A stretch of 64,000 bases of DNA, taken from the sequence record LC494302.1. One strand, written 5' to 3'. Below, piece by piece: positions 1-64,000 of the stretch. The DNA is from Escherichia phage SP27. The notes beneath the pieces are model-generated. The model saw only the letters and a list, made by a program, of their open reading frames with translations. It did no database searches and had not been told where the DNA came from. A program made the position numbers and the translations under genes. The stretch's first letter is position 1. Every line of letters starts with the position of its first letter.

Positions 1-46
1 CAGGTACAATATTTCCGTACTTAACCATTCTTGTAAAAGGTAACAT
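1..46 (-). CDS. 5' end of a leftward gene (partial, continues beyond window start)
   Basis: Minus-strand ATG (rc of 44-46) 7 nt after strong SD AAGGAGGG (rc of 51-58); reads MLPFTRMVKYGNIVP; divergent from the + strand array. Confidence 0.5.
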   Translation of the reverse strand, partial: MLPFTRMVKYGNIVP

Positions 47-94
47 AAATCCCTCCTTATTCATTATATCATATTTACCCCATAAAGAAAACCC

Positions 95-123
95 TTGACA
101 TCCTTTCAGTACTGGTGTACTAT
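95..123 (+). promoter_or_regulatory. sigma70-like promoter of Fam-A array
   Basis: TTGACA 95-100 /17 nt/ TACTAT 118-123; SD AAGGAG 134-139; ATG 149. Confidence 0.65.
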
Positions 124-148
124 AGAAGGAATATAAGGAGAACTACAC

Positions 149-376
149 ATGACAAATACTCTTAAGTACTACCTCAATACTCTAAATGAACTAGAGTACG
201 GGGAATTTCTCGCGGATAGTTCGTGGCTAATTGAGCTAAAAAATTATAATAGTCCAGGATGCACCCTTATGATGAACAATGCAATTGATACCCTCATTGT
301 GAGTATTTTACACAGCAACATCTGCGGGGATAGCAATAAACAATTATCAAAAATCTTAGTACTGCTATCTATATGA
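149..376 (+). CDS. Fam-A mini-protein (divergent first member)
   Basis: 75 aa; SD AAGGAG; LKYYLNTL near N-term, ILVLLSI at C-term. Confidence 0.75.
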   Translation: MTNTLKYYLNTLNELEYGEFLADSSWLIELKNYNSPGCTLMMNNAIDTLIVSILHSNICGDSNKQLSKILVLLSI

Positions 377-576
377 ATATCGAACAGTACTACATCGATG
401 CACTACCAACAAAAGGTCTACGTGAAAGCCTACTGCATACACAAACTAATTTCAAACACCTCAAACGTAGCCCTAAACTCCTGAACTCGTACAGGAATAA
501 TAACATAAGAAATGCTTTACAAGGGGTAGAATGTATGCAATACTATTACATCCTTACCCTATTAATTGAGTACTAA
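373..576 (+). CDS. Fam-A mini-protein
   Basis: 67 aa; ATGA overlap with upstream stop; EQYYIDALP ... YYILTLLIEY. Confidence 0.8.
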   Translation: MNIEQYYIDALPTKGLRESLLHTQTNFKHLKRSPKLLNSYRNNNIRNALQGVECMQYYYILTLLIEY

Positions 577-577
577 T

Positions 578-787
578 ATGAATACTGAACATAAAGAATT
601 CTACACCAAATACCTTAGCAACGAAGAACAATTGTTTCTAAGGAGTGTATCACCTGTAAGTACCAATACTCAATTCGGTAGAGATTGCTTTAATAATTGT
701 ATACGTAGTACTCTAGAAGCAATCGAATGCAATAACAAAAATATTATGTACTCAGGTTTAATAGGACTAATATATTTCTATGAATAA
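578..787 (+). CDS. Fam-A mini-protein
   Basis: ATG in conserved TAATATG junction (track start 566 is TTG, rejected); MNTEHKEFYTKYL ... LIGLIYFYE. Confidence 0.75.
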   Translation: MNTEHKEFYTKYLSNEEQLFLRSVSPVSTNTQFGRDCFNNCIRSTLEAIECNNKNIMYSGLIGLIYFYE

Positions 788-974
788 TCATAAAGATTTC
801 TATTGTAGTAAACTACCCAAACAAGAACAGCTATCATTCTCTTTAGCACCACCTATGAGAAAGGATAATCTGTATTATAATTACGATTTCAGGATGGTGA
901 CACGTTATGCAATAGAACATCAGTTCCCTGAAACTAAGTACCGCTCTATCCTGAACCTCATCTTTAAGTTCTAA
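780..974 (+). CDS. Fam-A mini-protein
   Basis: 64 aa; MNNHKDFYCSKLP ... ILNLIFKF. Confidence 0.8.
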   Translation: MNNHKDFYCSKLPKQEQLSFSLAPPMRKDNLYYNYDFRMVTRYAIEHQFPETKYRSILNLIFKF

Positions 975-1026
975 AAGGTACACCAGGGACCGAGTACTTT
1001 AATATAGTAAGGCTAATTACATTATA

Positions 1027-1212
1027 ATGAATCATATAAGCTACTACTACCAACAACTATCCGACAGAGACAAGTACAGTCACAACTCCCATGTGTGGTA
1101 CTACAAACGCGGCAGTATAAGAGACAAACAACATTACTTCTGTATTTCTATTAAAGAAGCACTGACAACTAAGTACACGTACCGAGCAGTACTTAAACTT
1201 ATTGAAATGTAA
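1027..1212 (+). CDS. Fam-A mini-protein (LKLI subtype)
   Basis: 61 aa; ISYYYQQL ... KYTYRAVLKLIEM. Confidence 0.8.
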   Translation: MNHISYYYQQLSDRDKYSHNSHVWYYKRGSIRDKQHYFCISIKEALTTKYTYRAVLKLIEM

Positions 1213-1222
1213 AGAGAATACT

Positions 1223-1405
1223 ATGAACATTGAATTGTACTTAAGTAAATTACAGCCTGGCGATAGATTCATCTACAATAAGTTCGAATTCAACTACAAG
1301 AACGGGAGCAACAAATATCGTCGAGGATACCTATATACAAGCACAAGAGATGCACAAAACGAAAAGTACACATACAGAGAAGTACTTAAACTAATCTCTA
1401 TTTGA
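1223..1405 (+). CDS. Fam-A mini-protein (LKLI subtype)
   Basis: ATG 1223 (track start 1202 is TTG); MNIELYLSKL ... KYTYREVLKLISI. Confidence 0.75.
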   Translation: MNIELYLSKLQPGDRFIYNKFEFNYKNGSNKYRRGYLYTSTRDAQNEKYTYREVLKLISI

Positions 1406-1413
1406 GGTAATAT

Positions 1414-1599
1414 ATGAATACATTTGAGTACTATACCAATAAACTATCTATGCCTGAAAGATCTCATCTCTATGTGTGGAGAAATGCGTATAAAAGCGGC
1501 AATAAACTTATACAAAGAAATTCCCTTACAGTGTGTACAAATTTAATTAAAGCAGAGTACCGCACATATATTGAAGTACTCAAACTGATAGCAATATAA
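1414..1599 (+). CDS. Fam-A mini-protein (LKLI subtype)
   Basis: 61 aa; MNTFEYYTNKL ... YIEVLKLIAI. Confidence 0.8.
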   Translation: MNTFEYYTNKLSMPERSHLYVWRNAYKSGNKLIQRNSLTVCTNLIKAEYRTYIEVLKLIAI

Positions 1600-1607
1600 G
1601 GTACTCT

Positions 1608-1787
1608 ATGCAAGAATTCTATATCTATAACCTCCAGCACAAAGATAGATACAACTATAATAAATTCCAAAGGTACTACACAGTCGGGAACAAAAGAGAT
1701 AAAAAACGTTATCTACTCTCGTGTACAGTAGAAGCACAAAACGAAAAGTACACGTACAGAGAAGTACTTAAACTAATCTCAATCTAA
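1608..1787 (+). CDS. Fam-A mini-protein (LKLI subtype)
   Basis: 59 aa, below ORF-track cutoff; hand-translated MQEFYIYNLQHKDRY...NEKYTYREVLKLISI; fills array gap. Confidence 0.7.
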   Translation: MQEFYIYNLQHKDRYNYNKFQRYYTVGNKRDKKRYLLSCTVEAQNEKYTYREVLKLISI

Positions 1788-1794
1788 GGTAGAC

Positions 1795-1983
1795 ATGAAC
1801 ACTTTTGAGTACTACTTCAATAAACTAAACCACATAGAACAAAGTATGCACAACTCATTTATTCAGCACCATCAATCATCTGCACATGGAATTAAAAATA
1901 TATCGATTGAGATTATCACTACCCGTGTACAGTCATCTGAACGTTATATGTATATTGATGTACTGAAACTCATCTCTATGTAA
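1795..1983 (+). CDS. Fam-A mini-protein (LKLI subtype)
   Basis: 62 aa; MNTFEYYFNKL ... YIDVLKLISM. Confidence 0.8.
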   Translation: MNTFEYYFNKLNHIEQSMHNSFIQHHQSSAHGIKNISIEIITTRVQSSERYMYIDVLKLISM

Positions 1984-1991
1984 GGAATAAT

Positions 1992-2171
1992 ATGCAAGAA
2001 TACTATATAGAACACATAAGCATTAAAGACCGTTTCATGTACGACACCTTCGTGAAGTACTACAACCTGGCAACTAACAGTACTAAAAATATTAATCTCA
2101 ATAGCTGCATTCATCACGCACTAACAAAAGATAATCCCTTCAGGGAAATCCTCGCACTAGCATCTGTATAA
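1992..2171 (+). CDS. Fam-A mini-protein
   Basis: 59 aa, below track cutoff; hand-translated MQEYYIEHISIKDRF...FREILALASV. Confidence 0.65.
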   Translation: MQEYYIEHISIKDRFMYDTFVKYYNLATNSTKNINLNSCIHHALTKDNPFREILALASV

Positions 2172-2181
2172 AGGAAACCAA

Positions 2182-2841
2182 ATGAAACTTAATGCACACA
2201 GCAAACAATACCTTAAGCACTTTAAGTACCTCAACAGTATTCAAGCAGAATCTATTACATCTGCATATACGTATCACCCAAATGTACTAAAGAAACGAAA
2301 TAAAAAGAAAAAATCCAGAAATGTTCTCGTATCTAAGAACCTCAAATCGTACTTGAAGAAAAATAATATAGCTCTTGCTTTTATTAATATCTATAATACT
2401 GATTTAAAAGTATTGAGTACTAATACCAGCACAAAAGCACTAAAGAATGCATCTATCTATATACACATGGATAATATCCCGTGCACTATAATTCTATCTT
2501 TCGGGAATGTATACTTCTTCGGGAATTGTAATAGCACCCATGATATCAGTACTGCACAATTCCAAATCGGCGATATGTACTGCATGGGTTCAGAAAAAAT
2601 ACACGATAACATGCACTTCTTCCAAAAGCAACGTACTAACGAAACTGATACAGTACTGCAATTCCTCAAAGAATTACAAGGCAAAGAATTATCAGAAGAA
2701 GATCTATTCATGTACAGTACTGTAATCGATAATCCAGAACTCTATAAAAACGCGTACAATCTAACAAAACATGTACAGGAACTTATCAGTACTGATAAGA
2801 AATTTCATCACCTCATTACGTATATTTCAAACTATGTATAA
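2182..2841 (+). CDS. Fam-C-like protein embedded in Fam-A array
   Basis: 219 aa; SD AAGGAA; carries LSEEDLFMYSTVID = Fam-C core with Q replaced by M; Lys-rich patch KKRNKKKKSR. Confidence 0.8.
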   Translation: MKLNAHSKQYLKHFKYLNSIQAESITSAYTYHPNVLKKRNKKKKSRNVLVSKNLKSYLKKNNIALAFINIYNTDLKVLSTNTSTKALKNASIYIHMDNIPCTIILSFGNVYFFGNCNSTHDISTAQFQIGDMYCMGSEKIHDNMHFFQKQRTNETDTVLQFLKELQGKELSEEDLFMYSTVIDNPELYKNAYNLTKHVQELISTDKKFHHLITYISNYV

Positions 2842-3016
2842 AGAATACTACAAAGATAAAATCCCAATGCATCTACAACACCATATACCAAACGTTGCAT
2901 TGGGTATCAAAGATCACGCAAAGATAATGTTCCAACAATGTACTAAGTACACGCTCATATACGATGATAATCCATATATGCTGTACTACGTAGTAATGCT
3001 AACATTCAGGTACTAA
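2834..3016 (+). CDS. Fam-A mini-protein
   Basis: ATG 2834 overlapping upstream stop (track start 2771 rejected); MYKEYYKDKIP ... VVMLTFRY. Confidence 0.75.
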   Translation: MYKEYYKDKIPMHLQHHIPNVALGIKDHAKIMFQQCTKYTLIYDDNPYMLYYVVMLTFRY

Positions 3017-3017
3017 T

Positions 3018-3197
3018 ATGAATACTTATAAAGAATTCTACCTCTCGTACCTTAATTCCGATATAGTAACATCCAATACATTCAGTACTAAAATTATCTA
3101 TAATGAATTAATGAAAGAATGTATTAAAGGTGCTATTAACCCTAAAGATACGTATGACTTGTACTATGCAGTACTAACCCTTGTTTTCACGAAATAA
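3018..3197 (+). CDS. Fam-A mini-protein
   Basis: 59 aa, below track cutoff; TAATATG junction; hand-translated MNTYKEFYLSYL...YYAVLTLVFTK. Confidence 0.7.
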   Translation: MNTYKEFYLSYLNSDIVTSNTFSTKIIYNELMKECIKGAINPKDTYDLYYAVLTLVFTK

Positions 3198-3205
3198 CAC
3201 ATAAT

Positions 3206-3397
3206 ATGAATAACCACAAAGAATACTACATAGAGAAACTCCCAATGTATCTCCAACACCTTGTACCAACAGAACCATTGGGTATAGAAAAAAACTACGA
3301 AAAAGACTACTTCATTCAGTGCACTAAATCCTCGATATATATTGAAGACTATAATCGAGTACTGTATCACATCCTTTTACTAATATATAGGTACTAA
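3206..3397 (+). CDS. Fam-A mini-protein
   Basis: 63 aa; MNNHKEYYIEKLP ... ILLLIYRY. Confidence 0.85.
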   Translation: MNNHKEYYIEKLPMYLQHLVPTEPLGIEKNYEKDYFIQCTKSSIYIEDYNRVLYHILLLIYRY

Positions 3398-3398
3398 T

Positions 3399-3581
3399 AT
3401 GCACAAAGAATACTACACACAATTTCTCCCCAGCATTTTTGAACACTACGCCAGATACAAAGTCCCTATGGATAACGATTTGGCAGTACTGGGATTCAAT
3501 AACTGCATAGAACGAAGTATAGAAAATAGTAGTAGTTATGACCAGCTATATAACACTATCCTACTTATATTCAGGTACTAA
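3399..3581 (+). CDS. Fam-A mini-protein
   Basis: 60 aa; TAATATG junction; MHKEYYTQFLP ... ILLIFRY. Confidence 0.85.
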   Translation: MHKEYYTQFLPSIFEHYARYKVPMDNDLAVLGFNNCIERSIENSSSYDQLYNTILLIFRY

Positions 3582-3582
3582 C

Positions 3583-3771
3583 ATGCATAAAGAATACTAC
3601 ACAAAATATTTCCCAATGTACCTCAGAACTAATCTATTAGATAAACCTCGCGGTATCAATGCACAAAATGATAAAGTGTATTTTACTATGTGCACTAAAG
3701 CATGTATACTAGATTTTGACAGCTACCATCGAGTACTGTATCATACCCTGTACCTAGCTTTCGTATTCTAA
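3583..3771 (+). CDS. Fam-A mini-protein
   Basis: ATG 3583 right after upstream stop (track start 3538 rejected); MHKEYYTKYFP ... LYLAFVF. Confidence 0.8.
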   Translation: MHKEYYTKYFPMYLRTNLLDKPRGINAQNDKVYFTMCTKACILDFDSYHRVLYHTLYLAFVF

Positions 3772-3780
3772 GAGAACAAT

Positions 3781-3966
3781 ATGCATAAAGAATTCTACTT
3801 AAGCCATCTGGATCTAAACTCCCAAATGCTTATACCACTAATCCCAATAGATATCAAGGATAAGAAAAATACCGAACAATTCATTTACCATACACAGTGT
3901 GCGATCACCCCAAATTACATTCCATATGAATTGTACTACATTATCGCCCTAATATATAGGTACTAA
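3781..3966 (+). CDS. Fam-A mini-protein
   Basis: 61 aa; MHKEFYLSHL ... IIALIYRY. Confidence 0.85.
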   Translation: MHKEFYLSHLDLNSQMLIPLIPIDIKDKKNTEQFIYHTQCAITPNYIPYELYYIIALIYRY

Positions 3967-3967
3967 T

Positions 3968-4153
3968 ATGCATAGAGAATACTACACACAATTTGTTAAA
4001 GGGAACTACAAACATGCCGTACCCAGAACCCCTTTAAATTCTCATGACCCAAGTACTATATTCTTGTTTAATGACGCAATACGTACAGTACTCAATACTA
4101 AAGATGAAGATGTGCAGTACGTATTCTTACTATTACTTATATACAGACACTAA
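3968..4153 (+). CDS. Fam-A mini-protein
   Basis: 61 aa; TAATATG junction; MHREYYTQFV ... LLLLIYRH. Confidence 0.85.
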   Translation: MHREYYTQFVKGNYKHAVPRTPLNSHDPSTIFLFNDAIRTVLNTKDEDVQYVFLLLLIYRH

Positions 4154-4158
4154 CTAAT

Positions 4159-4341
4159 ATGAATAAAGAACATAAAGAATTCTATATACGAAAACTAACA
4201 TTCGTCCCCGTAAGAATATATAAAGAATGCGACCCAAGATTATACCTATGGCACTTCAATGAGTGCATAAAAGATTCTATATACCATAAGAACTATAAAG
4301 AACAATTGTGCTCAGTACTAACACTAGTACTATCATATTAA
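4159..4341 (+). CDS. Fam-A mini-protein
   Basis: 60 aa; MNKEHKEFYIRKL ... LTLVLSY. Confidence 0.85.
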   Translation: MNKEHKEFYIRKLTFVPVRIYKECDPRLYLWHFNECIKDSIYHKNYKEQLCSVLTLVLSY

Positions 4342-4356
4342 TTAATAGAGAATACT

Positions 4357-4548
4357 ATGTATAAAAACTTCTATATAAGTAAACTAAAAGAAAATGAACA
4401 AGTATGGATTAGATCTATAATTCCACTGGCATTTAATAGATATGCATTTAACAGATGTACCGAGATTGCTATAGACCCTTATAATATTAAAGAGAATGTA
4501 CAGTATAATCAGTACTACTATATCTTAATGCTTATATATAGAAAGTAA
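4357..4548 (+). CDS. Fam-A mini-protein (last member)
   Basis: 63 aa; MYKNFYISKL ... YILMLIYRK. Confidence 0.8.
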   Translation: MYKNFYISKLKENEQVWIRSIIPLAFNRYAFNRCTEIAIDPYNIKENVQYNQYYYILMLIYRK

Positions 4549-4564
4549 TTAAACACATAGAGAC

Positions 4565-4649
4565 AGGGGAAGCTCCTAGTGAACAACCTTTATGTACAGG
4601 CGAATTGTTAAAATTCAGCCTGGACAAATGCGATCACTAGGATTCTCCC
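4565..4649 (+). other. long imperfect hairpin right after Fam-A array
   Basis: GGGGA-agc-TCCTAGTGA 4565-4581 pairs with TCACTAGGA-t-TCTCCCC 4633-4649 (9 + 5 bp, 51-nt loop). Confidence 0.5.
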
Positions 4650-4659
4650 CAGGCTAAAC

Positions 4660-4935
4660 CCCGTAATCATAGGTAGTCATAAGTAATCATATATAAACAT
4701 TTATATGAGCACCGTAGAATCACAGAATGATTATATATGATTCAGTACTGATTAGTATAGACAAGAATGCTCAAGAATGCACGGGAAGGATTCAGAATGA
4801 TTCAGTACTGATATGCCACTAAGTAGGCAGAGGAAGTCTGCCGTACTTTGTAGTTTCCAAGCTCCTTTTCCATTTTGCAAATTACATCAAATGTAATCAA
4901 AAGTAATCACGCAATGATTAGTACTGAATTATTAC
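4660..4935. repeat. cluster of short iterated words (GTAATCA, GAATGATT, AAGAATGC)
   Basis: GTAATCA at 4662, 4682, 4893, 4903; GAATGATT(A/C) three or four times; no ORF. Confidence 0.6.
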
Positions 4936-5185
4936 TTTCACCTTAATTTCAATTACCCCTTTACCCTTCGGGGTAAAATTCAATTACCCCTTGAGGCTCC
5001 AGCAAAAAGTTGGTTAGTACTCCATCCTAAATCTGGATCGTAAAAAATTTGGAGTACCTATGAAATAAAAGTTGGATCTTCGAAAGTTGAAATTTACGTT
5101 GGGACATATAGGATTTGTGGGATATAATGAGTTTTGTAGCGATACAGATTATACGATTTCAGTACTGAATAATGAAAGAAAGCTA

Positions 5186-5318
5186 TTGACATTATGATTC
5201 AGTACTGTATAATGTTCTACATAGGGTGATGAGTTGCTGCGAACAATTCATTTACTCTACCTCCTGTCGTGAGACAGTACAGAAAAGATAGTTCCTCCTG
5301 TGGTGGTACATCTTTTTG
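5186..5318 (+). ncRNA. candidate promoter-driven short RNA (about 100 nt) with two CCUCCUGU motifs
   Basis: TTGACA 5186-5191 /16/ TATAAT 5208-5213; no ORF with SD; CTGTC-GTGA-GACAG hairpin; direct repeat CCTCCTGT(C/G)GTG; T-run 5312-5316. Confidence 0.4.
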
Positions 5319-5544
5319 AACCTCATATGAAAATCGTAATAACAGTACTGATATTAACAGAATGGTGTCAGTACTGATTTTAATCTAAAGCATTATGCCA
5401 CCAGCACAAGTTGGTGGATTCCCTCTAACAGTATTCAGTACTACATGATAGTCTTCATCCTCCTAGGGTAACATAGTGAGGGCTATGATGGCAGTACTGA
5501 ATACTCCCTTTCAAAAGATAGATCTATGGTATAGTACTGACGGA

Positions 5545-5730
5545 TTTTGGGTGTAGTTACCCTGGATGGATTTTGGACGTAGATATGTCTAGCCCTCCAG
5601 AAGTCTGGAAGTAAAGATGGCTATCCATCTAGACGGCTAAACGGATAGATTTCTGGATGGCTGGATGGCTAGACGTTTGGACGGCTAAACGGCTAGATGG
5701 TTACACGTCTGGAAGTATAGACGGCTAAAT
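5545..5730. repeat. iteron-like cluster
   Basis: GACGGCTAAA at 5632, 5680, 5720; CTGGATGG at 5562, 5653, 5661; GTCTGGAAGTA at 5603, 5707; ATTTTGG(G/A)CGT repeated. Confidence 0.7.
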
Positions 5731-5884
5731 CAAAATTTTATTTTGTTTTTTCCAATAGTTCCCCTACCGCGTGGGGATAGTTTCCCCGCAGTATCTGGAG
5801 TTAGATTTTTCTGAATCTGGAATCATTATCTTATAAACTGGGGGCAATGTCAACGGCCTGGACGGATATTTTTAAAAATTTTTT

Positions 5885-5978
5885 CAGTACTGAATTTTGG
5901 GCGTAACTATGCACCCGGTGGGCTTGAGTCTTTCTCGACTTGATGGAACTATTATACAGTACTGAAAAAATAAAGCAA
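5885..5978 (-). ncRNA. short promoter-driven noncoding unit, CCCAYMGGGTGC core (unit a)
   Basis: Minus strand TTGCTT (rc 5973-5978) /16/ TATAAT (rc 5951-5956); reads ...CAAGCCCACCGGGTGCATAGTTACGCCCAAAATT; no ORF. Confidence 0.4.
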
Positions 5979-6008
5979 TACCCTGGAAGCAAAAAAGTTT
6001 TAATTAAT

Positions 6009-6091
6009 TTGCTTGCTATCCTGGGCCGGACTATGGTACTATATTTCAGTACTGAGAAAGTGCGTTTACCTGCTAGGGTGCGGGAGTGTAT
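6009..6091 (+). ncRNA. short promoter-driven noncoding unit (unit b)
   Basis: TTGCTT 6009-6014 /17/ TATGGT 6032-6037; ...CTGCTAGGGTGCGGGAGTGTATCC then T-run 6084-6090. Confidence 0.35.
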
Positions 6092-6194
6092 CCTTTTTTT
6101 ATATCTTGAATTTTGGGCGTAATTCCGCACCCTCTGGGGTTTCCGCTTTCTCGCGTCTATGTAGTAATTATACGCTTTTTCAGGATCAAGTCAA
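6092..6194 (-). ncRNA. short promoter-driven noncoding unit (unit c), convergent with unit b
   Basis: Minus strand TTGACT (rc 6189-6194) /16/ TATAAT (rc 6167-6172); reads ...AACCCCAGAGGGTGCGGAATTACGCCCAAAATT. Confidence 0.4.
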
Positions 6195-6352
6195 TACCTA
6201 AAAACAAAATAATTGAAAATAATTTAACGCGTTTAAACGGCCCGTAACGCCCTGGAATGATTAGAATGGTGCAAATGTATAGCTTAGGTGTATTAATGCG
6301 TTAGAATGCGTCTGAGGCCGTTTTATGGGGTGTAGTAGTGATTTGGTTGATT

Positions 6353-6439
6353 CAGTACTGAATAATAGTACTCCTATATAGAAAGATAGTTCCCCTGGAT
6401 GGTTGCAGTACTGAATAATAGTACTCCTATATAGAAAGA
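6353..6439 (+). repeat. 34-bp direct repeat x2
   Basis: CAGTACTGAATAATAGTACTCCTATATAGAAAGA at 6353-6386 and 6406-6439, 19-bp spacer. Confidence 0.85.
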
Positions 6440-6470
6440 AAACTATTTTAAAAGTATTTGTAGAAAGTAC

Positions 6471-6530
6471 TTGCACCGTACTGATAAAAGCGTATAATGT
6501 TTTACATCGAGAGCGGGAACACTTCCCGCT
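6471..6530 (+). promoter_or_regulatory. early promoter + 5' hairpin cassette
   Basis: TTGCAC 6471-6476 /16/ TATAAT 6493-6498; hairpin AGCGGGAA-CAC-TTCCCGCT 6512-6530. Confidence 0.75.
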
Positions 6531-6553
6531 ACACATTAAGAGAGATTAAAACG

Positions 6554-6916
6554 ATGGCGACTCAAATCAATAAAATCATGCTTAACCTGGTAAACTTCCG
6601 CGATGAGATGAAAGGTCTTCCGGCTGAAACTGTAAAAATTCACATTGCAGCTTATCGGGAACTTATTGCAATGTTGCCGCTTAAGCGTGAACAATACGCC
6701 GCTACTTTGATGCTGGATTCAATGATCCATATAATGATCTCAAATGATTTAACGATGGTTTATCAGTACATGGGCGAAAATTTCGCGGTGTGTAGTAAGC
6801 CAGTACCAGGGATGGCAACAACTGAGGAATTGCACGGCTTAAACTTAAAACAAGATGCATGGGATAATATGCCTCGTTTCCTGGTATGGGCTGACAGTGG
6901 CAAAATTTACAAATAA
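6554..6916 (+). CDS. hypothetical protein
   Basis: 120 aa from MATQINKIM; track start 6497 lies inside promoter/hairpin so rejected; SD AAGAGAG. Confidence 0.8.
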   Translation: MATQINKIMLNLVNFRDEMKGLPAETVKIHIAAYRELIAMLPLKREQYAATLMLDSMIHIMISNDLTMVYQYMGENFAVCSKPVPGMATTEELHGLNLKQDAWDNMPRFLVWADSGKIYK

Positions 6917-6930
6917 GTTTAATAAAGTAC

Positions 6931-6989
6931 TTGCAAACTATGTTTAATGGCGTATAATGTTTTACATCAGGTGGGGAATAGTTCCCCAC
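6931..6989 (+). promoter_or_regulatory. early promoter + 5' hairpin cassette
   Basis: TTGCAA 6931-6936 /16/ TATAAT 6953-6958; hairpin GTGGGGAA-TAG-TTCCCCAC 6971-6989. Confidence 0.75.
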
Positions 6990-7008
6990 TATATAAGAGG
7001 ATTAAAAA

Positions 7009-7248
7009 ATGGCTAAATCAAAAATGTTCTTAGGTCACAAAAACAAAACTCATTGGAATGTAAGCCTGTGGATTAATAACGATGAGGGATTGTATCGGTT
7101 GGCCCTGGACTTTATTGCCGCCAATACTAATCGCAATGATGCGGCCCGTCATATGATGTTATTTTTAGAACAGACTGGACAAGATAAAACACCGGACGGA
7201 TTCAAATATAGCACTACTGCGATCCGTGCGGCGATGGTTGGAATGTAA
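7009..7248 (+). CDS. hypothetical protein (paralog of 9050..9289)
   Basis: 79 aa; shared HKNKTHWNVSLWINN...TPDGFKYSTTAIRAAMVGM. Confidence 0.85.
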   Translation: MAKSKMFLGHKNKTHWNVSLWINNDEGLYRLALDFIAANTNRNDAARHMMLFLEQTGQDKTPDGFKYSTTAIRAAMVGM

Positions 7249-7262
7249 TAGAATTTATTTAA

Positions 7263-7297
7263 AGTACTATCATTTTTTTGCGATAGTACTTTATAAT
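7263..7297 (+). promoter_or_regulatory. promoter with AGTACT inverted repeat (weak -35)
   Basis: AGTACTATC 7263-7271 / GATAGTACT 7282-7290, TATAAT 7292-7297; sister copy at 20303-20331 has TTGACA. Confidence 0.5.
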
Positions 7298-7334
7298 AGT
7301 GTTTTATTCATACACCAACGATAAGGGCAACAGC

Positions 7335-7601
7335 ATGAATATTAAGTATTTTGCGACGCGTGAACAAGCTCGGATCGCCGCACGCCAGGACGGGGCAACG
7401 TTTAAAGATATGGGAGCGGGATCGGCAAGTGGTGAACGTTGGGCCATTGTAAAGCGTAGTACGGCCAGATCTTTACAGTACTGGTTAGCGGCCTTAAAAA
7501 GTCCCGATAGTGTATCGCGTCGAGTGGTAGAAATAAAGCTCGACCGAAAGGGCAACCGCGTGACCGTGTACCGTACTAAAAAGATTGCAGTACTTGAATA
7601 A
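7335..7601 (+). CDS. hypothetical protein (paralog of 20376..20771)
   Basis: 88 aa from MNIKYFATREQARIAARQDGATFKDMG; C-term DRKGNRVTVYRTKK shared with paralog. Confidence 0.8.
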   Translation: MNIKYFATREQARIAARQDGATFKDMGAGSASGERWAIVKRSTARSLQYWLAALKSPDSVSRRVVEIKLDRKGNRVTVYRTKKIAVLE

Positions 7602-7608
7602 AAAGTAC

Positions 7609-7667
7609 TTGCAAACTATGTTTAATGGCGTATAATGTTTTACATCGAGAGCGGGAACACTTCCCGC
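7609..7667 (+). promoter_or_regulatory. early promoter + 5' hairpin cassette
   Basis: TTGCAA 7609-7614 /16/ TATAAT 7631-7636; hairpin GCGGGAA-CAC-TTCCCGC 7651-7667. Confidence 0.75.
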
Positions 7668-7688
7668 CTATAACCTGGAGTAATAAAA

Positions 7689-7919
7689 ATGACTAATATG
7701 TATATGACTGAAGTTAAAACCGTAAAAGATACTACCACGAATAAAACTACTTACTTACAGCGGATCTGTGGTGTATGGCAACGTATCAGCAAATCAAAGT
7801 ACTTTAAATTAACATCATATGCAAATCGTTCGGATTCATTCAGTACTGAAATAAAAGGTAATAAAGTACACCAATACGGCACTTATTATTATTATAGCCT
7901 GGACGCGATTGCAGTATAA
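7689..7919 (+). CDS. hypothetical protein
   Basis: 76 aa; SD GGAG 7677-7680; MTNMYMTEVKT. Confidence 0.8.
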   Translation: MTNMYMTEVKTVKDTTTNKTTYLQRICGVWQRISKSKYFKLTSYANRSDSFSTEIKGNKVHQYGTYYYYSLDAIAV

Positions 7920-7949
7920 GCAGTTTACAAATCTTTACAATTGCCGGTA

Positions 7950-8040
7950 TTGACTTATTTTGTCAGTACTGGCATAATGTATTCATTGGCAGATAAGCCG
8001 TAGCCCATAGGGTGCGGGAGTGTATCTATAGAAAAAGTAG
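7950..8040 (+). ncRNA. short promoter-driven noncoding unit (unit d)
   Basis: TTGACT 7950-7955 /17/ CATAAT 7973-7978; ...AGATAAGCCGTAGCCCATAGGGTGCGGGAGTGTATCTATAG; no ORF. Confidence 0.45.
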
Positions 8041-8122
8041 TTTAGTATAGTTACAATTGTGCACCCGGTGGGTTAGCTGTTGTCATGGGGTATATTATGC
8101 CAGTACTTGATAATGCTGTCAA
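8041..8122 (-). ncRNA. short promoter-driven noncoding unit (unit e), convergent with unit d
   Basis: Minus strand TTGACA (rc 8117-8122) /17/ CATAAT (rc 8094-8099); reads ...GCTAACCCACCGGGTGCACAATTGTAACTATAC. Confidence 0.45.
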
Positions 8123-8169
8123 TACTTTTTTTTTAATATTCAGTACTGAAAACTATTTTTAAAAAGTAC

Positions 8170-8197
8170 TTGCAAACTATGTTTAAAGGCGTATAAT
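8170..8197 (+). promoter_or_regulatory. early promoter (upstream of conserved leader)
   Basis: TTGCAA 8170-8175 /16/ TATAAT 8192-8197. Confidence 0.7.
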
Positions 8198-8203
8198 GTT
8201 TTA

Positions 8204-8287
8204 CATCAGGACGGGGAACGAAATAAGTAACTTCCCGTTAAGTAGCCCAGGAGTAAGGCACACGAAAAACTCCCCTGATAAAATAGT
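8204..8287 (+). ncRNA. conserved leader or short RNA of about 80 nt between tandem promoters
   Basis: No ATG; hairpin ACGGGGAA...TTCCCGT; near-identical copy at 19180-19260 with a compensated stem. Confidence 0.45.
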
Positions 8288-8315
8288 TTGACAATTGTTT
8301 TTAAAAGCGTATAAT
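8288..8315 (+). promoter_or_regulatory. sigma70-like promoter
   Basis: TTGACA 8288-8293 /16/ TATAAT 8310-8315; ATG 8348. Confidence 0.7.
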
Positions 8316-8347
8316 ACTTACATCAACTACTGAATGAGGGTTACAAA

Positions 8348-8959
8348 ATGAAAACTATCACTACTACTACTTATGTTATGGCTTTTTCTGAATTGAACGC
8401 AGAACAACAAACGTCAGCTATCGAACTGGTTCGGGAACGTGAAAAAAACTTAAACGATGATTATTTTTCTGAAAGTGAAATTGAATACTATAAAGAAACA
8501 GTACTACCGGAATATGGCATTAATGACGCTGAAATACAATTCAGTGGCTTTTGGTCCCAGGGTGACGGTGCATCAATCAGTACTGACCACGTTGACGCAG
8601 TGAAGTTTTTACGCAAGGTAAGAGCATTAACTAAGTATCGCTCAATCCGTCACTTGCTGAATGAAGATGATTTGGCGATGAGTGTAAAGCGTTCGCACTC
8701 CCACTACTCGCATGAGAATACTGTAAGCGGGTACATTGAATCGGCTTACACTGATTTAACCGCAAAACAAGAAACGTTAGTTAATGAGCTTGAGGAACTA
8801 CTCACTGAAACTATTCGTGAATTATCCCGCAAGTTGTACCGTGATTTAGAGAATGCATATGAGGATCAATTCACTACTGAAAACATTACGGCACTGATTG
8901 AGGGTAACGAATATCAATTCAATGTTATTGATGGAGTAGTAGAATCAATCGAATATTAA
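8348..8959 (+). CDS. hypothetical protein
   Basis: 203 aa; SD GAGGG; acidic; contains FSGFWSQGDGA motif that I cannot assign to a named family. Confidence 0.85.
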   Translation: MKTITTTTYVMAFSELNAEQQTSAIELVREREKNLNDDYFSESEIEYYKETVLPEYGINDAEIQFSGFWSQGDGASISTDHVDAVKFLRKVRALTKYRSIRHLLNEDDLAMSVKRSHSHYSHENTVSGYIESAYTDLTAKQETLVNELEELLTETIRELSRKLYRDLENAYEDQFTTENITALIEGNEYQFNVIDGVVESIEY

Positions 8960-8971
8960 TTTAAAAAGTAC

Positions 8972-9031
8972 TTGCAAACTAAGTTTAAAAGCGTATAATA
9001 CTTTATATCGAGGCGGGGAGTGGTTCCCCGC
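8972..9031 (+). promoter_or_regulatory. early promoter + 5' hairpin cassette
   Basis: TTGCAA 8972-8977 /16/ TATAAT 8994-8999; hairpin GCGGGGA...TCCCCGC 9013-9031. Confidence 0.75.
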
Positions 9032-9049
9032 TCAAACGAGGATTTAAAA

Positions 9050-9289
9050 ATGGCTAGTACTAAAACTTACAACGGACACAAAAACAAAACTCATTGGAAT
9101 GTAAGCCTTTGGATTAATAACGGTGAGTCATTGTATCGGCTTGCTCAAAGTTGCATCGCACAAAGTAGAACTAAAGATATTGCTGCGGAATGTATGTACC
9201 GCAGATTAAAAGCCAACGGTACTACTACAACGCCGGACGGCTTTAAGTATAGCACTACTGCGATCCGTGCTGCAATGGTTGGAATGTAA
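9050..9289 (+). CDS. hypothetical protein (paralog of 7009..7248)
   Basis: 79 aa from MASTKTYNGHKNKTHWNVSLWINN; track start 9020 runs through hairpin. Confidence 0.85.
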   Translation: MASTKTYNGHKNKTHWNVSLWINNGESLYRLAQSCIAQSRTKDIAAECMYRRLKANGTTTTPDGFKYSTTAIRAAMVGM

Positions 9290-9328
9290 TATTCAGTACT
9301 GAGATAATGGCGGGAACTATTACCCGCC
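9279..9328 (+). promoter_or_regulatory. weak promoter + 5' hairpin
   Basis: TTGGAA 9279-9284 /18/ GATAAT 9303-9308; hairpin GGCGGG...CCCGCC 9309-9328. Confidence 0.45.
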
Positions 9329-9346
9329 TTTACTGAGGGTTATCTA

Positions 9347-9634
9347 ATGAGTAAAGTAATAAAGTACAATGTGTTAAGCAAATCATTGTCTATCAGTGAA
9401 TGCACCGATGGTTTTTGGATGTACGATGAAACGCGTGGCATGAATTTAGCTATGCGTGCAAAAACTGCTGAGGCGGCGTATATTCAAGCACTGGAATACT
9501 ACCAGGAACGTTTGAAGGAAGTAGAAGAAGATTATAAAAGCCTCAAAGCGAAAGTAGATCATTTCGTCGGTCAATTCGTGGAAGACAACGACGAGGACGG
9601 GCACTACTGCGACCGTTGCGGATCTTACAGTTAA
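9347..9634 (+). CDS. hypothetical protein
   Basis: 95 aa; SD GAGGG; coiled-coil-like middle; C-term HYCDRCGSYS. Confidence 0.8.
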   Translation: MSKVIKYNVLSKSLSISECTDGFWMYDETRGMNLAMRAKTAEAAYIQALEYYQERLKEVEEDYKSLKAKVDHFVGQFVEDNDEDGHYCDRCGSYS

Positions 9635-9651
9635 GTACTAAGGATTATATA

Positions 9652-9864
9652 ATGAGTGATTTAATTGAACGTATCAAAGAGCTTGAAGAAAAAGAATTGC
9701 AGTTGATCGGGTTACGGAATAAAGTATTCCATGATTTAGGTGGCTTTATTAATGCCTGGGATAGTGGCGATCCTGATGCGTTACCTGCTAACCGCCAGGC
9801 GATGATCAATGATGTGCGTGGTGTCTTTGATTATGTTTTAAAAGTACTAGACACTAAGCAATAA
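9652..9864 (+). CDS. hypothetical protein
   Basis: 70 aa from MSDLIERIKELEEKE; SD AAGGA; track start 9616 overlaps upstream gene. Confidence 0.75.
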   Translation: MSDLIERIKELEEKELQLIGLRNKVFHDLGGFINAWDSGDPDALPANRQAMINDVRGVFDYVLKVLDTKQ

Positions 9865-9875
9865 AGGCGTATAAT
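9848..9875 (+). promoter_or_regulatory. sigma70-like promoter
   Basis: TAGACA 9848-9853 /16/ TATAAT 9870-9875. Confidence 0.55.
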
Positions 9876-9925
9876 ACTTTATATTGGTACTGACAAACAT
9901 TATAAGCGATGCAGGAGCTTTAATC

Positions 9926-10111
9926 ATGACAACATTATCTGAGGTTATCCGCGATCAAGCTGCAAAGGCTGGAATGACTGTTATCAATGTAGGGATCAAG
10001 ATTGAGATCTCCCCTAACGAGTTGCAAGGGATTCCCGATCCTACTAGCTGGGATCGTGCTGGGCGAATGATGAGTAATGCTTCATTACTGGACGGTACAA
10101 AATTTAATTAA
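9926..10111 (+). CDS. hypothetical protein
   Basis: 61 aa from MTTLSEVIRDQAAKAG; SD GCAGGAG 8 nt upstream; track start 9884 would precede the likely TSS. Confidence 0.7.
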   Translation: MTTLSEVIRDQAAKAGMTVINVGIKIEISPNELQGIPDPTSWDRAGRMMSNASLLDGTKFN

Positions 10112-10118
10112 AAAGTAC

Positions 10119-10178
10119 TTGCAATTAGTTTTCAGTACTGTATAATGGTTTACATCAAAGGGAGAAATGGTTCTCCCT
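10119..10178 (+). promoter_or_regulatory. early promoter + 5' hairpin cassette
   Basis: TTGCAA 10119-10124 /16/ TATAAT 10141-10146; hairpin AGGGAGAA-ATGG-TTCTCCCT 10159-10178. Confidence 0.75.
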
Positions 10179-10196
10179 GGTAATGAGGAAAATACA

Positions 10197-10418
10197 ATGG
10201 CTAATATCACTACTCTTTCCCAACTGGAAGCACTGGTTAAATCTATGCGGGAACATGCCGACAAAATCGGCGTACAAGATCCAGCCGTTTGCTTCTGCGA
10301 CGAATTGAATGATGATACACTGGTAATAGCAGAAGTCCAGGACGTTTCTAACTATTCCTCGCGTTACACTGGCGGCGTAGCAAATAAAGGTGACTTCTGT
10401 TTATACCTTACAAAATAA
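10197..10418 (+). CDS. hypothetical protein
   Basis: 73 aa from MANITTLSQLEAL; SD GAGGAA. Confidence 0.8.
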   Translation: MANITTLSQLEALVKSMREHADKIGVQDPAVCFCDELNDDTLVIAEVQDVSNYSSRYTGGVANKGDFCLYLTK

Positions 10419-10421
10419 CAA

Positions 10422-10455
10422 CGCGGGGAGATAATAACTCCCCGTTACTTTTTCA
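10422..10455. terminator. intrinsic terminator (possibly bidirectional)
   Basis: CGGGGAG 10424-10430 / CTCCCCG 10438-10444 then TTACTTTTT; A/T-rich on both sides. Confidence 0.7.
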
Positions 10456-10464
10456 GTACTGAAT

Positions 10465-10553
10465 CATTTAATAGACGGATCTCGGCACCCGGTGGGTTAG
10501 TGACTGTTTCGTCTTGATGTAGTAATTATGCCAGTACTGGATGCACTTGTCAA
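10465..10553 (-). ncRNA. short promoter-driven noncoding unit (unit f)
   Basis: Minus strand TTGACA (rc 10548-10553) /17/ CATAAT (rc 10525-10530); reads CATCAAGACGAAACAGTCACTAACCCACCGGGTGCCGAG. Confidence 0.45.
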
Positions 10554-10586
10554 CAACTATTTTTCAAATACTTTTTATTAAAATAC

Positions 10587-10641
10587 TTGCAATTAGTTTT
10601 TAAACGCGTATAATGTTTTGCATAGGGGGAGCGGTTCCCCT
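10587..10641 (+). promoter_or_regulatory. early promoter + 5' hairpin cassette
   Basis: TTGCAA 10587-10592 /16/ TATAAT 10609-10614; hairpin AGGGGGA-GCGG-TTCCCCT 10624-10641. Confidence 0.75.
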
Positions 10642-10661
10642 GGTAACTAAGGAATAATAAA

Positions 10662-10898
10662 ATGCTTGAACAAATCAAATCAACGTCTGCGAATGTAACG
10701 GGAACGGTTGTACACTTTACTAGTGATGAATCGCGGGGCGTTCCCTATTGTGCTGTACATGTAAACACTGATGGCAACTACTGGTTTACGGTTTACGGAT
10801 CATATTCATTTGGACGGCCAGGGCATCAAAAAATTCTGGATAAAGTACAACCAACGGGTAAAAATATCACTGCCGAAATGTTTTATAAAAAATCATAA
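10662..10898 (+). CDS. hypothetical protein
   Basis: 78 aa; SD AAGGAA; MLEQIKSTSANVTG. Confidence 0.8.
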   Translation: MLEQIKSTSANVTGTVVHFTSDESRGVPYCAVHVNTDGNYWFTVYGSYSFGRPGHQKILDKVQPTGKNITAEMFYKKS

Positions 10899-10903
10899 AG
10901 TAC

Positions 10904-10963
10904 TTGCAATTAGTTTTTAGTACTGTATAATATTTTACATCGCAAGGGGAAACGGTTTCCCCT
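10904..10963 (+). promoter_or_regulatory. early promoter + 5' hairpin cassette
   Basis: TTGCAA 10904-10909 /16/ TATAAT 10926-10931; hairpin AGGGGAA-ACGGT-TTCCCCT 10945-10963. Confidence 0.75.
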
Positions 10964-10982
10964 GGTAACTAAGGATAATCAA

Positions 10983-11282
10983 ATGAAAATTGCAATCATC
11001 GCCCTGGCTTTATCTGTTTCCTCTTTCGCTGTTAATGCGTCGTTAGATGTAAGTAGTGAAAAATTCATTCAGTGCACTGTTGCAATGACCGATGAAAGAA
11101 CTGGCGAGATTGTATTAAAGGATTTAGAGATCCAGCCGGAAGCATTTAAAAACGGCCCGTTCCATGAAGAAGACGAAAACGGTAGCACGACAATTTATTA
11201 TGATGCCAGTTCCAAGCGTGGATCGGTCACTGTAATGGATACTGAGAAAGTAACACACACAGGCGTTATTAATTGCCGTTGA
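10983..11282 (+). CDS. secreted or periplasmic protein (Sec-type signal peptide)
   Basis: 99 aa; MKIAIIALALSVSSFAVNA then SLDV: basic N-term, hydrophobic core, A-x-A-like site. Confidence 0.8.
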   Translation: MKIAIIALALSVSSFAVNASLDVSSEKFIQCTVAMTDERTGEIVLKDLEIQPEAFKNGPFHEEDENGSTTIYYDASSKRGSVTVMDTEKVTHTGVINCR

Positions 11283-11303
11283 TAGATACTACGGGGTAAC
11301 ATC

Positions 11304-11534
11304 ATGACTAAGCGAATTGTTTTACTTAACGAAAGCAGTACTACACAACTACTTAACGCCGTGCATTATGATATTGAAACGAGCGTTAATCTTATCAGTA
11401 CTGTAGTACTGTTGGACACTGGAAAGGTCGCCAATGATAAAGCGATTGCAGGTATATTAACGGATCTTGAGCCTGGTAGCAGTGCACCCATAACGTTAAA
11501 TGGTAAAGTGTTTAATATTTTACTCACTGATTAA
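11304..11534 (+). CDS. hypothetical protein
   Basis: 76 aa; SD ACGGGG; MTKRIVLLNESS. Confidence 0.75.
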   Translation: MTKRIVLLNESSTTQLLNAVHYDIETSVNLISTVVLLDTGKVANDKAIAGILTDLEPGSSAPITLNGKVFNILLTD

Positions 11535-11540
11535 GTACAT

Positions 11541-11566
11541 AGCCCACCAGGTGGGCTTTTTTGTTT
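11541..11566 (+). terminator. intrinsic terminator
   Basis: AGCCCAC-CAG-GTGGGCT 11541-11557 followed by TTTTTTGTTTTT. Confidence 0.85.
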
Positions 11567-11616
11567 TTATAGTATCGTAGTACTGAGATACTTTGAAAAT
11601 AGTTTTAAGAAAGTAG

Positions 11617-11644
11617 TTGACATTACCACAGAAAAGCGTAGAAT
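11617..11644 (+). promoter_or_regulatory. sigma70-like promoter with long leader
   Basis: TTGACA 11617-11622 /16/ TAGAAT 11639-11644; leader of about 115 nt begins CATCAAGACGGGGAGCAC, loosely like the 8204 and 19180 leaders. Confidence 0.6.
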
Positions 11645-11767
11645 GTATTACATCAAGACGGGGAGCACTAAGTAGACCGCCAGTAAGTCGAACGAAAAAC
11701 TGGACACGTCGAGAAAACTTTGATACACTAATAAACGTAAACTAAACTTTAATTGAGGATTTATAAA

Positions 11768-12250
11768 ATGGCTAATGTAAAATCATTCATCAAAGCACTG
11801 GTAGCAAATGAAACTAACGTCGCGGCTGAGATCCTGGCTGAACTGGATAACGATACCATGAAAGCGGTACGCAATAATTTTAACATCGCGTACAGTACTG
11901 CGAAAGAACTACAAGCAAATAAAGCGGCAGAAATTGAAGCGGCAAAGGCGGCCCGTGAAGCAGAACTACAAGCAACAATCGAAAGTATCCAGGCGGCGGT
12001 GTCTGGATTGGATCTGGAAGTGGTTGTGGAAATGGCACATAAAGCCCTGGCGGTTAAGTATGGTGAAGATAAGCCAGAATCTAAACCTAAAAAATGGATT
12101 CAAGAACGTGTTACTGTAGTACTTGATAACGGGGAAGAACATATGATTCCTGTACGCGGTAACTGCATTGCGGTAGTACTGGACGCTATCAAAGAAAGCG
12201 GTATGACTCGCGAGGAATGGATCGAAGCTCATCGCAAAGTTGAAGCATAA
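11768..12250 (+). CDS. hypothetical protein (Ala/Glu-rich helical segment)
   Basis: 160 aa from MANVKSFIKALV; SD GAGGA; AAEIEAAKAAREAELQATIESIQAA. Confidence 0.8.
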   Translation: MANVKSFIKALVANETNVAAEILAELDNDTMKAVRNNFNIAYSTAKELQANKAAEIEAAKAAREAELQATIESIQAAVSGLDLEVVVEMAHKALAVKYGEDKPESKPKKWIQERVTVVLDNGEEHMIPVRGNCIAVVLDAIKESGMTREEWIEAHRKVEA

Positions 12251-12271
12251 CAATTAAAGTACTGAATCACT

Positions 12272-12299
12272 AGCCCACCTTAAACAGTGGGCTTTTTTG
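12272..12299 (+). terminator. intrinsic terminator
   Basis: AGCCCAC 12272-12278 / GTGGGCT 12287-12293 then TTTTTTG. Confidence 0.85.
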
Positions 12300-12452
12300 T
12301 GTCTGTAGTATTCCAGTCCACCAGCACCGCCTAGAATCGATTCTAACGCATTAAACTGATTATCTGATGCATTGCCCTAGCTGGTGGCGTGAAGGTCGTT
12401 AGAATGCGATTGAGAGCGTTTAAAGTATTTTGCAAAAAGTAATAAAAAGTAC

Positions 12453-12512
12453 TTGCACGATTAAGAGATTAGCGTATAATGTTTTACATCGAGAGGGGGA
12501 AACGGTTCTCCT
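12453..12512 (+). promoter_or_regulatory. early promoter + 5' hairpin cassette (wobble-rich stem)
   Basis: TTGCAC 12453-12458 /16/ TATAAT 12475-12480; AGGGGGA...TTCTCCT 12494-12512 with two G-U pairs. Confidence 0.65.
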
Positions 12513-12535
12513 TCCAAATCAAAGGAATCAAAACA

Positions 12536-12763
12536 ATGGCTATTATCATTACTCGCGTATCTGGTACTACTGGCAACGAACAAGTAGTTGCAGTCATTAC
12601 CAACAAGGAAGGTGCGGAATTGCAAAATGCAATGAATACCTGGGCCGTTAATGAGTTCGGTCAGTGGGCAAGTGTAGCATACATTGAAACCTATCAAGTG
12701 CCGTCGATTAGTTTAACTGATTTGGGCGTTGAGCGTATCCTTTGCCTGGATGAATTAAATTAA
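12536..12763 (+). CDS. hypothetical protein
   Basis: 75 aa from MAIIITRVSGTTGNEQ; SD AAAGGAA; track start 12479 lies in the -10 element. Confidence 0.8.
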   Translation: MAIIITRVSGTTGNEQVVAVITNKEGAELQNAMNTWAVNEFGQWASVAYIETYQVPSISLTDLGVERILCLDELN

Positions 12764-12771
12764 AAAAGTAC

Positions 12772-12831
12772 TTGCAAAGTAAATCGAATAAAGTATAATA
12801 CATTACATCAAGGGGAGAAATGGTTCTCCCC
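12772..12831 (+). promoter_or_regulatory. early promoter + 5' hairpin cassette
   Basis: TTGCAA 12772-12777 /16/ TATAAT 12794-12799; hairpin GGGGAGAA-ATGG-TTCTCCCC 12812-12831. Confidence 0.75.
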
Positions 12832-12848
12832 ACTACAAGGAAACTAAA

Positions 12849-12992
12849 ATGAAAACTTGTCAATGTGGTCAGAAATCTATTACGGGTTTAAAGCGGGGCG
12901 TTGCTCTTTGCCAGTACCATTATAATTTACAAGTATGGGGTAAAGAATGGGCCGACCAGGTGGAAGCAGCAAAGAAAGCAAAAAGTAAGTAA
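12849..12992 (+). CDS. small Cys-rich protein (possible zinc ribbon)
   Basis: 47 aa, below track cutoff; hand-translated MKTCQCGQKSITGLKRGVALCQYHYNLQVWGKEWADQVEAAKKAKSK; SD AAGGAA; own promoter cassette. Confidence 0.6.
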   Translation: MKTCQCGQKSITGLKRGVALCQYHYNLQVWGKEWADQVEAAKKAKSK

Positions 12993-13011
12993 AAATATTA
13001 TCACAGTACTA

Positions 13012-13040
13012 TTGACATAGTTTGATAGTACTGGCATAAT
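13012..13040 (+). promoter_or_regulatory. type-B promoter flanked by AGTACT inverted repeat
   Basis: CAGTACTA-TTGACA 13012-13017 /17/ CATAAT 13035-13040 preceded by GATAGTACTGG; no 5' hairpin. Confidence 0.7.
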
Positions 13041-13073
13041 AGATTTTATCAAGACAACTAAGAGGAAATTAAA

Positions 13074-13418
13074 ATGGCTAACATCAATACTATAGCAGCA
13101 CAAAATATCAACCTGTCTTCTGTTGAAGTTGTACACATTGCCGCCCGGCGTTGGTTCCAGGCGTCTTATGGTAATACTTATTTCTCTTTAACGGTAGATG
13201 TTGAAATCAATGGCGAATTTATTGAAGTAGTAAACGTGCCGTTCCAATATGGCTACGGGGATCATTTTGACACTGTAGCAATGGAAGAATTTAGCAAGGT
13301 TATTAATATGGAAGGTAAAGAGTTTTTACGCGGTTCTTATCTTTCCCGTTTTTGCCGTGATAATAATATCACTGTTTATAGTTCGGTAACTGATGTTAAA
13401 CGCAAAAAAGATCTTTAA
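13074..13418 (+). CDS. hypothetical protein (paralog of 19957..20280)
   Basis: 114 aa; shared GNTY[FH]S ... YGYG ... DVKRKKD[LM]. Confidence 0.85.
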   Translation: MANINTIAAQNINLSSVEVVHIAARRWFQASYGNTYFSLTVDVEINGEFIEVVNVPFQYGYGDHFDTVAMEEFSKVINMEGKEFLRGSYLSRFCRDNNITVYSSVTDVKRKKDL

Positions 13419-13498
13419 TTAGCTTTACTTTATGCAGATACTTTGATATAGTGTCTGCATAGGGGAAAGAAATTAAATTAACTTAAGAGGATAGTATA

Positions 13499-13768
13499 AT
13501 GAAAAATATCAGTACTTTAATCGATGCAGGTACACATGTTCGGCGGTCTATGGTTGCAACCAGTACTACAAAACAAGTAGCGAGCGGTTATCTTGTATTT
13601 GTGCACGATGGAAAACTCCTGGAACGTTCAATCAATTTTGATGTTAAAAACAATTGCCGTTTTATTATCTTTAAGCGTGAGCAATATAAAATTGATTTAC
13701 CAGCAAAGCCCATTAGTGGGGCGTACAACGTGCAATCAATGTTTGAACGTCAACCATACACCTATTAA
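13499..13768 (+). CDS. hypothetical protein
   Basis: 89 aa; SD AAGAGGA; MKNISTLIDAGTH. Confidence 0.8.
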   Translation: MKNISTLIDAGTHVRRSMVATSTTKQVASGYLVFVHDGKLLERSINFDVKNNCRFIIFKREQYKIDLPAKPISGAYNVQSMFERQPYTY

Positions 13769-13819
13769 TCAAAACATCGTTAGCGGTCGATTCAGGCCGC
13801 TTATATTGGGGATTATACC

Positions 13820-14092
13820 ATGAACGTTAATCAAGTACTGAATGAGATCGAAAGCATCATTAAACCGATGAAGCGTACTGATGCTATGTTAACACCGGAA
13901 GAATGCCGCCTTTATGAGCGTTACAGCGTCGAACAAGTCCAGGCAATGGCTATGGCTACCCCAGCCGTTAAACCGCCTGAGAATGCGTTACAGGACGTTA
14001 CAGGGGATTATATCATCAATCCAGTACTAGGGAAGATGGCTGCAATCACCGAAGATCAACAAGACTACTTAAGCCAGTACTTAAAAGGTTAA
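13820..14092 (+). CDS. hypothetical protein
   Basis: 90 aa; SD-like GGGGA; MNVNQVLNEIESI. Confidence 0.75.
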   Translation: MNVNQVLNEIESIIKPMKRTDAMLTPEECRLYERYSVEQVQAMAMATPAVKPPENALQDVTGDYIINPVLGKMAAITEDQQDYLSQYLKG

Positions 14093-14097
14093 TTAAT

Positions 14098-14307
14098 ATG
14101 CTTACTGTACAGGATAAGATCGACATCTTAAAGGTTAATATGTATGTGATTGATGCAGTACCTGGTAAAGTATTTGCATACGATGATAGTACTGTAAGCG
14201 ATTTCTACTATAGCCAGGCCGTGGGGGATCTTTCTGTACAGTCGGTTATTGAAAACGTAGTTAATGCAGCGTATGAGCATTTACTTTCAAATAGTACTTG
14301 CAATTAG
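14098..14307 (+). CDS. hypothetical protein
   Basis: 69 aa; starts 5 nt after upstream stop; 3' end overlaps next -35 element. Confidence 0.75.
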   Translation: MLTVQDKIDILKVNMYVIDAVPGKVFAYDDSTVSDFYYSQAVGDLSVQSVIENVVNAAYEHLLSNSTCN

Positions 14308-14357
14308 TTTTTAAACGCGTATAATGTTTTACATGAAGGGGAGAAATGATTCTCCCC
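14298..14357 (+). promoter_or_regulatory. early promoter + 5' hairpin cassette
   Basis: TTGCAA 14298-14303 /16/ TATAAT 14320-14325; hairpin GGGGAGAA-ATGA-TTCTCCCC 14338-14357. Confidence 0.75.
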
Positions 14358-14376
14358 ACTAATTAAGGAATATGAA

Positions 14377-14523
14377 ATGAAAGCATCAAAAAAGAGTACT
14401 AACAAGAAAGCACGTTCAACCTTAGATGGGGTATTCCCTTTACGTTTCGTTGATGAAGTGGTTTCCTACCCGCCTGGCCTTACTCCTGAGATGGTAGAAA
14501 GTTTGCGTAAATCTAAAAAATAG
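14377..14523 (+). CDS. small hypothetical protein
   Basis: 48 aa, below track cutoff; hand-translated MKASKKSTNKKARSTLDGVFPLRFVDEVVSYPPGLTPEMVESLRKSKK; SD AAGGAA; sole ORF behind its cassette. Confidence 0.6.
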   Translation: MKASKKSTNKKARSTLDGVFPLRFVDEVVSYPPGLTPEMVESLRKSKK

Positions 14524-14526
14524 TAC

Positions 14527-14586
14527 TTGCAATTAGTTTTTAGTACTGTATAATGTTTTACATAGAGGGGGGAAATGGTTCTCCCC
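14527..14586 (+). promoter_or_regulatory. early promoter + 5' hairpin cassette
   Basis: TTGCAA 14527-14532 /16/ TATAAT 14549-14554; hairpin GGGGGGAA-ATGG-TTCTCCCC 14567-14586 (one G-U). Confidence 0.75.
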
Positions 14587-14604
14587 AATAACAGGAGAAA
14601 CAAA

Positions 14605-14757
14605 ATGAAACAATACAACGCTCGGTTTGATGTTACTATCGGCAACGGTAAAGGTCAATTCTCTTTCAGTACTCGACGCAGTTATACAGAAAACTTCCTG
14701 CGTAATTGTGCACTGACCGCCGCACAAATTAAACATTACTTTCAGGCTAAAAAATGA
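14605..14757 (+). CDS. small hypothetical protein
   Basis: 50 aa from MKQYNARFDVTIG; SD CAGGAG; track start 14575 lies in hairpin. Confidence 0.7.
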   Translation: MKQYNARFDVTIGNGKGQFSFSTRRSYTENFLRNCALTAAQIKHYFQAKK

Positions 14758-14843
14758 GATCATTAGCTTATTACAGTTCGGCCCTGGTCGGTGCATTGAT
14801 CGCGGCGTTGTTAGTAACCTATCTATTCTTTATGGTGATTTAA
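14754..14843 (+). CDS. 29-aa hydrophobic peptide (single TM helix)
   Basis: ATGA overlap with upstream stop; hand-translated MRSLAYYSSALVGALIAALLVTYLFFMVI. Confidence 0.4.
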   Translation: MRSLAYYSSALVGALIAALLVTYLFFMVI

Positions 14844-14981
14844 ATGAATCCTAACGGTATAATTTACAGTACTCCTAAAACGAAAGCAGACAAGGTAAAC
14901 GCTAAAAAAGCGAAAGTAAAGGAGTACATCAAGCAAGGCATGACGCGAAAGGCGGCGATTCTAAAAGCTAAAAATAAATGA
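14844..14981 (+). CDS. small basic protein
   Basis: 45 aa; ATG abuts previous stop (TAAATG); MNPNGIIYSTPKTKADKVNAKKAKVKEYIKQGMTRKAAILKAKNK. Confidence 0.45.
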   Translation: MNPNGIIYSTPKTKADKVNAKKAKVKEYIKQGMTRKAAILKAKNK

Positions 14982-14983
14982 AA

Positions 14984-15075
14984 AAAGTGGTTGACTTCGG
15001 TCAGCCATTTTGCTATTATATATTCATTGAGAGATAGCTCACTAGCCCACAGGGTGCAGGAGTGTATCTATTGTA
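14984..15075 (+). ncRNA. short promoter-driven noncoding unit (unit g) with promoter embedded in a terminator-like hairpin
   Basis: Hairpin TGGTTGAC-TTCG-GTCAGCCA holds TTGACT 14991-14996 /17/ TATTAT 15014-15019; ...GAGATAGCTCACTAGCCCACAGGGTGCAGGAGTGTATCTATTG. Confidence 0.45.
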
Positions 15076-15112
15076 TAATGTTTGAGTACTTAAAACTATT
15101 TTTAAAAAAGTA

Positions 15113-15172
15113 CTTGCAAACTATCTCAATAAGCGTATAATGTTTTACATCGCAAGGGGAAACGGTTTCCCC
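15113..15172 (+). promoter_or_regulatory. early promoter + 5' hairpin cassette
   Basis: TTGCAA 15113-15118 /16/ TATAAT 15135-15140; hairpin AGGGGAA-ACGGT-TTCCCCT 15154-15172. Confidence 0.75.
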
Positions 15173-15192
15173 TAGTAATAAGGAAACAAATC

Positions 15193-15534
15193 ATGACTAT
15201 CTCAATTGCTCAATCTAACTTTGAAAACGAAATCATCGCCCAGGCACTGCGTTTAAATGATGGTCGGGCCGAAATCAATTACGGTTTCAATTCAGGCGGT
15301 TGTGAAAAATATCAGTACTTTATAACTGCTGATGGCTGTGTCCTGGGCATCAATACAGTTATTGTAAACATCCAAAAAATTAATTTCAATGATCCAGACG
15401 ATAGCCAGTTTTACATCACTGGCGTAGACGTGAACTATGAGGATGACTCACTAACTGATGATCACACTGGCGAGCGGTTAGAAAGTGCATACGGTGAAGA
15501 TGATTATCAGTCCGGTCCAGAAGATTTCGAATAA
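15193..15534 (+). CDS. hypothetical protein (acidic C-terminus)
   Basis: 113 aa; SD AAGGAA; MTISIAQSNFENE. Confidence 0.85.
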   Translation: MTISIAQSNFENEIIAQALRLNDGRAEINYGFNSGGCEKYQYFITADGCVLGINTVIVNIQKINFNDPDDSQFYITGVDVNYEDDSLTDDHTGERLESAYGEDDYQSGPEDFE

Positions 15535-15548
15535 TATAAAAAAATAGT

Positions 15549-15607
15549 TTGACAATAGATTATAGTACTGTATAATGTTTTACATGAAGGGGAGAATAGT
15601 TCTCCCC
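15549..15607 (+). promoter_or_regulatory. early promoter + 5' hairpin cassette
   Basis: TTGACA 15549-15554 /16/ TATAAT 15571-15576; hairpin GGGGAGAA-TAG-TTCTCCCC 15589-15607. Confidence 0.75.
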
Positions 15608-15627
15608 ACTAACAGAGAGAAAACAAA

Positions 15628-15840
15628 ATGGCTAATATCCGGTCGAAATTAAAAAATGCAAAACAAGTTTTATTTTCAGATCATGAATACTTTAATAAAG
15701 ATATTACAGGAGTTACAAGTATCAAGGAAGTAAAAGAAAAAACCGGCGTTTTGTGTGATGTGCGATTAGTTGGAACATTTGGGAATAACGTGCTATATCG
15801 CTGCGGTGATTACAATTTTACACTGACTATCATTAACTAA
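15628..15840 (+). CDS. hypothetical protein
   Basis: 70 aa; SD AGAGAGA; MANIRSKLKNAKQ. Confidence 0.8.
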   Translation: MANIRSKLKNAKQVLFSDHEYFNKDITGVTSIKEVKEKTGVLCDVRLVGTFGNNVLYRCGDYNFTLTIIN

Positions 15841-15868
15841 AAATATTATCACAGTACTATCAAAGCTA

Positions 15869-15897
15869 TTGACAATGATTGATAGTACTGGCATAAT
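15869..15897 (+). promoter_or_regulatory. type-B promoter flanked by AGTACT inverted repeat
   Basis: TTGACA 15869-15874 /17/ CATAAT 15892-15897; CAGTACTATC upstream, GATAGTACTGG in spacer. Confidence 0.7.
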
Positions 15898-15932
15898 AAC
15901 TTTTATCAACTACACTACTAAGGAATTAAAAA

Positions 15933-16112
15933 ATGGCTATCATCGCAAAAACTGAAATCGTTGGTCTGGATTCTATCATCATGACGTTTGAAGATCAAAA
16001 AGGTATGTATGTAGTTTCCTATGGTGATTATGTTCGGGAGTATGAAACGGTAGACGAAGCCTTTGAAAGTTATATTCGCCAGGTGAATAAAGCATACGAC
16101 GACTACCGCTAA
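15933..16112 (+). CDS. small hypothetical protein
   Basis: 59 aa, below track cutoff; hand-translated MAIIAKTEIVGLDSIIMTFEDQKGMYVVSYGDYVREYETVDEAFESYIRQVNKAYDDYR; SD AAGGAA. Confidence 0.65.
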   Translation: MAIIAKTEIVGLDSIIMTFEDQKGMYVVSYGDYVREYETVDEAFESYIRQVNKAYDDYR

Positions 16113-16139
16113 AATATATTACCAGTACTATTAAATCTA

Positions 16140-16167
16140 TTGACAATGTTTGATAGTACTGTATAAT
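16140..16167 (+). promoter_or_regulatory. type-B promoter flanked by AGTACT inverted repeat
   Basis: TTGACA 16140-16145 /16/ TATAAT 16162-16167. Confidence 0.7.
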
Positions 16168-16211
16168 AAGTTTTATAAACAGTAGTTAACTTAACCTAAG
16201 AGAGAAATAAA

Positions 16212-16355
16212 ATGATCGCACTGGATTCATTCATCGACGCAGTACTGGCAAAAACTGGCGAGGATCTGACCGCAGAACAATACGCGATGATCGAACAATG
16301 TCAACAGGACGGTAAATCGGTGAAAGATACTGTTAAGATTATCCGCAAGATGTAA
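16212..16355 (+). CDS. small hypothetical protein
   Basis: 47 aa, below track cutoff; hand-translated MIALDSFIDAVLAKTGEDLTAEQYAMIEQCQQDGKSVKDTVKIIRKM; SD AAGAGAGA. Confidence 0.6.
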   Translation: MIALDSFIDAVLAKTGEDLTAEQYAMIEQCQQDGKSVKDTVKIIRKM

Positions 16356-16361
16356 GATTAT

Positions 16362-16390
16362 AGCCCACTGGTTAACGCTGGTGGGCTTTA
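16362..16390 (+). terminator. terminator-like hairpin (short T tract)
   Basis: AGCCCAC 16362-16368 / GTGGGCT 16381-16387 then TTTAATT. Confidence 0.55.
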
Positions 16391-16460
16391 ATTCATCACC
16401 CTATACAATGCCAGTACTCAACCGTTTATCTCGTTAGAATGCGTTACAGGACGTTTAACA

Positions 16461-16658
16461 ATGATTAGCATGAAATCAGTACAAAAACAAATAGAAACAT
16501 TATCAAAAATTAAACGTAAACAGTACTCCTTAGAATATACAATCAATGGTAACTATCATCTAATGAAAGAGAATAATTTTATAGTCATTGATGAATCATT
16601 GCAAATCATTAGTATAGTACTGAAAGCATTAATCAATGACAGAAAAAAATTAAAATAA
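16461..16658 (+). CDS. hypothetical protein
   Basis: 65 aa; AT-rich; weak SD; preceded by CGTTAGAATGCG motif. Confidence 0.5.
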   Translation: MISMKSVQKQIETLSKIKRKQYSLEYTINGNYHLMKENNFIVIDESLQIISIVLKALINDRKKLK

Positions 16659-16662
16659 TCTA

Positions 16663-16750
16663 TTGACAATATCATCCAGTACTGGCATAATACTTACACC
16701 AAGACGAGAACGTCACTAACCCATAGGGTGCACAAATGTAACTGTATAAT
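16663..16750 (+). ncRNA. short promoter-driven noncoding unit (unit h)
   Basis: TTGACA 16663-16668 /17/ CATAAT 16686-16691; CACCAAGACGAGAACGTCACTAACCCATAGGGTGCACAAATGTAACTG. Confidence 0.45.
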
Positions 16751-16753
16751 ATT

Positions 16754-16784
16754 GATCAAAAAATGATCTGATCAATACTTGATC
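16754..16784. repeat. GATC / TGATCA cluster
   Basis: GATC at 16754, 16765, 16770, 16781 (three as TGATCA) within 31 bp. Confidence 0.8.
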
Positions 16785-16989
16785 AATTTGCGTAAAGTAG
16801 TATAATTCTATGCAGTTGGTTAGACGAAAGGTTATGATTAGTAGTGCAAGTGTATAAAAATTTTCATGGTGTATCGTTCCGCACATATGGGGATGAATAT
16901 GTGGTATCATGTGGATTGGAAAAAGTAAGAACAAGTAATATTATTGTCGCATTACAGTACTATAGTATTTTTATAATGAGGTTAAAATA

Positions 16990-17247
16990 ATGGCTGTAGG
17001 ATTCGCGAAAGATGGGGCCGAACAAGACGAGATTAACGCAGTGATTCAGGCTGCCGTTAACCACGCTAGAAAGCAAATTAACGCACAAATAGAATCACTG
17101 ATACATTGCCTCGACTGCGGCGATATAATCCCTGAGAAACGACGCCAGGCCGTTAAGGGATGTAAGTACTGCATAACTTGCCAGGAGGATCATGATAGTA
17201 CTTTTAAACGTCCCCCGCGTAATTGTTGGCATAGATCTATGAGATAA
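16990..17247 (+). CDS. TraR/DksA-family C4 zinc-finger protein
   Basis: 85 aa; CLDCGDIIPEKRRQAVKGCKYCITCQE matches the C-x2-C-G-x2-IP-x2-RR ... C-x2-CQ pattern of TraR/DksA-type proteins; SD GAGG. Confidence 0.8.
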   Translation: MAVGFAKDGAEQDEINAVIQAAVNHARKQINAQIESLIHCLDCGDIIPEKRRQAVKGCKYCITCQEDHDSTFKRPPRNCWHRSMR

Positions 17248-17253
17248 AAAGTA

Positions 17254-17281
17254 TTGACAGTACTGAAAGATAGTTTATAAT
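17254..17281 (+). promoter_or_regulatory. sigma70-like promoter
   Basis: TTGACA 17254-17259 /16/ TATAAT 17276-17281. Confidence 0.7.
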
Positions 17282-17310
17282 ATTTTATATCTTAACTGAG
17301 GATTGAAATC

Positions 17311-17667
17311 ATGGGAATACAACATATCACGCGTACTACTGACAATGGCGAGATCACTGGCTATCAAGTACAGGGCAAAGTAGCACAATTGCAGTACTGG
17401 TTTGTTAAACGTGGAATCATTGCACCGGATCTTGATTATGACCGTGTAGCGTTTATTGATTCTCTTTATGTTGATCCTGATAGTCGGGGCAATGGTGAAG
17501 GTAACGAATTAATGAATGCCTTTATTGATGCCGCCGATGATTCAGATTGTATCATCTTAGAATGCGATACGGGAGAAGATAACGCCTTTAATCTTAAAGA
17601 ATGGTACGAAGGTTTCGGATTCGAGGTATTGATAGATAGTGAATATCCTATCATGATTTTATCATAG
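17311..17667 (+). CDS. small GNAT-like N-acetyltransferase (putative)
   Basis: 118 aa; LYVDPDSRGNGEGNELMNAF resembles GNAT motif A (R-G-x-G-x-G), WYEGFGFE resembles the C-terminal FYxxxGF element. Confidence 0.6.
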   Translation: MGIQHITRTTDNGEITGYQVQGKVAQLQYWFVKRGIIAPDLDYDRVAFIDSLYVDPDSRGNGEGNELMNAFIDAADDSDCIILECDTGEDNAFNLKEWYEGFGFEVLIDSEYPIMILS

Positions 17668-17670
17668 TAC

Positions 17671-17728
17671 TTGCATTTAGTTTTCAGTACTGTTATAGTA
17701 CTTACATCAAGGGGAAACATCTTCCCCT
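17671..17728 (+). promoter_or_regulatory. early promoter + 5' hairpin cassette
   Basis: TTGCAT 17671-17676 /17/ TATAGT 17694-17699; hairpin AGGGGAA-ACATC-TTCCCCT 17710-17728. Confidence 0.7.
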
Positions 17729-17745
17729 ACTAAGAGGAAATGAAA

Positions 17746-17934
17746 ATGGAAAACTTATCAAGTATTTTAGTACAAGATGATTTCGGTAATCCTGGAAGTG
17801 CTATCATTGTTCGGGGCAATAAAGCAACGTTTGTTATTGCTGGTGGACCCGTACAGCGTAGCATTAAAAATAATGCTGTTACCATTAATAATGTACGCTA
17901 TCGCTTAGATAAAGAATTAATTCATAAACTGTAA
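17746..17934 (+). CDS. hypothetical protein
   Basis: 62 aa from MENLSSILVQDD; SD GAGG 17734-17737 is 8 nt from ATG 17746 and only 2 nt from ATG 17740. Confidence 0.7.
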   Translation: MENLSSILVQDDFGNPGSAIIVRGNKATFVIAGGPVQRSIKNNAVTINNVRYRLDKELIHKL

Positions 17935-17961
17935 TATTAATTTAATAGAGGATAACAATAA

Positions 17962-18285
17962 ATGTACATTCATACTACTATCACAAAGGAAGTCCGTTGC
18001 CAGTTCGAAAGTATTCCGGGCGTATGTTTCATCACTGGTACGTTTTCCCCTGGTGATCGTGATAATCCAGTACTGTTACAATTACGCCATCCATCATGGG
18101 ATAAAGCATTTGATCTACCGTTGAATGAATTCGCAACTACTGCTGAAAAGTACATTAAAAATATTCGCGAGAATGATCGACTATTCATTAATGCTTTTAG
18201 TGATTCCGCGTTAAGCGAGATCCACGGCGTATTGGTTGCAATCATGGAATCAATGCAGAAAACTAAATTCAAACAAGGTGAATAA
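17962..18285 (+). CDS. hypothetical protein
   Basis: 107 aa; SD AGAGGA; MYIHTTITKEVRCQ. Confidence 0.8.
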   Translation: MYIHTTITKEVRCQFESIPGVCFITGTFSPGDRDNPVLLQLRHPSWDKAFDLPLNEFATTAEKYIKNIRENDRLFINAFSDSALSEIHGVLVAIMESMQKTKFKQGE

Positions 18286-18291
18286 AAACTA

Positions 18292-18351
18292 TTGACAATA
18301 GATTATAGTACTGTATAATAAGTTACATGAAGGGGAGAAATGATTCTCCCC
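18292..18351 (+). promoter_or_regulatory. early promoter + 5' hairpin cassette
   Basis: TTGACA 18292-18297 /16/ TATAAT 18314-18319; hairpin GGGGAGAA-ATGA-TTCTCCCC 18332-18351. Confidence 0.75.
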
Positions 18352-18368
18352 ACTGAGAGGAAAGAAAA

Positions 18369-18581
18369 ATGCAAGGTCAACTAATCGTTCGTAAATGGTC
18401 TGATACTAACGAAAAACCGTGGGATGTACAATACATCGGACCGGATGGGGTATCACGTTATCAGCCTGGCGTAACGCATAGTACTGAGCAATATGCCGCC
18501 GCTCACCGCGAACGCCTGTTAGAATCCATGAAACAGGGATTCTGTGAAAAATTCATTCAAGATCATTGGCTGAAAGATTAA
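18369..18581 (+). CDS. hypothetical protein
   Basis: 70 aa; SD GAGAGGAAA; MQGQLIVRKWSDT. Confidence 0.8.
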   Translation: MQGQLIVRKWSDTNEKPWDVQYIGPDGVSRYQPGVTHSTEQYAAAHRERLLESMKQGFCEKFIQDHWLKD

Positions 18582-18598
18582 TAGAAGGAGTACAGCTT

Positions 18599-18691
18599 AT
18601 GCAAATGAATCCGATGATTATTGTTTTAGCTGTACTTATGATCATTCATGCAATTGTAGAAGTATTAACGCAATCAGGAGTAATAAAATGA
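18599..18691 (+). CDS. 30-aa hydrophobic peptide (single TM helix)
   Basis: SD GAAGGAG 18584-18590; hand-translated MQMNPMIIVLAVLMIIHAIVEVLTQSGVIK. Confidence 0.5.
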   Translation: MQMNPMIIVLAVLMIIHAIVEVLTQSGVIK

Positions 18692-18861
18692 TTCAAGTAG
18701 AATTATCAGTACTGAAAGATCTGTTTTATCGGTTAGGTACTACTGGAGAGTATCCTAAAAGTGATACCGCAAAACTTTTTGTATCACTCGATTTATGGCA
18801 ACGCGAACAATTAGTAATGTCCTGGCGTAAAGGTAAAGCAGATAGCGAGGTGAAAGCATGA
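18688..18861 (+). CDS. small hypothetical protein
   Basis: 57 aa, below track cutoff; ATGA overlap; MIQVELSVLKDLFYRLGTTGEYPKSD... Confidence 0.55.
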   Translation: MIQVELSVLKDLFYRLGTTGEYPKSDTAKLFVSLDLWQREQLVMSWRKGKADSEVKA

Positions 18862-19007
18862 AAGAATTCTTATTCGAAGTAGTGTTTCAAGGTGTCGGTA
18901 GTAATCAATTGATTCGCTCAAGTGGTTACAATGTTAACCAGGCATGGAATAACATTAAACAAATGTACCCGAACGCTATCACATATCGCAACCCAAAAGA
19001 AGTTTAA
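18858..19007 (+). CDS. small hypothetical protein
   Basis: 49 aa, below track cutoff; ATGA overlap; MKEFLFEVVFQGVGSNQLIRSSGYNVNQAWNNIKQMYPNAITYRNPKEV. Confidence 0.55.
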   Translation: MKEFLFEVVFQGVGSNQLIRSSGYNVNQAWNNIKQMYPNAITYRNPKEV

Positions 19008-19015
19008 AAATAATT

Positions 19016-19105
19016 GAAAAAGGGATTGACTCCGGTCAGTCCCTTTGCTATTATATACGCATAGAAACAAATCAGCCCACCGGGTGCATAAATGTATCTA
19101 TTGTT
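19016..19105 (+). ncRNA. short promoter-driven noncoding unit (unit i), promoter embedded in terminator-like hairpin
   Basis: GGGATTGAC-TCCG-GTCAGTCCC holds TTGACT 19026-19031 /17/ TATTAT 19049-19054; CATAGAAACAAATCAGCCCACCGGGTGCATAAATGTATCTATTG. Confidence 0.45.
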
Positions 19106-19145
19106 TGCTGGTGGCTAGTACTGAAAACTATTTTTAAAAAAGTAC

Positions 19146-19173
19146 TTGCATTGTACTTAGAATCAAGTATAAT
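19146..19173 (+). promoter_or_regulatory. early promoter (upstream of conserved leader)
   Basis: TTGCAT 19146-19151 /16/ TATAAT 19168-19173. Confidence 0.7.
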
Positions 19174-19179
19174 GTTTTA

Positions 19180-19260
19180 CATCAGGACGGGGAACGAAAC
19201 AAGTAACCCCGTTAAGTAGTCCAGGAGTAAGACATACGAAAAACTCCCCTGATAAAATAG
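19180..19260 (+). ncRNA. conserved leader or short RNA of about 80 nt between tandem promoters (copy 2)
   Basis: Near-identical to 8204-8287; stem ACGGGG...CCCCGT; no ATG. Confidence 0.45.
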
Positions 19261-19261
19261 T

Positions 19262-19289
19262 TTGACAATAGAAAGTAAACGAGTATAAT
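19262..19289 (+). promoter_or_regulatory. sigma70-like promoter
   Basis: TTGACA 19262-19267 /16/ TATAAT 19284-19289. Confidence 0.7.
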
Positions 19290-19322
19290 ACTTACATCAA
19301 CCACTGATAAGGAAACATAAAA

Positions 19323-19598
19323 ATGCGGATTCTACTGACAGCTAACGAAATCGAACAAGTACTGACTACTAACCTGGAAGACTGGAAACGTGAAGCAGAT
19401 ATCCAGGCGGTTCAATGGTTAAATGATAAGTTAACGCCGGATGACTTAAGCAAGATTGTAGATCCTCAATTCTACGAAGATATCCACGACACCGCGTTAA
19501 GCGTCGAGGATGTACTAGATAAGCACTTTATTGATACTGATTTGCAGGTTTACGGTCGTAAAAACTTTATCACTATTCACGACATTTACAATAATTAA
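19323..19598 (+). CDS. hypothetical protein
   Basis: 91 aa; SD AAGGAA; acidic; MRILLTANEIEQVL. Confidence 0.8.
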   Translation: MRILLTANEIEQVLTTNLEDWKREADIQAVQWLNDKLTPDDLSKIVDPQFYEDIHDTALSVEDVLDKHFIDTDLQVYGRKNFITIHDIYNN

Positions 19599-19601
19599 GT
19601 A

Positions 19602-19663
19602 TTGACAAAGTATCTTAGTACTGTATAATAGTTTACATCGAGTGAGGGGAAACGGTTCCCCTC
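19602..19663 (+). promoter_or_regulatory. early promoter + 5' hairpin cassette
   Basis: TTGACA 19602-19607 /16/ TATAAT 19624-19629; hairpin GAGGGGAA-ACGG-TTCCCCTC 19644-19663. Confidence 0.75.
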
Positions 19664-19686
19664 CTAACAAAGAGAGAGAAATAAAA

Positions 19687-19869
19687 ATGGCTAAGTGCAC
19701 TATCTGCAAGAAAGAAATAGTATTAGTTCCAAGTGCCCGTGAACGTGCCGCTCGGTTCGGTGGCAAAGCGTCAGACTATACAAAAATGTTTACTGCCCAT
19801 ACAGCTTGCCAGGTAGCAAAACGTTCACAAGAAAGCGTAGAATTAATGCGTAAACTTTCCAAAAAATAA
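19687..19869 (+). CDS. small protein with C-x2-C ... H-x2-C pattern
   Basis: 60 aa from MAKCTICKKEIVLVPS ... FTAHTACQVAK; SD AGAGAGAGA; track start 19642 lies in hairpin. Confidence 0.75.
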   Translation: MAKCTICKKEIVLVPSARERAARFGGKASDYTKMFTAHTACQVAKRSQESVELMRKLSKK

Positions 19870-19872
19870 GTA

Positions 19873-19933
19873 TTGACAAAGTATCTTAGTACTGTATAAT
19901 AGTTTACATCAAGTGAGGGGAATGGTTCCCCTC
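19873..19933 (+). promoter_or_regulatory. early promoter + 5' hairpin cassette (near-duplicate of 19602-19663)
   Basis: TTGACA 19873-19878 /16/ TATAAT 19895-19900; hairpin GAGGGGAA-TGG-TTCCCCTC 19915-19933. Confidence 0.75.
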
Positions 19934-19956
19934 CTAACTAAAAGAGAGAAATAAAA

Positions 19957-20280
19957 ATGGCTATGATCCTTGCCCAGAAAGTAGAATTGAAAATTGTAAC
20001 CTCCTTTGACATTAACGTTAATCGGTGGACTGATTCACACGGCAATACTTACCACTCTTGCTACGTGTCTGCGTTAATTGGCGACCGCTGGGAAGACCTG
20101 GGACACGAAACCTTTACATACGGTTACGGTACACAAGGCGAATACACGGGCTTGGAGATCATTAAAGAAACCGTTATAGGTTTCAACCCGAAAGAAAAAG
20201 TTATTCACCGCATCGAGGAAGAGATCAACAAAGAAATAACAGTTCGCTACCACGATGTAAAACGTAAGAAAGACATGTAA
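19957..20280 (+). CDS. hypothetical protein (paralog of 13074..13418)
   Basis: 107 aa; GNTYHS ... YGYG ... DVKRKKDM. Confidence 0.85.
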   Translation: MAMILAQKVELKIVTSFDINVNRWTDSHGNTYHSCYVSALIGDRWEDLGHETFTYGYGTQGEYTGLEIIKETVIGFNPKEKVIHRIEEEINKEITVRYHDVKRKKDM

Positions 20281-20302
20281 TAGAATCCATTTAAAGTACT
20301 AT

Positions 20303-20331
20303 TTGACATTGCCCAGATAGTACTTTATAAT
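20303..20331 (+). promoter_or_regulatory. promoter with AGTACT inverted repeat
   Basis: AGTACTA-TTGACA 20303-20308 /17/ TATAAT 20326-20331, GATAGTACT in spacer. Confidence 0.7.
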
Positions 20332-20375
20332 AGACTCTAACTTGTAGTACTAACTCAACTAATAGGATGTATACC

Positions 20376-20771
20376 ATGATTACTAAATTCTACGCTACCC
20401 GTGAAGCTGCCCGTATTGTTGCACGCGAGGAAGGCGAAACATTTAAAGACATGGGCAAAGATGCACCGAAAGGTCAACGCTGGGCCGTACAGTTCAAAGA
20501 GATCTCTGATATTGTGAATTCACCGGAGCCAGTACTAACAGCAGCAGAACTAAAACGAGCGGATTTACTGGCGTCAATACTTGATGCACAAGATGAGTTT
20601 ATCGCTGATTCTGATATCAAAGTACAGACAAACCACACCGCTTGGACTCACGCGGATCACCTGGCAAACCTTAAGCGTCCAAGTGAACTGATTCGCAACC
20701 AGAAAGAGATCCGACACGACCGTAAGGGTAATCGTGTAACAGTATACAGTAAACGCCGCCAGGTTATCTAA
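20376..20771 (+). CDS. hypothetical protein (paralog of 7335..7601)
   Basis: 131 aa from MITKFYATREAARIVAREEGETFKDMG; SD AGGA 7 nt upstream; alternative ATG at 20367. Confidence 0.8.
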   Translation: MITKFYATREAARIVAREEGETFKDMGKDAPKGQRWAVQFKEISDIVNSPEPVLTAAELKRADLLASILDAQDEFIADSDIKVQTNHTAWTHADHLANLKRPSELIRNQKEIRHDRKGNRVTVYSKRRQVI

Positions 20772-20793
20772 TAACTTGCAGTACTAACAACAC

Positions 20794-20818
20794 GGCGGGA
20801 TCAGTTCCCGCCTTTTTT
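20794..20818 (+). terminator. intrinsic terminator
   Basis: GGCGGGA 20794-20800 / TCCCGCC 20806-20812 then TTTTTT. Confidence 0.85.
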
Positions 20819-20832
20819 ATAGGACAAACAAA

Positions 20833-21087
20833 ATGATTAAGGTTCAACTATATAAAGATAACATCTTACGGGTACACTATAAAGCACCTCAGAGAATCAT
20901 CACAAAGGCCGTACAGCTTGCAAATGAGTTTATTAATGGTAACCTATTACCTAGGAAGTTAAGCAACGGGAAACTGCGTGTAATCGACGTGGACACTAAC
21001 AACAGGATAGTAATCGAGAACACAGGAAAGATAAACCTTTATGAGCATCAACAATACAATAAGAAAATAAAACTAATATCACGTTGA
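20833..21087 (+). CDS. hypothetical protein
   Basis: 84 aa; SD AGGA; MIKVQLYKDNILRV. Confidence 0.75.
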   Translation: MIKVQLYKDNILRVHYKAPQRIITKAVQLANEFINGNLLPRKLSNGKLRVIDVDTNNRIVIENTGKINLYEHQQYNKKIKLISR

Positions 21088-21112
21088 CAGTACTCAAATG
21101 TTTTAGTACTAT
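21084..21112 (+). promoter_or_regulatory. sigma70-like promoter
   Basis: TTGACA 21084-21089 /17/ TACTAT 21107-21112. Confidence 0.6.
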
Positions 21113-21140
21113 ATGTACATACCAACACGGGGGAAACAAA

Positions 21141-21383
21141 ATGATTACTTTAGAAAAACGTATCAAAGAAACTACATCGCTGGTGGAACTGTTAACAGTA
21201 CTCAAATGTAAAACAACACCATTCAGCACGCCGGACTTTATTAATATGGTTGATGTTAATGGTCGCTATCGTATCACGGTCGAACAAGGAGCGGCGAAAG
21301 TATTCAGTACTAAAAACACGAAGGAAGTGATCCACGCCGTTAATGTTAAAAAAGTAGTTGCCATTGATAGTAAAGTACTGTAA
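21141..21383 (+). CDS. hypothetical protein
   Basis: 80 aa from MITLEKRIKETTS; SD GGGGGAA; track start 21084 coincides with the -35 element. Confidence 0.75.
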   Translation: MITLEKRIKETTSLVELLTVLKCKTTPFSTPDFINMVDVNGRYRITVEQGAAKVFSTKNTKEVIHAVNVKKVVAIDSKVL

Positions 21384-21414
21384 GATAGTTACATTAACTC
21401 AAGGAGAACATGCA

Positions 21415-21999
21415 ATGCGTAATTATACTAAATTCATCCGTACACTGTCAGAAATGGAAACCAACAAAGAGATCCTTTCAGCTTGTCGGTTAGCTGGCCT
21501 GGAGATCATCGGTGCTGGTTCTTCCCGTATAGTTTTCGCTTTAAATGATCGGTTAGTGATTAAGGTCGCGAATTGTGATGCGGGTGTAGAACAAAATGAA
21601 ACTGAATGTAAGGTATGGAATTTTTTAGACTATGACCGCCCTCAGTTGAAACAGTACTTTGCAAAGGTGCATATGCATTTATGCGATCCTGATAATATGT
21701 TTATCGTTATGGATCGGTTGAGTACTGCAAGTAAAGGCAGTGTGAAGCACGTAAACGCGTGCAATGAATTAAAGTACAATATTAAACGTAATGCAATCGA
21801 CCGCCAGCACCGCTTTGCTGATGCACTACAACACGTTGATGATACATTATCAACACTAACGATAAGAGATATCAGAAAACAGAATATCGGCCAGGATCGT
21901 AATGGACTTATTAAAGTACTTGATTACGGTTTAACCAGCAATATCTGGAATCAGTACTATAAAAAGCGTGATGTGGCAGCAAGTAAGGTAACACGATAA
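21415..21999 (+). CDS. protein-kinase-like protein (putative Ser/Thr kinase fold)
   Basis: 194 aa from MRNYTKF; SD AAGGAG; IGAGSSRIVF (Gly loop), VIKVA (Lys), DIRKQNIG (D-x-K-x-x-N catalytic loop), VLDYG (DFG-like). Confidence 0.65.
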   Translation: MRNYTKFIRTLSEMETNKEILSACRLAGLEIIGAGSSRIVFALNDRLVIKVANCDAGVEQNETECKVWNFLDYDRPQLKQYFAKVHMHLCDPDNMFIVMDRLSTASKGSVKHVNACNELKYNIKRNAIDRQHRFADALQHVDDTLSTLTIRDIRKQNIGQDRNGLIKVLDYGLTSNIWNQYYKKRDVAASKVTR

Positions 22000-22007
22000 A
22001 AAAGATT

Positions 22008-22100
22008 AAAAAAGGGATTGACTCCGGTCAGTCCCTTTGCTATTATATATCCATTGAGAGATAACTCACTGACCCATAGGGTGCGGAAGTGTATCTATTA
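22008..22100 (+). ncRNA. short promoter-driven noncoding unit (unit j), promoter embedded in terminator-like hairpin
   Basis: GGGATTGAC-TCCG-GTCAGTCCC; TTGACT 22018-22023 /17/ TATTAT 22041-22046; ...GAGATAACTCACTGACCCATAGGGTGCGGAAGTGTATCTATTA. Confidence 0.45.
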
Positions 22101-22140
22101 TATAAGTATTCAGTACTGAAAACTATTTTTAAAAAAGTAC

Positions 22141-22200
22141 TTGCATTGTACTTAGAATCAAGTATAATGTTTTATATCGAGAGGGGAAATGGTTCTCCCT
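22141..22200 (+). promoter_or_regulatory. early promoter + degenerate 5' hairpin
   Basis: TTGCAT 22141-22146 /16/ TATAAT 22163-22168; AGGGGAAA...TTCTCCCT 22182-22200 with one mismatch. Confidence 0.65.
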
Positions 22201-22219
22201 GGCAATAAGGAATAAAATC

Positions 22220-22441
22220 ATGACTACAATGACTTGCATTTACGCTTCCAATCTACTGAATGATGCGGCCTTTAATGTTGATTCAGAATATCAATGTTAT
22301 CGGGATGAAAATAAAAAAGTTTTTGTAGTTGATAATAATGGTTTCCATATTGAATTACAATCCGGCTTCACTGGTGTTGATGGTAAATCAGTATGGGGCG
22401 TACAGGATGATAAAGGCACATATCATTTTAAACGTAATTAA
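22220..22441 (+). CDS. hypothetical protein
   Basis: 73 aa; SD AAGGAA; MTTMTCIYASNLL. Confidence 0.8.
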   Translation: MTTMTCIYASNLLNDAAFNVDSEYQCYRDENKKVFVVDNNGFHIELQSGFTGVDGKSVWGVQDDKGTYHFKRN

Positions 22442-22444
22442 GTA

Positions 22445-22503
22445 TTGACAAAGTATACCAGTACTGTATAATAGTTTACATCAAGGGGAGAATAGTTCTC
22501 CCC
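22445..22503 (+). promoter_or_regulatory. early promoter + 5' hairpin cassette
   Basis: TTGACA 22445-22450 /16/ TATAAT 22467-22472; hairpin GGGGAGAA-TAG-TTCTCCCC 22485-22503. Confidence 0.75.
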
Positions 22504-22525
22504 GATACTAAAAGGAAACAAAATT

Positions 22526-22798
22526 ATGTCCAGCTACTCCGCTACTATGATCATTAAAGATATGAACGGTAATCCTACTTCTGCTGGTGGATCATTTGGA
22601 AACATTAATTTAGATGGTCGGTTATCCATGCAATCAGCAATCGATGCAGCGAAAGAAGTTTTTAAGAATGAATGTACTGTTAGTAAGCTGGATTATATGG
22701 GATTTGCTATCGAAAAAACTAATCGTTTTGTGGACTACAAAAAACCACTGATGATTGATACTAACCTGAAAGCAAACGAAGTGGAGTACTTATTATGA
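22526..22798 (+). CDS. hypothetical protein
   Basis: 90 aa; SD AAAGGAA; MSSYSATMIIKDMNG. Confidence 0.8.
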   Translation: MSSYSATMIIKDMNGNPTSAGGSFGNINLDGRLSMQSAIDAAKEVFKNECTVSKLDYMGFAIEKTNRFVDYKKPLMIDTNLKANEVEYLL

Positions 22799-22986
22799 CA
22801 GTTGAAGAAGTTAAAAAAGTACTGGCAGTACTACGCTATCATAATCATTGTAAGGTGAAGAATGATCCTGATTATCTTGATTCATCCCTGGAAGAGGATA
22901 CACTACAAGCAATAAGCCATATGCAAACATTAGCAAAGCGTATGACCGAAAAGAATAGACCGGACTATATCGGAAATAAAATTTAA
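22795..22986 (+). CDS. hypothetical protein
   Basis: 63 aa; ATGA overlap; MTVEEVKKVLAVL. Confidence 0.75.
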   Translation: MTVEEVKKVLAVLRYHNHCKVKNDPDYLDSSLEEDTLQAISHMQTLAKRMTEKNRPDYIGNKI

Positions 22987-22993
22987 AAAGTAC

Positions 22994-23054
22994 TTGCATT
23001 GTAGTTAGATTAACGTATAATGTTTTACATAGAGCGGGGGAATAGTTCTCCCGC
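22994..23054 (+). promoter_or_regulatory. early promoter + 5' hairpin cassette
   Basis: TTGCAT 22994-22999 /16/ TATAAT 23016-23021; hairpin GCGGGGGAA-TAG-TTCTCCCGC 23034-23054 (one G-U). Confidence 0.75.
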
Positions 23055-23072
23055 CAGTCCAGGAGATACACC

Positions 23073-23336
23073 ATGAACACTATCGAAATCACTATCAATG
23101 CACACGTATACGACAACGTAATCATGCAAACTACTATGACCGCTAATGATACCAGTACTTTGCGGAATACTGTTATTAGTGCCGTATGTGCCGCTATCGG
23201 TGATGTCGCCCTGGAAAATGCAGAACATATCAACAACGGTTTCACTATGTGCAAGCGTGATAACGCAAAACATATCATCGTAGAAGGTTACGGCGGTGTA
23301 GAATTTAATGTTTATATGAAAAAAGTACTTGCATAA
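23073..23336 (+). CDS. hypothetical protein
   Basis: 87 aa; SD CAGGAG; MNTIEITINAHVYDN; 3' end overlaps next promoter. Confidence 0.8.
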   Translation: MNTIEITINAHVYDNVIMQTTMTANDTSTLRNTVISAVCAAIGDVALENAEHINNGFTMCKRDNAKHIIVEGYGGVEFNVYMKKVLA

Positions 23337-23385
23337 TAACTAAAACAAAGTATAATGTTTTGCATAGGGGGAGATATCCTCCCCC
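23329..23385 (+). promoter_or_regulatory. early promoter + 5' hairpin cassette
   Basis: TTGCAT 23329-23334 /16/ TATAAT 23351-23356; hairpin GGGGGAG...CTCCCCC 23367-23385. Confidence 0.7.
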
Positions 23386-23403
23386 ACTAAAAGGAGTAAT
23401 AAA

Positions 23404-23628
23404 ATGGCTAACTTTGATGAACTGATGCGGGAAGTAGCTAACCTGGCAGAAGAGAAGAAATCATTCGATTCTATCTATAACACCGCTCATCGTGATTCAG
23501 TACTGGCATGTACTCAGGATCAAAAAGATGAACTAATCGCCACCTATCATGAAGCATGGAAGTACTACCGACAATGGGAGAAAGAAGAAAGAGAGTCTAC
23601 CATTGACGGCCTCAACAATCTAATCTAA
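23404..23628 (+). CDS. hypothetical protein
   Basis: 74 aa; SD AAGGAG; MANFDELMREVANL. Confidence 0.85.
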   Translation: MANFDELMREVANLAEEKKSFDSIYNTAHRDSVLACTQDQKDELIATYHEAWKYYRQWEKEERESTIDGLNNLI

Positions 23629-23647
23629 AAGTTTTATTTCAGTACTA

Positions 23648-23676
23648 TTGACATAGCTTGATAGTACTGATGTAAT
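23648..23676 (+). promoter_or_regulatory. type-B promoter flanked by AGTACT inverted repeat
   Basis: CAGTACTA-TTGACA 23648-23653 /17/ TGTAAT 23671-23676. Confidence 0.6.
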
Positions 23677-23704
23677 AACTTTACTAACTACAAGGGGAAA
23701 CATA

Positions 23705-23962
23705 ATGGAACAGTTCACACAATATCGGGTAAATCCTCAAGCTATGGCCTACGTAGAAGACCATAAAACATTACCAGTACTAACACCAATTAAAGGCCAT
23801 ATCTATCGTGCAATGTCATGGAATACCGCCCAGGATGGATATACTACCGCTGGCGTGGGTATGTATTGCGGGAATGGTGAATGGTTTGATCCAAATAATC
23901 CGGTAGCCATTGACAGTACTGAAAAAATGAAATGGGCCGACTACATCGAAGATATTTCATAA
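23705..23962 (+). CDS. hypothetical protein
   Basis: 85 aa; SD AAGGGGAA; MEQFTQYRVNPQ. Confidence 0.8.
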   Translation: MEQFTQYRVNPQAMAYVEDHKTLPVLTPIKGHIYRAMSWNTAQDGYTTAGVGMYCGNGEWFDPNNPVAIDSTEKMKWADYIEDIS

Positions 23963-23968
23963 AACTAT

Positions 23969-24029
23969 TTGACAGTACTAACCAGTAATGTATAATGTTT
24001 TACATAGAGCGGGGGAATAGTTCTCCCGC
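23969..24029 (+). promoter_or_regulatory. early promoter + 5' hairpin cassette
   Basis: TTGACA 23969-23974 /16/ TATAAT 23991-23996; hairpin GCGGGGGAA-TAG-TTCTCCCGC 24009-24029. Confidence 0.75.
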
Positions 24030-24051
24030 CAATAGTTTGGAGTAAAACATT

Positions 24052-24252
24052 ATGTCTATCGCTATCGCCCTGGTTGAAGTACTGAAAGAAGCTAAAGCCA
24101 ACCAGATCGACGTAAAGATCCAGGAACTACAAAACGGCGTAATCGGCTGTACTTGTACCGCTGGTGGAGCGGCAGACTATCGAGAACACGAATCACTCGA
24201 ATCACTGGTTCGGTATCTTACCATGATCGTTGATGATTGGAGAATCATCTAA
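24052..24252 (+). CDS. hypothetical protein
   Basis: 66 aa; SD TGGAG; MSIAIALVEVLKEAK. Confidence 0.8.
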   Translation: MSIAIALVEVLKEAKANQIDVKIQELQNGVIGCTCTAGGAADYREHESLESLVRYLTMIVDDWRII

Positions 24253-24264
24253 CAAAAAAGAATA

Positions 24265-24352
24265 AAAAAGGGATTGACTCCGGTCAGTCCCTTTGCTATT
24301 ATATACGCATAGACAAAAACTAGCCCACAGGGTGCATAGGTGTATCTAAAAT
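24265..24352 (+). ncRNA. short promoter-driven noncoding unit (unit k), promoter embedded in terminator-like hairpin
   Basis: GGGATTGAC-TCCG-GTCAGTCCC; TTGACT 24275-24280 /16/ TATTAT 24297-24302; CATAGACAAAAACTAGCCCACAGGGTGCATAGGTGTATCTAAA. Confidence 0.45.
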
Positions 24353-24414
24353 ATATGGTTAATAACGGTGAGTAACTATCTGCTGGTGGAGTGAAAACTA
24401 TTAATAAAAAAGTA

Positions 24415-24443
24415 TTGACAAAGTATATCAGTACTGCGATAAT
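24415..24443 (+). promoter_or_regulatory. sigma70-like promoter
   Basis: TTGACA 24415-24420 /17/ GATAAT 24438-24443; leader differs from cassette type. Confidence 0.65.
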
Positions 24444-24496
24444 GTATCTCGTAGGGCGGCAATGGTGCGACGGCCCACAAAGTTAGGAGATTCAAA

Positions 24497-24829
24497 ATGA
24501 GTACTTCAATCGCTATCGTTAAAGCTTTCATCCGTACCAATGTTTCATCTGTATTCATCGACGGTATGGATCGGGAAGTAGAATACTCAATCATTATCGC
24601 ACAGACTGCAAACGGTGCTCGGTATATCCTCAATGATAGTGAAGCAAATCACTACTACTTCACTAAAGCTACTGGCTTTAAACGCATCGATGCCGATGTA
24701 GTATACGCTAAGATGAATAAGCTGGTAGACAAGATTAACGCTAAAGGCACTATTGATTTACAGTACTGGACCGAAACCGATCCAGAATATGGATCTCACC
24801 GCTACCTGAATCCAGGTATTAAAATGTAA
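24497..24829 (+). CDS. hypothetical protein
   Basis: 110 aa; SD TAGGAG; MSTSIAIVKAFIRT. Confidence 0.85.
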   Translation: MSTSIAIVKAFIRTNVSSVFIDGMDREVEYSIIIAQTANGARYILNDSEANHYYFTKATGFKRIDADVVYAKMNKLVDKINAKGTIDLQYWTETDPEYGSHRYLNPGIKM

Positions 24830-24836
24830 AAAGTAC

Positions 24837-24898
24837 TTGCATAGTACTTAGATTCATGTATAATGTTTTACATAGAGAGGGGGAAATGGTTCTCCCTC
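24837..24898 (+). promoter_or_regulatory. early promoter + 5' hairpin cassette
   Basis: TTGCAT 24837-24842 /16/ TATAAT 24859-24864; hairpin GAGGGGGAA-ATGG-TTCTCCCTC 24877-24898 (one G-U). Confidence 0.75.
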
Positions 24899-24918
24899 CT
24901 AAATTAAGGAGTTTTATC

Positions 24919-25320
24919 ATGACCTTCTCAATCACTTCCTTCGCTGACGTTTTAGTACTGGCTCGGACTTTTGGTAAAGATGCACTGGAGTACGCTGTAA
25001 GTAATGGCACTATCCAACCGGAACAGTGCCGCATCATTGGAAACTGCAAACGTTGGGCGGTATCCAATACTATTGCACTGGAAAACTTCCACGATGGCAA
25101 CAATGAATATTCTGTTGATGTAGTATTCGAAGCCGTTGATCTCGGCGGTATCTATAATACTAACCTGAATGATGTGCGTATCGTTCGCACGGGGTTCGGT
25201 GCTTATGATGTATCTATCCGTGAAGCTATGAACACCGGATACATTAGCAAGGACTTACTTGCTCACATCATGCAGCTGTGTACGGAACGTAACGAAGCAC
25301 GTACTATCTTAGGGCTGTAA
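24919..25320 (+). CDS. hypothetical protein
   Basis: 133 aa from MTFSITSFADVLVL; SD AAGGAG; track start 24856 lies in the -10 element. Confidence 0.8.
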   Translation: MTFSITSFADVLVLARTFGKDALEYAVSNGTIQPEQCRIIGNCKRWAVSNTIALENFHDGNNEYSVDVVFEAVDLGGIYNTNLNDVRIVRTGFGAYDVSIREAMNTGYISKDLLAHIMQLCTERNEARTILGL

Positions 25321-25344
25321 GCAATACACATCACCAAACATCAT

Positions 25345-25364
25345 AGGCCGCTCTCTAGCGGCCT
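25345..25364 (+). other. GC-rich stem-loop without T tract
   Basis: AGGCCGC 25345-25351 / GCGGCCT 25358-25364. Confidence 0.5.
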
Positions 25365-25388
25365 TAACTATATCAGGAGTACATACAC

Positions 25389-25598
25389 ATGATCTATACA
25401 GTATACAGCGTCCTAGGCACTATTGCAGGCGTACATGATAACGTCGATAGTGCTATGCGTACAGTACTGCAACAGGTTCCACTAAAGCCTAAGACCATTA
25501 AGCAGATGACAGCACGACTAACCAGGGCGACCGATGGCGTGGAAGTATGGCAGGACTACGGGGATACACAGATAATCGTTAGCGTAACGAAGGATTAA
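25389..25598 (+). CDS. hypothetical protein
   Basis: 69 aa; SD CAGGAG; MIYTVYSVLGTIAG. Confidence 0.8.
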   Translation: MIYTVYSVLGTIAGVHDNVDSAMRTVLQQVPLKPKTIKQMTARLTRATDGVEVWQDYGDTQIIVSVTKD

Positions 25599-25626
25599 TG
25601 CGTAAAGGGATCTAGTACTGATTCAG

Positions 25627-25692
25627 AAAAAAGTCAAGGCGTTTTTAAAATTATGCGTTAAAAAAATGCATAGGTAATCCCTTGACTTTTTT
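25627..25692 (+). terminator. long-loop hairpin with flanking A and T tracts (possible bidirectional terminator)
   Basis: AAAAAAGTCAAGG 25627-25639 is the perfect complement of CCTTGACTTTTTT 25680-25692. Confidence 0.5.
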
Positions 25693-25789
25693 GAAATAAA
25701 AGGGATTGGACTATGGCAAAATGCGTAGGGGGCTAAAGGGCGGGTAACCTTAGCGACTTCGATAAAGGGGTATTACGAATAAAATGTTA

Positions 25790-25817
25790 TTGATTTTTTA
25801 TACGAATCGTATATTAT
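25790..25817 (+). promoter_or_regulatory. sigma70-like promoter of Fam-B array
   Basis: TTGATT 25790-25795 /16/ TATTAT 25812-25817; SD GGAG 25839-25842; ATG 25848. Confidence 0.55.
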
Positions 25818-25847
25818 AGGATTGATATTATTTTTAATGGAGTCCCT

Positions 25848-26045
25848 ATGCGTATTTTAACTAAAGAACAGCACCACGAAAGACTTATCAATAACATGGC
25901 TATGATAATGTATAAGTCCCATGACCGTGGTATTGCCTATAAGCGTGAATTAATTATGGCACTATTCATTGGAACTAACTTTCAGGAAAGGTATGTCAAC
26001 GATTGGATTTGGTATTTAATTGAAGATATAACGAGTAAACTATGA
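25848..26045 (+). CDS. Fam-B protein
   Basis: 65 aa; FIGTNFQERYVNDWIWYLIEDITSKL. Confidence 0.85.
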   Translation: MRILTKEQHHERLINNMAMIMYKSHDRGIAYKRELIMALFIGTNFQERYVNDWIWYLIEDITSKL

Positions 26046-26242
26046 AAATGCGTATTTTAAATAAAGAAGAATATCAATCACTGTTACGTAAAAACTTCAC
26101 AAAGATTTATAATACAGACACACACGTAGAACGAATGGAGTTATACCTTTTGATTACTTTGGGAACTAACTATCAGGAAAGATGGGTGATTCAATATATG
26201 GATACATTGAAAAATAAAATATTGTCCACGAGGAAACAATGA
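26042..26242 (+). CDS. Fam-B protein
   Basis: 66 aa; ATGA overlap; LGTNYQERWVIQYMDTLKNKI. Confidence 0.85.
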   Translation: MKMRILNKEEYQSLLRKNFTKIYNTDTHVERMELYLLITLGTNYQERWVIQYMDTLKNKILSTRKQ

Positions 26243-26448
26243 AAACTATAACACGAACCCAATCATACGGTCTTATCTTGAAATACATGGACTTAATGGT
26301 GGATATCAGCAAAGACCTTCCTAAAACTGAAATTGAAGTTGCAAGAGCAGAGATCCGCATGTTGGCTGTACTGAACACAAACCATCAGGAAGATTATGTT
26401 GAAGAATGGATTCGATTTTTAATTCAAGATATAAAGAGTAAATTATGA
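26239..26448 (+). CDS. Fam-B protein
   Basis: 69 aa; ATGA overlap; LNTNHQEDYVEEWIRFLIQDIKSKL. Confidence 0.85.
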   Translation: MKTITRTQSYGLILKYMDLMVDISKDLPKTEIEVARAEIRMLAVLNTNHQEDYVEEWIRFLIQDIKSKL

Positions 26449-26657
26449 TTTTTTTAACACCAGAAGAATATAAGAAACGTTTCAATTCCGCACAGGGTGA
26501 AATCTTACTTATATACCTTTCAAATGCAGACCTTAACTTATCAAGGGTATTAGAAAAAGATTTACTTATGGGTGCATTCCTTGATACAGACTTTCAGGTG
26601 TATTATGTAGGGGAATACTTAATTGCACTCCAGAATTACATTAAGAGTAAACTATGA
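26445..26657 (+). CDS. Fam-B protein
   Basis: 70 aa; ATGA overlap; LDTDFQVYYVGEYLIALQNYIKSKL. Confidence 0.85.
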   Translation: MIFLTPEEYKKRFNSAQGEILLIYLSNADLNLSRVLEKDLLMGAFLDTDFQVYYVGEYLIALQNYIKSKL

Positions 26658-26866
26658 ATAGCATTAACTCAAATCTATATACCGAACGCGTCGCGGCCAG
26701 ACAACTTGAAATTCTCATAGTATATGAAGAGACTGATGATTTAAACTTAGCATTAGTATTGGAAAATGATATACTATTGGGTGCATTCCTCGGCACAGAC
26801 TATCAGGAGCACTTCTTGAATGAGTATATAATTGCACTCCAGAAATACATTAAGAGCAAACTATGA
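26654..26866 (+). CDS. Fam-B protein
   Basis: 70 aa; ATGA overlap; LGTDYQEHFLNEYIIALQKYIKSKL. Confidence 0.85.
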   Translation: MNSINSNLYTERVAARQLEILIVYEETDDLNLALVLENDILLGAFLGTDYQEHFLNEYIIALQKYIKSKL

Positions 26867-27081
26867 AACATTTAAGTAATTACGAGAAGAATAAAATTAT
26901 CGTTGCTGCAATAAACAAATATTTTACACTTCCTCACACAGAAGGTTTATGTGTAAGGGAACACAGGATAAACACCACCGATATACGCATGATGGCTGTA
27001 CTGGGGACGAACTTTCAGGAAGAGTATGTTGTTGCACACATAGTTGCCCTCACTGATCTAATAAGGGACAAATGTAAATGA
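26863..27081 (+). CDS. Fam-B protein
   Basis: 72 aa; ATGA overlap; LGTNFQEEYVVAHIVALTDLIRDKCK. Confidence 0.85.
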   Translation: MKHLSNYEKNKIIVAAINKYFTLPHTEGLCVREHRINTTDIRMMAVLGTNFQEEYVVAHIVALTDLIRDKCK

Positions 27082-27335
27082 AACACTTAACTGATGATGA
27101 ATTTGAAACTATAATTCGTAAACTAACCCCCATCACAAGGATAGTCTACGGTGACCCCAGCCTTACATGGAACCAAATGCGAGCTAAAGTTAATGAGCTA
27201 TGGTTGCTGTACTTTATGGGGACTCAATATCAAGATAAGTTTTGCACAGAATATATCGAACAATTAACGAATGTTATACAGGATAAACTAGATGATTATT
27301 TGCTCACAAAACATGAAGACTTTATCAGGAGTTGA
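27078..27335 (+). CDS. Fam-B protein (C-terminally extended)
   Basis: 85 aa; MGTQYQDKFCTEYIEQLTNVIQDKL plus a 14-aa tail beyond the usual stop position. Confidence 0.8.
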   Translation: MKHLTDDEFETIIRKLTPITRIVYGDPSLTWNQMRAKVNELWLLYFMGTQYQDKFCTEYIEQLTNVIQDKLDDYLLTKHEDFIRS

Positions 27336-27564
27336 GTATCAAACTGCCCTATTCTCTTTAATCCATGCCCTTAGAAAAAACAATGCCTTATATGGTGCAC
27401 CTGAAGTGGATGTTATCAACGGTGAACTTTATCTTATGAAATTCATTGGAACAAACTATCAAGATCTGTTCATTCAACGATACTTATCAGCATTAAGAAA
27501 CCAAATCCAATATAAAACCATCAAGGCCAAAAAAGAATGGAATAAACAATGCGACACAGACTAA
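27313..27564 (+). CDS. Fam-B protein
   Basis: Start MKTLSGVEY fits the family N-terminus (alternative ATG 27292); IGTNYQDLFIQRYLSALRNQI. Confidence 0.75.
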   Translation: MKTLSGVEYQTALFSLIHALRKNNALYGAPEVDVINGELYLMKFIGTNYQDLFIQRYLSALRNQIQYKTIKAKKEWNKQCDTD

Positions 27565-27797
27565 ATCACAAAATGTATTGTAAACTATTGCAGACATTGG
27601 CACAGAAACACTATGACACGGTATCTGGAATATTACCCTATGATATCATGCGTTTACTTCACTGTGAGGCCGAGATGCTTGTACTGATGACAGGCACTGA
27701 TAAAAACGCAATTGCCAAATCAATAGATATGTTCATCGAAGCACACTGCCAACACATGAGAACCGAAATCTGGAGGAAAGAGAATGATAATCCTTAA
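27549..27797 (+). CDS. Fam-B protein (divergent)
   Basis: 82 aa; MTGTDKNAIAKSIDMFIEAH. Confidence 0.75.
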   Translation: MRHRLNHKMYCKLLQTLAQKHYDTVSGILPYDIMRLLHCEAEMLVLMTGTDKNAIAKSIDMFIEAHCQHMRTEIWRKENDNP

Positions 27798-27999
27798 TGA
27801 GTATCAGTATCATTGGAGGTTACAAACTATCAAATCAAAAGTGTATAGTATTGTGTTAAACAAATCTATTGCACAAGAGGACAAATGTGTTATAATAGCT
27901 GAAATGAAGTTGGGTGTATTCGTAGGGACAAACTATCAAAACATCTACACTGACGTATTGTTAAGTGCCTTACGTAACAAGGTGGTATCCAAAATATGA
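27784..27999 (+). CDS. Fam-B protein
   Basis: 71 aa; VGTNYQNIYTDVLLSALRNKVVSKI. Confidence 0.85.
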   Translation: MIILNEYQYHWRLQTIKSKVYSIVLNKSIAQEDKCVIIAEMKLGVFVGTNYQNIYTDVLLSALRNKVVSKI

Positions 28000-28214
28000 G
28001 AAATTTACAAGGCTTTGAATACATCAGACTCCTGAAAACATGTGGAAGCAGAAGGAGAATGATATCAAGCGATAAGAGCATCCAAGCTAACCTTAAGCAC
28101 GCACTAGTAACTGAACTCTATGTAGGTGCACTCTTAGGCACAAACTATCAACAAATGTATGTAGATCTATGGATTGACGCTCTACAGAAAGAGGTTAAAA
28201 GTAAATGCAAATGA
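27996..28214 (+). CDS. Fam-B protein
   Basis: 72 aa; ATGA overlap; LGTNYQQMYVDLWIDALQKEVKSKCK. Confidence 0.85.
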   Translation: MRNLQGFEYIRLLKTCGSRRRMISSDKSIQANLKHALVTELYVGALLGTNYQQMYVDLWIDALQKEVKSKCK

Positions 28215-28423
28215 TTAATTTAAGTAAAGACGAATTTTATGTTATACTGGCGAAAACTTATCCAGCACGTAAGGCCGTTTATGATAGTCACATTATTGAA
28301 CCCTCAAAGAAGTTGATTTTAGTAAATGAGATAAAGATGCTTTCAGTCTTAGGAACAAACTATCAAGAGAATGCTGTACTGATGTTAATTGATGCCCTCC
28401 AGAGAGAGGTTAAACGTAAATGA
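28205..28423 (+). CDS. Fam-B protein
   Basis: 72 aa; MQMINLSKDEF; LGTNYQENAVLMLIDALQREVKRK. Confidence 0.85.
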   Translation: MQMINLSKDEFYVILAKTYPARKAVYDSHIIEPSKKLILVNEIKMLSVLGTNYQENAVLMLIDALQREVKRK

Positions 28424-28650
28424 AAATGATTAATTTAACTTACCATGAATATCAAAAACGTTTAAATGCATCCAGAGATATAAGGATTCAAATATTCAAT
28501 AACAAAAAATTGAAACCTGATACCAGAAGAATCAAAATCATAGAAGCCGTGTTGTGTAACTTCCTAGGGACTAACTATCAGGAAGGTAAGGTAGAAAACT
28601 ATCTTATAGAACTCATGAATAGTATTGAAAATAAATGTAAGGGTAATTAA
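28420..28650 (+). CDS. Fam-B protein
   Basis: 76 aa; ATGA overlap; LGTNYQEGKVENYLIELMNSIENKCKGN. Confidence 0.85.
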   Translation: MKMINLTYHEYQKRLNASRDIRIQIFNNKKLKPDTRRIKIIEAVLCNFLGTNYQEGKVENYLIELMNSIENKCKGN

Positions 28651-28654
28651 CATG
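28621..28654 (+). repeat. 34-nt direct repeat, copy 1 (3' end of 28420..28650 plus next start)
   Basis: AGTATTGAAAATAAATGTAAGGGTAATTAACATG, identical to 28890-28923. Confidence 0.9.
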
Positions 28655-28891
28655 AAAATGATTAAATTATCTCAAGCAAAATATAAAGAACGCCTGGTAA
28701 AAATTGCACCTGGACTTAATGAAATCCATCACGGAGAAGTCATTAAACACGGAAATAAGATGATTATGAAACTTGAGTTAAAGGTGGGTGCATTCATAGG
28801 AACAAACTATCAGGAGTATTATGTAGATGAATACATAATCGCACTTAAGAGATACATTGGAAGAAAACTATATCTACAAACTAAAGAATAG
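28652..28891 (+). CDS. Fam-B protein
   Basis: ATG 28652 (track start 28625 is TTG); MKMIKLSQAKY; IGTNYQEYYVDEYIIALKRYI. Confidence 0.8.
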   Translation: MKMIKLSQAKYKERLVKIAPGLNEIHHGEVIKHGNKMIMKLELKVGAFIGTNYQEYYVDEYIIALKRYIGRKLYLQTKE

Positions 28892-28923
28892 TATTGAAAA
28901 TAAATGTAAGGGTAATTAACATG
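28890..28923 (+). repeat. 34-nt direct repeat, copy 2 (noncoding remnant of a gene 3' end plus next start)
   Basis: Identical to 28621-28654 but here it lies downstream of a different stop codon. Confidence 0.9.
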
Positions 28924-29184
28924 CAAATGATCAATTTAAGTAAAGATGAATATACCGAGCGTATGACAAAAATTACGCACAAACGTAATACAATCTATCA
29001 CAACCCAGAAATTCAACACAGTAAGAAAATGATTATGATGCGTGAGTTAAAGATGGGTGTATTCTTAGGAACAAACTATCAAGATACAGAAGTAAATCGC
29101 TTAATCGCGGAGTTACTACTGGAAATCAGAGGTAAGCTGTACTTTCATCAAATGACCCAACCACTGAGGTGTACTGATCGATGA
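28921..29184 (+). CDS. Fam-B protein
   Basis: ATG 28921 (track start 28894 lies in the repeated remnant); MQMINLSKDEY; LGTNYQDTEVNRLIAELLLEI. Confidence 0.8.
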   Translation: MQMINLSKDEYTERMTKITHKRNTIYHNPEIQHSKKMIMMRELKMGVFLGTNYQDTEVNRLIAELLLEIRGKLYFHQMTQPLRCTDR

Positions 29185-29432
29185 ATGCGATGAATATTGT
29201 GAATAACATCAGATTAGCAGAAAGATTTGATAGAATTGGGGAAGCACTGAGAAGATACGATAAAGAATATGGTCATTTGAGCTTTTCTATAGAAAAGAGA
29301 TATGAACTTGAAGCAGAGTTTAAAATGCAGAGTCTCTTAGGCACACAGTATCAAAACCAATATATTCAAACTTGGATTGATTGTTTAATCCAGACAATTT
29401 ACGTAAGAAACATTAAATGCAAAATGAAATGA
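29181..29432 (+). CDS. Fam-B protein
   Basis: 83 aa; ATGA overlap; LGTQYQNQYIQTWIDCLIQTI. Confidence 0.85.
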   Translation: MNAMNIVNNIRLAERFDRIGEALRRYDKEYGHLSFSIEKRYELEAEFKMQSLLGTQYQNQYIQTWIDCLIQTIYVRNIKCKMK

Positions 29433-29671
29433 TATACTTAACACATGATGAGTTAACAGAAAGACTAGATAAATCCAAAAGACTTACAAATAAACTTCCT
29501 CACAACACAAATCAAACCCCAGCAGAAAGGAGTGCAGAAGTTTTATTCCAAAGATTACCATACCTTCTTGGAACTGATAGGCAAGAGTATCACATTGAAC
29601 GTATAATTAAATATCTCAAAATTACTATTAAGGAAAAAGTAAATGCAAATGAAATACTTAACAGACGATGA
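29417..29671 (+). CDS. Fam-B protein
   Basis: 84 aa (alternative ATG 29429); LGTDRQEYHIERIIKYLKITIKEK. Confidence 0.8.
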   Translation: MQNEMIYLTHDELTERLDKSKRLTNKLPHNTNQTPAERSAEVLFQRLPYLLGTDRQEYHIERIIKYLKITIKEKVNANEILNRR

Positions 29672-29894
29672 GTTAAAAGAACGACTAATTAAATCCAGAA
29701 AACTTACAAATCAACTTCCAAACGACACAAACAAGTCACATGCCGAAAGGAGTGCAGAAGTTTTATACATTCAACTCATGTACTTTCTTGGCACTGACAG
29801 ACAAGAGTATTACATTGAAAGTATGCTTCGATATCTTAAATTCTCTATAAAGGAAAAGATACATGCTCAAGAATTTAAAAATCCTAACAGTTAA
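29643..29894 (+). CDS. Fam-B protein (close paralog of 29417..29671)
   Basis: 83 aa; LTDDELKERL; LGTDRQEYYIESMLRYLKFSIKEK. Confidence 0.8.
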   Translation: MQMKYLTDDELKERLIKSRKLTNQLPNDTNKSHAERSAEVLYIQLMYFLGTDRQEYYIESMLRYLKFSIKEKIHAQEFKNPNS

Positions 29895-30105
29895 TGAATA
29901 TCATACGATTGTAATGAAAACTAATAGTGCAATTTCTAAAAAATCAAACCCCAAGTACATACTGGAACACACATTTGAAGAACGTCAATTAGCTTTAGTT
30001 GAAGCAAAACTTCTTGCACTCCTAGGGACTAACTATCAAGAAGAATACATCAGAAAACTAATATACCTTTTAACTAAACATATAAGAAAAAGAAAAAATG
30101 CATGA
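29863..30105 (+). CDS. Fam-B protein
   Basis: 80 aa; LGTNYQEEYIRKLIYLLTKHI. Confidence 0.85.
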   Translation: MLKNLKILTVNEYHTIVMKTNSAISKKSNPKYILEHTFEERQLALVEAKLLALLGTNYQEEYIRKLIYLLTKHIRKRKNA

Positions 30106-30332
30106 AACACTTGACAGATGATGAACATGGGCTTATAGTAATGGATGTAATCAACATCGAATACAAAAAGTTGATACGCTACCGTTGTTATGAAGATAAG
30201 CAACTCGTTCTAGCAGAACAGAAGTTGTTTCGACTCTTAAACACAAACTTCCAAGCACAATACGAAGAATCGTATATGTACCTTTTGGCGAGGAAAGCAA
30301 AAAGAGATTATGAAAATTTTAAGCAAAGGTGA
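30102..30332 (+). CDS. Fam-B protein
   Basis: 76 aa; ATGA overlap; LNTNFQAQYEESYMYLLARKA. Confidence 0.8.
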   Translation: MKHLTDDEHGLIVMDVINIEYKKLIRYRCYEDKQLVLAEQKLFRLLNTNFQAQYEESYMYLLARKAKRDYENFKQR

Positions 30333-30525
30333 TTCAGTAATATTACTTATAGAGAGTTCAAGTAAATTCTTAAACATAACACTGTCTGATATAGATGAAG
30401 ATGACAAAGAAGTACTGAGAGCAGATTTAAGAGTACTGTTACATATCGGAACAAACCTACAAGAAGAATATGTAGAATGCTACATCAATGAACTTAAAGA
30501 ATCAGTACTGAGAAAATGCAAATGA
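30310..30525 (+). CDS. Fam-B protein
   Basis: 71 aa; IGTNLQEEYVECYINELKESVLRKCK. Confidence 0.85.
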   Translation: MKILSKGDSVILLIESSSKFLNITLSDIDEDDKEVLRADLRVLLHIGTNLQEEYVECYINELKESVLRKCK

Positions 30526-30743
30526 AAATCATTACCGATGCAGAATACCTAACAATCATAAATGGACTGTTTTTGAAGCTCTTCGTCATTAACACATCAG
30601 ATATACCAGATATGGATAAAATTATTAAGAGAAATGAAGTCTATGTTCTAGCTACCCTTGGAACGAACTATCAAGAACACGACATTAAAGATTATATTAA
30701 TACACTTAAACGAGCGATTGAACTAAAATGCCAAAACCACTAG
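30516..30743 (+). CDS. Fam-B protein
   Basis: 75 aa; LGTNYQEHDIKDYINTLKRAIELKC. Confidence 0.85.
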   Translation: MQMKIITDAEYLTIINGLFLKLFVINTSDIPDMDKIIKRNEVYVLATLGTNYQEHDIKDYINTLKRAIELKCQNH

Positions 30744-30943
30744 GAACAGCAGAATACATTGAACTAATGGCATTACACTTCTCATCCTTTCAGAAACTTA
30801 GGCGAGAATCAAAGAATGATTTAGAATATACCATCAGAGGTTCCGATTTAAGAATGCTTCTCACCCTAGACACAGATTCCCAAGAGCGATTTGTCAATGA
30901 GCATATTAGAGCACTTTTAATGGAAATTCAAAGTAAACTATGA
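30728..30943 (+). CDS. Fam-B protein
   Basis: 71 aa; LDTDSQERFVNEHIRALLMEIQSKL. Confidence 0.85.
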   Translation: MPKPLGTAEYIELMALHFSSFQKLRRESKNDLEYTIRGSDLRMLLTLDTDSQERFVNEHIRALLMEIQSKL

Positions 30944-31155
30944 AGATAATATCAAACCAAGAGTACTTGGCACTATTCAGGAAGAATAATCACAAATATA
31001 TGGCACTTGATTCAAGAACTGATATAAGTGAACTTGAAAAAAATCTTTTGCGTTCAGAGATGATAGTACTGACACTCTTAGGAACACAGCATCAAGAGAG
31101 AACTGTTAATTCACACATAGGTATTCTTATACAGATTGTACTGGAAAAGATATGA
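30940..31155 (+). CDS. Fam-B protein
   Basis: 71 aa; ATGA overlap; LGTQHQERTVNSHIGILIQIV. Confidence 0.85.
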   Translation: MKIISNQEYLALFRKNNHKYMALDSRTDISELEKNLLRSEMIVLTLLGTQHQERTVNSHIGILIQIVLEKI

Positions 31156-31373
31156 GAATCATAACACAACAAGATATTCTTAAGTTCACAAGGGTTCATG
31201 CATCTGAATTTGATGCTATATTATCAAAAAGTTACAACAACCCTTATACAGAAGATGTACATTACAGTGAATTATGGATGTATATACTTTTAGGTACAAA
31301 TAAACAAGAGCAAGCAGTACAGAAGTATTTGACAGCTTTACGTGATGCTACTGCTAATGGAGTATGTGTTTAA
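31152..31373 (+). CDS. Fam-B protein
   Basis: 73 aa; ATGA overlap; LGTNKQEQAVQKYLTALRDA. Confidence 0.85.
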   Translation: MRIITQQDILKFTRVHASEFDAILSKSYNNPYTEDVHYSELWMYILLGTNKQEQAVQKYLTALRDATANGVCV

Positions 31374-31374
31374 T

Positions 31375-31617
31375 ATGAAAGTACTGACAGAACTAGAAAT
31401 GTATCATAGATTTAATAAGTACTATCATTTACTTAAGCCTATACAGAGGATTAAATGTCCATTTGAAGAGAAACAGGTTTTAATCTATGAGCACAAGTTC
31501 TTTGTATCATTAGGTACAGATCAACAAGAGTACTATTTGACGTTGTACTTGATTACATTAATAGATTTAATTCACTATAAAACAAAACAAGCTAATAAAG
31601 AGAAATATGAAAACTAA
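31375..31617 (+). CDS. Fam-B protein (last of contiguous array)
   Basis: ATG 31375 after TAAT junction (track start 31342 is GTG); MKVLTELEMY; LGTDQQEYYLTLYLITLIDLI. Confidence 0.8.
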   Translation: MKVLTELEMYHRFNKYYHLLKPIQRIKCPFEEKQVLIYEHKFFVSLGTDQQEYYLTLYLITLIDLIHYKTKQANKEKYEN

Positions 31618-31951
31618 TATACAACTCAAGGTATATAAATCATTTGAACATACATATATCAAAAGTAGTCTATGTAGAGATGTAATGGATTACAAGGGTA
31701 AGCCATTCACAATTACCTATGATTCTTATGTTAGTGATTTATATATATCATTTGTTAATTACGAAAATAAAATATACAAGCACGTTGATATTAAAGATTT
31801 AAGTACTTTATCTGAAGAGGAATACTTTCAGGAATCATTAGTATGGGATTTAGAGTTTCCTATGCCATTAGTACATAAGATGATAGTACTAATGAAAGAA
31901 TCTAAACAGGAGCCTAATGGTGATTATGAAGAACACACAGTTGAGTATTAA
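31607..31951 (+). CDS. Fam-C protein
   Basis: 114 aa; core LSEEEYFQESLVWD. Confidence 0.85.
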   Translation: MKTNIQLKVYKSFEHTYIKSSLCRDVMDYKGKPFTITYDSYVSDLYISFVNYENKIYKHVDIKDLSTLSEEEYFQESLVWDLEFPMPLVHKMIVLMKESKQEPNGDYEEHTVEY

Positions 31952-32321
31952 AAGTACTGATAATATTAAGAGTTATACAAGCTCAAGTACTGTGACAATC
32001 GAAGTGAATTCTCTTAATGCTGGTAATACAGTAGATAAGTTCTTTATTGCTCAAGGGTACAGGAAAGATATTCATCAATATTGTTCAGTATATGGGGAGT
32101 ACAATAGTACTGAAGATATAATTTATTGGTCAACACATCAAGATTATCTAACTAAAATTGGCGTTCCAGATGTTAGTACTTTATCTGAAGAAGAATACTT
32201 TCAGTACAGCTTAGTACATGATTTACATATACCTTTAGGGTTAATCAAGGGTATGCAGGAAGAGGTTCATAAGCTTAAATCCATGAGTAAAGGTACTTTC
32301 ATTAGAACAGTGCAATACTAG
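31917..32321 (+). CDS. Fam-C protein
   Basis: 134 aa (alternative ATG 31926); core LSEEEYFQYSLVHD. Confidence 0.8.
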   Translation: MVIMKNTQLSIKSTDNIKSYTSSSTVTIEVNSLNAGNTVDKFFIAQGYRKDIHQYCSVYGEYNSTEDIIYWSTHQDYLTKIGVPDVSTLSEEEYFQYSLVHDLHIPLGLIKGMQEEVHKLKSMSKGTFIRTVQY

Positions 32322-32322
32322 C

Positions 32323-32351
32323 TTGACAGTACTTTTCTTTAGTGCTATAGT
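32323..32351 (+). promoter_or_regulatory. sigma70-like promoter inside Fam-C array
   Basis: TTGACA 32323-32328 /17/ TATAGT 32346-32351. Confidence 0.7.
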
Positions 32352-32380
32352 ACCTGTACGTTAATCATAGGGTAGAAATT

Positions 32381-32626
32381 ATGTTAAATTTTTTAAATTT
32401 TCTTATCGTCTTGTGTATTGTTCTTGGGATTGCACCATTTGTATTGTATTTCATGGATTCAGATGAAATGCAGAAGATGAATTGCACAAGGACAGGACAG
32501 AGTAGAGTAGAGACGATTCTTATGCCTGTTACGGTTATTGTTAACAACATGCCCATTACGAACATGGTCCCTACCCTAACGACAACGTACCAGTACTCTT
32601 GTACAGACGGAGAGAGGTGGAGATGA
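32381..32626 (+). CDS. small membrane protein (N-terminal TM helix), not Fam-C
   Basis: 81 aa; MLNFLNFLIVLCIVLGIAPFVLYF hydrophobic N-terminus; own promoter. Confidence 0.75.
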   Translation: MLNFLNFLIVLCIVLGIAPFVLYFMDSDEMQKMNCTRTGQSRVETILMPVTVIVNNMPITNMVPTLTTTYQYSCTDGERWR

Positions 32627-32943
32627 AATTTAATATAGCAAAAACATCGAGTATATGTATTTTTGGTTATGCAGAAGAGTTAGGTGATATTGACATTCTT
32701 TTGTACAAAAAGGATGGTGTTATGCATTTCAAGTACCAGGATGAAGAGGCAGACAATTATCTTTTACCTAATTTAGTACAAATGCAGGAAGAGGAATTAT
32801 TCCAGTACAGCTTAATATACGACATTGTTATTTGCACGATGCCAGTACTAATTAGTATTCAAAAAGTGATGCTCGATATGTATGATAAGCTAATACAAGG
32901 TACATCAGGGAGAATCATTGAAATCGATATACAAGACAATTAA
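32623..32943 (+). CDS. Fam-C protein
   Basis: ATG 32623 in ATGA overlap, SD GAGGTGGAG (track start 32599 rejected); core QEEELFQYSLIYD. Confidence 0.8.
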   Translation: MKFNIAKTSSICIFGYAEELGDIDILLYKKDGVMHFKYQDEEADNYLLPNLVQMQEEELFQYSLIYDIVICTMPVLISIQKVMLDMYDKLIQGTSGRIIEIDIQDN

Positions 32944-33136
32944 TCAAGAATGGAAGACCCAAAAGTACAGGGAATTCAACAGGAATTTTACAAAAGATGC
33001 ATTGAATTTAAAAACAACAGAGTTTGATATGTTTATTTTTCTTGGAACACGTTCACAAGAACAATTTGTTCATTATTATATAAATTCGTTGCGAACGGAG
33101 ATAGTATGCAAAACACAGGGTATTATAAAAAGGTAA
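32918..33136 (+). CDS. Fam-B-like protein (stray copy, TTG start)
   Basis: 72 aa; no in-frame ATG near 5' end, TTG at 32918; FLGTRSQEQFVHYYINSLRTEI. Confidence 0.55.
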   Translation: MKSIYKTINQEWKTQKYREFNRNFTKDALNLKTTEFDMFIFLGTRSQEQFVHYYINSLRTEIVCKTQGIIKR

Positions 33137-33372
33137 ACCAATATTTGTACGCTACAAAGTACAGGGATTTTTGTTTAAAGGGTGGTGATGAAGATTTTTC
33201 TTTGCGATTATCAGAATTTAATCTGTTATTTTATCTTGGTACAAAAGAACAAGAAGAAATGGCACAGAAATTTATCAAGCACCTTTTACAAAAAATTAAT
33301 ATGCAAATTTTGATGCTTAAGTTACAGAATGAGATAAATGAATATGAATCCAGAAATAGTTCAGGATCTTAA
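33106..33372 (+). CDS. Fam-B-like protein (stray copy)
   Basis: 88 aa; SD ACGGAG; YLGTKEQEEMAQKFIKHLLQKI. Confidence 0.75.
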   Translation: MQNTGYYKKVNQYLYATKYRDFCLKGGDEDFSLRLSEFNLLFYLGTKEQEEMAQKFIKHLLQKINMQILMLKLQNEINEYESRNSSGS

Positions 33373-33730
33373 AAAAGTAATATTTCTTTTGAATACCAGA
33401 AGTGAATTGTATACAGAGTTAAAAGAGATTAATGCATTTTATCAGAATTTTGTAATCCAAGAGATCAGTGATTTAATTACAGATGCATTATTTGAATTCT
33501 CGGAGAAATACAAAGGTTCAGAGTTCAGTGTTAAGAATGTTATTCGTCCAAGTGCAAGGAAAATTATATTATCACATTTTACATTTGACAATAAAGATTT
33601 ATTCAGTCATAATCCAAGTACAGCTTTATATTTTATTCCTGATTCAGACAAAAATCATCCTATTCATTACGGATGGATTTTGTCATATATAGTACAAGGA
33701 AAGGAGTATCCTATTAAATGGAAAGATTAG
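33338..33730 (+). CDS. hypothetical protein (array-embedded; motif doubtful)
   Basis: 130 aa; only a weak DALFEFSEKY resemblance to the core. Confidence 0.7.
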   Translation: MNMNPEIVQDLKKVIFLLNTRSELYTELKEINAFYQNFVIQEISDLITDALFEFSEKYKGSEFSVKNVIRPSARKIILSHFTFDNKDLFSHNPSTALYFIPDSDKNHPIHYGWILSYIVQGKEYPIKWKD

Positions 33731-33879
33731 GGCGATTAGATTATTACACAATTAATACAAATTATTTGTTGCGTAATATAAAATCCGATTACAAAATATG
33801 GATAAAGAACAGAGATAGCATGTGTTATGAATTTTATTTAGATTATGCTATCAAACGATTTTTAAGAGAAGAACATTAA
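33718..33879 (+). CDS. small hypothetical protein
   Basis: 53 aa, below track cutoff; hand-translated MERLGRLDYYTINTNYLLRNIKSDYKIWIKNRDSMCYEFYLDYAIKRFLREEH; TAATG junction to next gene. Confidence 0.5.
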   Translation: MERLGRLDYYTINTNYLLRNIKSDYKIWIKNRDSMCYEFYLDYAIKRFLREEH

Positions 33880-34082
33880 TGCAAAAGATTAATACGATAA
33901 CATTAAATGCATTACAGGATTCATTATTAGATAGTATTAAGATGTATTACAATATACATTTGAAGGGTGGTATTGATAATTACGATTATTATTTGAGTTT
34001 AATTACATTTGAGCACCTTTCAGTACAGGACAGGATTTTACATCCTACAAATCCTAGGTATCCATCGATAGGTAAATTATGA
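33879..34082 (+). CDS. hypothetical protein (array-embedded)
   Basis: 67 aa; N-terminal NALQDSLLDSI loosely core-like. Confidence 0.65.
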   Translation: MQKINTITLNALQDSLLDSIKMYYNIHLKGGIDNYDYYLSLITFEHLSVQDRILHPTNPRYPSIGKL

Positions 34083-34627
34083 ATGAGATAAAGTTATTAG
34101 CACACAAGATAAGTACAATAATGCTTATCCTCAATAACAACCATCCTATATCGCATATAGATGGAATCCTGAGTCAGAGGACAGGTGGTAGTTTATATTT
34201 GTCCATAAACGCGGATATCGCAAGGAAATACATTGATATTGATGTTGAAATCGAATATGATACAACGGGGATTGTTGATGTAGGTGCATTAATCAGTTCA
34301 AATCCAGTATCAGCATCCCCATTGACCAAAGATGTTAGTACAGGATTCGAAGGATATTTGTGGTACAATACCAATGATGATTATTTTATATATCAGCATT
34401 CCAATACAAATTATGATGAAGACAAATTTCAGTTCATAGACCCTTATGATGAAGCTGAAGTATTTCAAAAATCATTAATCACAAAACCGCATGAGATGAT
34501 GTATCTAATGTTATTCAGTACAATGCATTTGAATCCATTAATTAAAGGTTTAAAATTTTATATTCAATTAAATTTAGTCCATGTAGTTTATGATTTATTA
34601 ATGCAAGGATATAGTTATGAAGTATAA
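34079..34627 (+). CDS. Fam-C protein
   Basis: 182 aa; ATGA overlap; core DEAEVFQKSLITK. Confidence 0.85.
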   Translation: MNEIKLLAHKISTIMLILNNNHPISHIDGILSQRTGGSLYLSINADIARKYIDIDVEIEYDTTGIVDVGALISSNPVSASPLTKDVSTGFEGYLWYNTNDDYFIYQHSNTNYDEDKFQFIDPYDEAEVFQKSLITKPHEMMYLMLFSTMHLNPLIKGLKFYIQLNLVHVVYDLLMQGYSYEV

Positions 34628-34928
34628 AATGATGTATACCCCAGATATGATTTATGTTGAATTAGAAGATGATGACGATGGGTGGAATTTGATTTATTCA
34701 AGAAGTTCAGGTTGGTACATGGCACATTTAAATGATTCGATAGTTACAGATTATTTTGTAGATTTCAATACATTATCCGATGAAGAATTGTTCCAACAGC
34801 AATTAGTGATTGACACGGGTGGTTATGATGTCTTATTATTAAAAAAGATACAGAAAGCTGTTATTGATTTTAAGCCCATGATATGGCAAAGGAAATATTA
34901 TGACCTCGAAGTACCATACCAGCAATGA
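34617..34928 (+). CDS. Fam-C protein
   Basis: 103 aa; core SDEELFQQQLVID. Confidence 0.85.
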   Translation: MKYKMMYTPDMIYVELEDDDDGWNLIYSRSSGWYMAHLNDSIVTDYFVDFNTLSDEELFQQQLVIDTGGYDVLLLKKIQKAVIDFKPMIWQRKYYDLEVPYQQ

Positions 34929-35466
34929 AATTCAGTACACCTACGCTAATGCAATCCTTATGGGACAAAAGTTAGCTTGTATTGTTGCAGCCTTATATAA
35001 TGCCCAGAAATATCACAAGCGTCATTTCCACAAATGTATTGGTATTATTCCATCGAAGTACAATACATATATTGCGTGCACGAGTCATTTTGATAAACGA
35101 TTCAATACACCAGATATACCAAATGCCCGTAGTGTTATTGGTCTTTTGGATTTCGCACCTGGTGCTGTTATTGGAAAGAATGATTTAGAGTACGCATGGT
35201 ATAATAAAAATGCCCCGTTAGTAATGGTAACATATGATAAAGAAACGAACAACGCAATAGAGTACAATACATATAAATCAGAGGAAGAATTTTTTCAAGG
35301 TTCAATGCTTGTACCAGTGCGTTTGTTATTTTATAATGTCATAATGAGTACAGTACACAATAGTCCATTACACAAGAATCACAAAATTAATTTCAATTTT
35401 TGTGCTTATGCGATTGATGGTGTGTATGAGTGTTTAATGGAGGTATTGAGTTATGAAGCTGAATAA
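34900..35466 (+). CDS. Fam-C protein
   Basis: 188 aa; core SEEEFFQGSMLVP. Confidence 0.85.
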   Translation: MTSKYHTSNEIQYTYANAILMGQKLACIVAALYNAQKYHKRHFHKCIGIIPSKYNTYIACTSHFDKRFNTPDIPNARSVIGLLDFAPGAVIGKNDLEYAWYNKNAPLVMVTYDKETNNAIEYNTYKSEEEFFQGSMLVPVRLLFYNVIMSTVHNSPLHKNHKINFNFCAYAIDGVYECLMEVLSYEAE

Positions 35467-35794
35467 TACATTTGATATTAATAAGTTAAGAGAATGGTTT
35501 TATAGTATTGAAATTGAAGCCATCCCGTATCATAGATATGAACAATATAATTTAACCAGTATTGATATCAGTGAGTTGTACGCGTATTATCAAAGTGCAT
35601 TAGAGATGCATAAGTTATTTTTGAGTACAGATTTTGTTCTAAATTACAATTTTGAGGAATTTAAAAATTATAATTTAGTACAGAAATATGTAGTAGCAAA
35701 GTACATGTACCTTCAAGGAATTACAAGTATAGTGGAATTCAATACAGTCCTTGCTTTAGTTGAGGTAATTTTATGCAGTACATGTATGATTTAG
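35453..35794 (+). CDS. hypothetical protein (array-embedded; degenerate core?)
   Basis: 113 aa; SELYAYYQSALEMH weakly core-like. Confidence 0.7.
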   Translation: MKLNNTFDINKLREWFYSIEIEAIPYHRYEQYNLTSIDISELYAYYQSALEMHKLFLSTDFVLNYNFEEFKNYNLVQKYVVAKYMYLQGITSIVEFNTVLALVEVILCSTCMI

Positions 35795-36279
35795 AGTTCA
35801 GCTTAGATGCTGCATTTAAATATGTTCACAAGATAGAAACAATATACAGTACATTATGTGCAATAAAATCAGTAACAGAAGAGCTTGATGTTGGTGAAAA
35901 ATATCAGGTATGGAATAATACATTTTTAAATAAAGAACGTTGCTCTACGGGGTTTAATATTTTAACATTTAATCCCAGCAATTGTTACCCAGAGAAGCAT
36001 GAACGTTATCCGAATGACGACATGTGGTTTGAGTACAAAGAAGATTGTGATATGTCGTTCATTGAAGTTCCTGATGATTTTAATGCACAAGATTTAACAG
36101 ACGAGTGGTGGTTCCAGCAGAATTTAGTCCACGATGATATTGATTTATTTTTTTATGTAGTATTTAAAATGCTTTATCACAACAATATAGTACAAGATAG
36201 TGTATTTTTTTCATGTCTATATATTGATGATTTGTACAATGAAATTCAAATCAACATGCCCAGAACGCCTGTATCGTAA
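35773..36279 (+). CDS. Fam-C protein
   Basis: 168 aa; core TDEWWFQQNLVHD. Confidence 0.85.
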   Translation: MQYMYDLEFSLDAAFKYVHKIETIYSTLCAIKSVTEELDVGEKYQVWNNTFLNKERCSTGFNILTFNPSNCYPEKHERYPNDDMWFEYKEDCDMSFIEVPDDFNAQDLTDEWWFQQNLVHDDIDLFFYVVFKMLYHNNIVQDSVFFSCLYIDDLYNEIQINMPRTPVS

Positions 36280-36295
36280 GATATGGGCTTTTTTC
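36258..36295 (+). terminator. weak terminator-like hairpin
   Basis: GCCCA 36258-36262 / TGGGC 36284-36288 (21-nt loop) then TTTTTT. Confidence 0.4.
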
Positions 36296-36304
36296 GTTTT
36301 GGTA

Positions 36305-36333
36305 TTGACATAGAAGACCAAAGCTGTTATCAT
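36305..36333 (+). promoter_or_regulatory. sigma70-like promoter inside Fam-C array
   Basis: TTGACA 36305-36310 /17/ TATCAT 36328-36333. Confidence 0.65.
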
Positions 36334-36361
36334 GTGTATTCATTTTAAAGGAGAATATATA

Positions 36362-36874
36362 GTGAGTTTCATAATCCCAAGTACATACGAAGATGCATCA
36401 AGTGCAGTTCATAAGATTCATTATATTTTTAATTTAATTATTAGATCTGCAAAAATTAAAATGTATGCACCTCTTGTGACAAATAATCGAAATGAAGAAA
36501 TTTTTATTAGCACAGACAAAATTATTTTTCCATATTTCAATGAAGATAGATTGTGGTTCATACATTTAGCTGCATTACAAAAATATAAGATGTCAATTCG
36601 TAATAATTTGGTTATACCGTTATATCATCCCGATATTGGAGAGGATGAGTATTTTCAGTACAGCACAGTACACCGCCATGAAGATATCTTTGCTGCTATG
36701 CTTATTGCTAAATTGAACACCGTTGATTTGGAGCAGTACAAATACAATAATAAATCATGTAAGATCATAATCCCTGCATTCATAGCTCTTTATGATTATG
36801 TGGTGCATAACAAAAAAGATGATACATATGCTTTCAATGAAGAGTATTTGGATTTTTTTAAGGATAACATATGA
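36362..36874 (+). CDS. Fam-C protein (GTG start)
   Basis: GTG 36362, 8 nt after SD AAAGGAG; track ATG 36332 lies in the -10 element; core GEDEYFQYSTVHR. Confidence 0.75.
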   Translation: MSFIIPSTYEDASSAVHKIHYIFNLIIRSAKIKMYAPLVTNNRNEEIFISTDKIIFPYFNEDRLWFIHLAALQKYKMSIRNNLVIPLYHPDIGEDEYFQYSTVHRHEDIFAAMLIAKLNTVDLEQYKYNNKSCKIIIPAFIALYDYVVHNKKDDTYAFNEEYLDFFKDNI

Positions 36875-37410
36875 GCAGTACAACAGTATCAAAAGTACAG
36901 AAAGCAATGTCATTCAATGAAATTGGTACATTTAAAGATAAGATCATTGATTGCCTTGAATACATGATTTGTAGTAATATCGAAAGTATCGAGATATTTA
37001 ACAAGACAAATCGCTCTTACCATATGATGTACATTGCAAACAATAATGGTATCATTCCATTTATTTCGGATAGTACAATATGGTACGCATGTGATACGAA
37101 AAAAACCACAATAGGTTTACATTTATTTGAGACACATTATGATCTAATTATTCCTGAGCATTGTATGCAAGAAGAAGAATATTTTCAAATGCAATGTATA
37201 CATTCACCATTAGTGTTGTTTAGTTTATATATTATACCTTATATCACCAAATGTGTTCATGAGAATAAAGCTCCGTGGAATCATGAATTTGTATCGTTGA
37301 AGTTATTGTATAATGTATTAGTAGAATATTATGATTACAGGCACAATGGTACAATCAGTGATGTATGGGATTTTGAATCGCTAAGGGTGAAAACATACAC
37401 AGGTGAATGA
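36871..37410 (+). CDS. Fam-C protein
   Basis: 179 aa; ATGA overlap; core QEEEYFQMQCIHS. Confidence 0.85.
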   Translation: MSSTTVSKVQKAMSFNEIGTFKDKIIDCLEYMICSNIESIEIFNKTNRSYHMMYIANNNGIIPFISDSTIWYACDTKKTTIGLHLFETHYDLIIPEHCMQEEEYFQMQCIHSPLVLFSLYIIPYITKCVHENKAPWNHEFVSLKLLYNVLVEYYDYRHNGTISDVWDFESLRVKTYTGE

Positions 37411-37411
37411 T

Positions 37412-38026
37412 ATGACCAGAATTAAAATGTATGATTTGATGCAGTACAGTAAAATTGCCATTCCAGTGCTTAATAAAGTGCTGGATGCATTCATTGCCAA
37501 ATACCCTGAGAATTCAGTGTTATGTATTCCATTTAGTGTTCCAGATAAAGATGATATATTCCAAGTGAATGTCAGTACACGTGGTATTACATTACAGCAG
37601 AAATACATGGATACGGAATATTATGGAATAAAGTTGGATTCAGTACAGGGTTCAAAATCAGCCTATGATTTTTTTGTTCCTAATAATATAGAGTCATGGG
37701 AAACAAACATTTCAAAGAAAGATGAAAATGATGTTCCTATTAGTGGTGTGTTCAACAATAAAGTTTTTTATTATTACGAAACCGACAAATTCCCTGAAGA
37801 GTTATATTACAATTCAGAAATGAATGAAGATGTAGATGCATTCATGTTTCAATTATCTTTAGTACATGATATCATTGATGTTAAAGAGTTAAGAGCAGAA
37901 ATCAATTTAGCTAAAGAGTTATCGGACATGCTGCCACCGTTTAGTATGCTTTTTTGTGAAGGTGGTTATTTTTCAAAAGAAGTGTTTGAACATTTCGTAG
38001 ATGTTGTAAAAGGGTTGGATATATAG
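37412..38026 (+). CDS. Fam-C protein
   Basis: ATG 37412 (track start 37403 is GTG); MTRIKMYDL; core VDAFMFQLSLVHD. Confidence 0.8.
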   Translation: MTRIKMYDLMQYSKIAIPVLNKVLDAFIAKYPENSVLCIPFSVPDKDDIFQVNVSTRGITLQQKYMDTEYYGIKLDSVQGSKSAYDFFVPNNIESWETNISKKDENDVPISGVFNNKVFYYYETDKFPEELYYNSEMNEDVDAFMFQLSLVHDIIDVKELRAEINLAKELSDMLPPFSMLFCEGGYFSKEVFEHFVDVVKGLDI

Positions 38027-38027
38027 T

Positions 38028-38222
38028 ATGCTTACAGTTGATGTTAAACAAAAATACCGTAAGTTTGATTGGTTCACCGACAGTTTCCAGCTTGAATTAT
38101 TACATTTGAATATCTGTGAAACATTATGTGCAGAAACACAAGATGAATTTGATGATAGAGTGATGAACATAGTAATGCTTTCTTGCTTTAAACATTTTGG
38201 TTATTTTTTCGGACAGAATTGA
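38028..38222 (+). CDS. hypothetical protein (array-embedded)
   Basis: 64 aa; DSFQLELLHL weakly core-like. Confidence 0.65.
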   Translation: MLTVDVKQKYRKFDWFTDSFQLELLHLNICETLCAETQDEFDDRVMNIVMLSCFKHFGYFFGQN

Positions 38223-38230
38223 GGTAAAAA

Positions 38231-38749
38231 ATGCATCAACACAAGCATCATTCATATGATTTTGCAATTAACATTATGAAGTTCATTCGAGCGTTGGAGG
38301 ATGGGAAGCTTAGTCATAAGTACAGAAAAGAGGGTAACAATTGGTTCAGAAATGATGATGATGAGTTCAGAAGTCATAAGATTGTTTACAGCAATAATTA
38401 CAGTGCCAATTACCTACAAGATGTAGTGATGTGTTTTGAATACGTGTTGCAGTTCAGGGGTTCAATCCAGGATGAGTTGATGGAGCACATGTACATCAGA
38501 TACCTTCCAATGCTCAAAGATGAAAATGTATTATTAAATTCAATATACCAACGAGTTCGTGAAATTGAGTGCAGGGATATATTAGATACAGAAGAATCGT
38601 ATTTCCAGCAATCCCTGATTTATGCACCTGATTTATTACAGGTACATAATTTGTTTAATACATTACGTCAAAACATCAGTACAGACATATTTTTGTCATT
38701 ATCGGATTATGATACATTTGTCAAAGATTTAGAGGAAATAGGTTTATGA
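38231..38749 (+). CDS. Fam-C protein
   Basis: 172 aa; SD GAGG; core TEESYFQQSLIYA. Confidence 0.85.
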   Translation: MHQHKHHSYDFAINIMKFIRALEDGKLSHKYRKEGNNWFRNDDDEFRSHKIVYSNNYSANYLQDVVMCFEYVLQFRGSIQDELMEHMYIRYLPMLKDENVLLNSIYQRVREIECRDILDTEESYFQQSLIYAPDLLQVHNLFNTLRQNISTDIFLSLSDYDTFVKDLEEIGL

Positions 38750-39090
38750 GTATATTTTCGGTTTATATAGTAAACGTCAGTAAAGATGGTAGTTTAATTG
38801 AATTTGATGTAGTTGATAACAATGATAATTCATATGGTATTAAGGTACAGGACAATGATGTACAGTTCAGTACAAGGACAAATTTTGAGAATCCAGTCCA
38901 AGTTCCGAATTTCATAGAAGATGAAGCTGCACGATTCCAATACGAAACGGCATATGACAATGTACATATGCATATTATTATGCAAACGAGTTTAGTTCAA
39001 TTAGTTCCTTTGTTCAGACAAAATATATATGTACATGAAGTGTCGATTAATGGCATTCAAAGTTCCGTTTTGTTCGGTACAAATATGTAA
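38746..39090 (+). CDS. Fam-C protein
   Basis: 114 aa; ATGA overlap; core DEAARFQYETAYD. Confidence 0.8.
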   Translation: MSIFSVYIVNVSKDGSLIEFDVVDNNDNSYGIKVQDNDVQFSTRTNFENPVQVPNFIEDEAARFQYETAYDNVHMHIIMQTSLVQLVPLFRQNIYVHEVSINGIQSSVLFGTNM

Positions 39091-39100
39091 GGAAAGTACA

Positions 39101-39652
39101 ATGAGTTCAATGAGTTTATTAGATACATTAGAAAAAGACAGAAGTGCAATTAAGCGTTTAAAAGAGCAAGTACAAAAGATTGTATACAACGTTGATAAGT
39201 TTGAAGTCCCAGGAAGATTTGGTGATATTTCCCATACGGAGATCAAATCCCTTAAGTCAGATTTGTTGATTAAAAATAAAAATGGGTTGATTTTAGTTTT
39301 GAGTTCAGATATGATGGGGGCAACACATAGTTATAATGCAGTATCGGTGCGTTCAGAGTGTGAAGGTATATATCTATCACAGGGTTTCAATAGCGAGACA
39401 CAGGTTTGTTTTTGTGATGCAGTACATGACCCTATGAAGTTCACGAGAAGTGAAGCCCAAGCGTTATTAGAGCTATCAGACGAGAGTTTGTTTCAGTACA
39501 GTACAATGTATGACAATGATAAGCTTCGTTGTATGTACGCTGTAAAGCATTATACACATGAGTTCTCTGGATTTGCATACCTTTTAGTTAGAACCAATAC
39601 CAGATATATTGATATGTTAGAAGATTACATCGATAAAGTTGTTAATGTATGA
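39101..39652 (+). CDS. Fam-C protein
   Basis: 183 aa from MSSMSLLDTLEKD; SD AAGGAA (track start 39029 overlaps upstream gene); core SDESLFQYSTMYD. Confidence 0.8.
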   Translation: MSSMSLLDTLEKDRSAIKRLKEQVQKIVYNVDKFEVPGRFGDISHTEIKSLKSDLLIKNKNGLILVLSSDMMGATHSYNAVSVRSECEGIYLSQGFNSETQVCFCDAVHDPMKFTRSEAQALLELSDESLFQYSTMYDNDKLRCMYAVKHYTHEFSGFAYLLVRTNTRYIDMLEDYIDKVVNV

Positions 39653-39674
39653 TGTATGATTATGTGATGGGATA

Positions 39675-39842
39675 ATGCTGATGAAAGAGTTATTTGAAGA
39701 TCAGTTCAATGCATATGTGGATAATATTCTTTATTCCAGTCGTGCCAGTCAACGAGGAAATCGTGCTTACAACATAGATTACCTATTAACGGTGCTGAGT
39801 TCACAGTACACCTACGCTGTACAGAGGACATATTATGAATAA
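39675..39842 (+). CDS. small hypothetical protein
   Basis: 55 aa, below track cutoff; hand-translated MLMKELFEDQFNAYVDNILYSSRASQRGNRAYNIDYLLTVLSSQYTYAVQRTYYE; 8-nt overlap with next gene. Confidence 0.5.
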   Translation: MLMKELFEDQFNAYVDNILYSSRASQRGNRAYNIDYLLTVLSSQYTYAVQRTYYE

Positions 39843-40038
39843 TTTTAGAGATGTTGCTAAGGAGAAGTTCAAGTGCAGTTTAGATTACGGTTTAAATGAT
39901 TTTCTTACATGCACAATGTACAGGAATGATGATTATGAGCAATCCGTAATTTCGTTGCACAGATATTTCGAAATAATTTACGCAAGATATCTTAGAAGGT
40001 TAGATGGGATAGGGGATTGGAATTATGATTACGTTTGA
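39835..40038 (+). CDS. hypothetical protein (array-embedded, no core)
   Basis: 67 aa; MNNFRDVAKEKFK. Confidence 0.7.
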   Translation: MNNFRDVAKEKFKCSLDYGLNDFLTCTMYRNDDYEQSVISLHRYFEIIYARYLRRLDGIGDWNYDYV

Positions 40039-40234
40039 AGAGCCGGAAGTGTTAAGTTCGCATAGTATTAAGGGTTTTGAATACATGATGGATTTGATTT
40101 TGAAGGATACATATTTGGTTCAGAGTGTAGATAATACGGTACACCGAGTATTGAATTTATACGAGATGACGAGTCGAAGGCTTTGTGCTATGAAAAGGAT
40201 TGAAGAAATCAAGCTTTCTAGGCTGAATAAATAG
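40025..40234 (+). CDS. hypothetical protein (array-embedded, no core)
   Basis: 69 aa; MITFEEPEVLSSH. Confidence 0.7.
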   Translation: MITFEEPEVLSSHSIKGFEYMMDLILKDTYLVQSVDNTVHRVLNLYEMTSRRLCAMKRIEEIKLSRLNK

Positions 40235-40254
40235 AGACGTTTCATTTTTACAGG

Positions 40255-40382
40255 CCGCTGGGGGGGGTCAAAAAAATTTCCGCTGAAAAACATGCTAAGG
40301 TATATGTTTAATATAAAGTTTTATATTGTGTTTTTCAGAGTACAGTTCATGTTTCCTGAAACAAAAAATACCCCGCCCCCGC
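40255..40382 (+). other. G-run and C-rich tracts able to pair across about 100 nt of AT-rich spacer
   Basis: GCCGCTGGGGGGGGTC about 40255-40270 versus CCCCGCCCCCGC 40371-40382; only GC-rich islands in the array. Confidence 0.4.
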
Positions 40383-40433
40383 AACGTGCTCCTTATATTG
40401 GAGTTTACCTTATTAATTATAGTAGAGATTAAG

Positions 40434-40811
40434 ATGGAAATAAAATATAATGAATTTTGTGCAAGGACATGGATGTACACTGGTGAGTTAGTTACGCACT
40501 CTAACTTATACAAGGGTGATTTAAACTACGCTAGGGACAAGATTTTAAAGTACTGGAATGCTGACTTTTATTTGATGGATTTTAGTACTGGGTTTCATGG
40601 GATATCTATCGAGATGCCGGACTATACAGTACTTGATGATGCTGCACTGTTCCAGGAGGCATTAGTATTTGATAAGAAGTACATCTGTACATTAGAAGAG
40701 ATGATTGAATTACAGCGTAGAATTAAATGTATTCACAGGGAATGTATAGATATCTGGTGCAGTACTGGTGAGGCCGATTTCTGGAAATTTTTTAATCTAG
40801 GAGAAGAGTGA
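40434..40811 (+). CDS. Fam-C protein (PDYT subgroup)
   Basis: 125 aa from MEIKYNEF (track start 40326 is TTG, in the noncoding gap); core MPDYTVLDDAALFQEALVFDKKY. Confidence 0.75.
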   Translation: MEIKYNEFCARTWMYTGELVTHSNLYKGDLNYARDKILKYWNADFYLMDFSTGFHGISIEMPDYTVLDDAALFQEALVFDKKYICTLEEMIELQRRIKCIHRECIDIWCSTGEADFWKFFNLGEE

Positions 40812-41167
40812 TGGAATTTGATTTTTTAATATCAGTACATACTTTCAAGCACAGTTATCAGTACTTTTGTAATTTAAACAAAGGTGATTTAATGCACAGT
40901 GCGAATGAGTATATTCATTACACTCAGGGTAAATTTACATTCATTGATTACAGTTCATTACAGTATCCACACCAAGATATGCCGGACTATACATTAATGG
41001 ATACCGCAGAACTATTCCAAGAATCATTAGTATTTGATAAGAAGTACTTGTGTACATTTGAAGAAGTTATTGCAATACAAAATGAAATGAAAGAGTATGC
41101 TGCTTTGCATAAACCCAATTCAAGTATTAATCAAGAATACAAATTCAATTTAGGAATTCAAGAATGA
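40811..41167 (+). CDS. Fam-C protein (PDYT subgroup)
   Basis: ATG 40811 overlapping the upstream TGA by 1 nt (track GTG 40808); core MPDYTLMDTAELFQESLVFDKKY. Confidence 0.8.
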   Translation: MEFDFLISVHTFKHSYQYFCNLNKGDLMHSANEYIHYTQGKFTFIDYSSLQYPHQDMPDYTLMDTAELFQESLVFDKKYLCTFEEVIAIQNEMKEYAALHKPNSSINQEYKFNLGIQE

Positions 41168-41523
41168 CATATGATTATTCTATGTACTATTATAAGTTAC
41201 CTAAAGGATGGGACTTGTGCTGTAATCTTATTAAGGGCGACTCGGAACATGAGTTGAGTTTATATATGCATTACAAAGATTCTTGTTTTAAATTTATTCA
41301 TGTATCACATGACGACTATGACTATGAATCTGAGAGTCTTATAGATTATACAGTACTGGACGATGGCGAACTATTTCAGGCTGCATTAGTGTTTGATAAG
41401 AATAAGTACTCCTGTACATTTGAAGAAATGGTTTCTTTGCAAAATGAAATGAAGAGATTTGAAAAAGAAAACGTATTTAATCCATCCCCATCAAGAACGA
41501 ATAATTATTATTTCAATATATGA
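41164..41523 (+). CDS. Fam-C protein (PDYT subgroup)
   Basis: 119 aa; ATGA overlap; core LIDYTVLDDGELFQAALVFDKNKY. Confidence 0.85.
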   Translation: MTYDYSMYYYKLPKGWDLCCNLIKGDSEHELSLYMHYKDSCFKFIHVSHDDYDYESESLIDYTVLDDGELFQAALVFDKNKYSCTFEEMVSLQNEMKRFEKENVFNPSPSRTNNYYFNI

Positions 41524-41532
41524 GATTATAAA

Positions 41533-42024
41533 ATGACATTACAGAGTTCATTGGAAAAAGCAAAGAAGATTCATGAGTACATGAATATGGCAAAAGAAGG
41601 TTCAGTTTACGGTGTTTTCAAAGACACAAGTACTCAATATTATGTACCGGATAACCTCCTTTATAATGACTGCTCAGATACAGAAACGTGCGTACTGGAT
41701 ACAGAAACGTGTGTACTGGATACCGACCCTAATGATTATGAATGCTACATTAATATGCATAATGAGTACATGGTCTATATTAATGATACAGATACCATCA
41801 ACAGTACTGACAGCGATTCCAATGACATTATAATTCCGAGTGAAGTACTGGAAGGTCCGTGGGATAGTGAAGAGTATTACTTCCAACAAAGTACTGTATA
41901 TGATAATGAAGTACTTGATGTTATTATAATTATGTGGTACTTTAAAAGTATTGGTTCTGGGAACTTCTATTTCGATTACAAATACGTAAAGAAAACTGTA
42001 GATAACGGTATTAACAGGGGTTGA
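41533..42024 (+). CDS. Fam-C protein (GPW subgroup)
   Basis: 163 aa; MTLQSSLEKAKKIHEY; core GPWDSEEYYFQQSTVYD; contains the DTETCVL x2 duplication. Confidence 0.85.
   Translation: MTLQSSLEKAKKIHEYMNMAKEGSVYGVFKDTSTQYYVPDNLLYNDCSDTETCVLDTETCVLDTDPNDYECYINMHNEYMVYINDTDTINSTDSDSNDIIIPSEVLEGPWDSEEYYFQQSTVYDNEVLDVIIIMWYFKSIGSGNFYFDYKYVKKTVDNGINRG
41677..41718 (+). repeat. in-frame 21-nt tandem duplication
   Basis: GATACAGAAACGTG(C/T)GTACTG x2 (41677-41697, 41698-41718) encoding DTETCVL DTETCVL. Confidence 0.9.
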
Positions 42025-42025
42025 A

Positions 42026-42496
42026 ATGAGTTTAGAAAGAGCATTAGAGATTGCGAAGTTAATTGATTTATGCAGCAAAGAAATTGTAGCAAATTGTCTT
42101 AATGGATATCTATTCAAGGAAGGTAAATCTTATTGTCGAATGAGATACGATGACAGTAGTGAGTACATTCACATGTATGAAGAAAACTTAGATTCTTCTG
42201 AAACAACACTCAATGGGTGTGATGTTAATTTGGAAGATAATTACATGTACTTCTGTCGTGATGCTGATATTTTAATACAAGATTCTGACATTATATCTGG
42301 TGCAGCAGAGAAACATCTTCCGTATTCAGTACTGGATAATGACTGGGGAAGTGAAGAGTTCTACTTCCAGCAGAATACTATCTACGAGGAATATGTGCTT
42401 GACAAGCTTGTCATTCTGTGGTACTTTAATAATACCGATTGTCCTAGCTTCTATCTGGACTTGGATCTACTACGAGTTATTAAAGAGGATATATGA
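42026..42496 (+). CDS. Fam-C protein (GPW subgroup)
   Basis: 156 aa; MSLERALEIAKLIDL; core DNDWGSEEFYFQQNTIYE. Confidence 0.85.
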   Translation: MSLERALEIAKLIDLCSKEIVANCLNGYLFKEGKSYCRMRYDDSSEYIHMYEENLDSSETTLNGCDVNLEDNYMYFCRDADILIQDSDIISGAAEKHLPYSVLDNDWGSEEFYFQQNTIYEEYVLDKLVILWYFNNTDCPSFYLDLDLLRVIKEDI

Positions 42497-42936
42497 GTTT
42501 AGCAAGTGCACTTAAACTGGCACACAAAATACATCACTTCCACGATAACATAAAAAGTGGTTTCTATGGTGATAAAGTAAGTGCATTTGGTAATGAGTAT
42601 TATCTATCAGGTATAAAGACATACTCTGATGATATTTTACTTATGGGCCATGATAAAGACAATACTATACAGTACTCTTCATGTAGTCAATATACTAGTT
42701 TTTTTGTATATATTCCAGGTACTAAGATTACGTTTGACACATCAAATACACCTGTTGACTTCGGGGTACTTGATGGCCCGTGGGGTACTGAAGAGTATTA
42801 CTTCCAACAGAGTCTTATTTTTAACCAAGAAATGCTTGATTCCTTGGTTGTTTTGTGGTACTTTAAGGAATTGAAGTTTGAACCATTTTTTCTTGACTGG
42901 GGAGCATGTGAATATTTAAGTACAGGGGATTTGTAA
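42493..42936 (+). CDS. Fam-C protein (GPW subgroup)
   Basis: 147 aa; ATGA overlap; MSLASALKLAHKIHHF; core GPWGTEEYYFQQSLIFN. Confidence 0.85.
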   Translation: MSLASALKLAHKIHHFHDNIKSGFYGDKVSAFGNEYYLSGIKTYSDDILLMGHDKDNTIQYSSCSQYTSFFVYIPGTKITFDTSNTPVDFGVLDGPWGTEEYYFQQSLIFNQEMLDSLVVLWYFKELKFEPFFLDWGACEYLSTGDL

Positions 42937-43427
42937 TGTCGTTACAAAGTGCATTGAAAGAAGCAAAGAAGATTCATGAGTACATGATTATGGTACAGGA
43001 AGGTTCAGTACCTGGGGTGTATAAAACATCTGATACTGAATTTTTTGTAAAAGACCGTGACGATTATGACGAGTCCGAGATATGTGCAGAAACATTAGTA
43101 CTGCACACTGATACTGGTGACAGTGATAACTGTGAATATCATATGTACAATCAGTACATTAGTTATTGCCGTAATGAAGATATTACCATCTACAACACAG
43201 ATAGTGATGCTGATGACACTATCATTCCTTATTCAGTACTGGAAGGACCGTGGGATAGTGAAGAATATTACTTCCAGAATAGTACGTTGTACAATGAAGA
43301 AGAACTGGATGTTATTGTGATTATGTGGTACTTTAAAAGTATTGGTTCTGATAGTTTCTATTTCGATTATGAATACGTAGAGAATACTGTAGGGGAAGAT
43401 AATGTCATTACAAAGTGCACTGGATAA
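42936..43427 (+). CDS. Fam-C protein (GPW subgroup; close paralog of 41533..42024)
   Basis: 163 aa; MSLQSALKEAKKIHEY; core GPWDSEEYYFQNSTLYN. Confidence 0.85.
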   Translation: MSLQSALKEAKKIHEYMIMVQEGSVPGVYKTSDTEFFVKDRDDYDESEICAETLVLHTDTGDSDNCEYHMYNQYISYCRNEDITIYNTDSDADDTIIPYSVLEGPWDSEEYYFQNSTLYNEEELDVIVIMWYFKSIGSDSFYFDYEYVENTVGEDNVITKCTG

Positions 43428-43845
43428 AGCAAAAGAACTACAGGTATATATTGAAGATATCAAGGCTGGGAAGTTCGAAGAAGTATACAAAGCCGAGAAT
43501 GGTAACTACTACAAGGATAGTGATTTTACCACAACTACAGTTATTCTTGGGCTGAATTCCAAAAGTCCCGCAGATTTTTCACAATACAATCCAGATGCAG
43601 AATTTATCAGTTATGCTTATGGTGGTGAAATCCGTTTTTATAATCGCAGCAGACCTTTAAAATTGAACTTTGAAGTACTGAAAGGTCCGTGGGATAGTGA
43701 AGAGTATTACTTTCAGAATAGTACTTTGTATGATGATGAAGTACTAGATACTTTAGTTATTATGTGGTACTTTAAAAGTATTGATAGTACAAGATTTTAT
43801 TTGGATTATGAATATGTACGTGAAGCATATAAGGGCAAACGATGA
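43402..43845 (+). CDS. Fam-C protein (GPW subgroup)
   Basis: 147 aa; MSLQSALDKAKELQVY; core GPWDSEEYYFQNSTLYD. Confidence 0.85.
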   Translation: MSLQSALDKAKELQVYIEDIKAGKFEEVYKAENGNYYKDSDFTTTTVILGLNSKSPADFSQYNPDAEFISYAYGGEIRFYNRSRPLKLNFEVLKGPWDSEEYYFQNSTLYDDEVLDTLVIMWYFKSIDSTRFYLDYEYVREAYKGKR

Positions 43846-44156
43846 AATTCTTATACAGTATTCAGTACATTCCTGGTACAATTAGTTTAATGTATTTCTT
43901 CGATCATGATAATTTCCAGCACCTTGCCGTTAGAAGATGTAATGAATCTTTAATGATTGAATATCTTCACGATTGTGATTATATTCCTGACTTCCTTGAA
44001 TGTGATTACAGAGATGATCATGAAACATTTCTTTTTCAGGAATCACTTGTATGGGATAAGAGAATTAATTTTTATGCTTTACTTGAGATACAAAAACAAG
44101 TGAAGTACTACTGGGATTACTTAATTACCCAAGAATATATAGAGATTGAAATATAA
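43842..44156 (+). CDS. Fam-C protein
   Basis: 104 aa; ATGA overlap; core DHETFLFQESLVWD. Confidence 0.85.
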   Translation: MKFLYSIQYIPGTISLMYFFDHDNFQHLAVRRCNESLMIEYLHDCDYIPDFLECDYRDDHETFLFQESLVWDKRINFYALLEIQKQVKYYWDYLITQEYIEIEI

Positions 44157-44629
44157 TGTACGAAAGTGATCTTAAGCACGCTGAGGAATTAGTTAATATA
44201 GTAAAGTTCTTTCAAAATAATGTAAAGTACTTAGACGACAAAGGGGCATATATTAGTACTATAAGTGTTGGTACAGATATTCTAGGATTAGGTAATGAAT
44301 ATAAGTACGAGTCCCATGATTATGATTTGGAATTCAAGTACTTCGAATGGAATCCTGGAACTTTCTATTCAATCGATGAAAGTGGGAAATATTTTGAATT
44401 CACCGAAGAAGACGTACTATTCTTAAATTCAGAAGATGCTTACTTCCAGTACAGTACTATATACCCAAATAGTGCATTAAGAGCTTTAGTAGTTTTTAAT
44501 GCATTTCTGAAAGAGAACTTTAATAATTCTATATTCATTGATTTAAATTATGTATATGAACTAAATCAGGTGATATATATGGAGTCCAGAAAAAATGAGT
44601 TACGAAAGTGCAATCAAGAAAGCAAATGA
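44156..44629 (+). CDS. Fam-C protein
   Basis: 157 aa; TAATG junction; core NSEDAYFQYSTIYP. Confidence 0.85.
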   Translation: MYESDLKHAEELVNIVKFFQNNVKYLDDKGAYISTISVGTDILGLGNEYKYESHDYDLEFKYFEWNPGTFYSIDESGKYFEFTEEDVLFLNSEDAYFQYSTIYPNSALRALVVFNAFLKENFNNSIFIDLNYVYELNQVIYMESRKNELRKCNQESK

Positions 44630-45041
44630 TATTCTAAAAGTTGTTAAGTTCTTCAAAGAAAATCCTGAATACGTAGATGATGAACGAAGAGAAGTTTCTA
44701 ATGGCACGAAGATTACAATTGATTCTTTATTTGACACTAGCAACAACAACTGTAGTACTATTGAATTAGCATACGATTATATTTCATTGAACAGAAAATA
44801 TGATGAAGTTACGATAGAGCGTCATGAGAATGAAGAATCTTTTAAAATTTCTGATATTTTATCTCTGAGTACAGAAGAAGGGTACTTCCAGGGAAGTACT
44901 GTTTATAATGAAGGAACACTAGACAATCTATGTACATTTAGTGTACTATATCAGAAGTCAGTACTGGATATATTTTATCTAGACACTGAAAAACTTGATA
45001 GGTTAGTTGATTTCGTTACTATAGAAGAGGCATCCGTTTGA
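44595..45041 (+). CDS. Fam-C protein
   Basis: 148 aa; MSYESAIKKANDILKVVKFF; core STEEGYFQGSTVYN. Confidence 0.85.
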   Translation: MSYESAIKKANDILKVVKFFKENPEYVDDERREVSNGTKITIDSLFDTSNNNCSTIELAYDYISLNRKYDEVTIERHENEESFKISDILSLSTEEGYFQGSTVYNEGTLDNLCTFSVLYQKSVLDIFYLDTEKLDRLVDFVTIEEASV

Positions 45042-45574
45042 GAAAAATTAACATTAATGATTATGATGCATTACAAGATTTATCAAAAAAGATTCGCACT
45101 ATCGTACCAGTACTGAAGAAATGCAGTACTGGATTAATCGATCCTAGTACTGTTGTTAATGAGAAGTACAATTTTCATTATGTATTACAGGGTACTGGGG
45201 CATTCCAGAAGTGTGAGGTGCGTGAGAAACACGTAATTGATACATCATTGTTTTCTATTGGTGCACCTATGTCGAATAATACTATTTTCCTGGATGACGC
45301 AGGAAATATTCAACAATTAACATTTAAGAAAAGGAAAAAGAACAATAACATTGGTGTGTACGCGATGAAGTGGGGTCAACCTGATTTGAAGCGTGAAATT
45401 CACATCCCTAAGTACAATTACAATTCATTTGAAGAACAGTGCTTTCAACTATCGTGTACTGACCCTGACTATGCTATCATTCAGTTCTATATGGAATTGC
45501 AGATAGCATTTAACAGTAATTTGTATATTAACTTATTGGCGATTAACATTGATGAAGTATTCAAAAACATTTAA
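45038..45574 (+). CDS. Fam-C protein (TTG start)
   Basis: 178 aa; TTGA overlap, no nearby in-frame ATG; core SFEEQCFQLSCTDP. Confidence 0.65.
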   Translation: MRKININDYDALQDLSKKIRTIVPVLKKCSTGLIDPSTVVNEKYNFHYVLQGTGAFQKCEVREKHVIDTSLFSIGAPMSNNTIFLDDAGNIQQLTFKKRKKNNNIGVYAMKWGQPDLKREIHIPKYNYNSFEEQCFQLSCTDPDYAIIQFYMELQIAFNSNLYINLLAINIDEVFKNI

Positions 45575-45770
45575 TCGAATTGAATACATGAGAACTGTGA
45601 GTGCAGTGTGGGACATATGGTTCACTACTAAACCAAAAATGGATTACCATGACTTTAAGCTCTTGTTCTTCGTTGGCTCTAACAAACAGGATGTTGCAAT
45701 GAAGGGTTATATTCAGCACTTACAGGAACTAATCCAGAAGAGAATATATGAAAATAATAGACCAAAATGA
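45552..45770 (+). CDS. Fam-B-like protein (stray copy)
   Basis: ATG 45552 (track TTG 45549); FVGSNKQDVAMKGYIQHLQELIQKRI. Confidence 0.7.
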   Translation: MKYSKTFNRIEYMRTVSAVWDIWFTTKPKMDYHDFKLLFFVGSNKQDVAMKGYIQHLQELIQKRIYENNRPK

Positions 45771-45939
45771 CATTGCTAAACTATTCAATATATATTCTAC
45801 TAGAATGATGCAAACAGACTCATATAGTACTGAATTCAAAGAGTTGAAAGTACTGATGTACTTAGGAACCCAATACCAAGAACAAGTTATTTTAGAATAT
45901 ATTAATTCGTTGAAGAAGGATATCCGTTATGTACGATGA
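45748..45939 (+). CDS. Fam-B-like protein (stray copy)
   Basis: 63 aa; LGTQYQEQVILEYINSLKKDI. Confidence 0.8.
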   Translation: MKIIDQNDIAKLFNIYSTRMMQTDSYSTEFKELKVLMYLGTQYQEQVILEYINSLKKDIRYVR

Positions 45940-46489
45940 TTTAGATCTTGCGTTTGAACGTATGGTAATTTTAATGCAATGCAATGAAATGCATGAAACA
46001 ATCCGTCGCACCAAAGGGATTGAATATACAAGTAAACTATTCTCATACGAAAGTCGTCGAGGGATGGATCATTTTTACTGCACTGATTGTTCAAAGTTTT
46101 CAGTACTGAAATATTATCATCCTACTGTTTCCAATAATAGTTTAATATCCACATATGACGGTGATCTGTTTAGTGTAATGTATGACACATTACATCCATC
46201 AATTTCAATCTATAAAGATTGCGATAGTAGTTTATCGTATATAATTGAAGATTACTTATCTCCTAATACTGAAGAGAATATTTTTCAGAACAGTGTGTTG
46301 CATGATGAATTAAGTATAAAATGCATCTATATGTTCAATAAGTTAAAAGAGTACGCCGATAATAATTACTTCATTGATGATTTAGCGGTATTGTCTGTTT
46401 CCGTTTTTAATACAAATGATATTGATATGAAATACTATAATGAGATTTGTAAAGTACATAATATGTATAAGGAACTATTATGCCAATAA
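45929..46489 (+). CDS. Fam-C protein
   Basis: 186 aa; core NTEENIFQNSVLHD. Confidence 0.85.
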   Translation: MYDDLDLAFERMVILMQCNEMHETIRRTKGIEYTSKLFSYESRRGMDHFYCTDCSKFSVLKYYHPTVSNNSLISTYDGDLFSVMYDTLHPSISIYKDCDSSLSYIIEDYLSPNTEENIFQNSVLHDELSIKCIYMFNKLKEYADNNYFIDDLAVLSVSVFNTNDIDMKYYNEICKVHNMYKELLCQ

Positions 46490-47082
46490 ATGCAAATAAA
46501 TGTTGTAGTGCAGATGTGCATTTGTTTTTTAAGAAATTAGTAAATGATATTATCTATATGCAAGAAATCATTTATCACAAAAGAATGGACTTAGAAAAAG
46601 CATTAGTTCAGTTCTCTTTTATGCTGGATGGGATTATTACTCTAGATGGTGATGGATTGCGTATAGCATTTGACGGTAATTCAAATAGGGTTTTCTATTG
46701 GATGAATAATAAATTATGTTCCTCAATTTGCCGCACTTTTTATAACCCTATTTCGGACTTATATCAATTGGTGTATTCTAAAGGTGCAGTAGAAGCATCA
46801 TATGGTGATAGTTATGCCCTAGGAAAGAGTATTCCATATATGCAATCATTTGATATTGAATTAGTCAGTACTGATGAAGATGCAATGTTCACAAATGATT
46901 TAACGATGGAACGTGAATCTGCAATGAGATATATTACAAATTCTATGCATACATTCTTTCAACGAGTAGAATTTGATAATGTATATATAGCAAATGTAAA
47001 TATTTTTACTGACCTGTGTCAGTACTTGAGAAGTGTTTGTGATTTTGATGAAAGCTATTGTAAGCTTTATACTGAGGTATAA
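46480..47082 (+). CDS. Fam-C-like protein (degenerate core)
   Basis: 200 aa; TDEDAMFTNDLTME at the expected position (Q replaced by T). Confidence 0.75.
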   Translation: MPINANKCCSADVHLFFKKLVNDIIYMQEIIYHKRMDLEKALVQFSFMLDGIITLDGDGLRIAFDGNSNRVFYWMNNKLCSSICRTFYNPISDLYQLVYSKGAVEASYGDSYALGKSIPYMQSFDIELVSTDEDAMFTNDLTMERESAMRYITNSMHTFFQRVEFDNVYIANVNIFTDLCQYLRSVCDFDESYCKLYTEV

Positions 47083-47087
47083 AACAA

Positions 47088-47450
47088 ATGAACACATTAA
47101 GTATTACATACTATACAACTAAAAAATTAGTTACTTGTTTAATATCATTGAAGACAAACCATGATGATATGTTTGATATGGCTGCATATGAATTAGAATT
47201 ATCAGAAGATGGCTTCAAGAGCTATGAAGTATATAGCTATGTTCGTGAAGATGTAATTGACACTACACTAATGCAAGAGGATGAGTTATTCCAAGAAAGT
47301 TTAGTATGGGATAATAAGTACGATTGTAACTTTGATTTCTTATGTTTAATCCAGAAAGAAATGAAAAGAATCTTTGATAATTATCCAGTGAAGAGATTGA
47401 GTACTGGACCGGAGCAGTACAGGAGAATTTTATTCCGTTATGAAGACTGA
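47088..47450 (+). CDS. Fam-C protein
   Basis: 120 aa; core QEDELFQESLVWDNKYD. Confidence 0.85.
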   Translation: MNTLSITYYTTKKLVTCLISLKTNHDDMFDMAAYELELSEDGFKSYEVYSYVREDVIDTTLMQEDELFQESLVWDNKYDCNFDFLCLIQKEMKRIFDNYPVKRLSTGPEQYRRILFRYED

Positions 47451-47775
47451 ATTAGTGAAAGTAATGTACGCTACTCATATTAAACTACTACTTGTGAAAT
47501 TTGATTATAATAAAAAACATAATGATTTCTATACTTTAATTCGTGATGAAAATACATTCTCCTTGCGATGCAACAATATACCGTTGAAGATAAATGATTT
47601 TACTTCACTTGACGAGGGTGAATTATTTCAAGAATCATTAGTTTTTAATAGTAATATAAAAATTGATATAGAAGTTATTAAAAAATACCAGATTTTATTG
47701 AACAAAATTATGAATTGTTATCCATGTGAAATAGGTGGTCATATGCAGTTCAAATCAAAAATGTATGAATTATGA
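47440..47775 (+). CDS. Fam-C protein
   Basis: 111 aa; core DEGELFQESLVFN. Confidence 0.85.
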   Translation: MKTELVKVMYATHIKLLLVKFDYNKKHNDFYTLIRDENTFSLRCNNIPLKINDFTSLDEGELFQESLVFNSNIKIDIEVIKKYQILLNKIMNCYPCEIGGHMQFKSKMYEL

Positions 47776-47782
47776 GGTTTAT

Positions 47783-48319
47783 ATGTTAGATGAAAAAATG
47801 AACAATGGAACACAATATAATCATCTTAAGTTAGATACATTCGAATCAGCTATCAGTACTGCACAAGATATAATTGATATTATCAAGTTCATTAAAGAAA
47901 ATAAGTTCAAATGTTTGAAAATACTAAATCGTTCAATGTACCGTGATAACAATATTCATGTATCAGTACGTAGACCGAAAGATAAAGAAAGTGGGAGAGA
48001 TTTCTATAACAACAGTGAGCAGTTCGAATGTGAATATGATCCAGAATTCAGAGGCGGTTTCATGTGTTACAGTATAAAGGATACCTCACACATTGAGATA
48101 CGTTCATCGAAAGGTGGCATACGTACATTAGAGTTCATTGATATAGTTTTAAATCAGGAATACTACTTTCAACTATCATTATTGTTTCCTGCATACGATT
48201 TAGGAGTTCTATTCATGTATAAGTACTTTTATGAGCACTGGAATGAAGACTTCTATCTGGACTTAGAAGATTACCAATTAGTTTGGAAAGAAATGGTAGA
48301 ACTTCGCAATCCCTCTTGA
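47783..48319 (+). CDS. Fam-C protein
   Basis: 178 aa from MLDEKMNNG; SD GAGG 5 nt upstream (track start 47735 is GTG inside upstream gene); core LNQEYYFQLSLLFP. Confidence 0.8.
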   Translation: MLDEKMNNGTQYNHLKLDTFESAISTAQDIIDIIKFIKENKFKCLKILNRSMYRDNNIHVSVRRPKDKESGRDFYNNSEQFECEYDPEFRGGFMCYSIKDTSHIEIRSSKGGIRTLEFIDIVLNQEYYFQLSLLFPAYDLGVLFMYKYFYEHWNEDFYLDLEDYQLVWKEMVELRNPS

Positions 48320-48368
48320 CACCCACCGATTCTTTGTGATATAATCCCTTTATATTAATTGTAAAGGG
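48316..48368 (+). promoter_or_regulatory. extended -10 promoter + 5' hairpin inside Fam-C array
   Basis: TTGACA 48316-48321 /18/ TGaTATAAT (TATAAT 48340-48345); hairpin CCCTTTA...TAAAGGG 48346-48368. Confidence 0.65.
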
Positions 48369-48378
48369 TTATAACACA

Positions 48379-48855
48379 ATGTCCAAAGACCTATCATTTA
48401 GCAATGCACAAAAAATAGCAAAAGACATTATCAGGGTTTATAAATTCCTTGCGAATGTTACTGAAGATTTTTCCGTGGGGGAACATAAAGTTATTAAACG
48501 AAATGGATACCTTTCATTTATGGATGGGTTACTCTATAGTTCAGATGAATCAACTTGTAGCATTAGAGTACTTGATGAAGTACCAAGTGGTGATTTTATT
48601 TCATACCATTTTCCAAGTTCAGATAATTTCAAATACTACAATCATCTTCTTATAAATGAAGCATTTAATACGATTGTAATTAACACTGAAGAAGAGTTCT
48701 TCCAGTACAGTACTGTGTATCCAGAGAGGATTGTTTTCAGTTCAGTGATTTTAACAGCCCTTAAAAATGAACTAAATTCCGATAGTGATCATTTCTACTT
48801 GGACCTGAACAATGTCGATTGTATTATTGAGTACCTGGAGAAAAATGGTTTATGA
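48379..48855 (+). CDS. Fam-C protein
   Basis: 158 aa; core NTEEEFFQYSTVYP. Confidence 0.85.
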   Translation: MSKDLSFSNAQKIAKDIIRVYKFLANVTEDFSVGEHKVIKRNGYLSFMDGLLYSSDESTCSIRVLDEVPSGDFISYHFPSSDNFKYYNHLLINEAFNTIVINTEEEFFQYSTVYPERIVFSSVILTALKNELNSDSDHFYLDLNNVDCIIEYLEKNGL

Positions 48856-49337
48856 TTACTACAGAATATGATTACTATGGTGTTTTAGAATTTACAGAAA
48901 ATATCTATCGCATTGCAAAGGAGTTCAGAAGTCCTAAGCCTTTTGGTGGAATGCCTTTTGGTGGTATGTTTCAATACGATGAGTTCAGTTCATCTAAAGG
49001 AAGACTAGCATTTACTAATGGTAGAGGTAATCAAATCTACGCGGAGTACTTTGATGATAATGACTTTCATTACAAAGCCGAATACATTTCATATTGCCCT
49101 GGGTCTGATTTGAAGATTAATATTGATACATTTAGAGAAGCAGTATTTGTTCCGTATAATGATTTAGTCTTCATGTCAGAGGAAATGTACTTTCAGGGTT
49201 CTTGTATTCATGATGTAAAAGTACTTAATGCTATGTTATTTTATGGTGCACTACTTAATCATTACAAATACAATCAACGATTCTTTTTAGATTTAGCAGT
49301 CTACTATAAATGCGTGGATTATTTGAATGCAAAATAA
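48852..49337 (+). CDS. Fam-C protein
   Basis: 161 aa; ATGA overlap; core MSEEMYFQGSCIHD; contains the PFGGM x2 duplication. Confidence 0.85.
   Translation: MITTEYDYYGVLEFTENIYRIAKEFRSPKPFGGMPFGGMFQYDEFSSSKGRLAFTNGRGNQIYAEYFDDNDFHYKAEYISYCPGSDLKINIDTFREAVFVPYNDLVFMSEEMYFQGSCIHDVKVLNAMLFYGALLNHYKYNQRFFLDLAVYYKCVDYLNAK
48939..48968 (+). repeat. in-frame 15-nt tandem duplication
   Basis: CCTTTTGGTGG(A/T)ATG x2 encoding PFGGM PFGGM. Confidence 0.9.
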
Positions 49338-49689
49338 GAAAACAATTCAGTACATGACGGATGGCAATGAATGCTTTGCTTCAAGATATGAATTCAACAA
49401 GAACCATTTCGTAACCTATATCCCTGAATATAATCAGTTTTATCTACAGATTTACCAAAATGATTCATATATGAATGAGATATATTCTGAAATAAAAATC
49501 CCGGATTATAGTACTTTATCAGAAGAGGAATTGTTTCAGCAGAGCACTATCAGTACTGAAGATGTGTATGAAATAATGGAATACCAGAAGGTACTTAAAT
49601 ATTTCCATGAAGTTCAGGATATACAAATGGATAGTGTTAAAGCGTGGAATTATAACACATACGAGGTAAATTATGTTCGAAATGATTAA
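49327..49689 (+). CDS. Fam-C protein
   Basis: 120 aa; core LSEEELFQQSTIST. Confidence 0.85.
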   Translation: MQNKKTIQYMTDGNECFASRYEFNKNHFVTYIPEYNQFYLQIYQNDSYMNEIYSEIKIPDYSTLSEEELFQQSTISTEDVYEIMEYQKVLKYFHEVQDIQMDSVKAWNYNTYEVNYVRND

Positions 49690-50086
49690 AATTATGCAAC
49701 GATGTATTGTAGACCAACACGGGATATATGGATATCGTTTAAGTGCTCCTATTGACAAAAATAAAACAACCTATGTAAGCTATAATGCTGTACAAGGATT
49801 TGATATATTCATTGATGCCAACAATAAAATCAAACAAGCTAAGGATGTGTCTATAATGACCCCTGATGAGTTATTTCAGTACAGCTTAGTCTTTCCTACA
49901 TGTATCGATTTACAACGTCTAGGAGCGATACAGAAGGTTTTACGCGAACATAAAGTACAACCCAATAAAGTCACACACATTCCAGAAACAATCTTCAAAA
50001 CCATAGAAGTAGAAACTCCTGATTATATGTTAAGTGATGATGAGTACTACGAGAAACACTTCCCTGGTAAAGTTTGGAGAGACTAA
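49673..50086 (+). CDS. Fam-C protein
   Basis: 137 aa; core TPDELFQYSLVFP. Confidence 0.85.
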   Translation: MFEMIKIMQRCIVDQHGIYGYRLSAPIDKNKTTYVSYNAVQGFDIFIDANNKIKQAKDVSIMTPDELFQYSLVFPTCIDLQRLGAIQKVLREHKVQPNKVTHIPETIFKTIEVETPDYMLSDDEYYEKHFPGKVWRD

Positions 50087-50568
50087 TGAACCGAAAGTAC
50101 AGAGAAACTATGAAGTTCGCTAAGGAGTGTTTAGAGACATTTGATTTCATTTTCGATAACAAAGACTCACTGGGTCATCACTTCGTAATTACAAAGAAAG
50201 AAGATAAGAGATACAAGTGTGAAAGATTAGGATACAGTATTGAGTTCTCCTTAATGATTGATGGAATGATAAACTCCTTATATGAATGTGGTAAGACTGA
50301 TTACCTTTCATTTAGATCATGGAGTGAAGGTATCATGTTCTTGAGAACAAATGGAGTTTTATATCCGTTTCTTGATGATTTATCAGAAGAAAGTTACTTT
50401 CAAAATAGTTTAATTTACACAGAAAAAGAACTCAAGATGCTATTCATTATGTCGTACTTTAAAAAGTACTGCAATTTTAAATCATTATCTTTTGAGATCT
50501 CTGCAATGAAAGTATTCATTAAAAATGTAAAAGAATTAAAGAGGATTTACGATGTACATAGAAAATGA
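50086..50568 (+). CDS. Fam-C protein
   Basis: ATG 50086 in TAATG junction (track start 50074 is TTG); MNRKYRETMKFAKECL; core LSEESYFQNSLIYT. Confidence 0.8.
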   Translation: MNRKYRETMKFAKECLETFDFIFDNKDSLGHHFVITKKEDKRYKCERLGYSIEFSLMIDGMINSLYECGKTDYLSFRSWSEGIMFLRTNGVLYPFLDDLSEESYFQNSLIYTEKELKMLFIMSYFKKYCNFKSLSFEISAMKVFIKNVKELKRIYDVHRK

Positions 50569-51094
50569 TAATGTAAAATGCATTGCCGACATTTGTATAA
50601 AATTAATGAAAATTTTCATTAACCCAAAATACAAGACTCGTTCTTTACGTCATAATATTGATGAGCATTGTACCATTAATATACTAGGTAGTATTCTTGA
50701 TGTAAAATATGATGGTAAAATGTTATTCGGTATAAGAGAAGAGAAGATAGATGATGCATTCTTTTCTTCTAAAGATAAATTTGAACCTTCTGATTATAAA
50801 GTGATTATTCGTGATGATAGCATCTATATTAGTAGTGATTATTCAAATTACTTCGATAAAATATACACTGAAAACGTTGACTACCATTATGAAATGATTG
50901 ATTTACCAGTAACAGACATTGATATGGAGAGAATCAAATTTTCATTATCAGATAATGAGTACTTAGGTATACAAACATATTATTCACTACAAGGAAAGAT
51001 TCCACCTGCTATGTATATAAGGATTGAGATTGGTAATGTATTCAATGATAAGGTTATATCAATTGCTGATAAAATATTGAGGGTTGAATTATGA
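50552..51094 (+). CDS. Fam-C-like protein (degenerate core)
   Basis: 180 aa; MERIKFSLSDNEY at the expected position. Confidence 0.7.
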   Translation: MYIENDNVKCIADICIKLMKIFINPKYKTRSLRHNIDEHCTINILGSILDVKYDGKMLFGIREEKIDDAFFSSKDKFEPSDYKVIIRDDSIYISSDYSNYFDKIYTENVDYHYEMIDLPVTDIDMERIKFSLSDNEYLGIQTYYSLQGKIPPAMYIRIEIGNVFNDKVISIADKILRVEL

Positions 51095-51654
51095 ATATCA
51101 ATGATTACCAATTTCATAGGCTTGAATTTCGTCATTGTGTTGCATTTGCAAAAACATTGATGTGCATCATTGACACTCTTTCATCCAAACAATTTCGTAA
51201 GGATAATGATTTATTTCTGAAAAAAGGTCGTGTAACATCATCCGATATCAGTGTTGAACTATTTGTTGATATCAGTGTTGATACCGGAGACAGTACAAGG
51301 GTTGGTTGTATAGGTCATATTGGTACACATTGCTTCACATGGAATCCAAATACAAGTCAAGTACGAATTGATTATAGAAATTCACGTTGGGTTGATCTTA
51401 GTACTGAATCCGATTTAGAATCAGCTATGTTCCAGCTAAGTTTAATTCACAATCCTAATGAACTTCTTTACATTATTACTTTCAGTTATCTGTTACAAAA
51501 CTACGATAATCCATCAGGGTTTTTCATAGAATCGGATATAGAAGAAATTATGGAAGAGTTTCCTAGTTTAAAGGATATTCTGGTAGAAAAAGATTTCTAT
51601 GAAGACTTCAGAGATTTATACGACATGCACTTGGAGTTATTTAAGAATGGATAA
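51091..51654 (+). CDS. Fam-C protein
   Basis: 187 aa; ATGA overlap; core DLESAMFQLSLIHN. Confidence 0.85.
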   Translation: MNINDYQFHRLEFRHCVAFAKTLMCIIDTLSSKQFRKDNDLFLKKGRVTSSDISVELFVDISVDTGDSTRVGCIGHIGTHCFTWNPNTSQVRIDYRNSRWVDLSTESDLESAMFQLSLIHNPNELLYIITFSYLLQNYDNPSGFFIESDIEEIMEEFPSLKDILVEKDFYEDFRDLYDMHLELFKNG

Positions 51655-52165
51655 AGATGATATTCTAATTAGACTAATTAAGAGTTTAATAAAGTTCTCA
51701 AATAATGATGTCGATACATACAAAGTAGGGGATATTGAATTCAAATCATTTGGTATGTACGGTGAGGACAAAACATATTATGCGTCAATGAAATTTCAAG
51801 ATTTTCACGAGATGTTAATATCGTTATCATATGAAGATGTTGATCCAAGATGGAGTTCCAGTATTTCACTATCGAGAATGGTAATTCGTAGTAAGCATCG
51901 TTACATTTCGTCAAAGAATACTCCTAACTTGATTAATATTGTGTTGAATGAAAATACCAATCCTATATCTAAACTTGATATCGTACCGTTAACCGATGAA
52001 GTACTTTTTCAATTGAGTACCATTTGTGATGAAGATGTGATATCATGTATGAAAATTTATGAGACGGTTGGGAGTGATATTCACATGAACTATTACCTAA
52101 CGATAGATGGAACATACCTCAGAGATGAAGCTCTAGCGTACATTGACAGTGTTTTACCAAAATAA
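51647..52165 (+). CDS. Fam-C protein
   Basis: 172 aa from MDKDDILIRL (8-nt overlap; alternative ATG 51599 would overlap by 56 nt); core LTDEVLFQLSTICD. Confidence 0.7.
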   Translation: MDKDDILIRLIKSLIKFSNNDVDTYKVGDIEFKSFGMYGEDKTYYASMKFQDFHEMLISLSYEDVDPRWSSSISLSRMVIRSKHRYISSKNTPNLINIVLNENTNPISKLDIVPLTDEVLFQLSTICDEDVISCMKIYETVGSDIHMNYYLTIDGTYLRDEALAYIDSVLPK

Positions 52166-52186
52166 AGACCCTTATGGGTCTTTTTG
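52166..52186 (+). terminator. intrinsic terminator
   Basis: AGACCC-TTAT-GGGTCT 52166-52181 then TTTTT. Confidence 0.8.
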
Positions 52187-52196
52187 TGTTTATGTC

Positions 52197-52225
52197 TTTA
52201 CAGTAGCATTCAGATGTGTTATAAT
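52197..52225 (+). promoter_or_regulatory. extended -10 promoter inside Fam-C array
   Basis: TTTACA 52197-52202 /17/ TGtTATAAT (TATAAT 52220-52225). Confidence 0.65.
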
Positions 52226-52252
52226 CACTTTTAATAGAGGATAGGAGAAGAT

Positions 52253-52819
52253 ATGAGTACTGAATTAATTAAAGAAGTTACCTTACTTCTGAAGCATTGT
52301 TTTAAGTTCATTCCTGATACTGGTTCACGCCAGTACATTAAAGTTAATGAGAAATATAACATCAATATCCTTGTATCTGAAACTGCGAGCAGTTATGCTA
52401 ACATTGAGTTGGATTCTGAAGAAAAATATACAGTATTACAAATCATAGCAGATGTACAACGTAAACAAGATTACCGTTCTTCATTTTACAACGATTATCT
52501 GTGTGTTTGCTCAAACTTCAGTGAGAATAAAATTGTGTATAAGAATTTATACACACATGAAGTGATTGATACATATAATTATAAAATTTCATCTGATGAA
52601 TACAATGTGCTAATGTTCAACGCAAACCTTTTGTATGATGCCAGTACTGTACGCTGTTTAGAGTTAGCATATAAAATTCCAAAGATCATGGAAAGAAAAG
52701 ATTTGATTCACTTTAAAACTATTTTAAAATACAGTACAAAAGAATTAGAGGATTTAGTACAGGCTCTTAAGAATTTCATTAATGAACATGTACCTGTTAA
52801 ATTCGAGGATGCACAATGA
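52253..52819 (+). CDS. Fam-C-like protein (degenerate core)
   Basis: 188 aa; SD AGGAGAAG; EYNVLMFNANLLYD (Q replaced by N). Confidence 0.8.
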   Translation: MSTELIKEVTLLLKHCFKFIPDTGSRQYIKVNEKYNINILVSETASSYANIELDSEEKYTVLQIIADVQRKQDYRSSFYNDYLCVCSNFSENKIVYKNLYTHEVIDTYNYKISSDEYNVLMFNANLLYDASTVRCLELAYKIPKIMERKDLIHFKTILKYSTKELEDLVQALKNFINEHVPVKFEDAQ

Positions 52820-53400
52820 ACCATATCAGAACTAAAATTTTGAGACTCATGCATGACATTGCAGAACTTTCAGAGATTCATGACATTACAGAAATTGTTG
52901 AATTTGATGATTATCGACTGAAAATTGAAAACAAATCCAAACATCGTTTTGGATCAGTTCAGTTGGATGTATATAAAACTTATGAATTTTCTAAAAAAAT
53001 TAAAAGTTCATGGGATACGATTACTATGTACATTCGCACATCCAGAAATCGTGAACGTATTGGTTCTATTTCTTCTAATATGGTATTTGCGAATGCATTA
53101 CATGAAAAAATGAATAAAATTGTAGAATCTGATTTCAGTGAAGATGATGGTTTTATTGGGTTGGATGTTCCACCAGAATTAGACCAAAGTGAAGATATTC
53201 GAGATGCATTCATTTTCCAGAAATCATTGTTGGACAATTACAAAGAATTCGAGTACTTAATGCTTTGTTACGATACTGCAAAAGTTCTTGATTGTGGTGA
53301 ACTAGTTATGTACAATGATTTTATCAATTACAAGACTGATGTTCTGAATACACTACTTCAAAATATAGAATCGGTTAAGGAAAAATATGAACGCTTATAG
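52816..53400 (+). CDS. Fam-C protein
   Basis: 194 aa; ATGA overlap; core IRDAFIFQKSLLDN. Confidence 0.85.
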   Translation: MNHIRTKILRLMHDIAELSEIHDITEIVEFDDYRLKIENKSKHRFGSVQLDVYKTYEFSKKIKSSWDTITMYIRTSRNRERIGSISSNMVFANALHEKMNKIVESDFSEDDGFIGLDVPPELDQSEDIRDAFIFQKSLLDNYKEFEYLMLCYDTAKVLDCGELVMYNDFINYKTDVLNTLLQNIESVKEKYERL

Positions 53401-53965
53401 TTATATGACAGAACGCCATCAGTTATTATATGATATCAGTACAAAAATGTTATCAATTGTTAGTAGTGCAAAAGAAATTGAAAAACAATACCTCATCCGT
53501 GATGTAGCAATTTCATCTAAATGTTGGTCCAATGAATATTACGATCACGGTATTCTTACTATTTCTGGGGCTAGAAATATTTGTATTGTAAAAAATAAAA
53601 ATAAAAGTAATGAAGAGTGTGAGATTATAACCGATATACAAATTAAGGATGATGGAAGTTTTTCACACCACCCATTCCATATTAGTACTATTGGTGTTTT
53701 ATATAATATTAAAGTACTATTCGGTGATGAAGAGTATGTGTTAAAATCTATCAATCCAGAATCAAGTACAGTTGAAGAAGAACTGTTCCAGATGAGCACT
53801 GTTATACCTGAAGAGGTTCTTAGTACTGTTATTTTTTGTAGTTTAATTTATCATGAATACAAAAAGTACCAGTTCGATTTCCACATGTTAGGAACATACA
53901 TCTTCAATAATTTGAATGTAGATCGTTTAACAGCATTAAATGCAGCAATGGATAAGGTGCTATAA
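53387..53965 (+). CDS. Fam-C protein
   Basis: 192 aa; core TVEEELFQMSTVIP. Confidence 0.85.
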   Translation: MNAYSYMTERHQLLYDISTKMLSIVSSAKEIEKQYLIRDVAISSKCWSNEYYDHGILTISGARNICIVKNKNKSNEECEIITDIQIKDDGSFSHHPFHISTIGVLYNIKVLFGDEEYVLKSINPESSTVEEELFQMSTVIPEEVLSTVIFCSLIYHEYKKYQFDFHMLGTYIFNNLNVDRLTALNAAMDKVL

Positions 53966-54393
53966 TGACAAGAGATGATTGTTTGTACATATGGGATATA
54001 ATTGAAACTACACTTTCAAATCCAGAAAATTATAAAACAAAAAAAAGACAACGACACAAAATATGGATAGATTTGTTCGTTGAGGGCATACACGCAGTGA
54101 CTATTTGGGATTCACCGAGGGCATCATCATCTACTCTGTTGGACAATGAATGCATTGATTGCATTAATTCCACTTTTCATCTCTACGGTACTACAATTTT
54201 TGGTACATTTCTGGATATTGAAAGTAAAGATGATATTGATTCACTTGCGTTACAATACCAAGTACTATATAATACTAAATTAATTTACGATTTAGTACTA
54301 GCTTCTTATGTGTATAAATTAATGATGAAATATAATCATATTTCTGTTTCAGTTTATACTAAGGATATTCTTTCATTAAGAGACAAAACATGA
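53965..54393 (+). CDS. Fam-C-like protein (degenerate core)
   Basis: 142 aa; TAATG junction; IDSLALQYQVLYN. Confidence 0.75.
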   Translation: MTRDDCLYIWDIIETTLSNPENYKTKKRQRHKIWIDLFVEGIHAVTIWDSPRASSSTLLDNECIDCINSTFHLYGTTIFGTFLDIESKDDIDSLALQYQVLYNTKLIYDLVLASYVYKLMMKYNHISVSVYTKDILSLRDKT

Positions 54394-54899
54394 GTTTATT
54401 AAATGCACGCGAATTGGTTGAGATGTATGAGATTTTGTCTTCATATAAAAATTCTCCAAAAGATGTAATTCTAAACAAAAAGTTCCATGTCAGTGTTGAA
54501 CATATAACAAATATAGATATGATTTCTTTGGTGGAAAGTAATAAGTCAGGTCTGGAGCGTGATATCATGCGTTTGATTTATATTCCTAAACCATCATATA
54601 CTAATGATAGTACTATTAGCAATGAGACATTCATGTATAGTCCTGGTACGGATTCTACTATAGTATCGCTGTCCAATAAATCAATGGATACTTTCCAATT
54701 CATCTATACCAGTACTGATAACATTGAAGAAATTGAATTTCAAAACAATACATTAAGTCCATGTAGTAGTGTTATAACCTTTATGTCATATCTATGGTCA
54801 ACTAAAACAAGTGCTGTTGTATATAGTTCAAATTATACACAAGATAGTATTGTTGAATCATATAAAGTTCTAAAGGAATACTATGAAAATAACAAATGA
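54390..54899 (+). CDS. Fam-C protein
   Basis: 169 aa; ATGA overlap; core NIEEIEFQNNTLSP. Confidence 0.8.
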   Translation: MSLLNARELVEMYEILSSYKNSPKDVILNKKFHVSVEHITNIDMISLVESNKSGLERDIMRLIYIPKPSYTNDSTISNETFMYSPGTDSTIVSLSNKSMDTFQFIYTSTDNIEEIEFQNNTLSPCSSVITFMSYLWSTKTSAVVYSSNYTQDSIVESYKVLKEYYENNK

Positions 54900-55464
54900 T
54901 TTTATTAAAAGTGTAGTACACCCTATGCTTAGTATTATGAAAAAAATACAGAATCTACCGGAAGATAACGATTACAAGTTTAATCGTTTTGATTCAGATG
55001 TGTTTTGTATTGAAATTGAAATTAATAACAATCGTAATTTACATTTAAAATTCAAAGAATCTTCGAGTCCGTACTACAACTTTGATATGAATTTTAAAAT
55101 AGATACTGACATTGAAGAAAACGTAATATCAAATCATACTAGCAAAAATGGTTTTATGCATAGAACTACTATGTACAATAATAAAAATAGTATTATATCT
55201 AAATGGAATCAACAATTCACTAAAATTTGTGAAATTGAATATAATGATTTTGGTAAAGAACATTACTTTCAGTTAAGTACAATTCATGAACTTCCACCAT
55301 ATGATTATGTTAAAACATGGTTTGATATTCATAATATAATTGATGATGCAATCAAACTTCCATTTGGTGTGTCAATATCATATACTGCTCCTAAAACATT
55401 TGTTTTTACTGAAGATATGATTATGAAAAAGATATGGGCAATCATCCCACTTATGATGGATTAA
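54883..55464 (+). CDS. Fam-C protein
   Basis: 193 aa; core GKEHYFQLSTIHE. Confidence 0.85.
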   Translation: MKITNDFIKSVVHPMLSIMKKIQNLPEDNDYKFNRFDSDVFCIEIEINNNRNLHLKFKESSSPYYNFDMNFKIDTDIEENVISNHTSKNGFMHRTTMYNNKNSIISKWNQQFTKICEIEYNDFGKEHYFQLSTIHELPPYDYVKTWFDIHNIIDDAIKLPFGVSISYTAPKTFVFTEDMIMKKIWAIIPLMMD

Positions 55465-55470
55465 ATTTGT

Positions 55471-55507
55471 ACCAGGGGTTGACTCTGGTTTTTTTGTATG
55501 ATACATT
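55471..55507 (+). promoter_or_regulatory. terminator-like hairpin with embedded promoter
   Basis: ACCAG 55471-55475 / CTGGT 55485-55489 + T-run; TTGACT 55479-55484 /17/ TGaTACATT (55502-55507). Confidence 0.5.
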
Positions 55508-55525
55508 GTTCTCAAGGAGAATTTT

Positions 55526-56077
55526 ATGAACTACAATCATGATCTTTTTACATTATGTGCATCCAAATGTGTTGAAGGATGGGCAGATAAAATCAATATC
55601 ATAATTCATCGATATCTCGTCTTTAGTTCCCGTGCACGAAGTGAGGGGGCTATGGATTTCAAATATACACTATCTATTGATGGTGTAACTATCCATGCAG
55701 ACGAAGAACGTCTGAACATTAATTTGTATGATTCCTGTGTATTTGCTATTCACCAAAAGATGGGGAAAGGATGGGGTTGTAATAACATTAACTCCAAAGC
55801 TATCTTTTGGGTTGGTCACCATCAGACAGTACTTGATCCTTCAATCAAATCTAATCTTTTATCCGATAATATGGTTTATGATTTATTGTACTCCGAAGAA
55901 CAACATTTTCAGTTAAGTACATTGCATGTTCTGGCACAGTACGAGGATTGTTACAAAACATTAGAACTATGCCATTCCCTTGAACTTAAAGATAAATTAA
56001 TACAAGTTTACCCTTCATTCTTTCATGAAGAAGTCCAAAGTACACTAGATCATATTTTATATGGATACGATAAATGA
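55526..56077 (+). CDS. Fam-C protein
   Basis: 183 aa; SD AAGGAGAA; core YSEEQHFQLSTLHV. Confidence 0.85.
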   Translation: MNYNHDLFTLCASKCVEGWADKINIIIHRYLVFSSRARSEGAMDFKYTLSIDGVTIHADEERLNINLYDSCVFAIHQKMGKGWGCNNINSKAIFWVGHHQTVLDPSIKSNLLSDNMVYDLLYSEEQHFQLSTLHVLAQYEDCYKTLELCHSLELKDKLIQVYPSFFHEEVQSTLDHILYGYDK

Positions 56078-56676
56078 GAAAAAGTTATCAAGAAGCTATT
56101 GACTTAATTCGTGAAGTTATCAAGGTGGCTCCTGCTGCTATTGAGTTCAAGAAGTCCATATACAAGAAGTATGGGTCAATGTCGAGTATGTGCTTTCAAA
56201 AGAAACGTAGAGCATTCACTACCCAGTACTGGAATGATTCTATCATCCTGAGCAATGAGACTCAGCGTATTTTAACACTAGAATCTGAACCTAATGAGTA
56301 CGGGGAAGGAAACATTTGTGTACCTGATTATGATGAAATTAACTTCAACTGCGGTGATTTTGAAACAACATTATTACTTCATGAGGGTTATCCAGAAGGT
56401 GATGTATTAGCTGAATACAATCCAAAAACTAAAATTCTCAAAAGAGGAATTCAGTTCACTATTAATAACAAAGATGATGTTGAAGCAGCACTGATGCAAC
56501 TGAGTACAAGTGAACCTATCACTATTAGTGTAGAAGAGTTATGGGGAATTATTTCAGTACTCAATGAGTGCTATAAAGTAAAATCATTGCGTAATCACAC
56601 CCTTATATTGCATACTAATATGGCAAATATAAAATGTAAGCACATTCAAGAAATGGTGGTTCCAGATGGACTTTAA
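56074..56676 (+). CDS. Fam-C-like protein (degenerate core)
   Basis: 200 aa; ATGA overlap; VEAALMQLSTSEP. Confidence 0.8.
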   Translation: MRKSYQEAIDLIREVIKVAPAAIEFKKSIYKKYGSMSSMCFQKKRRAFTTQYWNDSIILSNETQRILTLESEPNEYGEGNICVPDYDEINFNCGDFETTLLLHEGYPEGDVLAEYNPKTKILKRGIQFTINNKDDVEAALMQLSTSEPITISVEELWGIISVLNECYKVKSLRNHTLILHTNMANIKCKHIQEMVVPDGL

Positions 56677-57250
56677 AGAAATTGAAAGTAAATTAAAGTA
56701 CTTCAAAGATATCAAACTTCTTTGGGAAAAGTATAAAATTGATTACAATTTCAGTGATGATGAGACAATAAAATACATTGAGATTAATATCAAAATCAAG
56801 TTCAAGAATAATAATTATGGTGAAGTAAGCTTAAATCATGCTGGTATATCACTCAAGGACTATGATGGTTCAACACTCGCATATTTCGACTTCACACCAG
56901 AACCAGGTGAAACACTACTTAGTGAGATAAATTCCTATGACATGGAAGTGTTCGGCGGGAATCCGTTACTGTTCCGACTTTCTGAAGAGTGGAGTGAAGA
57001 ATACTACACTTACAAAGATGGTGTAGTACTTGACATTCATGGAGAAGTTGTGAATGACTTGGAAGAACGTTTGTTCCAAGAATTGTGTGTTTCAAATACT
57101 TCATATGCATACAATCATATCCTTGACATGTTTGATTTATATAGTAAAATAGATGCTGAAATGAATGCACATGGTATTCATTACCTTACAATTAACGACT
57201 ATGCTCAACTCGAAACCGCTGTGAAAGCATTGACTAAAGTACTGAAATAG
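56666..57250 (+). CDS. Fam-C protein
   Basis: 194 aa; core LEERLFQELCVSN. Confidence 0.85.
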   Translation: MDFKEIESKLKYFKDIKLLWEKYKIDYNFSDDETIKYIEINIKIKFKNNNYGEVSLNHAGISLKDYDGSTLAYFDFTPEPGETLLSEINSYDMEVFGGNPLLFRLSEEWSEEYYTYKDGVVLDIHGEVVNDLEERLFQELCVSNTSYAYNHILDMFDLYSKIDAEMNAHGIHYLTINDYAQLETAVKALTKVLK

Positions 57251-57259
57251 GAATGAAAT

Positions 57260-57673
57260 ATGAAACTGTATCATGCGAGTACTGTAAAAATTGATAACTT
57301 TTATATCCCGTATGGTGGCCTTCATATGGGAGGTAAACACAGTGCTTTAGAAGCTGCCTTACGCAAGCTGAGAAGCCCACTAAACGTTGTTGACGCATGT
57401 ACAGTATACTTGCATACCTTAGAAGTTGATGTTGATAACGTGCTTCTGTGTGAAGATTTAGGCAGTGATGATGAGTGGCGTTCACTTATTGAGAATTGCA
57501 CGGCTCAAGGTTATGATGCTGTTCAGTACAAAAATGATTACGAGCCAGACAATGTTCCTAGCTTTATGATTTGGGATACATCTAAAATTCGTATTATTGA
57601 AGTTGATGCGATGCATATGGATGAAGCTGAAATGATCATCGAAGATTTCCTTGATGAATATGAAGGTGTATAA
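57260..57673 (+). CDS. hypothetical protein, not Fam-C (array insert)
   Basis: 137 aa; MKLYHASTVKIDNFYIPYGGLHMGGKHSALEAA, acidic C-terminus; no core motif. Confidence 0.8.
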   Translation: MKLYHASTVKIDNFYIPYGGLHMGGKHSALEAALRKLRSPLNVVDACTVYLHTLEVDVDNVLLCEDLGSDDEWRSLIENCTAQGYDAVQYKNDYEPDNVPSFMIWDTSKIRIIEVDAMHMDEAEMIIEDFLDEYEGV

Positions 57674-58191
57674 TGATTGAACCTATGACAGTACTAGCAC
57701 GTACTAAATTATTATTGAAGATTGCTGAAATATTCACTGTTCTTATGTACAATAATCAAGACATAACTGACTTAGGTATTAAGCAACCGTGGCAAATTAC
57801 AAAGTTCACGGCGTTCCACCGATTGTCATATAATGGTGAAACTGTTCTTGATTTTAATCCAAAAGCCACGTTCGTGAATTACGCTGCATTATATGGATGT
57901 AATGGTGGATTAACAAATGACTTCACTGAAATAAAAGTACAATCAGAATCATTAGAATTTAATGACTTAATATATCCAGAATTTAAGTTAACAGAAGAAA
58001 CACTATTTCAGTACTCACTAATTATAAAAGATGTATATGATCTTGAGTACTACAAAGAGTTAGTAGATATTTTTAAGAATACTCGACTTTCAAAAGATAT
58101 TGTGATATTCTGGTATGTTGAGTATGTTACAGAGGAATTGCTAGAAGAATTTCTTCTAAATATGACAGCTATAAAGGAGAAGTTATGTTAG
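57673..58191 (+). CDS. Fam-C protein
   Basis: 172 aa; TAATG junction; core LTEETLFQYSLIIK. Confidence 0.85.
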   Translation: MIEPMTVLARTKLLLKIAEIFTVLMYNNQDITDLGIKQPWQITKFTAFHRLSYNGETVLDFNPKATFVNYAALYGCNGGLTNDFTEIKVQSESLEFNDLIYPEFKLTEETLFQYSLIIKDVYDLEYYKELVDIFKNTRLSKDIVIFWYVEYVTEELLEEFLLNMTAIKEKLC

Positions 58192-58658
58192 ATATTTTAG
58201 GAAACATCGACACTGCAAATTATTTTATTCAAGATGCATTGTTTAATACAGTACAACAAGGTTTAGAAGTTCACCACAATGTTTATCAGGGTGATGGATA
58301 TTTTGTTGATATTATCGAGACACGTAAAAATACATTTAATGTTAACATTACGACGCTTGGAAGACAGAACATTGCACGAATTTTAGTAAGTAAAGATGAA
58401 ATAGTACTGAGATACAGTGCTAAGTTTATGTTGACTTATAAGAAAAAAACTGATATGTTCAGTACTAATTTATTTGATGAGCCATTTGACCTTGAAGATA
58501 TTGAAGCTACTTTCTTTACTCAAAGTACTATGGTAAAATACACTGATGTTCAATTTTCTGCTGATGTAATGTCAGAAACATTACAAATGATCAAGGTATT
58601 ATTTTATGCATTTGAGCAATTTAGAGAAGAAAGAAACAAGGTTAACAACCACAGATGA
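58185..58658 (+). CDS. Fam-C-like protein (degenerate core)
   Basis: 157 aa; IEATFFTQSTMVK. Confidence 0.8.
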   Translation: MLDILGNIDTANYFIQDALFNTVQQGLEVHHNVYQGDGYFVDIIETRKNTFNVNITTLGRQNIARILVSKDEIVLRYSAKFMLTYKKKTDMFSTNLFDEPFDLEDIEATFFTQSTMVKYTDVQFSADVMSETLQMIKVLFYAFEQFREERNKVNNHR

Positions 58659-59019
58659 ACTAATAGAGGCGATCACTAAGGAGTCAAAATACCATAAAGG
58701 GATTCGTCTATACTTTATAGATACTGGTTCGATGGAAGGTACATACATTTATGGTTCACAATCGTTGTCTTATGATGCAATGCCAAATAAACATGTTAAA
58801 ATCTTTTTAGGTTCAAGTAATAAAACTTTCTTGACAATTAATGATAAAAACGTTATTATGAATTCGTTGGGTCATGATAAGGTGGAAATTGATCTAAACA
58901 CGCTGGAGGATATTGATTTTTTTCAATACGAGTGTTTAGGTGTTGACTTACATGGCATTAGTAGCGATATGATAAAATCATTAATCAAATATTTCGAAGG
59001 TGTTCATAAATGTATCTAA
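58606..59019 (+). CDS. Fam-C protein
   Basis: 137 aa (53-nt overlap, start uncertain); core LEDIDFFQYECLGV. Confidence 0.7.
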   Translation: MHLSNLEKKETRLTTTDELIEAITKESKYHKGIRLYFIDTGSMEGTYIYGSQSLSYDAMPNKHVKIFLGSSNKTFLTINDKNVIMNSLGHDKVEIDLNTLEDIDFFQYECLGVDLHGISSDMIKSLIKYFEGVHKCI

Positions 59020-59507
59020 CTAAATCAATGAAAAATTCATTTGATAAAATTAAGAGTTGTCTTGATGGAGAAAATATTACAAGTGTTACACAAACTGCTG
59101 ACCAAATTCAAAGCAGTTCAAGTGATTGCACTGTTATTTTTGGTTTACATAGTCTGCGTTTATCAATAGTAAATAATATTGACAACACTGCTATTGTAAT
59201 CACACCATGCAATATTCAAAATGAGAATGGTGTATATCTTCATCACATGGGAACAGTATTTCACATTTTCAATTCAAACGAAAACATTGTTAAGGAATAC
59301 AATACTCTTAATATTGATTCAGGTGAATTATTTCAAATGAGTACTTTGTACTCATGTAATTTTACAGATACTTCATGTATTTTGCCATTTTTCTTGGAAA
59401 TTATTAAGAAAATGGAAAATTTAAAACGTGAATACAATAAAGAAATGGTTCCTGAAGCTATATTAAATATTACTAATGCTATAGAGAAGTATAATGCAGT
59501 GACTTAA
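59010..59507 (+). CDS. Fam-C protein (last of contiguous array)
   Basis: 165 aa; core DSGELFQMSTLYS. Confidence 0.85.
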   Translation: MYLTKSMKNSFDKIKSCLDGENITSVTQTADQIQSSSSDCTVIFGLHSLRLSIVNNIDNTAIVITPCNIQNENGVYLHHMGTVFHIFNSNENIVKEYNTLNIDSGELFQMSTLYSCNFTDTSCILPFFLEIIKKMENLKREYNKEMVPEAILNITNAIEKYNAVT

Positions 59508-59549
59508 TAAAAACGCACATGGAGTGCATTAGAAGATCAAGGATAGATC

Positions 59550-60023
59550 ATGGAGATTAAAACTGTTGAAAATGGGAAAATTGATGACATTTTAGAGTTG
59601 GACGCATTCAAAGTTCATGATATAATGTTTAATGTGAAGGACATTATTCAATGTCTATTTTTGTGTAGCAAGACAATGCATGATTTTTTTCACAACCCAA
59701 ATACTAACGTTTTTATACTAACAATCAGTACTGAAAACTCGTTTATCATGGGTATGCCTATGAGTACAAATGAACAATATATTGATTGTGTTATTCGTAA
59801 TAACGATAGTATTACGCCACAATCTGAAGTACGTAAAAAGAAAAACACCTACACAATCAAAGATGATAAAATTATGATGTGCTGTAGTAAAGGGTTTATA
59901 TTAGATAATTTTATCGTAAAAGACAGTTATCACGACTTTAAAGTATCTGAAAATCAATCCAATGTAGTTCTTTATGCGAGTGACATAGAAAGTCTAACAG
60001 TTAAAGATCCTAGTTTGGAGTAA
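59550..60023 (+). CDS. hypothetical protein
   Basis: 157 aa; SD AAGGA; MEIKTVENGKIDD; no family motif. Confidence 0.8.
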   Translation: MEIKTVENGKIDDILELDAFKVHDIMFNVKDIIQCLFLCSKTMHDFFHNPNTNVFILTISTENSFIMGMPMSTNEQYIDCVIRNNDSITPQSEVRKKKNTYTIKDDKIMMCCSKGFILDNFIVKDSYHDFKVSENQSNVVLYASDIESLTVKDPSLE

Positions 60024-60025
60024 TT

Positions 60026-60157
60026 ATGTCGAAGAAAGTTAACAATTTCGTACAGAAACATATGAATGAGTTTAATAAACCTCAGACACATGTGGATCGT
60101 AAAAAAGAAATGAAAAATGGTAAAGTAAAACACAAGTCGAGATTTATTCTCGACTAA
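60026..60157 (+). CDS. small basic protein
   Basis: 43 aa, below track cutoff; SD GGAG 5 nt upstream; hand-translated MSKKVNNFVQKHMNEFNKPQTHVDRKKEMKNGKVKHKSRFILD. Confidence 0.55.
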   Translation: MSKKVNNFVQKHMNEFNKPQTHVDRKKEMKNGKVKHKSRFILD

Positions 60158-60167
60158 TTTTTTGTCT
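60136..60167 (+). terminator. intrinsic terminator overlapping the gene's 3' end
   Basis: GTCGAGA-TTTAT-TCTCGAC 60136-60154 then TAATTTTTTG. Confidence 0.65.
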
Positions 60168-60186
60168 AAATTTATGAGGATTGTAT

Positions 60187-61035
60187 ATGTTAGACATTTC
60201 AGATTTTCTTAATTTTAAAAAGTATTCAGTACTTGAACATATCAACGAATTTCTGAATTCTACTACACCATTTGGTATCAGTACATCAGATGCATACGAT
60301 GGATATACAATCTTCCCATACAATGACTTTCAAATTTCCGTCAAAAAAGGTTTTACAAAAGAAGTTGCAATTCGTGATGTAGTAATGTATAGCGATTCTT
60401 CTATTTCTTACTGTCATGATGTGAACAAGTTTGAATCTCTTGCAACACCTAATTGTTCATACTACAAATCACATGACACGATGATGTATAAAGAACAACA
60501 TATCAATGGTGTTTCGTTCTATAAAACTAGCAGTGATAAATCATATACATCTAGAGATGATTTTGGAAAATACACATGTACTATGCACACGGATAATGAA
60601 AAAACAAATTACACTCATTCATTCGAGTCCAAATTCCAAGAGAGTGAAGTTTCAAATATCACTATACAAGAACAGGTTTCAGAAGGCATTGTATATCGTA
60701 GCACTGCATTCTTTCGCATGAAAGATATTGCCACAGGCAGACCAATGATGTACAATATTGACATATACATGAAAGGTGATATATCCGAAGTAGTGATTAG
60801 TACTGGTTATCGTGAAAAATATACAGTTACAATGGAATCACCAGATGCATCATTAGTTCATCTCTTTAACAATTTATATACATTCCAATTCGAACTTAGT
60901 TTCGATCCAAATGAATATCAAATATTTGATATATTAAAAAGTAATATTATTAATAAGTTAGAATATTACTACAAGTTAGGTGGTAAGATGTGCATAGTTA
61001 ATACTATGTTACATAACATAAAAGAAACATTATAA
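60187..61035 (+). CDS. hypothetical protein
   Basis: 282 aa from MLDISDF; SD GAGGA 6 nt upstream (track start 60181 is TTG); ESKFQESEVS is only a faint core resemblance. Confidence 0.8.
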   Translation: MLDISDFLNFKKYSVLEHINEFLNSTTPFGISTSDAYDGYTIFPYNDFQISVKKGFTKEVAIRDVVMYSDSSISYCHDVNKFESLATPNCSYYKSHDTMMYKEQHINGVSFYKTSSDKSYTSRDDFGKYTCTMHTDNEKTNYTHSFESKFQESEVSNITIQEQVSEGIVYRSTAFFRMKDIATGRPMMYNIDIYMKGDISEVVISTGYREKYTVTMESPDASLVHLFNNLYTFQFELSFDPNEYQIFDILKSNIINKLEYYYKLGGKMCIVNTMLHNIKETL

Positions 61036-61051
61036 ATCTGGAGGATTTGGT

Positions 61052-61345
61052 ATGGATACTAAATTCAAAATTATTTTTAAAACTAAGCCGTATATTCCAC
61101 ATACAGCAGAACGTTTTATACCACATGGTGCTGAGGAAATTATTCACCAAGATGGTACTAAGTTATACCTTGTTCCTTGTTCTTATGAACGTGCAGTAGA
61201 AATGTTACTAATGAATGCTAGACTATGCAAAAACAAGTACATTAGTTACCTATACAATGAACATATTTTAGATTTCAATGATGAAAATATGTTCATTCTA
61301 GCAATTGAGGATTTTGATAACTGGTACAATATTATTAAAATCTAA
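61052..61345 (+). CDS. hypothetical protein
   Basis: 97 aa; SD TGGAGGA; MDTKFKIIFKTKPY. Confidence 0.8.
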   Translation: MDTKFKIIFKTKPYIPHTAERFIPHGAEEIIHQDGTKLYLVPCSYERAVEMLLMNARLCKNKYISYLYNEHILDFNDENMFILAIEDFDNWYNIIKI

Positions 61346-61353
61346 TGAAAATA

Positions 61354-61401
61354 ATGTGAACATATTAGATTCTTGTGATATAATGTTCACATCTTTTTTT
61401 T
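61354..61401 (+). terminator. intrinsic terminator with a TATAAT box in its loop
   Basis: ATGTGAACAT 61354-61363 / ATGTTCACAT 61383-61392 (10 bp) then T8; loop holds TGaTATAAT (61376-61384). Confidence 0.75.
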
Positions 61402-61417
61402 GATAACGGAGATATAG

Positions 61418-61804
61418 ATGAATACAAGTTCAATCCTAAAAGCAATTGGTGGTGTTTTACTCATTGAAGTAAAAGGTGAACCAAAGCTATGCTGTTTAGA
61501 AGATATGAAGAATACAAAACACTTCAGTACTGGTCAGATTTTCAATGCCATTCGTATTCTAAATGACAAATCCATTGCTGATTATGGAAAAGTTTGGCCT
61601 GTATATCAAAATGCTGATGGTGATATCAGTACTGATTGGAAAACAATTGAGGCGGTACGACAAAGTTGTGAGAGTGATTGGGACTTCATTGTTGAAGTTT
61701 GTGATCAACTACAAGAAGATGTTCCAGAAATTGTCGAACGAAAAGAAGTCCTAGCACGACTTGAAAAATTCCGTCACGGAACACTACAGTATGACACAAT
61801 CTAA
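61418..61804 (+). CDS. hypothetical protein
   Basis: 128 aa; SD ACGGAG; MNTSSILKAIGGV. Confidence 0.8.
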   Translation: MNTSSILKAIGGVLLIEVKGEPKLCCLEDMKNTKHFSTGQIFNAIRILNDKSIADYGKVWPVYQNADGDISTDWKTIEAVRQSCESDWDFIVEVCDQLQEDVPEIVERKEVLARLEKFRHGTLQYDTI

Positions 61805-61853
61805 TCTGCTTATTAAAAATATCTAATTAACATTATATAAAAGGAATTTAAAA

Positions 61854-62159
61854 ATGGAAGACAATGGAATGAAATTTGATATGTTTGAAGGTGTACCAGA
61901 GTTCGATTTCAATAAACTTGAAAATGGTGAAGAATCAGAACTAGTAAGTGTTACACTAAAATCAGATACCAAAAAGAAATATTCCCCATCAGTTCGTTCA
62001 CGTTCTCAAGAAGAATATGAAACCTTCATTGAGAGTATTCATTACGAAACGTTCCATCATGCAGATGGTACTCCGTATGAAGTTCGTGTTACAGTACTGA
62101 AGCCTGAAGTAAACCCAATGGAAAATCTACGTCCTGTTTACTGCTGGGCAAGCCACTAA
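61854..62159 (+). CDS. hypothetical protein
   Basis: 101 aa; SD AAAGGAA; MEDNGMKFDMFEG. Confidence 0.8.
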   Translation: MEDNGMKFDMFEGVPEFDFNKLENGEESELVSVTLKSDTKKKYSPSVRSRSQEEYETFIESIHYETFHHADGTPYEVRVTVLKPEVNPMENLRPVYCWASH

Positions 62160-62169
62160 TAAACCAAAG

Positions 62170-62198
62170 GACGGGATATAATATCTCGTCTTTTTTTT
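62170..62198 (+). terminator. intrinsic terminator with TATAAT inside the stem-loop
   Basis: GACGGGATA 62170-62178 / TATCTCGTC 62182-62190 (one G-U) then T8; TATAAT 62177-62182. Confidence 0.75.
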
Positions 62199-62210
62199 GT
62201 CTGGAGATAT

Positions 62211-63059
62211 ATGAAACTTTATCTAATCGTTGACTACAGTAAGGGTTATTATGACTACGCAGAAGAATCTGAAGGGTATTGCTCGTCTACTAATGTCAAT
62301 GTACGCACCAGTAGTACACATGAGCATGAATCTATTACAAACCTAAAAGATTTCATCGCATATCGAGCATTTGAAAAGAATTTCTGTCGTAGTAGATATT
62401 CGAAGTTTGAGTACCCGTTAATTGATGTTCCTGATGAATTGATGTTCCAGTTAATGCTCACTGGAGTACAAGATTATGATTACATCGCGTACAATCACAT
62501 TACTAAGAAAATTTATATCGGTACGTCAACACATGACATTTCTATGTATGCATCATGCCCCGATGATCGAATGAATGATAGAAAATCATACTATAGTGGT
62601 TCAGTTGGTTCAAATGATTCATTAAATGAAAATTTATTCTTTGAGTACGAGTTTGATAATCATCGAGGGAAAAAAGACCGAGAAGATTATTGTACTGAAA
62701 TTGATAGTACCAATGGATATGAAGAAGTGAAAGAAGCGATAATGCCATATATCCTTGACAAGTACTACAAAGATTTTCAGTACTGTAGTAATTTTCTAAT
62801 CCGAAATTCTATCATAATCGGTCGTCAAAGTACTGCATTCTCTAAGTACTACAATGATTCCCCTGTTGCTGAAAATGAAAACTGTAATATTCTCTCAATC
62901 CCACGTGAAGATATGGTATTCATGTTCACATCTTTCATTGAAGATGATGAGTTGTATGTAAAAAACAAGCACAGGTTCATGCCAAGTAAGATTGAGGTTA
63001 TGAGAAGCTTAAGTGCAGATATCTTAACTAATTTCACTGAAAAAACAGAATACAACTGA
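62211..63059 (+). CDS. Fam-C-like protein (outlying copy)
   Basis: 282 aa; SD TGGAG; core VPDELMFQLMLTGV. Confidence 0.8.
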   Translation: MKLYLIVDYSKGYYDYAEESEGYCSSTNVNVRTSSTHEHESITNLKDFIAYRAFEKNFCRSRYSKFEYPLIDVPDELMFQLMLTGVQDYDYIAYNHITKKIYIGTSTHDISMYASCPDDRMNDRKSYYSGSVGSNDSLNENLFFEYEFDNHRGKKDREDYCTEIDSTNGYEEVKEAIMPYILDKYYKDFQYCSNFLIRNSIIIGRQSTAFSKYYNDSPVAENENCNILSIPREDMVFMFTSFIEDDELYVKNKHRFMPSKIEVMRSLSADILTNFTEKTEYN

Positions 63060-63088
63060 GACATACCATAAGTTTATGATATAATGTA

Positions 63089-63122
63089 AGGTGACAGCAG
63101 AATATGTTGTCGCCTTTTTTTT
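63089..63122 (+). terminator. intrinsic terminator preceded by GATATAAT
   Basis: AGGTGACA 63089-63096 / TGTCGCCT 63108-63115 (one G-U) then T8; TATAAT 63080-63085. Confidence 0.75.
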
Positions 63123-63734
63123 AATCCTGAAAGGTTCCATATGGAAATGATTAAAGCCTAATCCACTCGAAAAGTAGAGGGTAGATGAGTAGTCCTTTCA
63201 GTACGAACAGCAAATGAAACCCGTTAGATGATGGCATAGTTTGAACCACTCACGGCAATGCGGCTGTATAAAGAACTCCAATAGGATAAAGAGAGTTCCT
63301 CGATAGACATATAAGGATCGCACCTTACCAATTATCTAAGGGAGATTTCATGAGAAATTTGCGGTCGGAATTATACAATATAGTTGCGTCCAAATTTTGT
63401 GAAATCAAATACAAGTACTGGTCATATGGTATTTGTATTATGTGTCGGGATGTTTAAGACCGACGACCGTTGCTACAAGAACCGCGATAGAGAGAAACAG
63501 AGCAACCCGCTTTCGTCTCGTAAGAGAATTCGTGATATGAACTATGTGAAGGCCACCAGCGTCAAACTTTTTTGTTCTTTCCCCTGCGGGGGGATGAAAT
63601 ATGCTCAAGCAAACCCCGTCAATATTAATTAAAAGAAAATAGTACTTGTAGAATTAGACATGCGTAGCATGGTAATTCTACTGATGTTGATGAAATCAAC
63701 GTCACGTATATTCATTGATGTTTCCATAGGAATA

Positions 63735-64000
63735 ATGATGGCATTTATTAGAAAAGAAAAAACTGTTACTTATAAAACTTTGAATTTTGATGATTGCATT
63801 AATCAATCACAAGACGAAGATATCTTTACTGGATATGTGGTTATTAAAGAAAAAGGATGCATTTCTTATATAAAGGAATTGCAAAATGGAATTGAAGTGA
63901 CTTCAGTTAAATTACTTCCTACTCAAAAACCAACAATATCAAAAGCCCAGTATGGTAATTATTTTGAAGAAAGATATAGTAATAATTCAATAAGTGTTAA
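63735..64000 (+). CDS. hypothetical protein (partial, runs past window end)
   Basis: Not in track (no stop in window); ATGATG at 63735/63738 after AGGA; open for 88 codons: MMAFIRKEKTVTYKTLNFDDCINQSQDEDIF... Confidence 0.65.
   Translation, partial: MMAFIRKEKTVTYKTLNFDDCINQSQDEDIFTGYVVIKEKGCISYIKELQNGIEVTSVKLLPTQKPTISKAQYGNYFEERYSNNSISV

Follow-up and report, generated by a model that had tools for sequence, protein, structure and literature searches.

The window analysed here, a stretch of 64,000 nucleotides from Escherichia phage SP27 (LC494302.1), contains between about 5 and 25 kb a region densely filled with + strand open reading frames (ORFs) of 45-213 amino acids. Its segment 18000-23000 is matched best, over the full length and with 97.8% identity, by Escherichia phage vB_EcoM_E9.1, and 121Q, PBECO4, UE-S1 and other Asteriusvirus-type (RaK2-like) jumbo phages of about 350 kb are 90-97% identical to it. 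No tRNA or tmRNA was detected in the window by ARAGORN. About 30 near-identical sigma70-type early promoter cassettes (families D1-D3) are spread over 5-25 kb, with a common layout in which an A/T-rich tract precedes TTGCAW or TTGACA, TATAAT follows after 16 nt, and a 5' stem-loop and a Shine-Dalgarno (SD) sequence come next. This is a typical host-polymerase early region; in the relative CBB, RpoD-like promoters with UP-like elements have been reported (PMC5259590).

The early gene cassettes of this 121Q/RaK2-type jumbo coliphage are separated by a repeated spacer of about 160 bp, referred to below as the module. Its parts follow each other in the order: terminator-like hairpin, overlapping promoter (P1), core RNA, UP element and second promoter (P2, the cassette promoter). 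All four copies begin 1-13 nt 3' of the stop codon of a + strand ORF (ORF ends 14981, 19007, 21999 and 24252), and the eight ORFs flanking them all fall into PHROG families of unknown function. The features are given below; the RNA 5' and 3' ends of the module and the efficiency of its terminator are those that we infer from the sequence.

19017..19046 (+), terminator-like hairpin of the first copy, 10 nt after the stop of ORF 18858-19007: A-tract 19017-19021, 5' arm GGGATTGAC 19022-19030, loop TCCG 19031-19034, 3' arm GTCAGTCCC 19035-19043, T-tract from 19044, T-rich on through the -10 box
19026..19054 (+), predicted promoter P1: -35 TTGACT 19026-19031 within the hairpin, its final T opening the loop; 17-nt spacer; extended -10 TGc TATTAT with TG 19046-19047 and hexamer 19049-19054; predicted start A19061
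19061..19104 (+), core RNA in its short form, predicted to be transcribed from P1 (covariance model match 19054-19107, 42.7 bits): 5' leader rich in A; ACC-loop hairpin G19075-CCC/GGG-U19085, in the 12-mer 19076-19087; conserved 3' motif TGTATCTAT at 19093-19101
19117..19146 (+), putative UP element of P2, consensus register 19122-19143, with AGTACT palindromes on both sides (19117-19122 and 19141-19146)
19146..19173 (+), predicted promoter P2, member of the early family of about 30 in 5-25 kb: -35 TTGCAT 19146-19151, 16-nt spacer, -10 TATAAT 19168-19173, start near 19179-19181
14982..15141 (+), variant copy, 1 nt after the stop of ORF 14844-14981: hairpin 14982-15011; P1 -35 14991-14996, -10 15014-15019, start about A15026; long-form core (5' hairpin GAG/CTC) with 12-mer 15046-15057 (66.3 bits); UP word 15091-15113; P2 15114-15141
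22009..22168 (+), third copy, 10 nt after the stop of ORF 21358-21999: hairpin 22009-22038; P1 -35 22018-22023, -10 22041-22046, start about A22053; core 12-mer 22073-22084 (65.7 bits); UP word 22118-22140; P2 -35 22141-22146, -10 22163-22168
24265..24443 (+), fourth copy, 13 nt after the stop of ORF 24052-24252: hairpin 24265-24294; P1 -35 24274-24279, -10 24297-24302; core 12-mer 24324-24335 (51 bits); insertion of about 45 bp; diverged UP word 24393-24415; P2 TTGACA-17-GATAAT, 24415-24443
7950..8035 (+), core unit with another hairpin-promoter, convergent with the unit 8041-8122 (-): GCCGGTATTGAC/GTCAGTACTGGC form a 12-bp stem from -35 to -10 (-18.5 kcal/mol) and precede TGgCATAAT
10423..10553 (-), core unit on the opposite strand: promoter TTGACA-17-TGgCATAAT 10553-10525, lying back-to-back with the + strand promoter of the next cassette (10587); core RNA 10523-10465; bidirectional terminator 10445-10423; predicted stand-alone RNA of about 100 nt

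A preliminary description of this DNA had listed the repeated string at 19016, 22008 and 24265, with a variant at 14984. The three exact + strand copies of the 41-mer AAAAAGGGATTGACTCCGGTCAGTCCCTTTGCTATTATATA exist, where shuffled sequences lead one to expect none, but the first two start one position later, at 19017 and 22009; likewise the variant copy is real but begins at 14982, with its TTGACT at 14991. The proposed order of hairpin, core, the AGTACTGAAAAC... word and cassette promoter was borne out by alignment, and the near-identity claimed for the 3' parts of two copies holds at 94% (19117-19194 against 22112-22189, family D2). The word GAAAACTATTTTTAAAAAAGTAC, said to follow each core, is present with 0-1 mismatches in three copies, whereas the copy at 24265 has three mismatches and carries it beyond the insertion of about 45 bp. 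The placement of the module at gene boundaries gains comparative support as well, from the distances to upstream stop codons given above and from those in relatives given below.

In the exact copies the hairpin has the predicted architecture of a 9-bp stem (GGGATTGAC/GTCAGTCCC, one U.G pair) and a tetraloop (UCCG), with A5 and T3 at its sides, and folds as RNA at -21.3 kcal/mol (z -5.4). The variant (-16.7 kcal/mol, z -5.4) differs from the other copies by two compensatory changes (G-C to U-A and A-U to G-C) and one change of G-C to G.U. The stem is elongated by A/U pairs and the loop is UCCG or UUCG. All four copies are listed by the scan independently as promoter-like (TTGACT-17-TATTAT, 10/12, with TG) and as terminator-like. 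Relatives' loci, obtained by pattern scans of a viral collection, come from RaK2 (345,809 bp), 121Q, GAP32 (358,663 bp) and other contigs of about 350-380 kb. Together with the window, they hold 56 distinct promoters with TTGAC in the ascending arm of a stable hairpin, the -35 hairpins having folding energies of -13 to -21 kcal/mol; 34 of the 56 are of the A-tract/G-rich/tetraloop/T-tract type and are termed fusions here.

Across 26 ungapped aligned relatives the pairing is kept in 94.9% of cells, with compensatory change at four pairs (17 cells) and located in the outer stem; covariation is 0.291, compared with 0.202 in shuffled alignments (0/500) and at most 0.155 with a slid partner. The pairs counted in 32 distinct hairpins, among which UUCG is the commonest loop (13/32), comprise 314 Watson-Crick, 61 G.U and 3 A.C. 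This excess of G.U over A.C, which neither a DNA palindrome nor a structure formed by the opposite strand would produce, points to selection on the sense-strand RNA, and the bases facing TTGAC change only within RNA-pairing letters (U.G or U-A, G-C or G.U). Of the 34 fusions, 29 lie no more than 40 nt past the stop of an ORF with 40 or more codons (median 5 nt). A strong hairpin over the -35 is present in 26 of the 33 core units that are co-directional with genes and in none of the 22 opposite-strand units (Fisher p = 1.2e-9). The position after stops and this orientation bias therefore argue that the hairpin acts on the upstream transcript as a terminator, since a promoter role would ignore the direction of neighbouring genes.

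The same hairpins carry a 'terminator' annotation in the GenBank record of UE-S1, and the elements of an intrinsic terminator are all present: a GC-rich hairpin, a U-rich tract directly after it and a location 3' of a same-strand gene. The tail UUUGCUAUUAU contains seven U in 11 nt with just three in succession, and termination may be partial because the U-tract is short (UUU, then GCUAUUAU). A literature search for transcript-end data or transcriptomes of RaK2-like coliphages found none. The comparison of relatives shows that the hairpin has been selected as sense-strand RNA at gene ends, and its assignment as a predicted terminator-type element for the upstream gene is well supported.

The preliminary description had also placed a correctly spaced -35 element in the ascending arm of the stem, and TTGACT-17 nt-TATTAT with TG at -15/-14 is indeed found in all four copies. 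P1 thereby matches the consensus at 10/12 positions with an extended -10 (TTGACT-17-TGcTATTAT). TTGAC is unchanged in 26/26 aligned relatives although the stem otherwise varies, and every aligned copy has a TAnnnT box 17-18 nt away from it, often with TG. The hairpin is therefore predicted to be a promoter too, given this invariant TTGAC 17 nt from TGnTATTAT. In other units ordinary TTGACA-17-TGgCATAAT promoters hold the same place before the core, and the distance from the -10 box to the core is always 20-29 nt, with a conserved CAT start region, for either promoter type or strand. Furthermore, the fusion is the sole promoter-like signal before ordinary genes in relatives, where SD and ATG follow 25-45 nt downstream. 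The core follows in 17 of the 34 distinct fusions and ordinary genes without a core in the other 17, which makes the fusion a general boundary element and the core a separate add-on. Comparison shows the predicted promoter boxes to be conserved. The claim of a terminator-like RNA hairpin and a sigma70-type promoter in one element, with the -35 as the ascending arm, thus gains comparative support, and the dual reading as terminator and promoter is well supported.

The core unit was said to follow each hairpin, and it does so in all four copies. The pattern CCCAYMGGGTGC-N5-TGTAWCT occurs eight times in the window against 0.01 expected. With a covariance model 11 units were found in the window, all within 5.9-24.4 kb, and 70 units (62 distinct) in the window and 18 loci, belonging to RaK2-like phages only. 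The predicted transcript, derived from the invariant promoter geometry, consists of four parts. It starts with CAU. The second part, often present, is a hairpin of 3-5 bp with a purine-rich loop (GAGAAA, AGAUAA, AGAACAA), whose stem varies by copy (GGC/GCC, GCA/UGC, GACA/UGUC, GACG/CGUC, GAG/CUC, CCA/UGG and others); its covariation is 0.344 against 0.139 shuffled (0/500) and at most 0.058 slid. Short core forms are without this 5' hairpin. The third part is CUAR followed by a hairpin RCCC-loop-GGGU with the loops ACA, AUA, ACC, UAGA or UCAA; the pairing survives changes of C-G to U-A in two copies, and it rests on few compensatory events because the stem is nearly invariant. The last part opens with GC, which is invariant, and continues with five purine-rich bases and then UGUAUCUAU or a variant, CCGUCU. 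The stability of the whole core RNA is unremarkable (z -0.5 to -1.3). An outer stem formed by the core 5' end (AUAGA) and the 3' motif (UCUAU) has marginal support (native partners -4.05 against swapped -3.64 kcal/mol, p about 0.03) and is not assigned here.

The surroundings of the core depend on its orientation. By a simple criterion, a hairpin with a T-rich tail lies 39-63 nt after the core in 10 of 22 opposite-strand units and in 2 of 34 co-directional ones. The opposite-strand copies look like genes for small RNAs of about 100 nt, and the hairpin at the end of such a unit, for example the one running from 10553 to 10423, is predicted to terminate the converging gene as well. The co-directional units continue into the UP element and P2; their core is a leader and not a discrete small RNA, having no terminator of its own, which weakens the case for a single unified function.

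Searches of Rfam 15 with the whole early region and with two single units gave nothing near the gathering threshold, only weak, chance-level matches, mostly to terminator hairpins. In the literature the core 12-mer was met only in unrelated primer sequences, and no small RNAs of RaK2-like coliphages were found. The core pattern has nine single matches in unrelated taxa among 185,579 bacterial and archaeal genomes, with about 8.7 expected (estimate); at this chance level a pattern scan gives no sign that the core is a host element or a mimic of one. Three candidate functions were rejected. A mini-ORF (SD-like GGGUG and AUG/GUG-UAU-CUA-stop) is missing its start in about a quarter of the copies, and its stop position is not conserved. 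For a sigma70-dependent pause element (YAGGGT), copies with CCGGGT do not have the key A, and for a mimic of a CRISPR repeat (partial likeness to the I-F repeat) the TCACT part is present in some copies only. At least one GenBank record has an ORF called across the core.

The core is thus shown by comparison to be a conserved, predicted structured RNA family, and it appears to be the transcribed 5' part of a two-hairpin RNA, not a spacer. We regard it as an undescribed phage RNA family and as the main new part of the finding. Our best guess is that it acts as RNA, either as a protein-binding handle or as an abundant early small RNA, apart from the downstream gene; a role of the RNA itself is favoured over that of a leader for the downstream gene, because the unit occurs at boundaries in both orientations and, where it lies on the opposite strand, is a self-contained promoter-core-terminator gene.

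Downstream of the core, the 'AGTACTGAAAACT...' word is, as judged from its match and register, simply the UP element of P2, which the preliminary description had missed. The full UP-element consensus used for scoring, NNAAAWWTWTTTTNNNAAANNN, is the one reportedly given by Estrem et al. 1998. The word AGTACTGAAAACTATTTTTAAAAAAGTAC agrees with it at 13 of 14 specified positions, a score taken on the identical word at the promoters at 15114 and 8170, compared with a background mean of 6.7 and a 95th percentile of 9. The register is correct, with an offset of 1-2 from the -35 of P2, so that an A/T-rich consensus stands at -59 to -38 in register with the -35. AGTACT palindromes are 12.6-fold over-represented across the window.

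These observations fit best, and with good probability, an explanation in which the module of about 160 bp is a compact boundary cassette of the ORFan-rich early region with three stacked functions. A hairpin of the intrinsic-terminator type (A-tract, G-rich 9-bp stem, UUCG/UCCG loop and U-rich tail) would end or cap the upstream transcript. The same DNA would hold the -35 of a host sigma70 promoter whose -10 is extended, and the T-rich terminator tail would run into the T-rich -10 box, so that terminator and promoter would share about 35 bp. P1 would then yield a conserved structured RNA of about 45 nt, made of the optional covarying 5' hairpin and the RCCC-loop-GGGU hairpin followed by GC-N5-UGUAUCUAU, after which transcription would enter the second, stronger cassette promoter with its near-consensus UP element, and the next gene.

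Other explanations share parts of this evidence. Were the hairpin a terminator or 3'-end stabiliser only, TTGACT...TATTAT would be an unused by-product and the core a 3' trailer or spacer. The UE-S1 record, in which the hairpin is annotated just as a terminator, and the terminator-like score of the hairpin by itself speak for this, but TTGAC is invariant amid a variable stem, the 17-18-nt spacing to TAnnnT and the TG at -15/-14 are retained, the core always lies 20-29 nt past a -10 box of any promoter type or strand, and the fusion is the sole promoter-like site before ordinary genes in relatives; the probability of this explanation is accordingly low. Even less credit is given to the inverted repeat as a DNA operator, a palindromic site over the -35 for a phage repressor of early promoters. 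Operators are typically palindromic and overlap the -35, and in a second group of promoters AGTACT-containing inverted repeats span the -35. The stem sequence, however, varies by copy (GGGA/TCCC, GTGG/CCAT, GGGG/CCCC, AAGG/CCTT), the hairpin is missing in 22/22 opposite-strand units, and the 61 G.U against 3 A.C mean that the repeat is complementary as sense RNA only; on this asymmetry the DNA-operator reading of the hairpin is rejected.

Two further explanations, both unlikely and to a similar degree, add a function to the overlap or to the core. According to the preliminary description, termination of one operon and initiation of the next could be coupled. In such a scheme a polymerase released at the hairpin would be handed to the overlapping promoter, or folding of the hairpin in read-through RNA would modulate promoter use, and each operon's output would set the input of its successor. 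A terminating polymerase would be released at about 19046-19055, a point that does fall on the -10 box of P1, and in single-molecule work E. coli RNA polymerase is reported to slide after termination and to re-initiate, which was counted in favour of coupling. Nevertheless, no sequence feature requires coupled termination and initiation, the core unit is also found with hairpin-less promoters (seven co-directional and 22 opposite-strand units), the hairpin-promoter serves ordinary genes too, and a strong second promoter 90-120 bp downstream would swamp the effect on the gene. There is no need for coupling, since the space-saving overlap known from the PeSL (promoter-early stem-loop) cassettes described below explains the data. 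The core, for its part, might be a cis-acting polymerase-modifying leader that follows the logic of lambda nut or HK022 put, so that transcripts from P1 would pass downstream terminators and upstream transcripts would be stopped by the hairpin. Its constant location directly after a promoter, its small hairpins and conserved single-stranded motif, and its location right behind a terminator in co-directional modules would suit such a role. On the other hand, opposite-strand copies meet a terminator and then antisense DNA only, which makes little sense for gene expression; no sequence similarity to the nut/put families in Rfam was found, no antiterminator protein was identified, and the resemblance is by analogy only.

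A bolder extension of the boundary cassette, which we consider speculative and rather doubtful as a whole, concerns the function of the core. It would be a new multi-copy RNA family (about 10 per genome), mass-made within minutes of the onset of infection from host promoters of consensus type, in which the invariant hairpin RCCC-loop-GGGU-GC would serve as a handle for a host or phage protein (decoy, sponge or polymerase-modifying leader). The core and the terminator-embedded promoter would jointly act as a 'stop-and-reload' insulator by which transcription is reset at every cassette boundary, in either orientation.

In comparison with known systems, the main design of the boundary cassette, the terminator-promoter fusion, is already known as PeSL, a composite promoter-terminator motif of T4-type phages (Arbiol et al. 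2010, PMC2839356; Comeau et al. 2014, PMC4122927). A PeSL begins at the upstream stop codon and combines a near-consensus sigma70 promoter and an AT-rich tract with a G...C stem-loop, the position of which defines five subclasses, one of them overlapping the -35; in lacZ fusions, a promoter activity of about 13,000 Miller units and a terminator activity comparable to rrnB T1 were obtained, and PeSL-PeSL recombination shuffles ORFan cassettes (PMC2839356, PMC4122927). The module has the same intergenic start after a stop codon, an AT-rich upstream tract whose A-tract is conserved in relatives, a near-consensus and, by its sequence, strong sigma70-like promoter, and a stable, terminator-type G...C-rich stem-loop in one of the five positions, that of the -35 overlap. 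It also lies in a hyperplastic region of small ORFans with indels and replacements between close relatives, and shares the association with indel breakpoints. In the window from 6 to 26 kb, compared with UE-S1, E9.1 and 121Q, promoter cassettes, which make up 21% of the region, contain 23 of the 39 collinearity breakpoints (p = 2e-7); this enrichment is one of promoter cassettes as a whole and is not specific to the four hairpin modules, and breakpoints would in any case be expected to survive in intergenic DNA. In 121Q, one unit (L007:5685-5742) looks chimeric, with a 5' half like that of the 24265 module joined to a 3' half like that of the 19016 module.

Judged by these shared features, the module is the same kind of element as PeSL in another phage lineage: PeSLs belong to the Tevenvirinae, while the module belongs to the RaK2/121Q-type jumbo phages, the host phage here being not a T4-type myovirus but an Asteriusvirus/RaK2-like jumbo phage. 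RaK2-like jumbo phages are merely distant relatives of T4 (PMC5259590), and no paper describing PeSL-like cassettes in them was found. The PeSL design is thereby extended from T4-type phages to 350-kb RaK2/121Q jumbo phages. With self-contained expression signals and recombination linkers, ORFan cassettes can be swapped while their neighbours stay undisturbed, which goes some way towards explaining the assembly and reshuffling of the large early regions in these phages. For annotation of the clade the module offers rules, namely a 40-bp element that is terminator and promoter at once, a UP element and an unannotated small RNA; it could also be of practical use as a source of very compact, strong and insulated expression parts for E. 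coli.

There are also differences between the module and PeSL. In half of the cassettes here a conserved structured RNA is inserted between the first promoter and the following one, and a second promoter with a UP element stands in tandem. In addition, promoter and terminator activity and mini-circles have been shown by experiment for PeSL, whereas the promoter and terminator of the module are predicted from sequence. Considered part by part, the hairpin shares with intrinsic (Rho-independent) terminators, among them bidirectional ones that have an A-tract upstream, the A-tract, GC-rich stem, stable UUCG-type tetraloop and U-rich tail, as well as the location a few nt past a stop codon on the strand of the gene; it differs in its interrupted U-tract (UUUGCUAUUAU), which is also promoter spacer and -10 box. 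P2 resembles UP-element promoters of the rrnB P1 type, GAAAACTATTTTTAAAAAAGT matching 13/14 consensus positions upstream of its -35, with the difference that the element is set between AGTACT palindromes. Finally, lambda nut and HK022 put are likewise small hairpin-containing RNAs just downstream of early promoters. This analogy is one of position only: the core has no similarity to them in sequence or by covariance model, and, in contrast to them, copies of it also lie on the non-coding strand, where they end at terminators.

The palindromic hexamer AGTACT occurs 270 times in the whole window, where base composition predicts 21 copies; this is a 12.6-fold excess, whereas the second-ranked palindromic hexamer reaches only 3-fold. 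The CAGTACTG motif is present in 65 copies across the window (0.6 expected). AGTACT is found in non-coding as well as coding DNA, example sites from the window count being 19117-19122, 19141-19146, 5161, 5201, 10134 and 16678. Within promoters it is located in the -35/-10 spacer, immediately 5' of the -35 box, and bordering the UP element. The segments 25.6-30.4 kb and 32.8-40.5 kb of the window contain no AGTACT, and several GC-rich palindromic hexamers (CCATGG, AGGCCT, AGCGCT, ACCGGT and CGATCG) are absent from the whole window.

Hairpin-promoters of a second class are defined by the same hexamer: AGTACT-containing inverted repeats, such as CAGTACTATTGACATAGCTTGATAGTACTG or GCCGGTATTGAC...GTCAGTACTGGC, flank their -35 box on both sides. 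In the window and the loci of relatives, 18 distinct examples were identified, 17 of them directly after a stop codon:
Window 7950-7981, AGTACT-type hairpin-promoter
Window 23648-23680, AGTACT-type hairpin-promoter
Loci L004, L007 (121Q), L009, L010 and L012 of relatives, further examples

Downstream of P2, the second promoter of the boundary module, a non-coding stretch of about 85 nt is conserved at two places in the window, in each case followed by a third promoter:
19179-19262 and 8201-8288, conserved non-coding stretch
19262-19289 and 8288-8315, third promoter (TTGACA-16-TATAAT)
The stretch is nearly identical among the window, UE-S1 and 121Q copies, and is predicted to fold as two hairpins, ACGGGG.../CCCCGU and GGAGU.../ACUCC.

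The GenBank record of UE-S1 annotates a CDS, UES1_266, over a copy of the boundary module (L019 8879-9235; window counterpart 22089-22208). It begins at a GTG within the core motif (GTGTATCTATT...) and extends across the UP element and P2; because it traverses both, UES1_266 is probably a spurious call over a non-coding module.

Short paralogous genes form arrays at 25965-31535 and 41793-43831. One array (repeat families D6, D7 and D9) has a unit spacing of about 212-270 bp and the common motif GG(A/C)ACAAACTATCAAGA; the other (D4 and D5) has units of about 440-480 bp.

The approximately 1.9 kb at 4550-6500 are poor in ORFs, rich in CAGTACTG motifs, and carry iteron-like repeats (GGACGGCTAAACGGCTAGATGG...) of 8/16-nt period at 5567-5726, as well as three core units:
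5891-5949, minus strand
6041-6101, plus strand, weak
6107-6165, minus strand
The stretch may represent an origin-like region or a terminal one.

Core units also form convergent pairs, with 45-85 bp between partners, in the window and relatives:
Window 7978-8096 and 6041-6165
L010 12504-12626
L012 6032-6166
L002 1220-1361
L003 278-419
At this distance the two predicted RNAs of a pair would therefore overlap in antisense. A Fur-box-like sequence lies between the partners in three relatives; that of L012, GAGAATGATAATCATTTAC, agrees at 16 of 19 positions with the Fur-box consensus.

Follow-up and report, generated by a model that had tools for sequence, protein, structure and literature searches.

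The question raised by this locus is whether a small gene of Escherichia phage SP27 encodes a working enzyme of the protein kinase type and, if it does, when during infection the enzyme is made and upon what it acts. The window discussed below is the whole stretch of 64,000 nucleotides of record LC494302.1 that was analysed, with coordinates counted from its first letter. The gene was found with precisely the coordinates and the length that had originally been predicted, and a ribosome-binding sequence precedes it:

21415 to 21999, + strand: coding sequence of a C-lobe-truncated protein-kinase-like enzyme, 194 aa, PHROG 4301
21402 to 21406, + strand: Shine-Dalgarno sequence AGGAG, 8 nt 5' of the kinase ATG, by direct reading of the sequence

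The frame opens with the ATG at 21415 and continues for 194 codons, with the stop codon at 21997-21999, and the strand opposite to it is closed, offering no competing reading frame. A dN/dS of 0.06-0.18 was obtained against four orthologues by the Nei-Gojobori method, indicating a real gene under purifying selection. An identical start has been annotated for the orthologues in phages fEgEco12, Sharanji (WNN14351.1), vB_Ec-M-J and phAPEC6. Over the surrounding 6 kb the sequence is 94-98% identical to the jumbo coliphages PBECO4, 121Q, G17 and Sharanji, members of the genus Asteriusvirus of 350-385 kb, and homologues at 26-42% identity were found in jumbo phages of Klebsiella, Salmonella, Erwinia, Xanthomonas, Yersinia and Pectobacterium.

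The identification of the product as a kinase is already known and not new. The orthologue in ph0011 is annotated as a 'protein kinase domain-containing protein', those in fEgEco12, Turkey3 and Turkey5 as a 'serine/threonine-protein kinase', and those in Munch, Muenster, SE_PL, fENko-Kae01 and K64-1 as a 'putative protein kinase' or 'protein kinase'. A PBECO4 fragment is named protein kinase domain protein in UniProt, the kinase is mentioned in the paper on phage Sharanji, and its type of architecture, that of phage kinases lacking the C-terminal subdomain, was described in 2017 (PMC5512222). In PHROGs the protein falls into phrog_4301 (E=2e-41), which is labelled 'unknown function'. The finding is correct and, as stated, ordinary; it raises a moderately interesting question on a large family of phage kinases.

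On its own the sequence gives only a faint kinase signal. Pkinase was the best Pfam match (E=0.004), with a score of 16.9 bits that lies below the PF00069 gathering score of 31.7; a search of NCBIfam gave no match, and no functional family of Pfam, NCBIfam or PHROG claims the protein. PADLOC returned only weak kinase-type matches, to PD-T4-6. In a single-sequence search of the PDB, all 20 matches at E<=10 were protein kinases, the top ones being weak and aligned in the register of the catalytic loop and DFG motif. Profiles gave a much clearer result. With one built from 14 close relatives, 251 PDB matches were obtained at E<=1, essentially all of them kinases, and the alignments to MAP2K7 span the region from the Gly-rich loop to beyond the DFG motif. 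With another built from 50 diverse relatives there were 142 matches at E<=0.01, of which the best 60 listed are all eukaryotic-type protein kinases, led by MAP2K4 (E=1.5e-5). Eleven of the 50 family members match Pkinase individually, the best of them at E=5.7e-6, and the GenBank annotators of the Muenster orthologue recorded an HHpred kinase match of 99.9%.

The predicted structure is of the same kind. The AlphaFold2 run with the 14-sequence alignment yielded an unusable model (pLDDT 48) and was replaced by one with the 50-sequence alignment, which predicts a bilobal kinase fold with a pLDDT of 94.8 and a pTM of 0.90. The top Foldseek matches of this model are Lpg2603, MEK1, APH(2'') and Rio2, and Bud32 is also among the structural matches. 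Since profile searches that return essentially nothing but kinases and a confident structure prediction agree, the kinase-like fold claimed in the original prediction was borne out, and the non-kinase fold that was to count against it did not appear.

The catalytic residues were located as follows, conservation being counted across 187 full-length modules drawn from the best 160 family proteins:

21508 to 21537, + strand: Gly-rich loop IGAGSSRIVF, residues 32-41 (G33 87%, G35 96%, S36 89% and R38 98% conserved)
21562 to 21606, + strand: beta3 Lys50 to alphaC Glu64, with the family signature K-x-A-x-x-x-x-G-x-x-Q-N-x-x-E
21868 to 21885, + strand: catalytic loop D152-I-R-K-Q-N157, aligning with the HRDxKxxN loop of MAP2K4
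21922 to 21930, + strand: D170-Y-G172, the equivalent of DFG (D170 99%, Y/F 86% and G172 98% conserved)

All five motifs that had been proposed, namely the Gly-rich loop, VIKV (residues 48-51), NETECKVW (61-68), the catalytic loop and VLDYG (168-172), are present in the order claimed, and the kinase matches and conserved columns indicate that this is more than chance. The Gly-rich loop reads G33-A-G35-S-S-R38 and follows the GxGxxG pattern with its third glycine replaced by Arg38. Between beta3 and alphaC the conserved positions are K50 (100%), A52 (94%), G57 (96%), Q60 (97%), N61 (97%) and E64 (99%). Lys50 and Glu64 map to a strand (47-52) and a helix (55-73) of the AlphaFold2 model, so that the beta3 lysine and alphaC glutamate typical of the protein-kinase-like superfamily appear to be in place by both conservation and predicted position. 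D170 supplies the metal-binding aspartate of the DFG motif.

The catalytic loop departs from the reading first given to it, which was the D-x-K-x-x-N pattern. The aspartate and the asparagine are indeed there, giving DxxxxN in this protein, but the lysine stands at +3 (K155) and not at +2, where canonical Ser/Thr kinases carry it and where R154 is found; neither position is conserved in the 187 modules, although R154 is paired with the canonical lysine in the HMMER alignment. D152 itself is 97% conserved, as is G159 (97%), while position 157 is N in 34%, H in 32%, S in 19% and Q in 11% of the modules, N157 being kept in close relatives only. There is no conserved histidine before D152: position 150 is mostly a gap and position 151 is G in 48% of the modules and, as the residue before D152 is mostly glycine, the family is not of the 'RD' kinase type. 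As far as can be judged from sequence, this pattern of conservation argues for an active enzyme rather than a pseudokinase, and it likewise argues that the gamma-phosphate is probably held otherwise than in canonical Ser/Thr kinases. It may be that Arg38 replaces the absent catalytic-loop lysine in contacting the gamma-phosphate.

The same residues bear on the possibility that the protein binds ATP without transferring phosphate, either as an ATPase switch, as has been proposed for Rio and Bud32, or as a scaffold of the pseudokinase kind by which a host factor is sequestered. Its structural matches include Rio2 and Bud32, and the truncated C-lobe, the missing catalytic-loop lysine and the variable asparagine position could all lower transfer. 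Conservation of Asp152 and Asp170 at 97-99% over 187 very divergent modules would nevertheless be unusual for pseudokinases, and analogous truncated kinases were judged likewise by Iyer et al. (PMC5512222), so that a protein of this sort seems improbable here.

The original prediction called the fold minimal, and this description is correct. In the AlphaFold2 model two conserved N-terminal helices (residues 4-26) are followed by beta1-beta3 (30-52), alphaC (55-73) and one more strand, and then by alphaD- and alphaE-like helices (109-120 and 130-145); next come the catalytic loop, a pair of short strands and the DYG motif. The C-terminus lies only 22 residues past G172, and a single short helix (175-182) is predicted after DYG. 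With no more than this one helix, the activation segment, the APE motif and helices F-I, which belong to PF00069 kinases, are absent. In relatives with modules in tandem, each module ends about 15 residues past its DYG motif and the next begins about 15-40 residues past it; the short C-terminus matches these module ends and is thus a true domain boundary.

Compared with the eukaryotic protein kinases (PF00069), of which MAP2K4 and MAP2K7 are among the nearest solved sequences, the protein has the same order of Gly-rich loop, beta3 lysine, alphaC glutamate, catalytic aspartate and DFG-type aspartate, and a bilobal fold that is alike up to the DFG motif. It differs in lacking the activation segment, APE, helices F-I, the histidine and arginine of HRD and a conserved catalytic-loop lysine, in having a near-invariant arginine for the third glycine of the loop, and in the absence of the peptide-binding platform of those kinases. 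Phosphorylation of an activation loop would not be needed for activity, because the loop itself is missing and an HRD arginine is not conserved.

A likeness of architecture is found in the kinases of phage polyvalent proteins, domains of the Ser/Thr/Tyr-kinase superfamily which have lost the C-terminal subdomain, have kept their residues for ATP binding and phosphotransfer and are predicted to modify host proteins; some form part of big multidomain proteins, and others exist on their own (Iyer, Burroughs, Anand, de Souza & Aravind, 2017; PMC5512222). The protein studied here has likewise lost the C-terminal subdomain and retained the active-site residues. It is itself stand-alone, and its distant relatives are found in a PhageMin_Tail tape-measure protein, in arrays of 2-4 modules, and beside ART-PolyVal and SNF2 genes. 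The polyvalent kinases have, however, a conserved histidine with an insert between it and the aspartate, along with further signature residues, and come mainly from (pro)phages of Verrucomicrobia, Chlamydia and Bacteroidetes (PMC5512222), whereas the present family, compared with them by description only, has no such histidine and carries GSSR and QNxxE signatures of its own.

Two further small kinases indicate what a reduced fold may act upon. HopBF1, a type III effector of minimal atypical kinase fold, is a specific protein kinase that acts on HSP90 (PMC9950578), and the minimal fold is thus compatible with protein substrates. The archaeal RNA kinases ArkI/Ark1 phosphorylate the 2'-OH of tRNA U47 in thermophiles (PMC9095486); ArkI (PDB 7vnx, 8yv5) shares a minimal kinase fold and takes a tRNA substrate, while the present family is linked with RNA solely by the genes that surround its distant members. 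No sequence-level match of the family to ArkI/Ark1 (7vnx, 8yv5) was found.

[quoted passage not shown] The analogy holds at the level of the fold and fails at the level of the sequence family. Both are protein-kinase-like proteins of lytic coliphages encoded in a block read by the host RNA polymerase, and T7-type kinases in BFVD match the model at a TM of about 0.55. These likenesses could suggest that the present gene is a diverged orthologue of T7 gp0.7 doing the same job, but BLASTP gave no alignment between the two proteins, the hhalign probability was 2.8% to T7 gp0.7 and 1.5% to the T7K-type protein of Sharanji, and T7K belongs to PHROGs 2828/15752 as against 4301. T7K carries DPV in place of DFG (PMC13645617), a DPV/DPx motif that is replaced by DYG here, and its shut-off/DNA-binding C-terminal domain is absent from the present protein. 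Moreover, the lineage has a true T7K-type gene of its own: Sharanji gp144 (WNN14432.1), a 224-aa protein of phrog_15752 (E=1e-97) with a DPL motif, is encoded outside the 64-kb window, and Asteriusviruses carry a separate T7K-type protein elsewhere in the genome; the T7K homologue in G17 and Munch was identified, by inference, through the Sharanji paper and PHROG assignments. Membership of the T7 gp0.7 family is refuted by sequence, PHROG, motif and the co-resident gp144 of Sharanji, and orthology with a shared job is extremely improbable. Since a T7K-type kinase is already present in the phage, a promiscuous anti-defence role for the kinase studied here could be redundant.

Concerning the time at which the gene is expressed, its position in the genome is informative. 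The features that bear on its transcription are:

4822 to 25750, + strand: counterpart of the direct terminal repeat (DTR), from blastn against the annotated DTR (1-21525) of vB_Ec-M-J, the right boundary in the window (about 25,750) being extrapolated
20303 to 20331: perfect sigma-70 site from the consensus scan, an alternative source for the kinase unit
20794 to 20812: intervening terminator, from a scan, between that site and the kinase unit
21084 to 21112, + strand: candidate sigma-70 promoter TTGACA-17-TACTAT (10/12), from the consensus scan only, upstream of the unit formed by an 80-aa reading frame (orf80) and the kinase gene
21358 to 21386: weaker candidate promoter (9/12), from the consensus scan
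22011 to 22038, + strand: hairpin with a 12-bp stem, 12 nt past the kinase stop, from a scan for terminator-like structures, embedding a TTGACT -35 box

The kinase gene lies inside the PhageTerm-defined DTR of vB_Ec-M-J (DTR 1-21,525, gene at 16,690) and inside that of Klebsiella phage Muenster (DTR 1-20,030, gene at 17,325), and two copies of it are present in records that include both repeats. The equivalent block in the window consists of small + strand genes, most of which are preceded by a repeated cassette in which a sigma-70 promoter close to the consensus is joined to a GC-rich 5' hairpin and a ribosome-binding site (16-17 copies per repeat family). All 12 of the perfect TTGACA-N16/17-TATAAT sites in the 64-kb window, against 0.13 expected by chance, lie at 5,186-23,996 on the + strand, and the other 38 kb have none. 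A unit closed by the hairpin at 22011-22038 ends with the kinase gene; this hairpin is part of repeat family D8, which is represented at 19006, 21998 and 24254.

We infer with good support that the kinase gene is expressed early and by the host RNA polymerase, because it is placed in the DTR in two genera and all 12 perfect sigma-70 promoters fall in the DTR block; the 'early gene' of the original prediction gains its support in this way. The terminal repeat of phage T5 likewise carries pre-early genes. In the sister phage phAPEC6 the orthologue, gp500c, was not among the 62 virion proteins detected by mass spectrometry, and the literature yielded no biochemical or transcriptomic data on this protein or any member of its family.

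The genes upstream of the kinase were also considered:

16990 to 17247: zf-dskA_traR gene (TraR/DksA zinc finger), by family match
17311 to 17667: GNAT gene, by family match
20833 to 21087, + strand: gene with a ParE-like toxin fold, two genes upstream of the kinase (PF24732 ParE_like, E=6.4e-11, above the Pfam cut-off)
21141 to 21383, + strand: orf80, directly upstream of the kinase, without a family match

The TraR- and GNAT-like genes, from whose company a part in host reprogramming or counter-defence had been argued, are real, but they are not adjacent to the kinase gene: they are found upstream at a distance of 3.7-4.4 kb, or roughly a dozen genes. Nearer to it is the ParE-like gene, and it could be thought that this gene and the kinase form a toxin-antitoxin-like or toxin-regulating module, given that its product is 65% identical to gp041 of Muenster ('YafQ-like toxin'), which is encoded at the equivalent position, also two genes upstream, and is syntenic in Alcyoneusvirus. 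Shared gene order in two related genera is nonetheless to be expected from plain synteny. The intervening orf80 is not conserved in Klebsiella phage Muenster, no ParE-like gene was found near the kinase homologue of Xanthomonas phage XbC2, and no such pairing is among the recurrent neighbours in 80 distant loci. Given its absence in XbC2, the linkage is probably synteny only, and a joint module is very improbable.

Taken with its catalytic residues, the position of the gene makes it likely that an active protein-kinase-like phosphotransferase is produced early. The fuller reading, in which this early enzyme acts on host or phage macromolecules, is the one that we favour, with more reserve. The protein would be a stand-alone, constitutively competent, ATP-dependent phosphotransferase made up of an N-lobe and the catalytic half of a C-lobe, in which the ATP-positioning pair Lys50-Glu64, the catalytic Asp152 and the metal-binding Asp170 of DYG are retained. 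Its gene, of which each genome has two copies, would be transcribed by the host RNA polymerase in the opening minutes of infection, and phosphorylation of host, and possibly phage, macromolecules would then assist the takeover of the cell or leave its defences disarmed. Such a role would run parallel to those of T7K and of the truncated polyvalent-protein kinases, with the present enzyme belonging to an independent family. The two modules carried in the tape-measure protein of a relative, and so brought in with the virion, fit a logic of first-minute action.

The gene sits in the pre-early terminal repeat of jumbo coliphages that are therapeutic candidates. If the substrate were known, the way in which these phages seize the cell would become visible, and differences in host range could be explained as well. 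The question is directly testable, as the gene is small, catalytic-dead mutants are clear (K50A, D152A and D170A) and E. coli K-12 serves as a host for the phages.

The family also extends well beyond the jumbo coliphages. An exhaustive HMMER search of a protein library clustered at 50% identity retrieved 2,072 cluster representatives with E<=1e-3, of which 244 pass E<=1e-10, and a single peptide pattern found 376 loci on viral contigs of IMG/VR, while a locus search with the profile of close relatives returned phage 121Q only. These numbers describe a second family of phage kinases that is unrelated to T7K and much more widespread. Single versions of about 200 aa were found in BFVD for phage CBB (two paralogues), RaK2, Ralstonia phages RP12 and RSB1, and phages of Aeromonas, Rhizobium and others. 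Other relatives carry tandem arrays of 2-4 modules, four being the most counted as full-length matches. A tape-measure protein of 3,248 aa that has a PhageMin_Tail domain, a distant relative, contains two modules, and a 2,130-aa phage protein carries a kinase module in fusion with domains of a 2H phosphoesterase and a CCA-adding enzyme.

The explanation is at its weakest on the class of substrate (protein, RNA or some other molecule), and the gene contexts of the family, tallied in the best 80 of the 376 IMG/VR loci (a distant branch), bear directly upon this point. In 23 of the 80 loci the kinase gene was accompanied by any of PNK/CPD, RNA ligase 1 or a CCA-adding enzyme in one of several arrangements, such as kinase, P-loop PNK/2H-CPD, two further genes and RNA ligase 1, a CCA-adding enzyme being encoded close by in a part of the loci; the kinase modules at these RNA-repair loci are mostly 26-60% identical. 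This linkage, together with the fusion to 2H and CCA-adding domains, points to RNA-related biology, at least for the distant branch.

The protein could accordingly be an active phosphotransferase of kinase fold whose substrate is RNA, a nucleotide or a small molecule, for example the 2'-OH or 5'-OH of tRNA as for ArkI, a nucleotide used in defence signalling or a compound resembling an aminoglycoside, and which would serve RNA repair or protection or the quenching of a signal. With ArkI there is a known case of tRNA phosphorylation by a minimal kinase fold (PMC9095486). The striking RNA-repair linkage and the 2H/CCA fusion of distant relatives would agree with such a substrate. The lack of the peptide-binding platform of eukaryotic protein kinases, that of the catalytic-loop lysine typical of Ser/Thr kinases, and an asparagine that is not conserved family-wide count against the favoured reading. 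Yet every one of the solved relatives nearest in sequence is a genuine protein kinase, with no APH, Rio or ArkI in their number; a P-loop polynucleotide kinase is already encoded in the RNA-repair cassettes themselves; the relatives concerned are only about 25% identical to the protein studied here; and the other 57 of the 80 loci are of different context. Homologues of the recurrent partner genes, those for RNA repair included, were not found in the 64-kb window. A non-protein substrate is therefore possible for this enzyme but rather unlikely, and an early phosphotransferase of host or phage macromolecules remains the preferred reading.

A more general and decidedly speculative suggestion may be made for the family as a whole. 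PHROG 4301 and its approximately 2,000 cluster-level relatives might, though this is doubtful, constitute a phage-wide 'first-minute' effector in the form of a kinase without the rest of its C-lobe. With no greater confidence, it may be imagined that this effector is delivered either by pre-early transcription of the DTR or inside tape-measure and polyvalent proteins. Its business, again tentatively, might be RNA conflict, such as the inactivation of tRNA-cleaving defence nucleases or the phosphorylation of RNA ends, which would account for its repeated occurrence in operons with genes for PNK/CPD, RNA ligase 1 and a CCA-adding enzyme. If true, this would be a counter-defence mechanism distinct from that of T7K.

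Other arrangements recurred among the same best 80 loci. In about 20 of them the order was SNF2 helicase (opposite strand), kinase, c1, (ART-PolyVal-like), c3, and in about 10 the kinase gene followed that for baseplate gp25. Arrays of two or three successive kinase genes were recurrent as well.

At the distant loci L061-L092, the minimal-kinase gene lies directly upstream of a gene for a P-loop polynucleotide kinase/2H cyclic phosphodiesterase, beyond which follow two conserved genes of unknown function, c19 and c5, and then T4-type RNA ligase 1. A CCA-adding enzyme gene is frequently close by. The arrangement is an RNA-repair cassette with an additional uncharacterised kinase-fold member, as exemplified by two loci:

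L070:1921-2532, RNA-repair-linked minimal kinase (neighbours to ~6500)
L092:5001-6636, second example of the cassette

A second recurrent block was observed in the IMG/VR loci L015-L026 and L049-L056, comprising, in order, a divergent SNF2 helicase, the minimal kinase, c1 (a 180-aa unknown), an ART-PolyVal-like protein (29 bits, slightly under the Pfam cut-off), c3 (a 471-aa unknown) and c8. This block resembles phage polyvalent proteins in its domain repertoire, which is here divided among separate genes. In another relative, a tape-measure protein of 3,248 aa (PhageMin_Tail; L010:2318-12064, on a 39-kb contig from Logan SRR32481264) contains two minimal-kinase-family modules (residues 653-836 and 847-1038), and the module would thus be virion-delivered in that phage. 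A third stretch of the same protein carries a more canonical Gly loop, GQGAFRNVYEL.

Closer to the 194-aa kinase itself (window 21415-21999, + strand), annotation of the orthologues is inconsistent between public records. The UniProt entry for the PBECO4 (KC295538) orthologue, L7TKF0, is a fragment, 147 aa long instead of 194. In CMSTMSU (MH494197) no gene is annotated for the orthologue, and its match, 79% identical, is split into two segments, so it may be frameshifted or decayed there. Asteriusviruses also encode a T7 gp0.7-type kinase, the 224-aa Sharanji gp144 (L008:4183-4857, outside the window; phrog_15752, E=1e-97), which has a PDIHSSN catalytic loop and a DPL motif but, unlike T7 gp0.7, no shut-off domain. 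Its presence besides the PHROG 4301 kinase indicates two unrelated kinase-fold proteins per Asteriusvirus.

A toxin-like gene is located near the kinase gene:

20833-21087, ParE-like toxin-fold protein, 84 aa (PF24732, E=6e-11)

No obvious antitoxin partner was identified for this protein. It shares 65% identity with Klebsiella phage Muenster gp041 ('YafQ-like toxin'), compared with 36% for the kinase across the same two genera; its conservation from one genus to the other is thus much the stronger.

In the terminal-repeat block, a cassette of ~90 nt precedes the small genes (window 5186-24885; 16-17 copies per repeat family). It contains a near-consensus sigma-70 promoter (AAAAAGTACTTGCAA/TTGACA, 16-17 nt, GTATAATGTTTTACATC), followed by a 5' leader with a conserved GC-rich hairpin (GGGGAGAAATGGTTCTCCCC), the RBS and the ATG. 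A different hairpin, with a 12-bp stem (AAAGGGATTGACTCCGGTCAGTCCCTTT, then GCTATTATAT), is also repeated:

10110-10199, 14518-14607 and 22132-22221, examples of the promoter-hairpin cassette
14984-15011, 19019-19046, 22011-22038 and 24267-24294, 12-bp-stem hairpin

The 12-bp-stem hairpin is terminator-like in appearance but lacks a T-tract, and it contains a TTGACT -35 box spaced 17 nt from a TATTAT -10. Judged from these motifs, it may be a terminator and promoter element in one; the kinase stop codon lies directly upstream of one copy.

Outside the terminal repeat, about 35 consecutive + strand ORFs of much the same size (154-207 aa each) occupy window 34079-59507, neighbours frequently overlapping by a few bases, and the run has the appearance of an extensive array of tandem paralogues. 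Short imperfect direct repeats (GGATGGCT/AGACGGCT-like, 8-nt phasing) cluster at window 5567-5726, ~750 bp inward of position 4822, to which the left physical terminus of vB_Ec-M-J aligns; they may be linked to the terminus or to packaging.
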